A DNA stretch of 64,000 bases from Squalus acanthias (taxonomy: Eukaryota), in the NCBI GenBank assembly GCA_030390025.1, contig JASTWF010000034.1, forward strand, positions 930,001 to 994,000, given 5' to 3'. Each line of letters opens with the position of its first letter. Position 1 is the stretch's first letter. The notes beneath the pieces were generated by a model. The model had not been told where the DNA came from and searched no databases. It worked only from the letters and a program-made list of their open reading frames with translations. Shown here piece by piece: positions 1 through 64,000 of this stretch. Position numbers and translations under genes: made by a program.

Positions 1-793
1 TCAGTGACCCTGCGTCCACAATACCCAGGGTCAGTGACCCTGTGTCCACAATGCCCAGGGTCAGTGATCCTGTACCCACAATGCCCAGGGTCAGTGACTC
101 TGTGTCCACAATACCCAAGGTCAGTGACCCTGTGTCCACAATGCCCAGGGTCAGTGACCCTGTGTCCACAATACCCAAGGTCAGTGACCCTGTGTCCACA
201 ATGCCCAGGGTCAGTGACCCTGTACCCACAATGCCCAAGGTCAGTGACCCTGTACCCACAATGCCCAGGGTCAGTGGCCGTGTACCCACAATGCCCAGGG
301 TCAGTCACCCTGTACCTACAATGCCTTTGTCAGTGACCTTGTACCCACAATGCCCAGGGTCAGTGAACTTGTACCCACAATGACCAGGTTCAGTGACCCT
401 GTACCCAAAATGCCCTGGGTCAGTGACTTTGTACCCACAATGCCCAGGGTCAGTGACCCTGTACCCACAATGCACAGGGTCAGTGGTTTTGTACCCACAA
501 TGCCCAGGGTCAGTGACCCTGTGTCCACAATGCCCAGGGTCAGTGACCCTGTGTCCACAATGCCCAGGGTCAGTGACCCTGTATCCACAATCCCCAGGGA
601 CAGTGACCCTGTGTCCATAATGCACCGGGTCAGTGAGCCTGTGTCTACAATGCCCCGGGTCAGTGACCCTGTGTCTATACTGCCCAAGGTCAGTGACCCT
701 GTGTCCACAATGCCCAGGGTCAGTGACTCTGTGTCCACAATGCCCAGGGTCAGAGACCCTGTGTCCACAATGCCCAGGGTCAGTGACCCTGTA
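1..793. repeat. 30-bp minisatellite A (TCAGTGACCCTGTACCCACAATGCCCAGGG), ~26 units, runs off the window start
   Basis: Direct 30-nt periodicity; reverse complement of the arrays at 54680-55425 and 56840-57430. Confidence 0.95.
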
Positions 794-2395
794 CCTTTTA
801 GCAGTGTGTTACGGTGAGGGGTGTGGGGTATATCAATGTGTGACATTAAGGGTTTTAACCTTTTAGCAGTGTGTAACAGTGAGGGGTGTGGGGATTATCA
901 ATGTGTGACATTAAGGGTTTGTTCCTTTTAGCAGTGTATAACTGTGAGGGGTGTGGGGTATATCAATGTGTGATATTTAGGGCTTGTTCCTTTTAGCAGT
1001 GTGTAACAGTGAGGGCTGTGGGGTATATCAATGTGTGACATTCAGGGTGTGTTCCTTTTAGCAGTGTGTAACAGTGAGGGGTGTGGGGTATATCAATGTG
1101 TGACATTAACGGTTTGTTCCTTTTAGCAGTGTGTAACAGTGAGGGGTGTGGGATATATCAATGTGTGACATTAAGGGTTTGATCCTTTTAGCAGTGTGTT
1201 ACAGTGAGGGGTGTGGGGTATATCAATGTGTGACATTAAGGGTTTGTTCCTTTTAGCAGTGTGTAACAGTGAGGGGTGTGGGATATATCAATGTGTGACA
1301 TTAAGGATTTGATCCTTTTAGCAGTGTGTAACAGTGAGGGGTGTGGGATATATCAATGTGTGACATTAAGGGTTTGTTCCTTTTAGCAGTGTGTTACATT
1401 GAGGGGTGTGGGGTATATCAATGTGTGACATTAAGGGTTTGTTCCTTTTAGCAGTGTAACAGTGAGGGGTGTGGGGTATATCAGTGTTACAGTGAGGGGT
1501 GTGGGGTATATCAATGTGTGACATTAAGGGTTTGTTCCTTTTAGCAGTGTGTTACAGTGAGGGGTGCGGGGTATATCAATGTGTGACATTAAGGGTTTGA
1601 TCCTTTTAGCAGTGTGTTACAGTGAGGGGTGTGGGGTATATCAATGTGTGACATTAAGTGTTTGTTCCTTTTAGCAGTGTGTTACAGTGAGGGGTGCGGG
1701 ATATATCAATGTGTGACATTAAGGGTTTGATCCTTTTAGCAGTGTGTAACAGTGAGGGGTGTGGGGTATATCAATGTGTGACATTAAGGGTTTGATCCTT
1801 TTAGCAGTGTGTTACAGTGAGGGGTGTGGGGTATATCAATGTGTGACATTAAGGGTTTGACCTTTTAGCAGTGTGTTACAGTGAGGGGTGTGGGGTATAT
1901 CAATGTGTGACATTAAGGGTTTGATCTTTTAGCAGTGTGTAACAGTGAGGGGTGTGGGGTATATCAATGTGAGACATTAAGGTTTGTTCCTTTTAGCAGT
2001 GTGTTACAGTGAGGGGTGTGGGGTATATCAATGTGTGACATTAAGGGTTTGTTCCTTTTAGCAGTGTGTAACAGTGAGGGGTGTGGGGTATATCAATGTG
2101 TGACATTAAGGGATTGTTCCTTTTAGCAGTGTGTTACAGTGAGGGGTGTGGGGTATATCAATGTGTGACATTAAGGGTTTGTTCCTTTTAGCAGTGTGTA
2201 ACAGTGAGGGGTGTGGGGTATATCAATGTGTGACATTAAGGGATTGTTCCTTTTAGCAGTGTGTAACAGTGAGGTGTGTGGGGTATATCAATGTGTGACA
2301 ATAAGGGTCTGCTCCTTCTTAGCAGTGTGTTAAAGTGAGGGGTGTGGGGTAAATCAATGTGTGACATTAAGAGTTTGTTCCTTTTAGCAGTGTGG
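794..2395. repeat. 65-bp tandem repeat (CCTTTTAGCAGTGTGTTACAGTGAGGGGTGTGGGGTATATCAATGTGTGACATTAAGGGTTTGTT)
   Basis: GTTCC anchors at 1051 and 1116 give a 65-nt period; the unit contains the adjacent 30-bp motif. Confidence 0.93.
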
Positions 2396-5300
2396 GGTAT
2401 ATCAAAATGTTACTGCGTGTGGACTATCAGTGTGTTACAGTGAGAGCTGTGGTGTATATCAGTGTGTTACAGTGAGGTGTGTGGGGTATATCAGTATTCC
2501 AGTGAGTTGTGTGGTGTTTATCAGTGTTACAGTGATGGGTGTGGGGTATATCAGCTTATTTTAGCGAGGAGTGGTGTATATCAGTTTTACAGGGAGGCGT
2601 GTTGGGTATGTCTGGCTGTTAAAGTGAGAGGTGTTGGATATATCTGTTACAGTCAGTGGTGTGGGGTATATCTGTTACAGTGAGCAGTTTGGGCTGTATC
2701 AGTGTAACAGAGAGGGGTATGTCGTATATGTGAGTGTTTCAGTGAGGGGTATATCAGTGTTACAGTGAGGGGTGTGGGGTATATCAGTGTTACAGTGTGG
2801 GGAGTGGGGTATATCAGTGATATAGTGAGGAGTGTGAGGTATATCAGTGTTACAGTGAGTGGTGTGGGGTATATCAGTGTTACAGTGAGGTGTGTGAGGT
2901 ATATCCGTGTTACAGTGAGGGTTGTCGGGTATTTCAGTGTTACAGTGAGGTGTGTATGGTATATCAGTGTTACAGTGAGGGGTGTGGGGTATATCAATGT
3001 TACAGTGAGGGGTGTGGGGTATATCAGTGTTACAGTGTGGGGTGTGGGGAATATCGGTGTTACAGTGAGGGGTGTGGAGTATATCAGTGTTACAGTGAGG
3101 GGTGCGGGGTATAACAGTGTTGCAGTGAGGGGTGTTGGGTATATCAGTATTACAGTGAGGGGTGTGGGGTATTTCAATGTTACAGTGAGGGGTGTTGGGT
3201 ATATCAGTGTTACAGTGAGGTGTGTGAGGTATATCAGGGTTCCAGTGAGGGGTGGTGGGTATATCAGAGTTACAGTGAGGGGTGTGAGGTATATCAGTGT
3301 TACAGCGAGTGGTGTGGGGCATATCAGTGCTACCGTGAGGTGTGTGAGCTATATCAGGGTTACAGTGAGGGGTGTGGGGTATATCAGGGTTACAGTGAGG
3401 GGTGTGGGGTATATCAGTGTTACAGTGAGGGGTGTGTCGTATATCAGAGTGTTAAAGTGAGAGGTGTGGGGTATATCAGTGTTACAGTGCGAGGTGTGGG
3501 GTACATCAGTGTTACATTGAGGAGTGTGGCGTATATCAGTGTTGCAGTGAGAGGTGTGGGGTATATCAGTGTTACAGAGAGGGGTGCGGGGTATATCAGT
3601 GTTACAGTGAGGGGTGTGGGGTATATCAGTGTTACAGTGAGGGGTGTGTGGTATATCAGTGTTACAGTGAGGGGTGTGGGGTATTTCAGTGTTACAGTGA
3701 GGGGTGTGGGTATATCAGTGTTACAGTGAGGGGTGTGGGGTATATCACTGTTAAAGTGAGCGGTGTGTGGTATATCTGTGTTCCAGTGAGGTGTGGGGTA
3801 TATCAGTGTTACAGTGAGGGGTGTGGGGTATAGCCGTGTGTTACAGTGAGGGGTGTGGGGTATATCAGTGTGTTACAGTGAGGGGTGTGGAGTATATCAG
3901 TGTTACAGTGAGGGGTGTGGTGCATATCAGTGTTACAGTGAAGGATGTGGGGTATATCAGTGATACAGTGAGGGGTGTGGGGTATATCAGTGTTAAAGTG
4001 AGGGGTGTGGGTTATGTCAGTGTTACAGTGAGGGGTGTGGGGTATGTCAGTGTTACAGTGAGGGGTGTGGCGTTTCTCAACGTTGCAGTGAGTGTTGTGG
4101 GGTATATCAGTGTTGCAGTGAGGTGTGTGGGGTATATCAGTGTGTTACAGTGAGTGGTGTGGGTAATATCCGTGTTACAGTGAGGGGTGTGGGGTATATC
4201 AGTTTTTCAGTGAGTGGTGGGGGGTATGTCAGTGTTACAGTGAGGGGTGTGTGGTATATCAGTGTTAGGGTGAGGGGTGTGGGGTATATCAGTGTTACAG
4301 TGAGTGGTGTGGGGTATATCAGTGTTACAGTGAGTGGTGTGTGGTATATCAGTGTTACAGTGAGGGGTGTGGGGTATATCGGTGTTACAGTGAGGAGTGT
4401 GGGGTATCTCAGTGTTACAGAGAGGGGTGCGGGGTATATCTGTGTTACAGTGAGGGGTGTGGGTATATCAGTGTTACAGTGAGGGGTGTGGGGTATATCA
4501 GTGTTACAGTGAGGGGTGTGGGGTATATCAGTGTTACAGTGAGGGGTGTGGGGTATATCAGTGTTACAGTGAGGGGTGTGGGTATATCAGAGTTACAGTG
4601 AGGGGTGTGGGGTATATCACTGTTACAGTGAGCGGTGTGTGGTATATCAGTGTTCCAGTGAGGTGTGGGGTATATCAGTGTTACAGTGAGGGGTGTGGGG
4701 TATAGCCGTGTGTTACAGTGAGGGGTGTGGGGTATATCAGTGTGTTACAGTGAGGGGTGTGGAGTATATCAGTGTTACAGTGAGGGGTGTGGTGTATATC
4801 AGTGTTACAGTGAGGGGTGTGGGTTATATCAGTGTTACAGTGAGGGGTGTGGGGTATGTCAGTGTTACAGTGAGGGGTGTGGCGTTTCTCAACGTTGCAG
4901 TGAGTGGTGTGGGGTATATCAGTGTTGCAGTGAGGTGTGTGGGGTATATCAGTGTGTTACAGTGAGTGGTGTGGGTTATATCCGTGTTACAGTGAGGGGT
5001 GTGGGGTATATCAGTGTTACAGTGAGGGGTGTGGCGTTTCTCAACGTTGCAGTGAGTGGTGTGGGGTATATCAGTGTTGCAGTGAGGTGTGTGGGGTATA
5101 TCAGTGTGTTACAGTGAGTGGTGTGGGGTATATCAGTGTTACAGTATGGGGTGTGGGGTATGTCAGTGTTACAGTGAGGGGTGTGGGGTATATCAGTGTT
5201 ACGGTTGTGGTGTGGGGTATATCAGTGTTACAGTGAGGGGTGTGGGGTATTTCAGTGTTACAGTGAGGGATGTGAGGTATCAGTGTTGCACTGAGAGGTG

Positions 5301-8300
5301 TGGGGTATATGAGATTTTTACAGTGAGGGGTGTGGGGTATATCAGTGTTACAGTGAGGGGTGTGGGGTATTTCAGTGTTACAGTGAGGGATGTGAGGTAT
5401 CAGTGTTGCACTGAGAGGTGTGGGGTATATGAGATTGTTACAGTGTGGGGGTTTGGTTATATAAGAGTAGTACTCTGAGCGATGTGGGGTATATCAGTGT
5501 TACAGTGAGGGGTGTGGGTAATATCAATATGTGACAGTGAGGGTTTTTGGGTATTTCAGTGTTACAGTGAGGGGTTTTGGGGTATATCAGTGTGTTACAG
5601 TGAGTGGTGTGGGTTATATCCGTGTTACAGTGAGGGGTGTGGGGTATATCAGTTTTTCAGTGAGTGGTGGGGGGTATGTCAGTGTTACAGTGAGGGGTGT
5701 GTGGTATATCAGTGTTAGGGTGTGGGGTGTGGGGTATATCAGTGTTACAGTGAGTGGTGTGGGGTATATCAGTGTTACAGTGAGTGGTCTGTGGTATATC
5801 AGTGTTACAGTGAGGGGTGTGGGGTATATCGGTGTTACAGTGAGGAGTGTGGGGTATCTCAGTGTTACAGAGAGGGGTGCGGGGTATATCTGTGTTACAG
5901 TGAGGGGTGTGGGTATATCAGTGTTACAGTGAGGGGTGTGGGGTATATCAGTGTTACAGTGAGGGGTGTGGGTATATCACAGTTACAGTGAGGGGTGTGG
6001 GGTATATCACTGTTACAGTGAGCGGTGTGTGGTATATCAGTGTTCCAGTGAGGTGTGGGGTATATCAGTGTTACAGAGAGGGGTGCGGGGTATATCAGTG
6101 TTACAGTGAGGGGTGTGGGGTATATCAGTGTTACAGTGAGGGGTGTGTGGTATATCAGTGTTACAGTGAGGGGTGTGGGGTATTTCAGTGTTACAGTGAG
6201 GGGTGTGGGTATATCAGTGTTACAGTGAGGGGTGTGGGGTATATCACTGTTACAGTGAGCGGTGTGTGGTATATCTGTGTTCCAGTGAGGTGTGGGGTAT
6301 ATCAGTGTTACAGTGAGGGGTGTGGGGTATATCAGTGTTACAGTGAGGGGTGTGGGTATATCAGTGTTACAGTGAGGGGTGTGGGGTATATCAGTGTTAC
6401 AGTGAGGGGTGTGTGGTATATCAGTGTTACAGTGAGGGGTGTGGGGTATTTCAGTGTTACAGTGAGGGGTGTGGGTATATCAGTGTTACAGTGAGGGGTG
6501 TGGGGTATATCACTGTTACAGTGAGCGGTGTGTGGTATATCTGTGTTCCAGTGAGGTGTGGGTATATCAGTGTTACAGTGAGGGGTGTGGGGTATATCAG
6601 TGTTACAGTGAGGGGTGTGGGTATATCACAGTTACAGTGAGGGGTGTGGGGTATATCACTGTTACAGTGAGCGGTGTGTGGTATATCAGTGTTCCAGTGA
6701 GGTGTGGGGTATATCAGTGTTACAGAGAGGGGTGCGGGGTATATCAGTGTTACAGTGAGGGGTGTGGGGTATATCAGTGTTACAGTGAGGGGTGTGTGGT
6801 ATATCAGTGTTACAGTGAGGGGTGTGGGGTATTTCAGTGTTACAGTGAGGGGTGTGGGTATATCAGTGTTACAGTGAGGGGTGTGGGGTATATCACTGTT
6901 ACAGTGAGCGGTGTGTGGTATATCTGTGTTCCAGTGAGGTGTGGGGTATATCAGTGTTACAGTGAGGGGTGTGGGGTATATCAGTGTGTTACAGTGAGTG
7001 GTGTGGGTTATATCCGTGTTACAGTGAGGGGTGTGGGGTATATCAGTGTTACAGTGAGGGGTGTGGCGTTTCTCAACGTTACAGTGAGTGGTGTGGGGTA
7101 TATCAGTGTTGCAGTGAGGTGTGTGGGGTATATCAGTGTGTTACAGTGAGTGGTGTGGGGTATATCAGTGTTACAGTATGGGGTGTGGGGTATGTCAGTG
7201 TTACAGTGAGGGGTGTGGGGTATATCAGTGTTACGGTTGGGGTGTGGGGTATATCAGTGTTACAGTGAGGGGTGTGGGGTATTTCAGTGTTACAGTGAGG
7301 GATGTGAGGTATCAGTGTTGCACTGAGAGGTGTGGGGTATATGAGATTGTTAAAGTGAGGGGTGTGGGGTATATCAGTGTTACAGTGAGGGGTGTGGGGT
7401 ATTTCAGTGTTACAGTGAGGGATGTGAGGTATCAGTGTTGCACTGAGAGGTGTGGGGTATATGAGATTGTTACAGTGTGGGGGTTTGGTTATATAAGAGT
7501 AGTACTCTGAGCGATGTGGGGTATATCAGTGTTACAGTGAGGGGTGTGGGTAATATCAATATGTGACAGTGAGGGTTTTTGGGTATTTCAGTGTTACAGT
7601 GAGGGGTTTTGGGGTATTTCAGTGTTACAGTGAGGGGTGTGGGTTATATCAGTTTTACAGTGAGGGGTGTGGGGTATATCAGTGTTACAGTGAGTGGTGT
7701 GTGGTATATCAGTGTTACAGTGAGGGGTGTGGGGTATGTCAGATCGTTACAGTGAGAAGTGGGGGTATATCAGTTTTACAGTGAGGGGTGTGGGGTATAT
7801 CAGGGTGTTACAATGAGGGGTGTGGCGTATATCAGTGTTACAGTGAGTGGTGTGTGGTATATCAGTGTTACAGTGAGGGGTGTGTGGTATATCAGTGTTA
7901 CAGTGAGTGGTGTGGCGTATATCAGTGTTACTGTGAGGGGTGTGGGGTATATCAGTGCGTTACAGTGAGGGGTGTGGGGTATATCAGTGTTACAGTGAGT
8001 GGTGTGAGTTATATTAGTATTACAGTGAGTGGTGTGGGGTATATCAGTGTTACAGTGAAGGGTGTGGGGTATATCAGTGTTACAGTGAGTGGTGTAGGGA
8101 ATATCAGTGTTACAGTGAGTGGCGTGGCGTATATCAGTGTTACAGTGAGGGGTGTGGGGTATATCAGTGATACAGTGCGGGGTGAGCGGTATATCAGGGT
8201 TACAGTGAGAGGTTTGGGGTATATCAGTGTTACAGTGAGGAGTGTCGGGTATATCAGTGTTACAGTGAGGGGTGTGTGGTATATCAGTGTTACAGTGTGG

Positions 8301-11300
8301 GGTGAGCGGTATATCAGTGTTACAGTGAGGGGTGTGGGGTATATCAGTGTTACAGTGAGGGGTGTGGGTTATATCAGTGTTACAGTGAGGGGTGTGGCGT
8401 ATATCAATGTTACAGTGATTGGTGTGGAATATATCAGTGTTACAGTGACGGGTGTGGGGTATATCAATGTTACAGTGAGTGGTGTGGGGTCTATCAAAAT
8501 GTTACAGTGAGGCGTTTGGGGAATATCAGATGGTTACAGTGATGGGTGTGCGGTACATCAGTGTGTGACAATAAATGTTTTTAGGTTATGTCAGCGAATG
8601 TTTTAATGAGGCATGTGTGGTATATCAGTGTGTGACAATAAGGGTTTTTTGTATTATATCAGAGAGTGTTACGGTGTCGGGTACATCAATGTGTGACAAT
8701 AAGGCTTTGTGGCTTATAGCAGTGTGTAACAGTGAGGGGTGTGGGGTGTATCAAAGTTTTACTGTGACGGGTGTGGTGTATATCAGAGTGTTACACTGAG
8801 GGGCGTGGGTTCTATCAGAGTGGATCAGTGAGGGGTGTGGTGTATATCAGTGTTAGAGTAGCAGTGTTACAGTGAGGGGTGAGCGGTATATCAGTGTGTT
8901 ACAGTGAGGGGTGTGGGATATATTTGTTACTATGTGTTGTGTGAGGTATATCAGTGTTACAGTGAGTGGTGTGGGTTATGTCAGTGTTATATCAGTGTTA
9001 CAGTGAGGTGTGTGTGGTGTATCAGTGTTGCAGTGAGGGGTGTGGGTATATAAGTTTTACAGTGAGGGGTGTGGGGTATATCAGAGTGTTACAGTGAGGG
9101 GTGTGGGATATATCAGTGTTACAGTGAGTGGTGTGGGTTATGTCAGTTTTATGGTGAGGGGTGTGGGGTATATAGTTTTACAGTGAGGGGTGTGGGGTGT
9201 ATCAGTGTTACAATGAGAGGTGTGGGGTATATCAGTGTTATCGTGAGGGGTGTGGAGTATATCAGTTTTACAGTGAGGGGAGTGGGGTGTATCAGTGTTA
9301 CAGTAAGGGGTGTGGGGTATATAAGAGTGTTACAGTGAGGGGTGTGGGGTATATCAGTTTTACAGTGAGGGTGTGGGGTATATCAGAGTTACAGTGAGTG
9401 GTGTGGGGTATATCATTGTGTTATAGTAAGGGGTGTGGGGTATGTAAGAGTGTTACAGAGAGGGCTGTGAGATAGTGTGTTACAGTGAGCCTATTGTGTA
9501 TATCAGTGTTACAGTGAGGGTATTATGTATATCAGTATTACAATTAGGGGTGTGGGGTATATCAGTTTTACAGTGAGGGGTGTGGGGTGTATCAGTTTTA
9601 CAGTGAGGGGTGTGGGGTATATCAGTTTTACATTAAGGGGTGTGCGGTACATGAATGTTACAGTGAGGAGTGTGGGTTATATCATTGTATGACTAAGAAC
9701 TTGTGAGTTATATCAGCGTGTTACTTTGAGGGGTGAGGGGTATATCAGATCCTTACTGTGAGGGGCGTGGGCCATATCAGTGTGGTACTCTGAGCGGTAT
9801 GAGGTATATCAGTGTTACAGTGAAAGGTGTGGGGTATATCAGTGTTACAGTGAGGGGTGTGGGGTATATGAGTGTTACAGTGAGGTGTGTGGGGAATATC
9901 AGTGTTACAGTGAGGGGTATATTAGTGTTACAGTGATGGGGTGTGGGGTATATCAGTGTTACAGTGGGGGATTTGGGTCTATCAGAATGTTACAGTGGGG
10001 TTCTGAGGTATATCAGTGTTACAGTGAGTGGCGTGGGGTAGATTAGTGTTACAGTGAGGGGTGTGGGGTATATCAGTGTTACAGTGAGGGGTGTGGGGTA
10101 TATCAGTGTTACAGTGTGGGGTATGGGCTGTATCAGTGTTACAGTGAGGGGTGTGTGGTATATCAGTGTTACAGTGAGGGGTGTGGGGTATTTCAGTGTT
10201 ATAGTGAGGGGTGTAGGGTATATCAGTTTTACAGTGAGGGGTGTGGGGTATATCAGTGTTACAGTGAGGGGTGTGGGGTATTTCAGAGTTACAGTGAGGG
10301 GTGTGGGGTATCTCAGTGTTACAGTGAGGGGTGTGGGGTATGTCAGTGTTACAGTGAGGGGTGTGATGTATATCAGTGTTACAGTGAGTGGTGTGGGGTA
10401 TATCAGTGTTACAGTGAGTGGTGTGTGGTATATCAGTGTTACAGTGAGGGGTGTGGGGTATATCAGTGTTACAATGAGGAGTGTAGGGTATATCAGTGTT
10501 ACAGTGAGTGGTGTGGGGTTTATCAGTGTTACGGTATGGGATGTGGGGTATATCAGTGTTACAGTGAGGGGTGTGGGGTATTTCAGTGTTACAGTGAGGG
10601 ATGTGAGGTATCAGTGTTGCACTGAGAGGTGTGGGGTATATGAGATTGTTACAGTGTGGGGGTTGGGTTATATAAGAGTGGTACTCTGAGCGATGTGGGG
10701 TATATCAGTGTTACAGTGAGGGGTGAGGGTAATATCAATATGTGACAGTGAGGGTTTTGGGGTATTTCAGTGTTACAGTGAGGGGTGAGGGGTATATCAG
10801 TGTTACAGTGAGGGATGTGGGGTATGTGAGTGTTACATTAAGGGGTGTGGGGTATATCAGTTTGTTACAGTGAGGGGTGTGGGTATATCAGTGTTACAGT
10901 GAGGGGTGTGGGGTATATCAGTGTTACAGTGAGGGGTGTGGGGTATTTCAATGTTACAGTGAGGGGTGTGGGGTATCTCAGTGTTACAGTGAGGGGTGTG
11001 GGGTATGTCAGTGTTACAGTGAGTGGTGTGGGGTATGTCAGTGTTACAGTGAGTGGTGTGTGGTATATCAGTGTTACAGTGAGTGGTGTGGGGTATATCA
11101 GTGTTAGTGAGGGATGTGGGGTATTTCAGTTTTATAGTGAGGGGTGTGGGGTATATCAGTGTTACAGTGAGGGGTGTGGGTATATCTGTGTTACAGTGAA
11201 CGATGTGGGGTATATCAGTGTTACAGTGTGGGGTGTATTAGTGTGTTACAGTGAGGGGTGTGGGGTATATCTGTGTTACAGTGAGGGGAATGGGCTATAT

Positions 11301-14300
11301 CTGTTACAGTGAGGGGTGTGGGGTATATCAGTTTTACGGTGAGGGATGTGGGGTATATCAGTGTTACAGTGAGTGGTGTGGGGTATATCAGTGTTACAGT
11401 GAGGGGTGAGGGGTATATCAGTTTTACAGTGAGGGATGTGGGGTATGTGAGTGTTACAGTGAGTGGTGTGGGGTATATCAGTTTGTTACAGTGAGGGGTG
11501 TGGGGTATATCAGTGTTACAGTGAGGGGTGTGGGGTATATCAGTGTTACAGTGAGGGGTGTGGGGTATATCAGTGTTACAGTGAGGGGTGTGGAGTATAT
11601 CAGTGTTACAGTGAGGGGTGTGGGGTATATCACTGTTACAGTGAGCGGTGTGTGGTATATCTGTGTTCCAGTGAGGTGTGGGGTATATCAGTGTTACAGT
11701 GAGGGGTGTGGGGTATATCAGTGTTAAAGTGAGGGGTGTGTGGTATATCAGTGTTACAGTGATGGGTGTGGGGTATTTCAGTGTTACAGTGAGGGGTGTG
11801 GGTATATCAGTGTTACAGTGAGGGGTGTGGGGTATATCACTGTTACAGTGAGCGGTGTGTGGTATATCTGTGTTCCAGTGAGGTGTGGGGTATATCAGTG
11901 TTACAGTGAGGGGTGTGGGGTATAGCCGTGTGTTACAGTGAGGGGTGTGGGGTATATCAGTGTGTTACAGTGAGGGGTGTGGAGTATATCAGTGTTACAG
12001 TGAGGGGTGTGGTGTATATCAGTGTTACAGTGAAGGGTGTGGGGTATATCAGTGTTACAGTGAGGGGTGTGGGGTATATCAGTGTTAAAGTGAGGGGTGT
12101 GGGTTATGTCAGTGTTACAGTGAGGGGTGTGGGGTATGTCAGTGTTACAGTGAGGGGTGTGGCGTTTCTCAACGTTGCAGTGAATGTTGTGGGGTATATC
12201 ATTGTTGCAGTGAGGTGTGTGGGGTATATCAGTGTGTTACAGTGAGTGATGTGGGTTATATCCGTGTTACAGTGAGGGGTGTGGGGTATATCAGTTTTTC
12301 AGTGAGTGGTGGGGGGTATGTCAGTGTTACAGTGAGTGGTGTCTGGTATATCAGTGTTACAGTGAGGGGTGTGGGGTATATCGGTGTTACAGTGAGGAGT
12401 GTGGGGTATCTCAGTGTTACAGAGAGGGGTGCGGGGTATATCTGTGTTACAGTGAGGGGTGTGGGTATATCAGTGTTACAGTGAGGGGTGTGGGGTATAT
12501 CAGTGTTACAGTGAGGGGTGTGGGGTATATCGGTGTTACAGTGAGGAGTGTGGGGTATATCAGTGTTACAGAGAGGGGTGCGGGGTATATCAGTGTTACA
12601 GTGAGGGGTGTGGGGTATATCAGTGTTACAGTGAGGGGTGTGTGGTATATCAGTGTTACAGTGAGGGGTGTGGGGTATTTCAGTGTTACAGTGAGGGGTG
12701 TGGGTATATCAGTGTTACAGTGAGGGGTGTGGGGTATATCACTGTTACAGTGAGCGGTGTGTGGTATATCTGTGTTCCAGTGAGGTGTGGGGTATATCAG
12801 TGTTACAGTGAGGGGTGTGGGGTATAGCCGTGTGTTACAGTGAGGGGTGTGGGGTATATCAGTGTGTTACAGTGAGGGGTGTGGAGTATATCAGTGTTAC
12901 AGTGAGGGGTGTGGTGTATATCAGTGTTACAGTGAAGGGTGTGGGGTATATCAGTGTTACAGTGAGGGGTGTGGGGTATATCAGTGTTAAAGTGAGGGGT
13001 GTGGGTTATGTCAGTGTTACAGTGAGGGGTGTGGGGTATGTCAGTGTTACAGTGAGGGGTGTGGCGTTTCTCAACGTTGCAGTGAGTGTTGTGGGGTATA
13101 TCATTGTTGCAGTGAGGTGTGTGGGGTATATCAGTGTGTTACAGTGAGTGGTGTGGGTTATATCCGTGTTACAGTGAGGGGTGTGGGGTATATCAGTTTT
13201 TCAGTGAGTGGTGGGGGTTATGTCAGTGTTACAGTGAGGGGTGTGTGGTATATCAGTGTTAGGGTGAGGGGTGTGGGGTATATCAGTGTTACAGTGAGTG
13301 GTGTGGGGTATATCAGTGTTACAGTGAGTGGTGTGTGGTATATCAGTATTACAGTGAGGGGTGTGGGGTATATCGGTGTTACAGTGAGGAGTGTGGGGTA
13401 TCTCAGTGTTACAGAGAGGGGTGCGGGTTATATCTGTGTTACAGTGAGGGGTGTGGGTATATCAGTGTTACAGTGAGGGGTGTGGGGTATATCAGTGTTA
13501 GATTGAGGGGTGTGGGGTATATCAGTGTTACAGTGAGGGGTGTGGGGTATATCAGTGTTACAGTGAGGGGTGTGGGTATATCAGTGTTACAGTGAGGGGT
13601 GTGGGGTATATCAGTGTTACAGTGAGGGGTGTGGAGTATATCAGTGTTACAGTGAGGGGTGCGGGGTATAACAGTGTTGCAGTGAGGGGTGTTGGGTATA
13701 TCAGTATTACAGTGAGGGGTGTGGGGTACATCAGTGTTACATTGAGGAGTGTGGCGTATATCAGTGTTGCAGTGAGAGGTGTGGGGTATATCAGCGTTAC
13801 AGTGAGAGGTGTGGGGTATATCAGTGTCACAGTGAGGGGTGTGGGGTATATCAGTGTTACAGTGAGGGGTGTGGGGTATATCGGTGTTACAGTGAGGAGT
13901 GTGGGGTATATCAGTGTTACAGAGAGGGGTGCGGGGTATATCAGTGTTACAGTGAGGGGTGTGTGGTATATCAGTGTTACAGTGAGGGGTGAGGGGTATT
14001 TCAGTGTTACAGTGAGGGGTGTGGGTATATCAGTGTTACAGTGAGGGGTGTGGGGTATATCACTGTTACAGTGAGCGGTGTGTGGTATATCTGTGTTCCA
14101 GTGAGGTGTGGGGTATATCAGTGTTACAGTGAGGGGTGTGGGGTATAGCCGTGTGTTACAGTGAGGGGTGTGGGGTATATCAGTGTGTTACAGTGAGGGG
14201 TGTGGAGTATATCAGTGTTACAGTGAGGGGTGTGGTGTATATCAGTGTTACAGTGAGGGGTGTGGGGTATGTCAGTGTTACAGTGAGGGGTGTGGCGTTT

Positions 14301-17300
14301 CTCAACGTTGCAGTGAGTGTTGTGGGGTATATCATTGTTGCAGTGAGGTGTGTGGGGTATATCAGTGTGTTACAGTGAGTGGTGTGGGTTATAACCGTGT
14401 TACAGTGAGGGGTGTGGGGTATATCAGTTTTTCAGTGAGTGGTGGGGGGTATGTCAGTGTTACAGTGAGGGGTGTGTGGTATATCAGTGTTAGGGTGAGG
14501 GGTGTGGGGTATATCAGTGTTACAGTGAGTGGTGTGGGGTATATCAGTGTTACAGTGAGTGGTGTGTGGTATATCAGTGTTACAGTGAGGGGTGTGGGGT
14601 ATATCGGTGTTACAGTGAGGAGTGTGGGGTATCTCAGTGTTACAGAGAGGGGTGCGGGGTATATCTGTGTTACAGTGAGGGGTGTGGGTATATCAGTGTT
14701 ACAGTGAGGGGTGTGGGGTATATCAGTGTTAGATTGAGGGGTGTGGGGTATATCAGTGTTACAGTGAGGGGTGTGGGGTATATCAGTGTTACAGTGAGGG
14801 GTGTGGGTATATCAGTGTTACAGTGAGGGGTGTGGGGTATATCACTGTTACAGTGAGCGGTGTGTGGTATATCAGTGTTCCAGTGAGGTGTGGGGTATAT
14901 CAGTGTTACAGTGAGGGGTGTGGGGTATAGCCGTGTGTTACAGTGAGGGGTGTGGGGTATATCAGTGTGTTACAGTGAGGGGTGTGGAGTATATCAGTGT
15001 TACAGTGAGGGGTGTGGTGTATATCAGTGTTACAGTGAGGGGTGTGGGTTATATCCGTGTTACAGTGAGGGGTGTGGGGTATATCAGTGTTACAGTGAGG
15101 GGTGTGGCGTTTCTCAACGTTGCAGTGAGTGGTGTGGGGTATATCAGTGTTGCAGTGAGGTGTGTGGGGTATATCAGTGTGTTACAGTGAGTGGTGTGGG
15201 GTATATCAGTGTTACAGTATGGGGTGTGGGGTATGTCAGTGTTACAGTGAGGGGTGTGGGGTATATCAGTGTTACGGTTGGGGTGTGGGGTATATCAGTG
15301 TTACAGTGAGGGGTGTGGGGTATTTCAGTGTTACAGTGAGGGATGTGAGGTATCAGTGTGGCACTGAGAGGTGTGGGGTATATGAGATTGTTACAGTGAG
15401 GGGTGTGGGGTATATCAGTGTTACAGTGAGGGGTGTGGGGTATTTCAGTGTTACAGTGAGGGATGTGAGGTATCAGTGTTGCACTGAGAGGTGTGGGGTA
15501 TATGAGATTGTTACAGTGTGGGGGTTTGGTTATATAAGAGTGGTACTCTGAGCGATGTGGGGTATATCAGTGTTACAGTGAGGGGTGTGGGTAATATCAA
15601 TATGTGACAGTGAGGGTTTTTGGGTATTTCAGTGTTACAGTGAGGGGTTTTGGGGTATTTCAGTGTTACAGTGAGGGGTGTGGGTTATATCAGTTTTACA
15701 GTGAGGGGTGTGGGGTATATCAGTGTTACAGTGAGTGGTGTGTGGTATATCAGTGTTACAGTGAGGGGTGTGGGGTATGTCAGATCGTTACAGTGAGAAG
15801 TGGGGGTATATCAGTTTTACAGTGAGGGGTGTGGGGTATATCAGGGTGTTACAATGAGGGGTGTGGCGTATATCAGTGTTCCAGTGAGGGGTGTGTGGTA
15901 TATCAGTGTTACAGTGAGGGGTGTGTGGTATATCAGTGTTACAGTGAGTGGTGTGGGGTATATCAGTGTTACAGTGAGTGGTGTGGCGTATATCAGTGTT
16001 ACTGTGAGGGGTGTGGGGTATATCAGTGCGTTACAGTGAGGGGTGTGGGGTATATCAGTGTTACAGTGAGTGGTGTAGGGAATATCAGTGTTACAGTGAG
16101 TGGCGTGGCGTATATCAGTGTTACAGTGAGGGGTGTCGGGTATATCAGTGTTACAGTGAGGGGTGTGGGTTATATCAGTGTTACAGTGAGGGGTGTGGCG
16201 TATATCAATGTTACAGTGAGTGGTGTGGGGTCAATCAAAATGTTACAGTGAGGCGTTTGGGGCATATCAGATGGTTACAGTGATGGGTGTGCGGTACATC
16301 AGTGTGTGACAATAAATGTTTTTAGGTTATGTCAGCGAATGTTTTAGTGAGGCATGTGGGGTATATCAGTATGTGACAATAAGGGTTTTTTGTATTATAT
16401 CAGAGAGTGTTACGGTGTCGGGTACATCAATGTGTGACAATAAGGCTTTGGGGCTTATAGCAGTGTGTAACAGTGAGGGGTGTGGGGTGTATCAAAGTTT
16501 TACTGTGACGGGTGTGGTGTATATCAGAGTGTTACACTGAGGGGCGTGGGTTCTATCAGAGTGGATCAGTGAGGGGTGTGGTGTATATCAGTGTTAGAGT
16601 AGCAGTGTTACAGTGAGGGGTGAGCGGTATATCAGTGTGTTACAGTGAGGGGTGTGGGATATATTTGTTACTATGTGTTGTGTGAGGTATATCAGTGTTA
16701 CAGTGAGTTGTGTGGGTTATGTCAGTGTTATATCAGTGTTACAGTGAGGTGTGTGTGGTGTATCAGTGTTGCAGTGAGGGGTGTGGGTATATAAGTTTTA
16801 CAGTGAGGGGTGTGGGGTATATCAGAGTGTTACAGTGAGGGGTGTGGGATATATCAGTGTTACAGTGAGTGGTGTGGGTTATGTCAGTGTTATGGTGAGG
16901 GGTGTGGGGTATATAGTTTTACAGTGAGGGGTGTGGGGTGTATCAGTGTTACAATGAGAGGTGTGGGGTATATCAGTGTTATCGTGAGGGGTGTGGAGTA
17001 TATCAGTTTTACAGTGAGGGGAGTGGGGTGTATCAGTGTTACAGTAAGGGGTGTGGGGTATATAAGAGTGTTACAGTGAGGGGTGTGGGGTATATCAGTT
17101 TTACAGTGAGGGTGTGGGGTATATCAGAGTTACAGTGAGTGGTGTGGGGTATAGGATTGTGTTACAGTAAGGGGTGTGGGGTATGTAAGAGTGTTACAGA
17201 GAGGGGTGTGAGATAGTGTGTTACAGTGAGCCTATTGTGTATATCAGTGTTACAGTGAGGGTATTATGTATATCAGTATTACAATTAGGGGTGTGGGGTA

Positions 17301-20251
17301 TATCAGTTTTACAGTGAGGGGTGTGGGGTGTATCAGTTTTACAGTGAGGGGTGTGGGGTATATCAGTTTTACATTAAGGGGTGTGCGGTATATGAATGTT
17401 ACAGTGAGGAGTGTGGGTTATATCATTGTATGACTAAGAACTTGTGAGTTATATCAGCGTGTTACTTTGAGGGGTGAGGGGTATATCAGATCCTTACTGT
17501 GAGGGGCGTGGGCCATATCAGTGTGGTACTCTGAGCGGTATGAGGTATATCAGTGTTACAGTGAAAGGTGTGGGGTATATCAGTGTTACAGTGAGGGGTG
17601 TGGGGTATATCAGTGTTACAGTGAGGTGTGTGGGGAATATCAGTGTTACAGTGAGGGGTATATTAGTGTTACAGTGATGGGGTGTGGGGTATATCAGTGT
17701 TACAGTGGGGGATTTGGGTCTATCAGAATGTTACAGTGGGGTTCTGAGGTATATCAGTGTTACAGTGAGTGGTGTGGGGTAGATCAGTGTTACAGTGAGG
17801 GGTGTGGGGTATATCAGTGTTACAGTGAGGGGTGTGGGGTATATCAGTGTTACAGTGTGGGGTATGGGCTGTATCAGTGTTACAGTGAGGGGTGTGTGGT
17901 ATATCAGTGTTACAGTGAGGGGTGTGGGGTATTTCAGTGTTATAGTGAGGGGTGTAGGGTATATCAGTTTTACAGTGAGGGGTGTGGGGTATATCAGTGT
18001 TACAGTGAGGGGTGTGGGGTATTTCAGAGTTACAGTGAGGGGTGTGGGGTATCTCAGTGTTACAGTGAGGGGTGTGGGGTATGTCAGTGTTACAGTGAGG
18101 GGTGTGATGTATATCAGTGTTACAGTGAGTGGTGTGGGGTATATCAGTGTTACAGTGAGTGGTGTGTGGTATATCAGTGTTACAGTGAGGGGTGTGGGGT
18201 ATATCAGTGTTACAATGAGGAGTGTAGGGTATATCAGTGTTACAGTGAGTTCTGTGGGGTTTATCAGTGTTACGGTATGGGATGTGGGGTATATCAGTGT
18301 TACAGTGAGGGGTGTGGGGTATTTCAGTGTTACAGTGAGGGATGTGAGGTATCAGTGTTGCACTGAGAGGTGTGGGGTATATGAGATTGTTACAGTGTGG
18401 GGGTTGGGTTATATAAGAGTGGTACTCTGAGCGATGTGGGGTATATCAGTGTTACAGTGAGGGGTGAGGGTAATATCAATATGTGACAGTGAGGGTTTTG
18501 GGGTATTTCAGTGTTACAGTGAGGGGTGAGGGGTATATCAGTGTTACAGTGAGGGATGTGGGGTATGTGAGTGTTACAGTGAGGGGTGTGGGGTATATCA
18601 GTTTGTTACAGTGAGGGGTGTGGGTATATCAGTGTTACAGTGAGGGGTGTGGGGTATATCAGTGTTACAGTGAGGGGTGTGGGGTATTTCAATGTTACAG
18701 TGAGGGGTGTGGGGTATCTCAGTGTTACAGTGAGGGGTGTGGGGTATGTCAGTGTTACAGTGAGTGGTGTGTGGTATATCCGTGTTACAGTGAGTGGTGT
18801 GGGGTATATCAGTGTTACAGTGAGGGGTGTGGGGTATTTCAGTGTTACAGTGAGGGATGTGAGGTATCAGTGTTGCACTGAGAGGTGTGGGGTATATGAG
18901 ATTGTTACAGTGTGGGGGTTGGGTTATATAAGAGTGGTACTCTGAGCGATGTGGGGTATATCAGTGTTACAGTGAGGGGTGAGGGTAATATCAATATGTG
19001 ACAGTGAGGGTTTTGGGGTATTTCAGTGTTACAGTGAGGGGTGAGGGGTATATCAGTGTTACAGTGAGGGATGTGGGGTATGTGAGTGTTACAGTGAGGG
19101 GTGTGGGGTATATCAGTTTGTTACAGTGAGGGGTGTGGGTATATCAGTGTTACAGTGAGGGGTGTGGGGTATATCAGTGTTACAGTGAGGGGTGTGGGGT
19201 ATTTCAATGTTACAGTGAGGGGTGTGGGGTATCTCAGTGTTACAGTGAGGGGTGTGGGGTATGTCAGTGTTACAGTGAGTGGTGTGTGGTATATCCGTGT
19301 TACAGTGAGTGGTGTGGGGTATATCAGTGTTAGTGAGGGATGTGGGGTATTTCAGTTTTATAGTGAGGGGTGTGGGGTATATCAGTGTTACAGTGAGGGG
19401 TGTGGGTATATCTGTGTTACAGTGAACGGTGTGGGGTATATCAGTGTTACAGTGTGGGGTGTATTAGTGTGTTACAGTGAGGGGTGTGGGGTATATCTGT
19501 GTTACAGTGAGGGGTATGGGCTATATCTGTTACAGTGAGGGGTGTGGGGTATATCAGTTTTACGGTGAGGGATGTGGGGTATATCAGTGTTACAGTGAGG
19601 GGTGAGGGGTATATCAGTGTTACAGTGAGGGATGTGGGGTATGTGAGTGTTACAGTGAGGGGTGTGGGGTATATCACTTTGTTACAGTGAGGGGTGTGGG
19701 GTATATCAGTGTTACAGTGAGGGGTGAGGGGTATATCAGTGTTACAGTGAGGGGTGTGCTGTATATCAGTGTTACAGTGAGGGGTGTAGGGTATATCACT
19801 GTTACAGTGAGGGGTGTGGGGTATATCAGTGTTACGGTGAGGGGTGTGGGGTATATCAGTGTTAGTGAGGGGTGTGGGGTTTTTCACTGTTACAGTGAGG
19901 GGTGTGGGGTATATCAGTTTTACAGTGAGGGGTGTGGAGTATATCAGTGTTACAGTGAGGGGTGTGGGGTATATCAGTGTTGCAGTGAGGGGTGTGGGGT
20001 ATATCAGTTTTACAGTGAGGGGTGTGGGGTATATCAGTGTTACAGTGAGGGGTGTGGGGTATATCAGTGTTACAGTGAGGGGTGTGTGGTATATCAGTGT
20101 TACATTGAGGGGTGTGGGGTATATCAGTGTTACAGTGAGGGGTGTGGGGTATATCAGTGTTACAGTGAGGGGTGTGGGGTATATCAGTGTTACAGTGAGT
20201 GGAGTGGGGTATATCTGTCTTACATTGAGGGGTGTGGGGTATATCAGAGAG
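2396..20251. repeat. ~18-kb G/T-rich 30-bp satellite B (CAGTGTTACAGTGAGGGGTGTGGGGTATAT) with higher-order duplications
   Basis: 30-nt periodicity with 28-32-nt variants; diagnostic variant blocks recur at offsets 7741, 8041, 2032, ~870-900 and 515. Confidence 0.97.
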
Positions 20252-20955
20252 TGTTAGAATGTCGCTTTTAAATGCTCTGAATTGATTTGTCCGTGACTAT
20301 ACAAGCCACTCTGGGTACAGGTCTATTGTGTATAATTAAAACAGGTTTATTAAGCATTAAATATCCAGTACAAAGAAGTAATGCTAAACAAGAAGATTGT
20401 CGTAGTCTGTTTATTGTACCCCAGCGTTCCTTCCGAGTATCTCTCTTCTCTTGCTGTGTTCTGTTGACTGAAGCTTCTCATCCTCTGGTTTTGCGCTGCT
20501 TTCGGTGTTCAATAGCTGTTCATTTATTACTTTTTTTCCCTCCGTTTTGCCTACGTGGCAGTTAGTAAGCAAGCTATCCTGATCTGAGAACAACCTTCAC
20601 ACTAAATTCGCACAGATGTCTTTTCGCTTTTTAATCAGCTCATTGCTCAGCCGGTTCTGTATTTATGAGTGGTGACTGTCTCCAGCCCTCTATCTTCGTT
20701 TGCAATGCTGCTGAATTTCTTGTTTCCCACTGTCTCCTTGTGTACTTAACAAGCCATTTAACAGAATTACATCAATTTCTAACAGAGTTTAGTCAGGTTG
20801 GCATAATTCCCATCCTGCTTTGGTCTCAGCCATTTGCCATTTTATACAGGCTGTTTAGGTTTTTAACATACAACTTCACATATTATAGTTATATAAAAAT
20901 GGTTATAGAATCTTATTAATGTTTACTAAATCCTACAGGGACAGTCTATCCTACA
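20252..20955 (-). mobile_element. Putative 3' LTR (U3 start secure, distal end uncertain)
   Basis: Sense start TGTAGG at 20955, directly after a purine tract and ATC; AATAAA motifs on the minus strand (plus TTTATT near 20346, 20410, 20523); possible ...CTAACA end at 20252, which also matches the satellite motif. Confidence 0.6.
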
Positions 20956-20958
20956 GAT

Positions 20959-20967
20959 CCCTACCTT
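20959..20967 (-). other. Short polypurine tract (AAGGTAGGG)
   Basis: Lies between the env stop (21033) and the LTR start, 3 nt (ATC) before TGTAG. Confidence 0.55.
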
Positions 20968-21032
20968 GAGGGCGAGGCATTTTTCCGACCCCTCATAACG
21001 AAAATCTTACATATGGGTTTGTTCTCCCATGT

Positions 21033-21905
21033 TTATGTAACTCTGAAGATATTCCGGGTTGTGATCATATTTAAACGGGTTTTGTACATCAGGTGTTTCA
21101 GGTAGCAGGTGTAGAATAGTAAGCATGTCAGTACTCCAAGTTGCGTGATGACCAGTACATGGGAAATTACCCTAATCCAAGGAGGAATTTCCATGTTTGT
21201 CCCTATGTCCCACCAGTGTGTTTGATTTTTGATAACTGGAATTTTCTTGGCTACGGCTTCATTCCCTTGCACCAGTGTATAGTAATGGCGTTGGGAGGTG
21301 CTCACCTGATTTATTAATTCGGTTAAGGCTTCAGTTAGCTTGGGGATATCATATCCGAATTTAGTCACATAATCTTCTAGTTATATATTTAAATCATCCT
21401 CTACTTGTAATACCTGCTGGTCATGTGAGGCTACTGCAAGGAGAATCCTTCCTCCTATTACTGTAGTCTTAGTAGGTCTGATACAGTAGGTTCCTGGGGT
21501 TATTGAAGATTCAAGTGTTCCCTGACTATAGGAGCTCTCTAAAGTGGTAAAACAATATCTCCCTTCTCGTACGTAGGTTGTTCTAGTTCTTACATCTGAG
21601 GGGCCTGTCACTTCCATAGTACAGTTTAACCTTTCTTCATTCCAACCATACCCACATGTGTGCTTTGAATGATCGTACAAACTGTATGGGCAAACAACGG
21701 CATCCTCATTTGTACTACATCCTTGTAGGTTTGGTTCAATCCATGTTCGTTTTTCTAACTGTACTAACCATTGTGGTGCCCTGAGAAATCGGTTAATGGT
21801 ATTTCCTTTTACTACTCCTATATTCTCTTTTCTAAATAAGGGGTTGGGCCTGGTTCGATTCATTAGACTAGGAATTTGTAGTATTAGTCCAGATAATACT
21901 TGCAT
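21033..21905 (-). pseudogene. env: Envelope glycoprotein, C-terminal ~290 aa, resembling the paramyxovirus-type F1 subunit; one in-frame stop at 21381-21383
   Basis: ORFs 21381-21905 and 21033-21368 are in one frame (…DDLNI*LEDYVTKFG…); Cys-rich core, heptad-like segment, WWD, hydrophobic TM (VISHVLVITQLGVLTCLLFYTCYL), short tail; NxT sequons NRT, NCT, NQT. Confidence 0.8.
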
Positions 21906-23644
21906 ACTTTGGGTCAGTCTTTACGAAGGAAGACACAAAAAACCTCCCTGGGATATCGGGAAAAATAGGGACATTTGCAAAGGAGGAACTGACGCAAGTC
22001 AATATCTCTAAGGATATGGTGTTAAGGAAGCTAAAGGGATTGAAGGCGGACAAATCCCCAAGGCCTGATAACATGCATCCTAGGGTGCTGAAGGAGGTGG
22101 CCCTAGAGATAGCGGATGCACTAAGTATGATTTTTCAGAATTCATTAGACTCAGGAACAGTGCCCATGGATTGGAGGGTAGCTAACGTTACCCCACTATT
22201 CAAAAAGGGGGGTAGGGAAAAAGCAGGTAATTACAGACCTGTAAGCCTTACATCAGTTGTGGGCAAAATGCTGGAGTCCATCATTAAGGATGAAATAGCG
22301 GAGCACTTAGGAAATGGGGACAGGATAGGACAGAGTCAACATGGATTTACAAAGGGTAAATCGTGCTTGACTAATCTATTAGAATTTTTTGAGGGAGTAA
22401 CTGGTAAAATAGATGGGGGAGAGCCAGTAGATGTGGTGTACCTGGACTTCCAAAAGGCCTTCGATAAGGTCCCACATAAAAGATTAGCAGGGAAAATTGA
22501 AGCTCATGGGATAAAGGGGAAAGTATTGACGTGGATAGAGAACTGGCTGTCAGATAGAAAACAGAGAGTTGGAATAAACGGCTCATTTTCTGAATGGCAG
22601 GCAGTAACAAGTGGGGTACCACAGGGATCTGTCCTGGGTCCCCAGCTGTTCACAATTTACATTAATGACCTGGATCAGGGAGTCGGATGCAGCATTTCCA
22701 AATTTGCAGACGACACTAAACTAGGAGGGGGGGTGGGCTCAGAGGAGGAGACCAGGAAGCTCCAGAGCGATTTGGACAGACTGGGTGATTGGGCGGATAA
22801 ATGGCAGATGCACTATAATGTGGACAAGTGCGAAGTTATCCACCTTGGGTGCAGGAACGGGAGGGCAAATTATTATTTAAATGGCAATAAATTGGGAGAG
22901 GGGGAAGTACAGAGAGACCTGGGTGTTCTTGTACACCAGTCACTGAAGGCGAGCATGCAGGTGCAACAGGCGGTCAAGAAGGCAAACGGTATGCTGGCCT
23001 TCATAGCAAAAGGGTTGGAATACAGGAACAGGGATACCTTGCTGCAGCTGTACAGGGCACTGGTGAGACCACACCTCGAGTACTGTGTACAGTTTTGGTC
23101 GCCTCATCTGAGGAAAGATGTTCTTGCCATGGAGGGGGTGCAGCGGCGATTCACCAGGCTGATACCAGGAATGGCGGGATTGACCTATGAGGAGAGACTA
23201 TGTAGTTTAGGGATGTACACACTGGAGTTTAGAAGATTGAGAGGGGACCTCATAGAAGTGTATAAAATTCTGACAGGTCTAGACAGACTAGATGCAGAAG
23301 GAATGTTTCCCTTGGCGGGTGAGAACAGAACTAGAGGACATAATTTAAGGATAAGGGCTAAACCATTTAGGACAGAAATGAGGGGGAATTTCTTCACTCA
23401 GAGGGTGGTGAACCTGTGGAACTCATTGCCACAGAGGGCAGTGTACGCCAGCTCATTAAATATATTTAAGAGGGAATTAGATATATTTCTACAGGCAAAA
23501 GGGGTTAAGGGTTACGGAGAGAAGGCGGGGACGGGATACTGAATTGGAGGATCAGCCATGATCTCATTAAATGGCGGAGCAGGCTCGAAGGGCCGGATGG
23601 CCTACTCCTGCTCCTATCTTCTATGTATCTATGTATCTATGTAT
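21902..23644 (+). mobile_element. CR1-type LINE, 5'-truncated, young; inserted in env
   Basis: ORF2 frame open from YFGSVFTKED (21905) to stop 23542; 3' UTR ends in a (CTATGTAT)n tail. Confidence 0.95.
22016..23542 (+). CDS. CR1 ORF2 reverse transcriptase domain and C-terminus, uninterrupted
   Basis: NYRPVSLTS, QHGF, YLDFQKAFDKV, GVPQGSVLGP and KFADDTKL motifs; no stops over 508 aa. Confidence 0.93.
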   Translation: MVLRKLKGLKADKSPRPDNMHPRVLKEVALEIADALSMIFQNSLDSGTVPMDWRVANVTPLFKKGGREKAGNYRPVSLTSVVGKMLESIIKDEIAEHLGNGDRIGQSQHGFTKGKSCLTNLLEFFEGVTGKIDGGEPVDVVYLDFQKAFDKVPHKRLAGKIEAHGIKGKVLTWIENWLSDRKQRVGINGSFSEWQAVTSGVPQGSVLGPQLFTIYINDLDQGVGCSISKFADDTKLGGGVGSEEETRKLQSDLDRLGDWADKWQMHYNVDKCEVIHLGCRNGRANYYLNGNKLGEGEVQRDLGVLVHQSLKASMQVQQAVKKANGMLAFIAKGLEYRNRDTLLQLYRALVRPHLEYCVQFWSPHLRKDVLAMEGVQRRFTRLIPGMAGLTYEERLCSLGMYTLEFRRLRGDLIEVYKILTGLDRLDAEGMFPLAGENRTRGHNLRIRAKPFRTEMRGNFFTQRVVNLWNSLPQRAVYASSLNIFKRELDIFLQAKGVKGYGEKAGTGY

Positions 23645-23656
23645 AATGGTAAATTC

Positions 23657-26405
23657 TTGGCTATTACAGAGACGTGGCTGAAAGAGGAGCAGGTATGGCA
23701 GCTCAACATTCCTGGTTACAGGATTTTCATACGGGATAGAGAGTGAGGTAAAAAGGGAGGGGGTGTCCTGGTATTGTTTAAATAAACTATTACAGCTGTG
23801 AGGAGGGATGGTATGTTGGAGGGATCATCAAACGAGGCCATATGGGTCGAATTGATAAACAAAAAAGGGGCGATCACACTGCTGGGAGTGTATTATAAAC
23901 CCCCAAACAGTGAGAGGGAGATAGAAGAGCAAATATGTAGACACATTTCTGAGAAGTGCATAAACTATAGGGCAGTAATGTTAGTGGATTTCAACTACCC
24001 CAATATTAACTGGGATAAAATTAGTGTGAAGGAAAGAGAAGGTGCGTAATTCCTAAAATGCATCCAGGAGAACTTTTTTAGCCAGTATGTAGCAAGCCCA
24101 ACAAGGGAGCAGGCAGTTCTGGACTTAGTTTTAGGGAATGAAGCTGGGCAGGTAGAAGGCGTATCAGTGGGGGAGCATTTTGGTGCTGGTGACCATAATT
24201 CTGTTAGATTTAAGGTAGTTATGGAAAAGGACAAGGATAGACCAGGAAAAAAAAATCTAAATTGGGGAAAAGCAACTTTTGCTGAGCTGAGAGGGGATTT
24301 AGCCATAGTGGACTGGAAACAGCTACTTGAAGGTAAATCAGTGTCAGAGCAGAGGAAGGCATTCAAGGAGGAGATCCGGAGGGTTCAGACCAAATATATG
24401 CCCTTAAAGAAAAATGGTAGGACTAACAAATCTAGAGCCCCCAGGATGTCTCGGGACATACAGGGTCAGATAAAGAAAAAAAGGGAGGCGTATGACAGAT
24501 ACCGAGGGCTAAATACCGCAGAATCTTTAGAGGAGTACAGAAAGTACAGGGGTGCAATTAAAAAGGATATTAGGAAAAAAAAGAGAGAGCATGAAAAATT
24601 ATTTTCAAGTAAAATCAAGGAAAACCCAAAGATGTTTTACAAATATATTAAGAGTAAGAGGATAACTAAAGAAAGGGTAGGGCCTATTAGAAATCGTGAG
24701 GGCAATCTGTGTGTGGAGGCGGGATACGTTGGTAGGGTTCTTAATGAATACTTTGTGTGTGTTTTCACAAAGGAGAGGGGCGAAGCAGACATTGCTATCA
24801 GGGAGCGTGAAATATTAGATGGAATAAACATAGTGAGAGAGGAAGTATTAAGGGGTTTAGCAGCTTTATAAGTGGATAAATCCCCAGGCCCGGATGAAAT
24901 GTATCCCAGGCAGTTAAGCAAAGCAAAAGAGGAAATAGCAGAGGCCCTGGCCATCATTTTCCTCTCTGGCTTCAGGTGTGGTACTGGAGGACTGCTAACG
25001 TTGTACCCTTGTCTAAAAAGGTAGAAAAGGATAGACCGAGTAATTACAGGCCAGTCAGCCTAACCTCGGTGATGGGAAAATTAATGGAAATAATTCTGAA
25101 GGACAGGATAAATCTTCATTTAAAAAGACACGGATTAATCAAGGATAGTCAGCACGGATTTGTTAAGGGAAGGTCGTGTCTGACAAACTTGATTGAATTT
25201 TTTGAGGAGGTAACAAGGAGGGTAGATGAGGGTGGTGCATTTGATGTAGTGTATATGGACTTCAGCAAGGCTTTTGATAAGGTTCCACATGACAGACTGG
25301 TCACGATGTTAAAAGCCCTTGGGATCCAGGGCAAAGTGTCAAGTTGGATTCAAAATTGGCTCGGAGGCAAGTAGCAGAGGGTAATGGTTGCTGTGTGTTT
25401 TTGTGACTGGAAGGCTGTTTCCAGTGTGGTTCCGCAGGGCTCAGTACTAGGTCCCTTGCTTTTTGTGGCATATATCAATGATCTAGACTTGAATATAGGG
25501 GGTATGATTAAAAGTTTGCAGATGATACTAAAATCGGCGGTGTGGTTGATACTGAAGAAGGAAGCTGCAGACTGCAGGAAGATATCAATAAATTGGTCAG
25601 GTGGGTAGAACAGTGGTTAAAGGAATTTAATCCGGAGAAGTGTGAGATAATGTATTTGGGGAGAGCTAAAAAGGAAAGGGAAGACATATTAAATGGTAGG
25701 ATACGGAGTAGAGTAGAGGAACAAAGGGACCTTGGAGTGCATGTCCACAGATCCCTGAAGGTAGCAGGCCAGGTAGATAAGGTGGTTAAGAAGGCATACA
25801 GAATACTTGCCTTTATTAGCCGTGGCACAGAATACAAGAGCAGGGGGGTTATGCTTCAACTGTATAAAACACTGGTTAGGCCTCAGCTAGAGTACTGCGT
25901 GCAGTTCTGGTCATCACATTACAGGAAAGATGTGATTGTACTAGAGAGGGTACAGAGGAGATTTACAAGGATGTTGCCGGGAGTAGAGAATCTTAGCTAT
26001 GAGGAAAGACTGGATAGGCTGGGTCTGTTTTCCTTGGAACAGAGGAGGCTGAGGGGAGACCTTATTGAGGTGTATAAAATTATGAGTGGCCGAGATAAAG
26101 TGGAGAGAAAGGACCTATTTCCGTTAGCAGAGGGGTCAAAAACCAGGGGGCACAGATTTAAAGTAATTGGTGGAAGGTTTAGAGGGGATTTGAGGGGAAA
26201 TTTCCCCAGAGGGTTGTGGGGGTCTGGAGCTCACTGCCTGAAAGGGTGGTAGAGGCAGAAATCCTAACCACATTTAAAAAGTACTTGGATGTGCACTTGG
26301 GATGCTGTAACCTGCAGGGCTACGGACCAAGAGCTGGGACGTGGGATTAGGCTGGATAGCTCTTTGTTGGCCGGCGCGGACACGATGGGCTGTAACTTTC
26401 TATGA
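23657..26405 (+). mobile_element. Older CR1-type LINE (endonuclease to 3' UTR) with stops and frameshifts
   Basis: AITETWL, GVYYKPPN, DFNYP and GAGDHN endonuclease motifs; RT motifs split over ORFs 24976, 25384 and 25542. Confidence 0.93.
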
Positions 26406-27493
26406 TAATGCAGCAGGGGTCTTGTTGAGACTGGTTTAATTTCTGAACCAGATCAATAGTGTCCAACCCCAGAGCTGTTTGTGTAGATGTGATTAAGTTA
26501 TTAAGGGGGTTCCCCACATTAAAGGCCATGAAGGGGAGACTGGTGCGTAGGTCCGGGGTCAGGGCAGACAGTATAACATTTTTCATATCACTGTCCTCAA
26601 AATTAGATTGGTAATTGCGGAAAGCTGCCGAACATTAACTGAGGCTTTAAAGGGTGCAGGCTCGTCCACTGAGGTTTTCATGATATTGTTCTCAGCATAG
26701 GCTGGGGGGCCTCTTAGCCAGGTCGATGGTGGCATACGAGATGGGGGCCTTTTGGGGAGGGGGTAGCAAGGGAGGATATAGTTCTCCGCTGAACCCCTCG
26801 CATTCTGTATCATAAATCGGGGGGGGTGGTCTACCCCCGTGACTGCCCCTATTACAGCCCGTTGTTTACCCAGCTGGTTTTCCAACTCTTGTATAGTAAT
26901 ATGGCACAGTCTGTGGTCCGGCTCCCTTTGGGGCTGCTGAAGAGCCTCTCTTAGGGCTCCTGGTGAATCATTTAATTGTCTGGTAAGACGGTCATTGTCT
27001 TTTGTTAAGGAGGCTACCTGACACCGAGCCTCCTCAAGGTTCAGCATTGCAGCGCCAGGTGTGAACTGCATGAATGCGCTGTTGCTGGATTATTGCTGTC
27101 GAAGCCCCGACCTGGCCCTGAACAACTTCATTTTGGTGACTGAAGAGCTTCCATTTTACTCTTTAACTCTGCAGCCTCTTTCTCCCAGTTTGACTTCTCG
27201 CCCGTTAACTTTAGATTCTCTTCAATCAGCCGCAGCTTGTCTTTTTCTCATTGATTCTGATTGTCCTCTAGCTGGGTGACACGATACACTGCCGCAGAGG
27301 CCATCCGCTGCACTGCCCCATCTGGCTTCCATCTCTTCTCCTCAACTTGTTTCTCACTGAGCGCAACAACGTCCTCAAAGGAGACTCTCTTACCCTCTGT
27401 TAGACATTCTACTACTAACGTCTGGAACTGTGCAGCCTCCCACTTCTTCATTAACTTCGTTTTAAAGTCTACAAAGAAAATCTCACTCGACAT
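26406..27493 (-). pseudogene. gag: gag-like gene: coiled-coil N-terminal region, Pro-rich linker with PPAY, start of a capsid-like region; stops and frameshifts, truncated by CR1
   Basis: ATG at 27493 (MSSEIFF) ~120 nt after the PBS once the CR1 is removed; ORFs 27248-27574, 26583-27071 and 26347-26586 are collinear; PPAY at 26697-26708. Confidence 0.65.
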
Positions 27494-27581
27494 CTTGCTG
27501 TACGTTAAAGTGACACTGTCTGTCAGATAACCTAACTTTCCACAAGGACTCTCGTTGATCAGACGAAAATCCAAGCGCCTG

Positions 27582-28574
27582 CCAGTTATTCACAATATAT
27601 ATCAATGATCTAGACGAGGGAACTAGATGTAATATCTCCAAGTTTGCAGACGACACAAAGCTGGGTGGGCGTGTGTGTTGTGAGGAGGATGCAGAGAAAC
27701 TCCAGTATGATTTGGACAAGTTGGGTGATTGGGCAGATGCATGGCAGATGCAGTTTAATGTGAATAAATGTGAGGTTATCCACTTTGGTGGCAAAAACAG
27801 GAAGACAGATTATTATCTGAACGGCAATAGATTGGGAGAAGGGGAAGTGCAACGAGACCTGGGAGTCCTTGTGCACCAGTCGCTGAAGGTAAGCATGCAG
27901 GTGCAGCAGGCGGTGAAGAAGGCAAATGGTATGTTGGCCTTCATAGCGAGAGGATTCGAGTACAGGAGCAAGGATGTCTTGCTGCAGTTGTACAGGGCCT
28001 TGGTGAGACCACACCTTGCGTATTGTGTGCAGTTTTGGTCACCTTATCTGAGGAAGGATGTTCTTGCCATGGAGGGAGTGCAGCGAAGATTCACCAGGCT
28101 GATACCTGGGATGGCAGGAATGATGTATGAAGAGAGATTGGGACGATTGGGCTTATACTCGCTAGAGTTTAGAAGAGTGAGAGGGGCTCTCATTGAAACT
28201 TATAAAATTCTAACAGGACTAGACAGACTAGATGCAGGAAGGATGTTCCCGATGGCGGGGGAATCCAGAACCAGGGGTCACAGTCTAAGGATAAGGGGTA
28301 AAACATTTAGGACTGAGATGAGGAGGAATTTCTTCACCCAGAGAGTGGTGAACCTGTGGAATTCTCTTCCACAGAAGGCAGTAGAGGCCAATTCATTAAA
28401 TATATTCAAGAAGGAGTTAGATATATTTCTTAAGGCTAAAGGGATCAAGGTATATGGGGAGAAAGCAGGGACAGGGTACTGAATTTGGATGATCAGCCAT
28501 GATCTCATCGAATGGCGGAGCAGGCTCGAAGGGCCGAATGGCCTACTCCTGCTCCTATCTTCTATGTTTCTATG
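27582..28574 (+). mobile_element. CR1-type LINE 3' fragment inserted in the ERV leader
   Basis: QLFTIYINDL and KFADDTKL to AGTGY stop (28482); CTATGTTTCTATG tail; TGC at both junctions. Confidence 0.95.
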
Positions 28575-28606
28575 CACAATAGACCTGGTTTCAGTTAATA
28601 GTCACA

Positions 28607-28624
28607 GCACCACGTTAGGCGCCA
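28607..28624 (-). promoter_or_regulatory. Primer-binding site, tRNA-Lys(CUU)/Lys1,2 type
   Basis: Minus strand TGGCGCCTAACGTGGTGC versus canonical Lys1,2 PBS TGGCGCCCAACGTGGGGC (16/18); preceded by CTACA-GAT. Confidence 0.85.
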
Positions 28625-31600
28625 ATCTGTAGCTTATTTTAATATAGATATAAAATAAACTACTTTCTATTTGATATATAAGGTGCCGGACAAGAATGGG
28701 TTAATTTCAGCCGTTCAGTGACTAATTGATGCCAGTCTCCATGGGAACTAATTGTCTCTGCTTGTTATTAATTCCAGTCAGTTGAACACAGCAGGTCATA
28801 GAGTATTCTTTCCAATTTTTATTATAATGGAATATATTTAAAATATATCTCAGATCTGCATTTTGCTAATCTCAATAAATCAATTCCTATCATTTAATCA
28901 TTAAACACTCTGACTGTCCAGAAACCAAGAGATGTTCATCTCACTCAGCGAGGTTGCACTGTGGGAATCGGGTTCACTCTGCAGGATTGAAAATGTAGAC
29001 TGCTGGGTGGAAAGGTGCTAATTAATATCAGGACTTTCAAAATACGGCAACAGATTCTCACCATTGTAAGCAGCACCTTTCAGGGATTCACTATTCCTCT
29101 TTATAAGTTCAGTCTATACAGCATCAGTGTGAAAATCCCCAGCCACCCTCATAAGGCAGAAACCAGGCAACACGGACGGTTCCTCATTGTGGGGGATGGA
29201 GATTTAACTGAAAGTTTTGTCTACACTGGTTAGAATCTGGATTATATCTTTGAATGTTCTGGTACTGAGCTGACACTGTCCAACACAGGATCCCTCTGAA
29301 ATTTCCACCAGTAACAGTGAACCTGAATCCCAGCATTAAACAAGACAGGTTACATTCCCGGCCGTGGTTACATCTCTTACTTCATTCAATCAGTGAATTT
29401 AATGATTGAATTGTTGGGGGTAAATTGTTAATTTGAGCTGAGAGTTATTTTGGGGAATCTTTTAGAATATATTCTGTGATCTCAGAAATGATAATGGGAG
29501 CCTTGTGTAAATCTGTTGTGCTCAGCTTACTGTAACTAATAAGAAGCAGAGATATGTAGTTTCCAGTTCAGTGATGTATCAGGAAGGGTAGTGAATATAT
29601 AAGTGAGATCAGTGACTGAACATTTGAGATCAGTAATGTCTCGGAATGGGCAGTGGCAGTACAATGTATGTCAGAGATAGTCCTAGAGATTTATTGACAG
29701 TACAATATCTGTCAGTAAACCAGCTCGGATTGTATGGACAGTACAAGTGAGGTCAGTAATGTGCCTGGATGTGGAACGATGGTGCAAGTGTGGTTCGTGG
29801 ACTACAGAATGGATAGTGACAGTATAAGTGAGGTCAGTGACATATCGGAATGGGTAGTAACAGTAGATGTGAAGTCAGTTACATTTCTAAATAACTATCA
29901 ATTCTTCCTGCATGTTCTGTGAGAAGCGATGATTTCTGTTGCTTGTGTTGAAACCGGCAGTGAGACTGTCAGCTAACAGGGTCATATTAGTGCCAGTCCG
30001 TTGGTCACAGCAGCATCAGACATTATTCCCGCTCATGTTTATTACAGAACTGAAAATATTTAAATAGGGATATCGAGGAGTGGCAATCAGGACAATCCAC
30101 TTCTCCCAAAGATCAGTTTCTGAACACTCCAGGTTTGCTAAATCAAACTGATCATTAGGTCGTGCTGTACCAGAGAATTTTATTTGTGAACTGACCTGCT
30201 CCATGTTTCAGGGACGGTATCTGAGTGTAAACTGACCGGGTGAATTGGATAGACAGTCGCTGAAATGACAGGATTAGAATTTATCACCGAAATTGTCTGA
30301 AATCTGTAACTAAATCTCTGCTCTCAATGTAATGCTATCGGACTGCAGGGCTCATATTTTCTATTATTCCCAATTCTAGTGAAATAATATTCAGTTCTTT
30401 TGGGAGTTCACCTTACAGACGGGCAATACCTGTCTAATATTAATATAGATATAAAATCATATACTTTATATTTGTTATATGAAGTGCCGGACAAGAACAG
30501 GTTAATTTCAGCCGTTCAGTGACTAATTGATGCCAGTCTCCATGGGAACTAATTGTCTCTGCTTGTTATTAATTCCAGTCAGTTGAACACAGCAGGTCAT
30601 AGAGTATTCTTTCCAATGTTTATTATAATGGAATATATTTAAAATATATCACAGATCTGCATTTTGCTAATCTCAATAAATCAATTCCTATCATTTAATC
30701 ATTAAACACCCTGACTGTACAAAACCAAGAGATGTTCATCTCACTCAGCGAGGTTGCACTGTGGGAATCTGGTTCACTCTGCAGGATTGAAAATGTAGAC
30801 TGCTGGGTGGAAAGGTGCTAATTAATATCAGGACTTTCAAAATACGGCAACAGATTCTCACCATTGTAAGCAGCACATTTAAGGGATTCACTATTCCTCT
30901 TTATAAGTTCAGTCTATACAGCATCAGTGTGAAAATTCCCAGCCCCCGTCATAAGGCAGAACACAGGCAACATCGACGGTCCCTCATTGTGGGGGATGGA
31001 GATTTCATTGAAAGTTTTGTCTACACTGGTTAGAATCTGGGTTATATCTTTGAATGTTCTGGTACTGAGCTGACACTGTCCAACACAGGATTCCTTTGAA
31101 ATTTCCACCTGTAACAGTGAACCTGAATCCCAGCGTTAAACAAGACAGGTTACATTCCCGGCCGTGGTTACATCTCTGACTTCATTCAATCAGTGAATTT
31201 AATGATTGAATTGTTGGGAGTGAATTGCAGAATTGACCTTAGTGTTAGTTTGGGGAATCTTTTAAAATATATTCTGTGATCTCAGAAATGATAATGGGAG
31301 ATTGTGTAAATCTGTTGTCAGCTTACTGTAACTAATAAGAAGCAGAGACATGTAGGTTCCAGGGTGAGTCACATTCAATCCAGTCACTGAACAGCAGCAG
31401 TTTCCCTTTTCACTCTAAGACTCTTTGCACAACAATATACTTTAAACCAGGTATTGGACAGATGAATATTAAAAACCCCACAAACCACAGAATAGGATCA
31501 TTTTAATAACTATTGGGAATAACAGACGGTGCGAATCGCTCGGTCTGACAGGAATGATGAGAAGTGGGAGCCGATTAATTTACAGTTTTAAATCATTTCC

Positions 31601-31960
31601 ATGAGCCGATGTAATCTTGTCATTTCATACAATTTCTATCCACTTCTCAGGGGTGGGCTTAACAGTCACACACAGAAACTGAAACATTTCACTGGTCAGA
31701 CTCCAAAACAAAAATCAGAAATTGGGAAATCAGCAGGTTATATTTCTATTATAATTCACTTCATGGTTCCTCACCTGTGATCCTTCAGATAATCTAAAAT
31801 AGGTTCATTGTTCTGTATTTAATTAAACTAATGGATAAATGTACTGTAATTTTGAACAATTCGTTTATATTGCCCTGGATCCGTGAGATTTCAGGAGTAT
31901 TGTAAGAGAGAGCCGTATGTCTGAGGCAGCGCCATCGTACAACGGTGCACCTAAATGTAT

Positions 31961-32706
31961 CTGGATGGGTAGAGACAGTATGAGTGAGGTCAGTGATAAT
32001 CCTGGATGGGTAGTGACAGTATGAGTGAGGTCAGTGATAATCCTGGATGGGTAGTGACAGTATGAGTGAGGTCAGTGATAAACCTGGATGGGTAGTGACA
32101 GTATGAGTGAGGTCAATGATAAACCTGGATGGCTAGTGACAGTATGAGTGAGGTCAGTGATAATCCTGGATGGGTAGTGACAGTATGAGTGAGGTCAGTG
32201 ATAAACCTGGATGGGTAGTGACAGTATGAGTGAGGTCAGTGATAAACCTGGATGGGTAGTGACAGTATGAGTGAGGTCAGTGATAAACCTGGATGGGTAG
32301 TGACAGTATGAGTGAGGTCAGTGATAAACCTGGATGGGTAGTGACAGTATGAGTGAGGTCAGTGATAAACCTGGATGGGTAGTGACAGTATGAGTGAGGT
32401 CAGTGATAAACCTGAATGGGTATTGACAGTATGAGTGAGGTCAGTGATAAACCTGGATGGGTAGTGACAGTATGAGTGAGGTCAGTGATAATCCTGGATG
32501 GGTAGTGAGAGTATGAGTGAGGTCAGTGATAAACTTGGATGGGTAGTGAGAGTATGAGTGAGGTCAGTGATAATCCTGGATGGGTAGTGACAGTATGAGT
32601 GAGGTCAGTGATAAACCTGGATGGGTAGTGACAGTATGAGTGAGGTCAGTGATAATCCTGGATGGGTAGTGACAGTATGAGTGATGTCAGGGTAAACCTG
32701 GATGGG
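31961..32706. repeat. 41-bp VNTR (GACAGTATGAGTGAGGTCAGTGATAAWCCTGGATGGGTAGT), ~18 units
   Basis: 41-nt period; lies inside copy 2 of the 3.1-kb unit. Confidence 0.95.
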
Positions 32707-35115
32707 CATTGATAACACAGGTCAGTTCAGTGATGTATCAGGAAGGGAAGCGAATATTTAAGTGAGATCAGTGACTGAACAATTGAGGTCAGTAATGTCT
32801 CGGAATGGATAGGGGCAGTACAAACTATATCAGAGATATTCCTTACTTGCAATTACAGTAAAATATCTGTCAGTAAACCAGCTCGGTTTGTATTGACAGT
32901 ACAAGTGAGCTCAATAATGTACCTGGATGTGGAATGTTGGTTCAAGTGAGGTCCGTGGTATACAGAATGGACAGTGACAGTATAAGTGAGGTCAGTGACA
33001 TATCGGAATGGGTAGTAACAGTAGATGTGAAGTCAGTTACATTTCTAAATAACTATCAAATCTTCCTGCGTGTTCTGTGAGAAGCGATGATTTCTGTTGC
33101 TTGTGTTGAAACCGGCAGTGAGACTGTCAGCTAACAGGGTCATATTAGTGCCAGTCCGTTGGTCACAGCAGCATCAGACATTATTCCCGCTCATGTTTAT
33201 TACAGACTGAAAATATTTAAATTGGGATATCGAGAGTGGCAATCAGGACAATCCACTTCTCCCAAAGATCAGTTTCTGAACACTCAAGTTTGATTTAGCA
33301 AATCTGATCATTAGGTCGTGCTGTACCAGAGAATTTTATTTGTGAACTGACCTGCTCCATGTTTCAAGGACGGTATCTGAGTGTAAACTGACCGGGTGAA
33401 TTGGATAGACAGTCGCGGTAAAGACAGGATTAGAATTTATCACCGAAATTATCTGAAATCTGTAACTAAATCTCTGCTCTCAATGTAATCCTATCGGACT
33501 GTGGGCCTCATATTTTCTATTATTCCCAATTCTAGTGAAATAATATTCAGTTCTTTTGGGAGTTCACTTTACAGACTGGAAATATCTGTCTCATATTAAT
33601 ATAGATATAAAATCATATACTTTATATTTGTTATATGAAGTGCCGGACAAGAACAGGTTAATTTCAGCCGTTCAGTGACTAATTGATGCCAGTCTCCATG
33701 GGAACTAATTGTCTCTGCTTGTTATTAATTCCAGTCAGTTGAACACAGCAGGTCATAGAGTATTCTTTCCAATGTTTATTATAATGGAACATATTTAAAA
33801 TATATCACAGATCTGCATTTTGCTCATCTCAATAAATCAATTCCTATCATTTAATCATTAAACACTCTGACTGTCCAAAAACCAAGAGATGTTCATCTCA
33901 CTCAGCGAGGTTGCACTGTGGGAATCGGGTTCACTCTGCAGGATTGAAAATGTAGACTGCTGGGTGGAAAGGTGCTAATTAATATCAGGACTTTCAAAAT
34001 ACGGCAACAGATTCTCACCATTGTAAGCAGCACCTTTCAGGGATTCACTATTCCTCTTTATAAGTTCAGTCTATACAGCATCAGTGTGAAAATTCCCAGC
34101 CCCCTAATAAGGCAGAACCCAGACAACATCGACGGTCCCTCATTGTGGGGGATGGAGATTTATCTGAAAGTTTTGTCTACACTGGTTAGAATCTGGATTA
34201 TATCTTTGAATGTTCTGGTACTGAGCTGACACTGTCCAACACAGGATCCCTCTGAAATTTCCACCAGTAACAGTGAACCTGAATCCCAGCATTAAACAAG
34301 ACAGGTTACATTCCCGGCCGTGGTTACATCTCTGACTTCATTCAATCAGTGAATTTAATGATTGAATTGTTGGGAGTGAATTGTAGAATTGAGCTGAGTG
34401 TTAGTTTGGGGCATCTTTTAAAATATATTCTGTGATCTCAGAAATGATAATGGGAGATTGTGTAAATCTGTTGTCAGCTTACTGTAACTAATAAGAAGCA
34501 GAGACATGTAGGTTCCAGGGTGAGGCACATTCAATCCAGTCACTGAACAGCAGCAGATTCCCTTTTCACTCTAAGACTCTTTACACAACAATATACTTTA
34601 AACCAGGTATTGGACAGATGAATATTAAAAACCCCACAAACCACAGAATAGGATCATTTTAATAACTATTGGGAATAACAGACGGTGCGAATCGCTCGGT
34701 CTGACAGGAATGATGAGAAGTGGGAGCCGATTAATTTACAGTTTTAAATCATTTCCATGTCCCGATGTAATCTTGTCATTTCATACAATTTCTATCCACT
34801 TCTCAGGGGTGGGCTTAACAGTCACACACAGAAACTGAAACATTTCACTGGTCAGACTCCAAAAAAAAATCAGAAATTGGGAAATCAGCAGGTTATATTT
34901 CTATTATAATTCACTCCATGGTTCCTCACCTGTGATCCTTCAGATAATCTAAAATAGGTTCATTGTTCTGTATTTAATTAAACTAATGGATAAATCTACT
35001 GTAATTTTGAACAATTCGTTTATATTGCCCTGGATCCGTGAGATTTCAGGAGTATTGTAAGAGAGAGCCGTATGTCTGAGGCAACGCCATCGTGCAACGG
35101 TGCACCTAAATGTAT

Positions 35116-35738
35116 CTGGATGGGTAGAGACAGTATGAGTGAGGTCAGTGATAATCCTGGATGGGTAGTGACAGTATGAGTGAGGTCAGTGATAATCCTG
35201 GATGGGTAGTGACAGTATGAGTGAGGTCAGTGATAATCCTGGATGGGTAGTGACAGTATGAGTGAGGTCAGGGATAAACCTGGATGGGTAGTGACAGTAT
35301 GAGTGAGGTCAGTGATAAACCTGGATGGGTAGTGACAGTATGAGTGAGGTCGTTGATAAACCTGGATGGGTAGTGACAGTATGAGTGAGGTCAGTGATAA
35401 TCCTGGATGGGTAGTGACAGTATGAGTGAGGTCAGTGATAAACCTGGATGGGCAGTGACAGTATGAGTGAGGTCAGTGATAAACCTGGATGGGTAGTGAC
35501 AGTATGAGTGAGGTCAGTGATAATCCTGGATGGGTAGTGACAGTATGAGTGAGGTCAGTGATAAACCTGGATGGGTAGTGAGAGTATGAGTGAGGTCAGT
35601 GATAATCCTGGATGGGTAGTGACAGTATGAGTGAGGTCAGTGATAAACCTGGATGGGTAGTGACAGCATGAGTGAGGTCAGTGATAATTCTGTATGGGTA
35701 GTGACAGTATGAGTGATGTCAGGGTAAACCTGGATGGG
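35116..35738. repeat. Same 41-bp VNTR, ~15 units
   Basis: Inside copy 3; three fewer units than copy 2. Confidence 0.95.
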
Positions 35739-37696
35739 CATTGATAACACAGGTCAGTTCAGTGATGTATCAGGAAGGGAAGCGAATATTTAAGTGAGAT
35801 CAGTGACTGAACAATTGAGGTCAGTAGTGTCTCGGAATGGATAGTGGCAGTACAAACTATATCAGAGATATTCCTTACATGTAATTACAGTAGAATATCT
35901 GTCAGTAAACCAGCTCGGTTTGTATTGACAGTACAAGTGAGGTCAATAATGTACCTGGATGTGGAATGTTGGTTCAAGTGAGGTTCGTGGTGTACAGAAT
36001 AGATAGTGACAGTATAAGTGAGGTCAGTGACATATCGGAATGGGTAGTAACAGTAGATGTGAAGTCAGTTACATTTCTAAATAATTATCAAATCTTCCTG
36101 CATGTTCTGTGTGAAGCGATGATTTCTGTTGCTTGTGTTGAAACCGGCAGTGAGACTGTCAGCTAACAGGGTCATATTAGTGCCAGTCCGTTGGTCACAG
36201 CAGCATCAGACATTACTCCCACTCATGTTTATTACAGAATTGAAAATAGTTAAATAGGGATATCGAGGAGGGGCAATCAGGACAATCCACTTCTCCCAAA
36301 GATCAGTTTCTGAACACCCCAGGTTTGCTAAATCAAACTGATCATTAGGTTGTGCTCTACCAGTGAATTTTATTTGTGAACTGACCTGCTCCATGTTTCA
36401 GGGACGGTATCTGAGTGTAAACTGACCGGGTGAAATGACAGGGTTAGAATTTATCACCGAAATTATCTGAAATCTGTAACTAAATCTCTGCTCTCAATGT
36501 AATCCTATCGGACTGCAGGGCTCATATTTTCTATTATTCCCAATTCTAGTGAAATAATATTCAGTTCTTTTGGGAGTTCACCTTACAGACGGGCAATACC
36601 TGTCTCATATTAATATAGATATAAAATCATATACTTTATATTTGTTATATGAAGTGCCGGAGAAGAACAGGTTAATTTCAGCCGTTCAGTGACTAATTGA
36701 TGCCAGTCTCCATGGGAACTAATTGTCTCTGCTTGTTATTTATGCCAGTCAGTTGAACACAGCAGGTCATAGAGTATTCTTTCCAATGTTTATTATAATG
36801 GAACATATTTAAAATATATCACAGATCTGCATTTTGCTTATCTCAATAAATCAATTCCTATCATTTAATCATTAAACACTCTGACTGTCCAAAATCCAAG
36901 AGATGTTCATCTCACTCAGCGAGGTTGCACTGTGGGAATCGGGTTCACTCTGCAGGATTGAAAATGTAGACTGCTGAGTGGAAAGGTGCTAATTAATATC
37001 AGGACTTTCAAAATACGGCAACAGATTCTCACCATTGTAAGCAGCACCTTTCAGGGATTCACTATTCCTCTTTATAAGTTCAGTCGATACAGCATCAGTG
37101 TTAAAAATCCCAGCCCCCCTAATAAGGCAGAACACAGGCAACATCGACGGTCCCTCATTGTGGGGGATGGAGATTTACCTGAAAGTTTTGTTCACACTGG
37201 TTAGAATCTGGATTATATCTTTGATGTTCTGGTACTGAGCTGACACTGTCCAACACAGGATCCCTCTGAAATTTCCACCAGTAACAGTGAACCTGAATCC
37301 CAGCATTAAACAAGACAGGTTACATTCCCGGCCGTGGTTACATCTCTGACTTCATTCAATCAGTGAATTTAATGATTGAATTGTTGGGAGTGAATTGTAG
37401 AATTGAGCTTAGTGTTAGTTTGGGGCGTCTTTTAAAATATATTCTGTGATCTCAGAAATGATAATGGGAGATTGTGTAAATCTGTTGTCAGCTTACTGTA
37501 ACTAATAAGAAGCAGAGACATGTAGGTTCCAGGGTGAGTCACATTCAATCCAATCACTGAACAGCAGCAGATTCCCTTTTCACTCTAAGACACTTTGCAC
37601 AACAATATACTTTAAACCAGGTATTGGACAGATGTATATTAAAAACCCCACAAACCACAGAATAGGATCATTTTAATAACTACCCGGTCTGGGTAT

Positions 37697-39110
37697 ACAT
37701 AGATACATAGATACATAGAAGATAGGAGCAGGAGTAGGCAATCCGGCCCTTCGAGCCTGCTCCGCCATTTAATGAGATCATGGCTGATCCTCCAATTCAG
37801 TATCCCGTCCCCGCCTTCTCTCCGTAACCCTTAACCCCTTTTGCCTGTAGAAATATATCTAATTCCCTCTTAAATATATTTAATGAGCTGGCGTACACTG
37901 CCCTCTGTGGCAATGAGTTCCACAGGTTCACCACCCTCTGAGTGAAGAAATTCCCCCTCATTTCTGTCCTAAATGGTTTCGCACTTATCCTTAAATTATG
38001 TCCTCTAGTTCTGTTCTCACCCGCCAAGGGAAACATTCCTTCTGCATCTAGTCTGTCTAGACCTGTCAGAATTTTATACACTTCTATGAGGTCCCCTCTC
38101 AATCTTCTAAACTCCAGTGTGTACATCCCTAAACTACATAGTCTCTCCTCATAGGTCAATCCCGCCATTCCTGGTATCAGCCTAGTGAATCGCCGCTGCA
38201 CCCCCTCCATGGCAAGAACATCTTTCCTCAGATGAGGCGACCAAAACTGTACACAGTACTCGAGGTGTGGTCTCACCAGTGCCCTGTACAGCTGCAGCAA
38301 GGTATCCCTGTTCCTGTATTCCAACCCCTTTGCTATGAAGGCCAGCATACTGTTTGCCTTCTTGACCGCCTGTTGCACCTGCATGCTCGCCTTCGTCCAA
38401 TATAGCCTGTTCCCGAGTTGGTTCCTCGACATATTGATCCAGATAACCATCCCTTAAACACTCAAGGAATTCCTCCTCCTCATTATTTTTACTGATTAGG
38501 CTAGTCCAATCTATATGTAAGTTAAAGTCACCTATGATGACAGCTGTGCTCTTATTGCACGCTTCTCTAATTTCCCTCGTGATGCCCTCCCCAACCTCTA
38601 TTTTACTATTTGGAGGCCTATATACCACTCCTATTAATGTTTTTCGCCCCTCGCTATTTCTTAGCTCCACCCATATAGATTCTGTATTAACTGAGTTAAT
38701 ATCCTTCCTTTCAATTGCATTTATCCCCTCTTTTACCAGCAATGCTACCCCTCCTCCCTTTCTTTTTTGTCGATCCTTCCTAAATACTGAATACCCCTGT
38801 ATGTTAAGCTCCCAGCCCTGCTCACCCTGCAACCATGTTTCTGTAATCCCAATTAGATCATAATTATTAACCTCTATTTCCACAGCTAATTCATCTACCT
38901 TGTTCCTGATGCTTCTCGCATTAAGGTATAAAACCCTCAGGCTTTTTTTATGCTCACATTTTTTATGAATTAGTTTGGCCCTTTGTTTTTTGTTCCTCAC
39001 CCTTTTACCATTTATTTCTGTCTGCCTTTCACTTTCCTCTATTTCACTACATAAGTTTCTAGCCCCCTGCCATACTAGTTTAAATGCTCCCGAACTGCTT
39101 TATCAAAAAT
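37697..39110 (-). mobile_element. CR1-type LINE with a large internal deletion (ORF1 end + endonuclease fused to ORF2 C-terminus)
   Basis: YLNARSIRNK, GITETWL and GDFN endonuclease motifs join at ~38394 to KASMQVQQ…AGTGY; 3' part nearly identical to 22945-23644; TACA at both flanks. Confidence 0.93.
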
Positions 39111-42100
39111 TACACCTGAATCCAGTCCCTCACTACCCGGTCTGGGTCTACACCTCACTCCAGTCCCTCTTTTCCCGGTCTGGGCCTCTACATGACTCCA
39201 GTCCCTCACTACTCGGTCTGGGCCTACACCTCACTCCAGTCCCTCACTACCCAGTCTGGGTCGACACCTCATTCCGGTCCCTCTATACCCGGTCTGGCCC
39301 TACACCTGACTCCAATCCCTCTCGACTCGATCTGGGCCTACACCTGACTCCTGTCCCTCGATACCTGATCTGGGCCGACACCTGACTCCGGTCCCTCAAT
39401 ACGCGGTATGGGCCTACACCTGACTCCAGTCCCTCACAACCCGATCTGGGCCTACACCTGACTCCAGTTCCTCATAACCCGGTCTGGGCCTATACCTGGC
39501 GCCGGTCCCTCACTACCTGGTTTGGGCCTACACCTGACTCCAGTCCCTCACTACCCAGTCTGGGCCTACACCTGACTCCAGTCCCTCACTATCCGTCTGA
39601 GCCGACACCTGACTCCAATCCCTCACTACCCGGTCTGGGACTACACCTGACTCCAATCCCTCACTACGCAGTCTTGGTATGCACCTGACTCCAGTCCCTC
39701 ACTACCCGGTCTGGGTCTACACCTGACTCCAGTCCCTCACTACCCGGTCTGGGTCTACACCTGACTCCAGTCCCTCACTACCCGGTCTGGGCCTACACCT
39801 GACTCCAGTCCCTCACTACCTGGTCTGGGTCTACACCTGACTCCAGTCCCTCACTACCCGGTCTGGGCCCAAACCTGACTCTGGTCACTCAATACCCGGT
39901 CTCGGCCTATACCTGACTCCAGTCCCTCACTGCCCAGTCTGAGCCCACACCTGACTCCGGTCCCTCAATACCTGGTCTGGTCCTGCACCTGACTCCGGTC
40001 CCTCAGTACCCGGTCTGGGCCTACACCGTGCACCATTCCCTCAATACCCGGTCTGGGCCTACAACTGACTCCAGTCCCTCACTACCCCGTCTTGGCCTAA
40101 ACCTGACTCCAGTCCCTCACTACCCGGTCTGGGCCTACACCTGACTGCGGTCCCTCAATACCCGGTCTGGGTCTACACCTGACTCCAGTCCCTCACTACC
40201 TGGTCTGGGTATACACCTGACTCCAGTGCCTCACTTCCCGGTCTGGGCCTGCACCTGACTCCGGTCCCTCAATACCTGGTCTGGTCCTACACCTGACTCC
40301 AGTCCCTCACTACCCGGTCTGGGCCTACACCGCACTCCAGTCCCTCACTATCCGTCTGAGCCGACACCTGACTCCAGTCCCTCAATACCCGGTTTGGATC
40401 GACACCTGACTCCAGTCCCTCACGGCCCGTTCTGGTCCGACAGCTAACTCCAGTCCCTCACTACCCGGTCTGGGCCTACACCTGACTCCAGTCCCTCACT
40501 ACCCGGTCTGGGTCTACACCTGACTCCATTCCCTCACTACTCGGTCTGGGTCTACACCTGACTCCAGTCCCTCACTACCCGGTCTGGGCCTACACCTGAC
40601 TCCAGTCCCTCACTACCCGGTCTGAGCCCACACCTCACTCCAGTCCCTCACTACCCGGTCTGAGCCCACACCTCATCCCAGTCCCTCACTACCCTGTCTG
40701 GGCCTCCACCTCACTCCAGTCCTTCACTACCCAGTCTGGGCCTACACCTGACTTCAGTCCCTCACTACCTGGTCTGGGTCTACACCTGACTCTAGTCCCT
40801 TACTACCCGGTCTGGGCCCAAACCTGACTCTGGTCCCTCAATACCTGGTCAGGTCCTGCACCTGACTCCGGTCCCTCAGTACCCGGTCTGGGCCTACACC
40901 TGACACCAGTCCCTCAATACCCGGTCTGGGCCTACACCTGACTCCAGTCCCTCACTACCCGGTCTGGGCCTACACCTGACTCCGGTCCCTCAATACACGG
41001 TCTGGGCCTACAACTGACTCCAGTCCCTCACTACCCCGTCTTGGCCTACACCTGACTCCAGTCCCTCACTACCCGGTTTGGATCTACACCTGACTCCAGT
41101 CCCTCACTACCCAGTCTGGGCCTACACCTGACTCCAATCCCTCACTACCCAGTCTGGGCCTACACCTGACTCCAGACCCTCACAGCCCGGTCTGGGCCTA
41201 CACCTGACTCCAGTCTCTCACTACCCGGTCTGGGCTGGGACCTGACTCCAGGCCCTCAATACCCGGTTTGGATCTTCACCTGACTCCAGTCCCTCACTAC
41301 CCAGTCCTGGCCTACACCTGACTCCAATCCATCACTACCCAGTCTGGGCCTACACCTGACTCCAGTCCCTCACTACCCGGTCTGAGCCCACACCTCACTC
41401 CAGTCCCTCACTACCCTGTCTGGGCCTCCACCTCACTCCAGTCCTTCACTACCCAGTCTGGGCCTACACCTGACTTGAGTCCCTCACTACCTGGTCTCGG
41501 GTCTACACCTGACTCTAGTCCCTCACTACCCGGTCTGGGCCCAAACCTAACTCCAGTCCCTCACTACCCGGTTTGGATCTACACCTGACTCCAGTCCCTC
41601 ACAGCCCGGTCTGAGCTGGCATCTGATCCAGTCCGTCAATACCCGGTTTGGATCTACAACTGACTCCAGTCCCTCACAGCCCGGTCTGGGCCTACACCTG
41701 ACTCCAGTCCCTCACTACCCGGTCTGGGCTGGCACCTGACTCCAGTCCCTCAATACCCGGTTTCGATTTTCACCTGACTCCAGTTCCTCACTAACCAGTC
41801 TGGGCCTACACCTGACTCCAATCCCTCACTTTCCACTCTGGGCCTACACCTGACTCCAGTCCCTCACTTCCTGGTCTTGGCCTACACCCGAATCCAGTCC
41901 CTCACTACCCGGTCTGGGTATGCACCTGACTCCTTCCCTCAATAGCCGGTCTTGGCCTACACCTGACTCCAATCCCTCATTACCCAGTCTGGGTCTACAC
42001 CTGACTCCGGTCCCTCACTACCCCCTCTTAGCCTACACCTGACTCCAATCCCTCACTACCTGGTCTGGGTCTACACCTGACTCCAGTCTCTCACTATCCG

Positions 42101-45100
42101 GTCTGGGTCTGCACCTGACTCCAATCCCTCACTACACAGTCTGGGCCTACACCTGACTCCAGTCCCTCAGTACCTGGTCTTGGCCTACACCCGAATCCAC
42201 TCCCTCACTACCCGGTCTGGATATGCACCTGACTCCTTCCCTCACTAGCCGGTCTTGGCCTACACCCGACTCCAGTCCCTCACTACCCCCTCTTAGCCTA
42301 CACCGGACTCCGGTCCCTCACTTCCTGGTCTGGGTCTACACCTGACTCCAGTCCCTCACTATCCTGTCTGGGTCTGCACCTGACTCCATTCCCCCTAAAC
42401 CAGGTCTGGCCCTACACCTGACTCCAGTCCCTCACTATCCGGTCTGGGCCTACATCTGACTCCATTCCCTCACTACCCAGTCTGGGTATGCATCTGACTC
42501 CTTCCCTCACTAGCCGGTCTTGGACTACACCCGACTCCAGTCCCTCACTTCCCGGTCTGGGCCTGCACCTGACTCCGGTCCCTCAATACCTGGTCTGGTC
42601 CTACACCTGACTCCAGTCCCTCACTACCCGGTCTGGGTCTATACCTCACTCCAGCCCCTCACTATCCGTCTGAGCCGACACCTGACTCCAGTCCCTCAAT
42701 ACCCGGTTTGGATCTACACCTGACTCCAGTCCCTCACTAACCGGTCTGGGCCTACACCTGACTCCAATCCCTCACTACGCAGTCTTGGTATACACCTGAC
42801 TCCAGTCCCTCACTACCCGGTCTGGGTCTACACCTGAATCCAGTCCCTCACTACCCAGTCTGGGTCTACACCTGACTCCAGTCCCTCACTACCCGGTCTG
42901 GGCCTACACCTGACTCCAGTCCCTCACTACCTGGTCTCGGCCCAAACCTGACTCTGGTCCCTCAATACCCGGTTTGGATCTACACCTGACTCCAGTCCCT
43001 CACTACCCAGTCTGGGTCTACACCTGAATCCAGTCCCTCACTACCCAGTCTGGGTCTACACCTGACTCCAGTCCCTCACTACCCGGTCTGGGCCTACACC
43101 TGACTCCAGTCCCTCACTACCTGGTCTCGGCCCAAACCTGACTCTGGTCCCTCAATACCCGGTTTGGATCTACACCTGACTCCAGTCCCTCACTACCCGG
43201 TCTGGGCCGACACCTGACTCCAGTCCCTCAATAGCCGGATTGGATCTACACCTGACTCCAGTTCCCTCACTACCCGGTCTGGGCCGGCATCTGATCCAGT
43301 CCCTCAATACCCGGTTTGGATCTACACCTGACTCCAGTCCCTCACTACCCGGTCTGGGCCGACACCTGACTCCAGTCCCTCAATAGCCGGTTTGGATCTA
43401 CACCTGACTCCAGTCCCTCACTACCCGGTCTGGGCCGGCATCTGATCCAGTCCCTCAATACCCGGTTTGGATCTACACCTGACTCCAGTCCCTCACAGCC
43501 CGCTCTGGGCCTACACCTGACTCCAGTCCCTCACTACCCGGTCTGGGCTGGCACCCTGACTCCAGTCCCTCAATACCCGTTTGGATTTTCACCTGACTCA
43601 GTCCCTCACTACCCAGTCTGGGTCTACACCTGACTCCAATCCCCTCACTACCCAGTCTGTGGCCTACACCTGACTCCAGTCCCTCACTACCTGGTCTTGG
43701 CCTACACCCGAATCCAGTCCCTCACTACCCGGTCTGGGTATGCACCTGACTCCTTCCCTCAATAGCCGGTCTTGGCCTACACCCGACTCCAGTCCCCCAC
43801 TACCCGGTCTGGGCCCACACCTGACTCCAGTCCCTCACTACCCCCTCTTAGCCTACACCTGACTCCAATCCCTCACTACCTGGTCTGGGTCTACACAAGA
43901 CTCCAGTCTCTCACTATCCGGTCTGGGTCTGCACCTGACTCCAGTCCCTCACTACCCGGTCTGGGTATACACCTGAATCCAGTCCCTCAATAACTGGTCT
44001 GGTTCCTACAGCTGACTCCAGTCCCTCACTGCACGGTCTGGGCCTACATCTGACTCCATTCCCTCTAAACCAGGTCTGGCCCTTCACCTGACTCCAGTCC
44101 CTCACTACCCGGTCTGGGTATACACCTGACTCCAGTCCCTCATTACCAGGTCTGGGCCGACACCTGACTCCAGTCCCTCACTACCCGGTCTGGGTCTACA
44201 CCTGACTCCAGTCCCTCACTACCCGGTCTGGGTCTACACATGACTCCAGTCCTTTACTACCCAGGCTGGGTCTACATCTGACTCCACTCCCTCACTACCC
44301 GGTCTGGGCCACATCTGACTCCACTCCCTCACTACCCGGTCAGGGCCTACATCTGACTCCATTCCCTCTATACCAGGTCTGGCCCTACACCTGACTCCGG
44401 TCCCTCACTACCAGGTCTGGGCCTACACCTGACTCCAGTCCCTCACTATCCGGTCTGGGTCTACACCTGACTCCAGTCCCTCACTACCCGGTCTGGCCGT
44501 ACACCTGACTCCAGTCCCTCACTACCTGGTCTGTGCCTACACCTGACTCCAGTCCCCTCACTACCGGTCTGGGCCTGCACCTGACTCCCGGTCCCTCAAT
44601 ACCTGTCTGGGCCCACACCAGACTCCGTCCCTCAATACCTGGTCTGGTCCTACACCTGACTCCAGTCCCTCACTACCCGGTCTGGGTCTATACCTCACTC
44701 CAGTCCCGAACTATCCGTCTGAGCCGACACCTGCTCCAGTCCCTCACTACCCGGTCTGGGCCTATACCTGACTCCAGACCCTCTTATCCTCGGTCTGGGC
44801 CTATTTCTGACTCCAGTCCCTCACTATCCAGTCTGGGTCTGCACCTGACTCCAGTCCCTCACTACCCGGTCTGGTACTACACCTGAATCCAGTCCCTGAA
44901 TACCTGGTCTGGCTCCTACAGCTGACTTCAGTCTCTCACTGCACGGTCGGGCCTACATCTGACTCATCCCTCTAAACCAGGTCTGGCCTACACCTGACTC
45001 CGGTCCCTCACTTCCCGGCTCTGGGCCTGCACCTGACTCCGGTCCCTCAATACCTGGTCTGCTCCTGCACCTGACTCCGGTCCCTCATTACCCGGTCTGG

Positions 45101-48100
45101 GCCTACACCTGACTCCGGTCCCTCAATACACGGTATGGGCCTACACCTGACTCCAGTCCCTCACTATCCATCTGAGCCGACACCTGACTCCAGTCCCTCA
45201 ATACCCGGTTTGGTGCTACACCTGACACCAGTCCCTCACTACCCGGTCTGGGCTGGCATCTGATCCAGTCCCTCAATACCCGGTTTGGATCTACACCTGA
45301 CTCCAGTCCCTCACTACCCGGTCTGGGCTGGCACCTGACTCCAGTCCCTCAATACCCGGTTTGGATTTTCACCTGACTCCAGTCCCTCACCACCTGGTCT
45401 GGGCCCACACCTGACTCCAGTCCCTCATTACCCGGTCTGGGTCTACACCTGACTCCAGTCCCTCACTACCCCCTCTTAGCCTACACCTGACTCCAATCCC
45501 TCACTACCTGGTCTGTGTCTACACCTGACTCCAGTCTCTCAATACCTGGTCTGCTCCTGCACCTGACTCCGGTCCCTCATTACCCGGTCTGGGCCTACAC
45601 CTGACTCCGGTCCCTCAATACACGGTATGGGCCTACACCTGACTCCAGTCCCTCACTATCCGTCTGAGCCGACACCTGACTCCAGTCCCTCAATACCCGG
45701 TTTGGCTGCTACACCTGACACCAGCTCCCTCACTACCCAGGTCTGGGCTGCATCTGATCCAGTCCCTCAATACCCGGTTTGGATCTACACCTGACTCCAG
45801 TCCCTCACTACCCGGTCTGGGCTGGCACCTGACTCCAGTCCCTCAATACCCGGTTTGGATTTCACCTGACTCCAGTCCCTCACCACCCTGGTCTGGGCCC
45901 ACACCTGACTCCAGTCCCCTCATACCCGGTCTGGGTCTACACCTGACTCCAGTCCCTCACTACCCCCTCTTAGCCTACACCTGACTCCAATCCCTCACTA
46001 CCTGGTCTTGTTCTACACCTGACTCCAGTCCCTCACTATCCGGTCTGGGTCTGCACCTGACTCCAGTCCCTAACTACCCGGTCTGGGTATACACCTGAAT
46101 CCAGTCCCTCATTACCAGGTCTGGGTCTACATCTGACTCCACTCCCTCACTACCCGGTCTGGGCCACATCTGACTCCACTCCCTCACTACTCGGTCAGGG
46201 CCGACATCTGACTCCATTCCCTCTATACCAGGTCTGGCCCTACACCTGACTCCAGTCCCTCACTACCTGGTCTGGGTATACACCTGACTCCAGTCCCTCA
46301 CTACCCGGTCTGGGCCTGCACCTGACTCCGGTCCCTCAATACATGGTCTGGGTATACACCAGACTCCGGTCCCTCAATACCAGGTCTGGTCCTACAGCTG
46401 ACTCCAGTCCCTCACTACCCGGTCTGGGTCTGTACCTCACTCCAGCCCCTCACTATCCATCTGAACCGAAACCTGACTCCAGTCCCTCAATACCCGGTTT
46501 GGATCTACACCTGACTCCAGTCCCTCACCGCCCGTTCTGGTCCTACACCTAACTCCAGTCCCTCACTAACTGGTCTGGGTCTATACCTGATTCCAATCCC
46601 TCACTACGCAGTCTTGGTATACACCTGACTCCATTCCCTCACTACCCGGTCTGGGCCTACACCTGACTCCATTCCCTCACTACCCGGTCTGGGCCTACAC
46701 CTGACTCCAGTCCCTCATTACCCGGTCTGAGTCTACACCTGACTCCAGTTCCTCACTACCCGGTGTGGGCCTATACCTGACTCCAGTCCCTCTAAACCCG
46801 GTCTGGGCCTATTTCTGACTCCAGTCCCTCACTACCCGTTCTTGGCCTGCACCTGACTCCGGTCCCTCACTACCTGGTCTGGGCCTGCACCTGGCTCCAG
46901 TACCTCACTATCCGGTCTGGATATACACCTAACTCCGGTCCCTCAATACCCGGTCTGGTCCTACACCTGACTCCAGTCCCTCTCTACCCAGTCTGGGTAT
47001 ACTCCTGACACCAGTCCCTCACTACCCAGTCTGGGCCTACACCTGACTCCAGTCCCTCACTACCCGGTCTGGGCCTACACCTGACTCCAGTCCCTCACTA
47101 CCCGGTCTGGGCTACACCTGACTCCAGTCCCACACTACCCGGTCTGGGCCTACACCTGACTCCAGTCCCTCACTACCGGTCTGGGCCTACACCTGACTCC
47201 AGTCCCTCACTACCTGGTCTGGGCCTGCACCTGACTCCAGTCCCTCACTACCCGGTCTGGGCCAACACCTGACTCCAGTCCCTCAATACCCGGTCTGGGC
47301 CTACACCTGACTCCAGTCCCTCACTACCCAGTCTGGGACTACACCTGACTCCAGTCCCTCACTACCCGGTCTGGGCCTACACCTGACTCCAGTCCCTCAC
47401 TACCCGGTCTGGGCCTACACCTGACTCCAGTCCCTCACTACCCGGTCTGGGCCTACACCTGACTCCAGTCCCACACTACTCGGTCTGGGCCTACACCTGA
47501 CTCCAGTCCCTCACTACCTGGTCTGTGCCTGCACCTGACTCCAGTCCCTCACTTGCCGGTCTGGGTCTATACCTCACTCCAATCCCTCACTACCTGGTCT
47601 GGGTATACACCTGACTCCAGTCCCTCACTACCAGGTCTGGTCCTACACCTGAGTCCGATCCCTCAATACCTGGTCTGGGCCCACACCTGACTCCGGTCCC
47701 TCAATACCTGGTCTGGTCCTACACCCGACTCCAGTCCACAACTACCCGGTCTGGGCCCACACCTGACTCCAGTCCCTCATTACCCGGTCTGGGTATACAC
47801 CTGAATCCAGTCCCTCAATAACTGGTCTGGTCCTACAGCTGACTTCAGTCCCTCACTGCACGGTCTGGGCCTACATCTGACTCCATTCCCTCTAAACCAG
47901 GTCTGGCCCTACACCTGACTCCAGTCCCTCACTACCCGGTCTGGGTATACACCTGACTCCAGTCCCTCATTAGCAGGTCTGGGCCGACACCTGACTCCTG
48001 TCCCTCATTACCAGGTCTGGGTCTACACCTGACTCCAGTCCCTCACTTCCCGGTCTGGGTCTACACATGACTCCAGTCCTTCACTACCCAGTCTGGGTCT

Positions 48101-51100
48101 ACATCTGACTCCACTCCCTCACTACCCGGTCTGGGCCACATCTGATTCCACTCCCTCACTATCCGGTCAGGGCCTACATCTGACTCCATTCCCTCTATAC
48201 CAGGTCTGGCCCTACACCTGACTCCGGTCCCTCACTACCAGGTCTGGGCCTACACCTGACTCCAGTCCCTCACTACCCGGTCTGAGTCTACACCTGACTC
48301 CAGTCCCTCATTACCAGGTCTGGGTCTACACCTGACTCCAGTCCCTCACTACCTGGTCTGGGTATACACCTGACTCCAGTCCCTCAGTACCCGGTCTGGG
48401 CCTGCACCTGACTCCGGTCCCTCAATACCTGGTCTGGGCCCACACCAGACTCCGGTCCCTCAAAACCTGGTCTGGTCCTACACCTGACTCCAGTCCCTCA
48501 CTTCCCGGTCTGGGTCTGTACCTCACTCCAGTCTCTCACTATCCAGTCTGAGCCGAAACCTGACTCGAGTCCCTCACTACCCGGTTGGATCTACACTGAC
48601 TCAGTCCCTCACGGCCCGGTCTGGGCCTTCACCTGACTCCAGTCCCTCACTACGCAGTCTTGGTATACACCTGACTCCATTCCCTCACTACCCGGTCTGG
48701 GCCTACACCTGACTCCCAGTCCCTCACTACCCGGTCTGGGCCACACCTGACTCCAGTCCCTCATTACCCGGTCTGAGTCTACACCTGACTCCAGTCCCTC
48801 ACAACCCAGGCTGGGTCTACACCTGACTCCAGTCCCTCACTACTGGTCTGGGCCGAAACCTGACTCCAGTCCCTCACTACCGGTCTGAGTCTACACCTGA
48901 CTCCAGTCCCTCACTACCCGGTCTGGGCCTACACCTGACTCCAGTCCCTCACTACCCTGTCTGGGCTACACCTGACTCAGTCCCTCACTACCCAGTCTGG
49001 GCCTAACCTGACTCCAGTCCCGCTAAACCCGGTTTGGGCCTATTTCTGACTCCAGCCCTCACTACCCGTTCTTGGCCTGCACCTGACTCCGGTCCCTCAC
49101 TACCTGGTCTGGGCCTGCAACTGGCTCCAGTACCTCACTATCGGGTCTGGATATACACCTGACTCCGGTCCCTCAATATCTGGTCTGGTCCTACACCTGA
49201 CTCCAGTCCCTCACTACCCAGTCTGGGTATACTCCTGACTCCAGTCCCTCACTACCCAGTCTGGGCCTGCACCTGAATCCAGTCTCTCACTACCAGGTCT
49301 GGCCCTACACCTGACTCCAGTCCCACACTACCCGGTCTGGGTCTATTCCTCACTCCAATCCCTCACTACCAGGTCTGGATATACACCTGACTCCGGTCCC
49401 TCAATATCTGGTCTGGTCCTACACCTGACTCCAGTCCCTCACTACCCAGTCTGGGTATACTCCTGACTCCAGTCCCTCACTACCAGGTCTGGTCCTACAC
49501 CTAAGTCCGATCCCTCAATACCTGGTCTGGGCCCACACCTGACTCCAGTCCCTCACTACCCAGTCTGGGCCTACAGTTGACTCCAGTCCCTCACTACCCG
49601 GTCTGGGCCTATACCTGACTCCAGTCCCTCTAAACCCGGTCTGGGCCTACTTCTGACTCCAGTCCCTCATTACCCGTTCTTGGCCTACACCTGACTCCGG
49701 TCCCTCACTACCTGGTCTGGGCCTGCACCTTGCTCCAGTACCTCACTATCTGGTCCGGATATACACCTGACTCCGGTCCCTCAATACCTTGTCTGGTCCT
49801 ACACCTGACTCCAGTCCCTCACTAACCAGTCTGGGTATACTCCTGACTCCAGTCCCTCACTACCCAGTCTGGGCCTACAGCTGAATCCAGTCTCTCACTA
49901 CCCGGTCTGGGCCTACACCTGACTCCAGTCCCTCACTACCCGGTCTGGGTCTATTCCTCACTCCAGTCCCTCACTACTCGGTCTGGGCCTATACCTGACT
50001 CCAGTCTCTCACTACATGGTCTGTGCCGCCACCTGACTCCAGTCCCTCACTACCCGGTCTGGGTCTATACCTCACTCTAATCCCTCACTACCTGGTCTGG
50101 GTATACACCTGACTCCAGTCCCTCACTACCAGGTCTGGTCCTACACCTAAGTCCGATCCCTCAATACCTGGTCTGGGCCCACACCTGAATCCGATCCCTC
50201 AATACCTGGTCTGGTCCTACACCTGACTCCAGTCCCCCACTACCCGGTCTGGGCCCACACCTGACTCCAGTCCCTCATTACCCGGTCTGGGTCTACACCT
50301 GACTCCTGTCCCTCACTACCCGACTCCAATCCCTCTCACTACCCGGTCTTGGCCTACACCTGACTCCAGTCCCCCACTACCTGGTCTGGGTCTACACCTA
50401 ACTCCAGTCCCTCACTACGCAGTCTTGTTATACACCTGACTCCATTCACTCACTACCCGGTCTGGGCCTACACCTGACTCCAGTCCCTCACTACCCGGTC
50501 TGGGCCTACACCTGACTCCAGTCCCTCACTACCCGGTCTGGGCCTACACCTGACTCCAGTCCCTCACTACCCAGTCTGGGCCTACACCTGAATCCAGTCC
50601 CTCACTACCCGGTCTGGGCCTACACCTGACTCCAGTCCGTCACTACCCGGTCTGGGTCTATTCCTCATTCCAGTCCCTCACTACTCGGTCTGGGCCTATA
50701 CCTGACTCCAGTCTCTCACTACATGGTCTGTGCCGCCACCTGACTCCAGTCCCTCACTACCCGGTCTGGGTCTATACCTCACTCTAATCCCTCACTACCT
50801 GGTCTGGGTATACACCTGACTCCAGTCCCTCACTACCCGGTCTGGTCCTACACCTGAGTCCGATCCCGCAATATCTGGTCTGGGCCCACACCTGACTCCG
50901 GTCCCCCAATACCTGGTCTGGTCCTACACCAGACTCCAGTCCCTCACTATCTGGTCTGCGTCTATACATCACTCCAGTCCCTCACTATCCGTCTGAGCCG
51001 ACACCTGACTCCAGTCCCTCAATACCCGGTTTGGATCTACACCTGACTCCAGTCCCTCACAGCCCGTTCTGGTCATACACCTAACTCCAGTCCCTCACTA

Positions 51101-52107
51101 CCCGGTCTGGGCTACAACTGACTCCAATCCCTCACTACCCAGTCTGGGCCTACACCTGACTCCAGTCCCTCACTATCCGGTCTTGGCCTACACCCGACTC
51201 CAGTCCCTCACTACCTGGTCTGGGTCTACACCTGACTCCAGTCCCGCACTACCCGGTCTGGGCCTAGACCTCCACTCAGTCCCTCACTTCCCAGTCTGGG
51301 CCTACACCTGACTCCAATCCCTCACTACGCGGCCTTGGTATACACCTGACTCCATTCCCTCACTACCCGGTCTGGGCCCCACACTGACTCCAGTCCCTCA
51401 CTACCCGGTCTGGGTCTACACCTGACTCCAGTTCCTCACTACCCGGTCTGGGCCTACACCTGACTCCAGTCCCTCTAAACCGGTCTGGGCCTACACCTGA
51501 CTCCAATCCCTCACTCCCCGGTCTGGGTATACACCTGACTCCAGTCCCTCAATACCTGGTCTGGGCCCACACCTAAATCCAATCCCTCACTACCCGGTCT
51601 GGGCCTACACCTGACTCCAGTCCCTCACTACCCGGTCTGGGTCTACACCTGACTCCAGTCCCTCACTACCCGGTCTGGGTCTACACCTGACTCCAATCCC
51701 TCACTACCTGGTCTGCGCCTACACCTGACTCCAGTCCCTCACTACCCGGTCTGGGCCGACACCTGACTTCGGTCCCTCAATACCTGGTCTAGTCCTACAC
51801 CTGACTCCAGTCCCTCACTATCTGGTCTGGGCCTGCACCTGACTCCAGTACCTCACTATCCGGTCTGGGTATACACCTGACTCCAATCCCTCACTACCCG
51901 TTCTGGGCCTACACCTGATTCCAGTCTCTCTCGACCCGGTCTGGGCCTGCACCTGACTCCAGTCTCTCACTACCCGATCTGGGCCTTCACCTGACTCCAG
52001 TCCCTCAATACCCGGTCTGGGCCTTCACCTGACTCCAGTCCCTCAATACCAGGTCTCGGCCTTCACCTGACTCCAGTCCCTCACTACGCGGTCCGGGCCT
52101 GCACCTT
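39111..52107. repeat. ~13-kb C-rich 38-bp satellite (ACCTGACTCCAGTCCCTCACTACCCGGTCTGGGCCTAC)
   Basis: 38-nt period (e.g. 39721 to 39759); a partial first unit lies at ~37679-37699, left of the CR1. Confidence 0.97.
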
Positions 52108-52254
52108 CAGTCCTGTCAGTCGTAATGGGCACTGAGTGTTGGAGAGAGATTATTGACAGTATAAATACCTCTTATATCAGTAATGGGTCAGTATTGGGGA
52201 AATAGGTTATGTATATTAACGAAATGGTACAATTGTAAAGTGGGTGCAGTAACA

Positions 52255-52990
52255 GAGACACCGGTTCCCGCTTTAAAGGACCGCAGTGAATTATAGTTGC
52301 ACAACCATAATTTGCGGGATGCGTCTCCGCTTTAAGGTCTCTCATTGATTCCAGCGCGCAAACTCGCCGCTGAAGCGGAAGATGTAATCACGCTGGGCGG
52401 GTAATAACGTAACGCTGCTGGGCGGGGATTGAGGACAAAGGCTGCACTCCGATTGGTGGAAGCGCAGCGGCGCCACCCAGTGATTGGTTAACTCAATGTC
52501 CATCAGCGTGTGGCCGGGGAGGCGGGAGCTGAGAGGCTCAGGTGCTGGAGCGACCGTTTGATTGGTTGGCGAGCTGTCCATCGTCGAGCGAGTCGGCGGA
52601 TCCCCCAGAGCGGCACTAGCTATTGGTTGGGGCGGCTGTCGGTCAAGCAACGGGCGGCTGCGATTGGTCAGCGGCCCCTTCAGTGGGCGGGGCAGGGGGA
52701 CGAGACTCAGCGCCTGAAGCGGCGGCAAAGCCCCGGGATTGGGCAGGCGGAGCAAGAGGAGGGTCGACCTCAGTCCAGAGCCCAGAACAGGTGGTCACAC
52801 CGGCAGCTAATGTTCCCAATCCCCACCCCGGCCCTGCCCGGGATTAGGCATCAAGCCTCCATCTGGAGGAGGAAGAGGATGGTGAATCGGGGAGAGAAGG
52901 CCAGAAAACCCAGGGAGGGAGAAGAGATTTGGGGGCCTGGAACACCCCCTCCCCTCCGCTCCGGTGGAAATTCCCGCCTCTGGGCTTCCC
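52255..52990. promoter_or_regulatory. CpG-island promoter-like region with six ATTGG (inverted CCAAT) boxes and several GC boxes
   Basis: ATTGG at 52452, 52483, 52561, 52622, 52663, 52738; GGGCGG near 52375, 52420, 52630, 52685; CpG-dense compared with the flanks. Confidence 0.75.
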
Positions 52991-53069
52991 AATGGGAGAT
53001 CCTATGTAAACATGTCAAGCTGTAGTTCCCACTCCTGCCAGAGGGGTCGCTGCAGCAGCTGGAATTACT

Positions 53070-53880
53070 TAGGATATACGGCACGGCAAGAGGCCATTCG
53101 GCCCAACCAGTCCCTGCCGGGGTTTATGCTCCACTCGAGCCTCCTCCCGTCTTTCCTCATCTAACTCTATTAGAGTAACCCTCTATTGCCTTTTCCCTCA
53201 TATGCTTATCTAGCCTCCCCTTAAATGCATCAATACTGTTCGCTTCAACCACTCCCTGTGGAAGTGAGTTCCACATTCTCACCACTCTCTGGGTGAAGAA
53301 GTTTCTTCTGAATTCCCTATTTGTTTTCTTGGTGACTATCGTATAATGATGGCCTCTAATCTTGCTCTTCCCCACAAGTGGAAACACTCTCTCTGTATCT
53401 TCTCTTTCAAAACCTTTCATTATTTTAAAGATCTTTGTTATGTTACCCCTCAGCCTTCTCTTTTCAAGAGAAAAGCCTGTTCATCCTTTCCTGATAGAGG
53501 TACCCTCGCATTTCCTATATTATCCTTGTAAATCTGCTCTGCACCCTCTCCAGCCTCTCTCTATCCTTTTTATAATCTGGTGACCAGAACTGTATGCAGT
53601 ACTCCAAGTGAGGTCTAACCAAAGTTTGATACAGGTTTAGCAGAACTTCACTACTTTTCAATTCGATCCCCCTCGGAATAAACCCACAGGCTTGGTTTGC
53701 TTTTTTATGGCCTCGTTAATCTGTGTCACTATTTTCAGTGCGGTGTGTATTTGTACTCCGAGATCTCCACCCCATTTAAATTATTGGTTTCCAAGTGATA
53801 TATGGCCTCTTTATTTTTCTTACCAAAATGAAATACGTCACATTTATCTGTGTTGTATTTCATTTGCCAATTATATGCCA
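53070..53880 (-). mobile_element. Degenerate CR1-type LINE 3' fragment
   Basis: FRRNFFTQRVVRMWNSLP (ORF 53157-53420) plus CR1 3' UTR. Confidence 0.9.
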
Positions 53881-54057
53881 ATTAAAGATCTGTTACGAAT
53901 GCATAATAAATAGTATCAATCAATAATGCAAATATATGACTATAACTATAATATTTATGTCTCCCCATCTCCTCTCTCCCGCTCTCTCCATCGGTCTCTC
54001 CTCCTCCCCCTATGTGTCCCTCTCCCTCTCTCCCTCAGAATTATAAAAAGTCTCTTC

Positions 54058-54108
54058 ACATAGGATATACGGCACTGAAACAGGCCATTCAGCCAAAGCA
54101 GTCCAGGC
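54058..54108 (-). mobile_element. Short CR1 3'-tail fragment
   Basis: GGATATACGGCAC…GGCCATTC matches the tail at 53071-53100. Confidence 0.6.
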
Positions 54109-54118
54109 TTTATTGCAG

Positions 54119-54154
54119 GTCTCCAAGCCACCGGGATCTGCTACAGAGGAGTAG
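54119..54154 (+). pseudogene. PEX5: PEX5 36-nt exon (VSKPPGSATEE*) with premature TAG
   Basis: ttgcag|…|gtgagg splice sites; matches the human PEX5 segment ASKPLGVASEDE as recalled; TAG at 54152-54154 replaces Glu. Confidence 0.8.
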
Positions 54155-54457
54155 GTGAGGAGGACAAACACAGTTATCGTGTCAGCCTGTAATCCAGGCT
54201 CCATTCACCGTGTGAGGGTCAGGGTAACTCAGCACAGGCCGGGGATGAAGCCTGGGCCTTTCCTGCTCTGAGTGTGTGGGGGCTCTCAGTACCACACCAG
54301 GCGAGGATCAGGGTAACTCAGCACAGGCCGGGGATGGAGCCTTGGCCTTTCCTGCTCTGAGTGTGTGGGGCTCTCAGTACCCACTCCGGGTGGGGACATT
54401 TCAGGATTGGGGCACATATCATTATGTGGGTCTAATTGCCGCCTCTCTCTCTCGCAG

Positions 54458-54590
54458 TTAGTTTCGGAGTTTGTGACTGAGCAGAATGGGCCGCTGCTGC
54501 CCCGGGCACCTCACACATTCAAAATGGACGACCTGCTGGCGGAGATGCAGCAGATTGAGAACTCGAGACTTCGCCACGCTCCGCAGCAAG
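54458..54590 (+). pseudogene. PEX5: PEX5 133-nt exon ([44 protein letters not shown])
   Basis: Strong acceptor ctctctctctcgcag and donor gtaaga; near-identical to the human LVAEF…[18 protein letters not shown]…APQ segment as recalled. Confidence 0.93.
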
Positions 54591-54679
54591 GTAAGATCAC
54601 CCCTGGGAGTAGAGGGTAGAGCAGGGAAACAACTCAGCACAGTCCGGGGATGGAGCCTGGGCCTTTCCGTGTATGTGTG

Positions 54680-55425
54680 TGACTGACCACGGGCTTTGTG
54701 GGTACAGAGACACTGACCCCGGGCATTGTGGGTACAGGGTCACTGACCCCGGGCATTGTGGGTACAGGGTCACTGACGCCGGGCATTGTGGGTACAGGGT
54801 CACTGACCCCGGGCATTGTGGGTATAGGTTCACTGACCCAGGGCATTGTGGGTACAGGGACACTGACCCCGGGCAATGTGGGTACAGAGTCACTGACCCC
54901 GGGCATTGTAGGTACAGGGACACTGACACTGGGCATTGTGGGTACAGGGCCACTGCCCCATGGCATTGTGGGTACAGGGTCACTGACCACGGGCATTGTG
55001 GGTACAGGGTCACTGACCACGGGCATTGTGGGTATAGGTTCACTGACCCCGGGCATTGTGGGTACAGGGACACTGACCCCGGGCATTGTGGGTACAGGGC
55101 CACTGCCCCATGGCATTGTGGGTACAGGGTCACTGACCACGGGCATTGTGGGTACAGGGTCACTGACCCCGGGCATTGTGGATACAGGGACACTGACCCT
55201 GGGCATTGTGGGTATAGGTTCACTGACCCCGGGCATTGTGGGTACAGGGACACTGACCCCGGGCATTGTGGGTATAGGTTCACTGAACCCGGGCATTGTG
55301 GGTACAGGGACACTGACCCCGGGCATTGTTGGTACAGGGCCACTGACCCCGAGCATTGTGGGTACAGGGTCACTGCCCCATGGCATTGTTGGTAAAGGGT
55401 CACTGACCCTGGGCATTGTGGTTAA
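54680..55425. repeat. 30-bp minisatellite A (GGGCATTGTGGGTACAGGGTCACTGACCCY), intronic to PEX5 exons
   Basis: 30-nt period. Confidence 0.95.
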
Positions 55426-55504
55426 GGTCCTGAGGGTGATTACGGCCGCTCTGACTGTTTCACTTTAAATGGTGTTTGACTTCTGAACCTTCCTCTACCC
55501 TTAG

Positions 55505-55612
55505 ACCCCGCTGTGGCCTGTCCAGCAAAGTGGACCCTGGAATACCTGGAACAAACGGCAGAGGAACTGTAGCTGGGGAACCCGAGCTGGAGCAGCGTGA
55601 GGAACAGAAATG
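55505..55612 (+). pseudogene. PEX5: PEX5 WxxxY-motif exon, copy 1 (DPAVACPAKWTLEYLEQTAEEL*LG…), with stop and 1-nt deletion
   Basis: ccttag|…|gtatgg; similar to human [28 protein letters not shown] as recalled; TAG at 55570-55572. Confidence 0.88.
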
Positions 55613-55639
55613 GTATGGAGCGGGAGGGAGTAACAGTGG

Positions 55640-56102
55640 TAATGTCAGGGTAATGTAGAGGGAGCTCTGTACTGTACCTGCCCTGGGAGTGCACGATGCT
55701 GACACTGGGTATAAAGTGGGGGGACACTGTCAGGGTAATGTAGAGGGAGCTCTGTATTATACCTGCCCTGGGAGTGCTGGATGCTGACACTGGGTATAAA
55801 GTGGGGGGACACTGTCAGGGTAATGTAGAGGGAGCTCTGTATTATACCTGCCCTGGGAGTGCTGGATGCTGACATTTGGATAAAGTGGGGGGACACTATC
55901 AGGGTCGTGTAGAGGGAGCTCTGTATTGTACCTGCCCTGGGAGTGCTCGATGCTGACACTGGGTATAAAGTGGGGGGACACTGTCAGGGTAATGTAGAGG
56001 GAGCTCTGTATTCCTGCCCTGGGAGTGCTCGATGCTGACACTGGGTATAAAGTGGGGGGACACTGTCAGGGTAATGTAGAGGGAGCTCTGTATTGTACCT
56101 GC
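55640..56102. repeat. 85-bp tandem repeat, related to the 67-bp satellite
   Basis: ATAAAG anchors at 55711, 55796, 55880, 55965. Confidence 0.9.
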
Positions 56103-56149
56103 TCCGGTAGTGGGAGGGGCGATGGCCACTTTGTGACATTGTTCCAGGC

Positions 56150-56278
56150 TGCCATGTGATTGGCTCCCGGTTCCTTTGTGATGTCACCTGGAGTCAGGGC
56201 CCCGCCCCTGGTTACAGCCCATCAGTTGGATGTCAGTGTGGGAGGAGCTGGAGTGACAGCTGACACTGGCAGTGAGTT
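56150..56278 (+). promoter_or_regulatory. Promoter/first-exon-like module (GATTGG, TGATGTCA, CCCCGCCCC, GTGAGT donor); second copy at ~58485-58605
   Basis: Clustered CCAAT, CRE-like and GC-box motifs upstream of an acceptor-flanked exon. Confidence 0.45.
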
Positions 56279-56371
56279 TAGTCAAATTAAATATAATCAG
56301 TCACAAAAACAGTCCCACTGTATTCCAGTTACAGATTCTGGGATTAATATGAATGATTTTTCTATTGACAG

Positions 56372-56591
56372 TCTCTGGGAGTGAGCAATATCTCAGGAAG
56401 GTGGAGAGAGAGAAGTCGAATCATCGCCTCACTGACTGGGACTGGAGAAATGTCTCTGGTTTCACAGAGCAGATCTGGTGGGATCGAGACCCCCCACCGT
56501 GTCGGAGACGGGATAAAACGGGAAGCTTCAACAATGATTGGAAAGGGGAGGAACTTTACTGAGAATCCCACCAGTCCAGGAATTTTCCGAG
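56372..56591 (+). pseudogene. Unidentified exon-like segment (not PEX5), copy 1, frameshifted
   Basis: ttttctattgacag acceptor and gtgcga donor; 220 nt, 1 nt longer than copy 2. Confidence 0.45.
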
Positions 56592-56839
56592 GTGCGAATC
56601 TAACCAGATACTGGGAGCTGTTCAACATCTGTTGTCAGGCTCACCTCAAGCGGCAAGTTGAGCGGAGCTTAACTCAGAGATAAACATTGCCCGTACCTCA
56701 CCTGGGAGTGTTTGACACTTACAGGTAGTGGGATCTTTATTCACCCCATGCTGTACCTGAGCTGGTTGTGCTTCATTGGGCAGTGACAGGGGAACTGTAT
56801 GCTGCATTGAATACGTGCTGTATCTGAGTTGGTTCTGTT

Positions 56840-57430
56840 TGTGGGTCACTGAACTCGGGCATTGTGGATACAGATCACTGACCCTGGGCCTTGTGGGTAC
56901 TGGGTGACTGATCCTGGGCATTGTGGGTACAGATCACTGATACTGAATCTTGTGGGTACTGGGTCACTGACCCTGGGCCTTGTGGGAACGGGACATGACC
57001 TTGGGTATTGTGGGTAAGGTAACTGACCCTCAGGAATAGTGAGTAGAATGTCACTGACTCTGGGCATTGTGGGTACAGGGGACTGACACTGGGCAGTTTG
57101 GGTAAGCTCAATGACCCTGGACATTTTCGGTAAATTATCACTGCCCCTGGGCATTGTGGGTACAGAGTCACTGCCCTTGGGCATTGTGGATGCAGCGTCA
57201 CTGACCCTGGGCATTGTGGGTACAGGGTCACTGACCTTGGGCATTGTGGATGCAGCGTCACTGACCCTGGGCATTGTGGGAACAAGGGACTGACACTGGG
57301 CATTGTGGTAATCTCAATGACCCTGGATATTGTCGGTAAATGGTCACTGCCCCTGGGCATTGTGGGTACAGGGTCATTACCCCTGGGAATTGTGGATACA
57401 GCGTCACTGACACTGGGCATTGTGGGAAAG
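56840..57430. repeat. Degenerate 30-bp minisatellite A, second module copy
   Basis: GGGCATTGTGGG…TCACTGACC motif. Confidence 0.9.
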
Positions 57431-57511
57431 GTCCTGAGGGTGATTACAGCGGCCTGTGGGTGTATAACTTTAAATGGTGTTTGACCTCTGACACTTCCTG
57501 TCCCCGCGCAG

Positions 57512-57620
57512 AACCTGCTGTGTCCTACCCAGCGAAGTGGGCCCAGGAATACCTGCAACAGACAGAAGAGAAACTGTAGCTGGGGGAACACGAGCTGGAG
57601 CACAGTCAGGAACAGAATTG
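57512..57620 (+). pseudogene. PEX5: PEX5 WxxxY-motif exon, copy 2 (EPAVSYPAKWAQEYLQQTEEKL*LGEHELEHSQEQNW)
   Basis: gcgcag|…|gtacgg; 109 nt; TAG at 57577-57579 in the same codon as copy 1. Confidence 0.9.
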
Positions 57621-57654
57621 GTACGGAGCGGGGAGAGGGAGGTAGTAATAATGT

Positions 57655-58436
57655 TAATGTCAGGGTAATATAGATGGAGCTCTTTATTGTACCTGCCCCG
57701 GGAGCGCTCCATGCTGACACTGGGTATAAAGTGGGGGGACACTGTTAGGGTATTGTAGAGGGTGCTCCTTATTGTACCTGCCCCGGGAGTGCTTGCTGCT
57801 TATACTGGGTATAAAGTGGGGGTACACTGTCAGGGTAATGTAGAGGGAGCTCTGTATTGTACCTGCCCTGGGAGTGCTGCTCGATAGTGGGACACTGTCA
57901 GAGAAATGTAGAGGGAGCTCTCTATTGTATCTGCCCTGGAGCACTCGATGCTGACACTGGTAAGGGGGTACACTCAGGTAATGTAGAGGAGCTCTGTATT
58001 GTACCTGCCCTGGGAGTGCTCGATGCTGACACTGGGTATAAAGTGGGGGTACACTGTCAGGGTAATGTAGAGGGAGCTCTGTATTGTATCTGCCCTGGGA
58101 GCACTCGATGCTGACACTGGGTATAAAGTGGGGGTACACTGTCAGGGTAATGTAGAGGGAGTTCTGTATTGTATCTGCCCTGGGAGCGCTCGATGCTGAC
58201 ACTGGGTATAAAGTGGGGGTACACTGTCAGGGTAATGTAGAGGGAGCTCTGTATTGTACCTGCGCTGGGAGCGCTCGATGCTGACACTGGGTATAAAGTG
58301 GGGGTACACTGTCGGAGTAATGTAGAGGGAGCTCTGTATTGTACCTGCCCTGGGAGCGCTCGATGTTGACACTGGGTATAAAGTGGGGGTACACTGTCGG
58401 AGTAATGCAGAGAGAGCTCTGTATTGTACCTGCCCC
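57655..58436. repeat. 85-bp tandem repeat, second module copy
   Basis: Same unit as 55640-56102, with more copies. Confidence 0.9.
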
Positions 58437-58785
58437 GCGAGTGGGAGGGGCTATGGCTACTTTGTGACATTGTTCCAAGCTGCTGTGTGATTGGCTCCCG
58501 GTTCCTTTGTGATGTCACCTGGAGACAGGGCCCCGCCCCTGGTTACGGCCCATCAGTGGGGTGTCAGTGTGGGAGGAGCTGGAGTGACAGCTGACACTGG
58601 GAGTGTTTTGTCCCAATAAACAGGGCAAAGGGCCGAAAAGAACTATTTAATATTATCTACAGTAATTCAAACACTCATTAATTGCAAATATCTTCATAAT
58701 AGATACAATCACAGACACAAAAACAGTCCCGCTGTATTACAGGTAGAGATTCTGGGATTAATATGTCTCATTTTTCTATTGACAG

Positions 58786-59004
58786 TCTCTGGGAGTGAGC
58801 AATATCTCAGGAAGGTGGAGAGAGAGAAGTCGAATCATCGCCACACTCACTGGGACTACAGAAATGTCGCTGGGTTCACAGAGCAGATCTGGTGGGACCG
58901 AGACCCCCCCCGTGTCGGAGACGGGATAAAACGGGAAGCTTCAACAATGATTGGAAAGGGGAGGAACTTTACTGAGAATTCCAGCAGTCCAGGAATTTGC
59001 TGAG
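58786..59004 (+). pseudogene. Unidentified exon-like segment, copy 2 (219 nt, phase 1-1, terminal TGA)
   Basis: tttttctattgacag|…|gtgaga; open frame SGSEQYLRK…SSSPGIC, then TGA where copy 1 has CGA. Confidence 0.45.
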
Positions 59005-59241
59005 GTGAGAGTCTAACCAGATACTGGGAGCTGTTCAACATCTGCCGTCAGGCTCGGCCTTTGATGTGGCAAGTTGAGCGGAGCTTAACTCGGAGATAAA
59101 CCTTGCCCGTACCTCACCCGGGAGTGTTTGACATTTACATGTATAGGGATCTTTATTCTGTATTGACCCCGTGCTGTACCTGAGCTGGTTGTGCTTCATT
59201 GGGCAGTGTCAAGGGAGCTGTACGCTGCATTGAACACATGC

Positions 59242-59469
59242 TGTTACGTCAGATAACTACTAGGCACCTGGTCTAATCGTTAAACAACGCTTTAATCAAC
59301 TGTTTTACAACATGGAGATCTAGTTGTGTCCTTCACTAGTTCCGGTTAAGTATGTCCCGCGCAAGCTGGACCCGTGCCCGAGTATTTATACTCTCCTTGG
59401 ACATCGCCACCCACAGGCCACTCAGTATAATTTCATAAGTCATGAATGACAGATTCATGTCGTGCTACA
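59242..59469 (-). mobile_element. Probable ~228-bp solo LTR
   Basis: Absent from module copy 1 (cf. 56811-56840); TG…CA ends; minus-strand TATAAATA (59383-59390) followed by ATTAAA (~59291); no clean target-site duplication. Confidence 0.55.
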
Positions 59470-59499
59470 CCTAAGTTAGTTGTGTTGCTGAACCAAATA

Positions 59500-62400
59500 G
59501 GAGGGAGCTTTACTCTGTATCTAACCCGTGCTGTACCTGCCCTGGGAGTGTTTGATGGGACAGTGCAGAGGGAGCTTTACTCTGTATCTAACCCGTGCTG
59601 TACCTGCTCTGGGAGTATTTGATGAGATAGTGTAGAGGGTGCTTTACTCTGCATCCAACCCGTATTACACGTGTCCTGGGATTGAGTTGATGGGATAGTG
59701 TAGAGGGAATTTTACTCTGTATCTAACCCGTGATGTACAGGCCCTGGGAGAGTTTGATGGGACAGTGCAGAGGGAGCTTTACTCTGTATCTAACCCGTGC
59801 TGTACCTGCCCTGGGAGTGTTTGATGGGACATTGTAGAGGGAGCTTTACTCTGTATCTAACCCGTGCTGTACCTGCCCTGGGAGTGTTTGATGGGACATT
59901 TTAGATGGAGCTTTACTCTGAATCTAACACATGCTGTACCTGCCCTGGGAGTGTTTGATGGGACATTGTAGAGGGAGCTTTACTCTGTTTCTAAACCCTG
60001 CTGTGCCTGCCCTGAGAGTGTTTGATGGGACAGTGTAGAGGGAGCTTTACACTGTATCAAACTTGGTCTGAACCTGCCCTGGGAGTGTTTGATGGGACAG
60101 TTTAGTGACAGCTTTACTCTGAATCTGAAACATGCTGTGCCTGCCCTGGGAATGTTTGATGGGACAGTGTAGAGGGAGCTTGACTCTGTTTCTAACCCCT
60201 GCTGTTCCTGTCCTGGGAATGTTTGATGGGACGTTATTGAGGGGGCTTTACTCTGTATCTATACCGTGCTGCTCCTGCCCTGAAGTGTTTATAGAGTTAT
60301 ACAGCACAGAAAGAGGCCCTTCGGCCCATCGTGTCTGCACCGGCCATCAAGCCCTGTCTATTCCAAACCCATTTTCCAGCACTTGGTCCCTACCCTTCTA
60401 TGCTATGGCGTTTCAAGTGCTCATCTAAATGTTTCTTCAATGTTGTGAGCGTTCCTGCCTCTACCACCCTTTAAGGGAGTGAGCTCCAGATTTCAACTAC
60501 CCTCTGGGTGAAAAAGATTTGCCTCAATACCCCTCTAAACCTCCTGCCCCTTACCTTGAAACTATGCTCCTGGTTATTGACCCCTCTACGAAGGGAAGAA
60601 TTTGTTTTTTATCCACCCTAGCTATGCCCCTCATAATTTTGTACACCTCAATCAGGTCCCCCCTCAGCCTTCTCTGCTCTAAGGAAAACAACCCCATCCT
60701 GACCAGTCTCTCTTCACAGCTGAAACGCTCCAGCCCAGGTAACATCCTGGTGAATCTCCTCTGCACCCTCTCCAATGCAATCACATCCCTCCTATAGTGT
60801 GGTGACCAGAACTGCACACAGTATTCCAGCTGTGGCCTAACTAGCGTTTTGTACAGCTCCATCATAACCTCCCTACTCTTATATTGTATGCCTCGGCTAA
60901 TATCCAATATGCCTTTTTAACCACCTTATCTACCTGTCCTGCTGCCTTCAGGGATCTATGTACATGCACGCCAAGGTCCCTCTGATCCTCTGTCCTTCCT
61001 AGGGTCCTACCATTCATTGTGTATTCCCTTGCCTTGTTTGTCCTCCCAAAATGCATCACCTCACACTTTTCAGGGTGAAAGTCCATTTGCCACTGTTCTG
61101 CCCATCTAACCATCCCGTCTATATCGTCCTGTAGTCTGAGGCTTCCCTTCTCGCTATTTACCACTCCACCAATTTTCGTGTCATCTGCGAACTTACATTC
61201 ATATCTAAATCATTAATGTACACTACAAACAGCAAAGGACCCAGCACCGATCCCTGCGGTGCACCACTGGACACAGGCTTCCATTCACAAAAACTACCTT
61301 CGACCATCACCATCTGCCTCCTGCCATTAAGCCAATTTTGAATCCAATGTGCCAAATTGCCCTGGATCCCATGGCCTCTTACCTTCTTGACCAGTCTCCC
61401 ATGTGGGACTTTATCAAAAGCCTTACTGAAGACCATGTAGACGACATCAACTGCACTATCCTCATCCACACACCCAGTCACCCCCTCAAAAAATTCAATC
61501 AAATTGGTTGGATATGATCTCCCCCTGACAAAGCCATGCTGACTATCCCTGATTAATCCTTGCCTCTCCAAGTGGAGACTAATTCTGTCCCTCAGAATTT
61601 TTTCCAATAATTTCCCTATCACTGATGTGAGGCTCACTGGCCTGTAATTCCCTGGTTTATCCCTACTACCCTTCTTGAACAATGGTACTACGTTAGCTGT
61701 TCTCCAGTCCTCTGGCACCTCCCCTGTGGTCAGAGAGGTTCTGAAAATTTGTGTCCGAGCCCCTGCAGTCTCCTCCCTTGCCTCACACAGCAGCCTGGGA
61801 TACATCCCGTCAGGGCCTGGGGATTTATCCACTTTTAAACCCGCTAAAACCGCTAGTACCGCCTCCTTCTCAATACTAATTTGTTCAAGTATTTCACAAT
61901 CCCCCTGCCTGATTTCTATGCCTCCATCGTCCTTCTCCATAGTGAACACAGATGCAAAATATTCATTTCAGAGCTTTGCTCTGGACCAAACATTGTCTGA
62001 ACCTGCCCTGGGATTATTTGATGGGACAGTGTAGAGAGTTTTTCTCTGTATCTAACCCGTGCTGTACCTGCCCTGAGAGTGTTTGATGTTACATTGCAGA
62101 GGGAAGTTCACTCTGTATCTACCCTGTGCTTTACCTGCCCTGGGAGAGTTTGATGGGACAGTGTAAACGGATCTTTAATCTGTATCTAATCCATGCTGCA
62201 CCTGCTTTGGGAGTGTTTGATGGGCCAGTGTTGATGCAACTTTACTTTGTGTCTAACTCGTGTTGTGCCTGTCTTGGAAGGGTTTGATGGGACACTGTAG
62301 AGGCAGCTTTAGTCTGTATCTAACCCGTGCTGTACCTGCCCTGGGGGTGTTTGATGGGACAGTGTAGAGGAAGCTTTACTCTGTATCTAACACATGCTGT

Positions 62401-63797
62401 ACCTGTCCTGGGAGTGTTAAATTGGACAGTGTTGATGCAGCTTTACTCTCTCTGCCTAACTCGTGTTCTGCCTGTCCTGGACGGGTTTGATGGGACAGTG
62501 TAAAGGGAGTTTTACTCTGTATCTTAATCGTGCTGTACCTGCCATGGGGGAGTTTGATGGGACATTGTAGAGGGAGCTTTACTCTGTATCTACCCCATGC
62601 TGTACCTACCCTGGGGGTGTTTGATGGGACAGTTTAGAGGGTGCTTTACTCTGTTTCTGACACATGCTGTACCTGCCCTGGGAGTGTTAAATTGGACAGT
62701 GTTGATGCAGCTTTACTCTCTCTGCCTAACTCGTGTTCTGCCTGTCCTGGACGGGTTTGATCGGACAGTGTAAAGGGAGTTTTACTCTGTATCTTAATCG
62801 TGCTGTACCTGCCATGGGGGAGTTTGATGGGACATTGTAGAGGGAGCTTTACTCTGTATCTAACCCCTGCTCTAACTGCACTGGGAGTGTTTGATGGGAC
62901 ATTTTAGAGGGAGCTTTACTCTGTATCTACACATGCTGTACCTACCCTGGGAGTGTTTGATGGGACAGTGTAGTGAGAGCTTTACTCTTTACCAATCATT
63001 GTTGGAACCTGCCCTGGGAGTGTTGGATGTGACAATGTAGAGGGAGATTTACTCTGTATCTAACCAGTGCTGTACCTGCCCTGGACGGGTTTGATGGGAC
63101 AGTGTAGAGGGAGCTCTAAACTGTATCAAACATGGTCTGAACCTGCCAGGGGAGTGTTTGATGGGACAATGCAGAGATGCACTTTACACTATATCTAACC
63201 TGTGCTGTACCTGCCCTGTGAGAGTTTAATGGGACAGTGTAGAGGGAACTTTACTCTGTGTGAAACATATTCTGAACCTCCTGTGGGAGTGTTTGATGAG
63301 ACAGTGTAGAGTGAGATTTACTCTGTATCTAACCTGTGCTGAAAATGCCCTGTGTGGGTTTGATGGGACATTGAAGAGGGCGCTTAACTCTGTAGCTAAA
63401 TAGTGTTGTGCCTGTCCTGGGAGAGTTTGAGGGGAAAGTCTAGAATCAGCTTTACCAGTATCAAACATGGTCTCAACCTGTCCTGGGAGTGTTTCATGGG
63501 ACAGTGAAGAGGGAACTTTACTCTGCATCTAACCCGTGTTATACGTGTCCTGGGAGCGATTTGATGGAATAGTGTAGAGGGAGATTTACTCTGTATCTAA
63601 CCCGTGCTGTACCTGCACTGGGAGTGTTTGATGGGACAGTGTAAAGGGAGCTTTACTCTGTATCTAAATGGTGCTGTACCTGCCCTGGCAGTGTTTGATT
63701 TGACAGTGTAGAGGGATCTTTGCTCTATATCTAACCCGTGTTGTGCCTGTCCTGGACAGGTTTGATGGAACAGTGTAGAGGAAGCTTTACTCTGTAT
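59500..63797. repeat. 67-bp satellite (CTAACCCGTGCTGTACCTGCCCTGGGAGTGTTTGATGGGACAGTGTAGAGGGAGCTTTACTCTGTAT), split by a CR1
   Basis: Anchors at 59521 and 59588 give a 67-nt period. Confidence 0.95.
60291..61968 (-). mobile_element. CR1-type LINE, 5'-truncated, with small internal deletions
   Basis: RT motifs in ORFs 61158-61949, 60862-61164 and 60551-60907; CR1 3' UTR near 60300-60360. Confidence 0.93.
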
Positions 63798-64000
63798 CAA
63801 ACGGTATGTCGGCGTTCATTGCAAGAGCATTTGAGTACAGGAGCAAGAATGTCTTACTACAGTTATACAGGGCCTTGGTGAGACCACACCTGGTGTACTG
63901 TGTGCTGTTTTGGTCTCCCTACCTAAGAAAGGATATATTTGCCACAGATGGAGTGCAGCGAAGGTTCACCAGACTGATTCCTGGGATGACAGGACTGACG
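63798..64000 (+). mobile_element. CR1-type LINE 3' fragment running off the window end
   Basis: NGMSAFIARAFEYRSKNVLLQLYRALVRPHL… translation. Confidence 0.9.

Follow-up and report, generated by a model that had tools for sequence, protein, structure and literature searches.

The element examined here, in a window of 64,000 nucleotides of spiny dogfish (Squalus acanthias) DNA, is what remains of an endogenous retrovirus: a non-functional provirus fragment with a large internal deletion, riddled with CR1 insertions and lying on the minus strand. Judged from other copies in the host assembly, the reverse transcriptase (RT) of its family appears to fall inside Retroviridae, outside both the lokiretroviruses and class I. 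The envelope protein (Env) is predicted to adopt a paramyxovirus-F-type (class Ib) fold, likely with an N-terminal Ig-like domain. We put the probability of this combined reading at about 85%.

Read along the minus strand, the fragment begins with the U5 end of the 5' LTR (28628..28635), of which about 8 nt are left. These match the LTR end of two-LTR copies, and directly upstream the rest of the LTR has been replaced by a host tandem unit of about 3 kb. CTACA-GAT is read here, followed, 3 nt after the LTR end, by a Lys-type primer binding site (PBS; 28607..28624), which we take to be that of tRNA-Lys. Two Lys-type variants of the PBS are found in other host copies; no tRNA gene was found in the 64-kb window, and Rfam gave no match within 20200-39000. 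The leader of about 120 nt, recognised by blastn to other family copies, is split by CR1 insertion 1 into two parts (28575..28606 and 27494..27581) and ends at the gag ATG at 27493. The 5' part of gag (26408..27493, minus strand), a coiled-coil-like region plus the start of capsid, was read by tblastn in three frames. It is disrupted by one stop, frameshifts and internal deletions, and is 56-80% identical to the gag frame of another copy. Env is represented by its 3' part (21033..21890, minus strand), one frame with one in-frame stop that holds the last ~285 codons: a Cys-rich region, a membrane-proximal helix, the transmembrane segment and the tail. This copy has lost the signal peptide, Ig-like domain, furin site and fusion peptide, and Pfam found nothing in its gag and env pieces. 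A short polypurine tract (PPT; 20959..20967, minus strand) lies 3 nt before the complete 3' LTR of 696 nt (20260..20955, minus strand), which starts with the ATC-TGTAG junction at 20955; the family termini are TGTAG...CTACA. This LTR matches at least 41 places in the host assembly (40 of 1252 candidates scored), and a 30-bp host satellite (806..20247) adjoins it as non-viral flank. Sequence features confirm the minus-strand order U5-PBS-leader-gag-gap-env-PPT-U3 given in the preliminary description.

That description also held that removing the CR1s would leave a coherent provirus. In other copies, the spacing from the start of gag to the env match is usually ~7.1-7.4 kb, whereas the window retains only ~1.1 kb of gag; about 6 kb has been lost, comprising the rest of gag, all of pol and most of env. 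Because the gap between gag and env is a deletion and not a hidden segment, the pieces form no coherent provirus. The CR1 insertions themselves are confirmed as three plus-strand pieces, two of them with PF00078 matches in Pfam. Insertion 1 (27582..28574), a 5'-truncated piece of ~1.0 kb with an RVT_1 match, is 95% identical to another CR1 and missing from the leaders of other family copies. Insertion 2 (23646..26400; ~2.75 kb) sits at the gag/env deletion junction, which is common to six loci in the host assembly, and in the segmental duplicates it has a 7-nt word repeated at either edge. Insertion 3 (21903..23645) carries a 556-aa frame with RVT_1 (E 9e-32) and has an inverted copy, 99% identical, at 37694-38394. 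It is the youngest of the three, being missing from the two segmental duplicates examined (both on C2671), each of which has an empty site. The history of the copy would have run from integration of the provirus through the ~6-kb internal deletion to the stage at which insertions 1 and 2 arrived and the 5' LTR disappeared. Segmental duplication would then have produced at least six loci before insertion 3 entered the window copy.

Elsewhere in the host assembly, env has at least 150 matches; gag has at least 148 in the assembly. A same-strand gag match lies within 15 kb upstream in 29 of the 50 best env matches, as counted by eye; this number includes the window and four segmental duplicates, and its gag matches come from the best 150 of 363 candidates. 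Gag and env are parts of one element, in agreement with the earlier proposal of an endogenous retrovirus that carries both. The cartilaginous-fish host suggested there is likewise supported as very likely. Copies retaining pol, which were to be sought with the gag and env peptides, are also present: whereas the window copy is deleted, these have LTR pairs, gag, pol (PR-RT-tether-RH-IN) and env. The family layout is LTR(TG...CA)-PBS-gag(CCHC)-in-frame TGA-PR-RT-tether-RH-IN-env-PPT-LTR. On other copies Pfam recognises, in order, zf-CCHC (E 4e-7 in Gag), RVP (weak), RVT_1, a PF17917/PF17919 tether, PF00075 RH, H2C2 and rve. The in-frame TGA stands at the gag-pro junction in three of four readable copies, and five of nine elements with both ends readable have an exact 4-bp target-site duplication (TSD). 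By analogy with retroviruses in general, tRNA-Lys would prime reverse transcription and Gag-Pol would arise by read-through of the in-frame stop. The coiled-coil-like stretch (34% E/K/Q) lies within the Gag frame, and we rejected an SMC gene. The family has no separate smc ORF, the stretch has no SMC match in Pfam, and its heptads score, by a crude measure, no better than shuffles (36 of 200 as high). A PDB search with Gag returned at best an MLV capsid peptide at E 0.69, and an IMG/VR scan with the family RT gave no match.

The Env fold was modelled on another natural copy. The model is of moderate quality (pLDDT 58, pTM 0.45; 58-71 in the Ig part; TM-scores ~0.27). In a Foldseek search of the PDB its top rows were all paramyxovirus or pneumovirus F proteins (best E 2.6e-10). 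VIA alignments gave Z 10.1 with Newcastle disease virus F (rmsd 19.1, 343 aligned) and Z 9.1 with foamy Env 8rm0 (rmsd 6.1, 277 aligned). Predicted structures of walleye epsilonretrovirus Env, from WEHV-1 and WDSV, also matched (E 3.4e-10 and 7.7e-8). The predicted F-type part spans residues ~300-760, which supports the earlier suggestion that this Env resembles Mononegavirales F. For residues 108-283, VIA matched Ig domains with Z 8-9 and rmsd 2-3 over ~85 aligned residues. We regard an N-terminal Ig-like domain as no more than probable, a call based on a Z score near the 'common arrangement' range and an atlas lead at 0.86. Sharks, a skate and frogs have relatives of this Env, the frog env being read apart from frog pol; one from Chiloscyllium is named 'Ig-like domain-containing', and another has a weak V-set match (E 0.045).

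PF00523 matched none of 51 Env members, the window env had no sequence match in the PDB, the Env profile found only weak coiled-coil and transmembrane matches there, and a word-based homolog search with a long Env frame found none among 5595 candidates. The protein has the layout RxxR site, fusion peptide, coiled coil and transmembrane segment. Furin cleavage at the RxxR site would be predicted to expose the fusion peptide, and F-type fusion would be driven by the heptads. Attachment, for which paramyxovirus F has no module, would fall to the Ig-like head.

In a 72-row tree the family RT shares a branch with rows of SnRV and class I, with support of 100/99; the support is 99/95 in a 40-row tree under a mixture model and 100/99 in a 47-row tree. 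The largest tree holds 7 host rows and 65 database rows (64 picked from the 152 proteins whose RT span reached 200, plus P0015); the two smaller ones are subsets with most gypsy rows left out, and none of the trees contains a foamy, ERV-L or class II RT. Database proteins stand for Loki and SnRV in these trees; they were recognised by eye against the published alignment, not by name. The branch holding the family RT excludes the Loki-motif rows at 100/98, and an AU test rejects a clade of the family with those rows (p=7e-5). Sister to the family is an element from Xenopus, and further kin come from frogs and the coelacanth; the nearest RTs are those of X. tropicalis (58%), other frogs (53-55%) and Latimeria (52%), versus 35-38% for the Loki-motif proteins. 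The SnRV row (P0064) falls at an open node and is not recovered as sister to the family. Motif B reads LPQG..N, like the retrovirus rows of the published alignment, whereas the Loki rows have PFG. These comparisons place the RT inside Retroviridae, outside the lokiretroviruses and class I, and the family is therefore not a lokiretrovirus.

A true lokiretrovirus, the first from a cartilaginous fish, was the reading of the preliminary description, and we now consider it very improbable. The F-type Env fold, the dual RH and an integrase (IN) 43-50% identical to Loki-motif INs (versus 34% to SnRV IN) speak for it. However, all three trees and the AU test keep the RT out of Loki, a grouping that the description itself had named beforehand as counting against its proposal; the Loki RT motif is missing, and Loki Env motifs occur in none of 52 env-profile matches. 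A Loki-motif Pol query found only 32-41% matches in the host assembly in a stricter first look, and the seven host loci fetched with it also fell inside Retroviridae in the 47-row tree. As the description stated, the original report had no chondrichthyan lokiretrovirus (0 of 6 genomes in Wang & Han, PMC7947760). A mosaic, in which a retroviral gag-PR-RT is joined to a 3' half (IN and env) shared with Loki through ancient recombination, seems to us unlikely. In an IN tree (54 of 57 rows with sufficient span) the Loki INs nest next to those of frog and coelacanth elements from the family's RT group at 97/87, and by eye the Cys-rich region of Env aligns with that of Loki Env. Yet that tree does not recover the IN of this family as sister to the Loki INs (an open node, with no CGIN1 row), and Wang & Han (PMC7947760) themselves warn that IN trees are unreliable. 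There is, moreover, no sequence-level link between the two Envs, and F-type folds are also found in foamy and walleye epsilonretrovirus Env.

Among solved structures, foamy Pol matches the RT best (E 4e-40), ahead of Ty3 (1e-30) and MLV-type RT (3e-28). Together with the Lys PBS and an Env fold that matches foamy Env, itself F-related (PMC11468914), this might indicate a divergent foamy-related (clade Tu) virus of cartilaginous fish, a reading that we hold very improbable. Its Gag carries a CCHC knuckle, whereas foamy Gag is without a Cys-His box (PMC8278194). The protease matches RVP weakly and shows no match to the foamy A9 family, gag and pro share one frame across a single TGA, and by eye the RT is unlike the foamy and FLERV rows and nearer the SnRV row. 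The top atlas matches for the C-terminal half of Env are Baculo_F clusters (0.91), and F-type env is widespread in gypsy elements, as would suit an errantivirus-like Ty3/Gypsy element with a baculovirus-F-type env. We give this reading almost no credence, because in the 72-row tree the RT stands apart from the 16 gypsy rows at 100/99, and the tether and second RH are present.

With its pol inside Retroviridae and outside Loki, and with a Gag and protease that set it apart from foamy viruses, the family indicates that an F-type Env is no Loki hallmark. It also lends support to an early presence of the F-type fusogen among retroviruses; Wang & Han (PMC7947760) left open four scenarios for the origin of retroviral env. 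A further reading, which we offer tentatively as a minority possibility, is that a shark-skate-frog lineage keeps an ancestral class Ib F-type Env, shared at depth with foamy, walleye epsilon and Loki viruses, and that its receptor-binding head is an Ig domain captured from the host and added later. Gamma-type (class Ia) Env would subsequently have taken the place of this Env, close relatives such as CmiERV-I included, and the Loki integrase may have come from this group. The window locus itself is a non-functional relic. The combination of an F scaffold with an Ig-like head would offer a testable model of a one-protein attach-and-fuse machine. Screens that use gamma- or beta-type Env queries would miss the family. 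In the literature we found no account of a class III-like pol paired with an F-type Env that bears an Ig domain; Repbase, subscription papers and bioRxiv supplements lay outside our scope and may already contain the family.

Among known systems, XtERV-S (PMC8278194) and crocodilian ERV4 (PMC4299795) are likewise class III-like endogenous retroviruses with env in non-mammals, and both were rejected as counterparts. XtERV-S has a dUTPase, a Ser PBS, a gamma-type env and a 5-bp TSD, and ERV4 has no zinc finger and a 5-bp TSD, in contrast to the CCHC, 4-bp TSD and, relative to XtERV-S, F-type env found here. The walleye epsilonretroviruses resemble the family in predicted Env structure but have a class I pol and a much longer Env, with no sequence-level match found. 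The likeness to foamy Env and to paramyxovirus and pneumovirus F, all class Ib fusogens, lies in the predicted fold of residues ~300-760. Receptor-binding modules can reportedly be placed on the F scaffold either N-terminally or between subunits (PMC11468914); the module added here is predicted to be Ig-like and N-terminal, unlike the foamy receptor-binding domain. With lokiretroviruses (PMC7947760) the family shares gag-pol-env between LTRs, dual RH, a similar integrase and an F-like Env of the same layout, as well as a Pol order of PR, RT, tether, RH and IN that is common to other retroviruses and not diagnostic. It differs in its RT, in the absence of a separate smc ORF (an optional Loki feature) and in an Env of ~830 aa, with an N-terminal arm bearing the probable Ig-like domain, versus ~520 aa in the Loki rows.

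A close comparison is with CmiERV lineage I of the elephant shark (Han 2015, PMC4422223), which is called SnRV-related; SnRV-related class III elements make up clade Huo (Xu et al. 2018, PMC6001957). Compared by eye with the published supplement, the two are similar in the RT, thumb and IN-end motifs, in a Gag with a charged repeat region and CCHC, and in a gag stop just before pro, and both have cartilaginous-fish hosts. However, the PBS of CmiERV-I is read as Leu, whereas those of the spiny dogfish family are Lys, and its env is gamma-type with an immunosuppressive domain (ISD) and CX6CC, whereas ours is F-type without an ISD. Because CmiERV-I has a gamma-type Env, these observations suggest envelope swapping within one pol group, which, if CmiERV-I is a close pol relative, would mean a swap between two unrelated fusogen classes.

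The preliminary description read the window element as a coherent minus-strand provirus lying under three CR1 insertions. The order of parts holds, and every viral piece is corroborated by natural copies elsewhere in the host assembly. On the minus strand, a U5 remnant of ~8 nt (28635-28628) with an adjoining GAT is followed by a PBS (28624-28607) that we take to be of the tRNA-Lys type, a leader of ~120 nt interrupted by CR1 #1 (28574-27582, plus strand), and the 5' part of gag (ATG at 27493, running to ~26408). Beyond CR1 #2 (~26400-23646) and CR1 #3 (23645-21903), both on the plus strand, come the 3' part of env with one stop (21890-21033), a short PPT between env and the 3' LTR, and the 3' LTR itself (20955-20260). 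The provirus is not complete, however. The 5' LTR is gone, with a host tandem unit occupying the sequence upstream of ~28636, and ~6 kb is absent between gag and env, a deletion indicated by several other copies in which the gag and env matches lie 7.1-7.4 kb apart (by eye). The arm, furin site and fusion peptide are all lost from this env copy. The tandem unit (~1.8-3.2 kb) is present in four copies at 28636-37700, two with a 41-bp minisatellite, and has no Rfam match; arrays of 30-, 38-, 65-, 67- and 85-bp repeats at 806-20247, 39111-52106 and 54682-63802 make up most of the window.

The gag/CR1 #2 junction is common to six loci in the 3.7-Gb assembly, three on contig C2671, which carries the window at 930001-994000, two on C3235 and one on C1241. 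Identity among the compared duplicates of this deleted provirus is 97-99%. At five of the duplicated loci the 30-bp satellite abuts the 3' LTR. A 7-nt word on each side of CR1 #2 in the duplicates suggests that this CR1 entered a provirus already deleted. CR1 #3 is missing from both duplicates compared (n=2) and is thus the most recent event; its subfamily is young, since an inverted 701-nt CR1 3' end at 37694-38394 is 99% identical to it. The LTR-satellite junction also occurs at four further loci (L062-L065) at 91-93% identity, an older layer of segmental duplication. In the two-LTR copies of the lineage (n=4), LTR-LTR divergence is K2P 0.022-0.036, which corresponds to 5-8 My if the rate is 2.2e-9 and to 50-80 My with the shark rate that Han 2015 applied, 2.2e-10 (PMC4422223). 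Dispersed copies among the matches listed share 85-89% identity with the window LTR.

The window env piece has at least 150 scored matches in the assembly (6871 candidates) and the gag piece at least 148. A gag match lies within 15 kb upstream for at least 29 of the best 50 env matches (by eye, counting the window and four segmental duplicates), so the two genes belong to one element, as had been proposed. Copies that retain pol were also found, and they establish the family's gene order, LTR termini, target-site duplication and gag-pro junction stop. Their frames run Gag (weak Gag_p30, zf-CCHC), PR, RT, tether (PF17917/PF17919), RH (PF00075), H2C2, rve and Env; a single in-frame TGA lies between gag and pro in three of four readable copies, the LTRs end in TGTAG...CTACA, and five of the nine elements with both ends readable have an exact 4-bp duplication. 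By general retrovirology, tRNA-Lys would prime reverse transcription, read-through of the TGA would give Gag-Pol, and integration would proceed with a 4-bp stagger. The choice of Lys-type PBS varies among copies of the one family, and two copies (L017/L018, L023/L024) contain a nested Ty3/Gypsy-type element inside pol.

Membership of the lokiretroviruses, the identity originally put forward, would have been new, because Wang and Han report none from a screen of six chondrichthyan genomes (PMC7947760), in agreement with the hosts listed in the preliminary description. The RT places the family elsewhere. Its motifs LPQG..N and LLQYVDD resemble those of the SnRV row in Wang and Han's alignment, whereas the Loki rows have PFG instead. 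Database searches returned nine Loki-motif proteins (P0009, P0010, P0012-P0018) and P0064, a near letter-for-letter match to the SnRV row; these Loki and SnRV labels are our own, by motif or alignment-row match. Our RT trees were built without foamy, ERV-L or class II rows. In the 72-row tree, seven rows from the assembly are sister to X. tropicalis Pol (100/98, two support values at one node) and group with frog and coelacanth Pols (94/92). At 100/99 this group shares a branch with 17 class I-like rows and with SnRV, which takes no firm position inside it; the branch excludes Loki (100/98). A 40-row mixture-model tree gives the same placement (99/95; family group 97/94), and the AU test rejects a constraint uniting the assembly rows with Loki (p-AU 7e-5). 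The family RT falls inside Retroviridae and outside the Loki rows in these trees, and the lokiretrovirus identity fails on the RT comparison that defines it.

The integrase counts against this non-Loki reading, with 43-50% identity to Loki INs versus 34% to SnRV IN. In the IN tree the family is not sister to Loki. That tree has the Loki INs nested next to integrases from frog and coelacanth members of the family's RT group (P0005, P0047, P0051, P0052; 97/87, rooting doubtful), and these members are a possible source of Loki IN. A Loki-motif Pol query of the assembly gave only 32-41% matches in a stricter first look, and the seven loci fetched from it (L069-L075) are a second ERV lineage, with its own RT branch inside Retroviridae, not Loki. 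The Env of this lineage belongs to the same Env family, with 31-37% identity over long matches in four of the seven loci.

Env in the natural frames is ~830 aa long. It opens with a signal-peptide-like start and a ~290-aa arm, after which come RxxR and then GLIND..., heptads and a Cys-rich region; a membrane-proximal helix and a TM segment complete the layout. Searching 1.84 billion representatives with an Env profile yielded 52 hits, none with Loki Env motifs, and PF00523 matched none of 51 aligned members; two Mantella rows among the hits have CX6CC-like spacing inside the Cys-rich region. The named relatives (18 of 20 hits looked up) are Chiloscyllium, Mustelus, Pristiophorus, Heterodontus, Rhincodon and Rhinoraja, then the frogs Pelodytes, Mantella, Bombina and X. 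tropicalis. Gene models P0180, P0190 and P0173 (Pristiophorus, Heterodontus) fuse family env to the host genes cadherin-related 5, fbxo15 and Niban-like, probably through mis-annotation and possibly through exonisation; the Heterodontus fbxo15 stretch matched two exons in the assembly (87% and 91%). With these exon matches and the range of named relatives, the host is very likely an elasmobranch.

Structural modelling gives good support to a predicted F-type fold. The AlphaFold model (51 sequences) has a mean pLDDT of 58, with the F core mostly at 70-95 per 10-residue block. Its best 50 Foldseek rows against the PDB are all paramyxo/pneumovirus F (best E 2.6e-10, TM ~0.27), VIA-align scores NDV F at Z 10.1 and foamy Env at Z 9.1, and the atlas assigns the C-terminal half to F-type clusters (0.91). 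BFVD matches also include lispivirus G, baculovirus F, feline foamy Env and walleye epsilonretrovirus Env (WEHV-1, WDSV), the last suggesting that exogenous epsilon Env may also be class Ib. An Ig fold in the N-terminal arm is probable: residues 108-283 align with many Ig domains (Z 8-9, rmsd 2-3), and the atlas, as a lead only, places the arm in Ig clusters (0.84-0.86). The arm may serve in attachment. Furin would cleave Env, which would refold as an F-type fusogen, and the predicted Ig-like head would bind the cell, in line with the reported ability of the F scaffold to bear receptor-binding modules (PMC11468914).

The literature searched, with subscription papers, Repbase and bioRxiv supplements outside its scope, contained no description of a class III-like pol combined with an F-type, Ig-bearing Env. 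Each part has precedents: SnRV-related ERVs are already known from cartilaginous fish (PMC4422223, PMC6001957), and F-related Env from Loki (PMC7947760) and foamy viruses (PMC11468914). The nearest described element is the SnRV-related lineage I of elephant shark (Han 2015; PMC4422223). By eye, the sequences in that supplement have many pol motifs in common with the shark family, and their Gag likewise combines a charged repeat region with CCHC, but the PBS differs. Their env has an ISD and CX6CC and is therefore gamma-type, unlike the predicted F-type Env of the shark family; a gamma-type Env on class III SnRV-related pol is also described by Chen et al. (10.1101/2021.11.23.469661).
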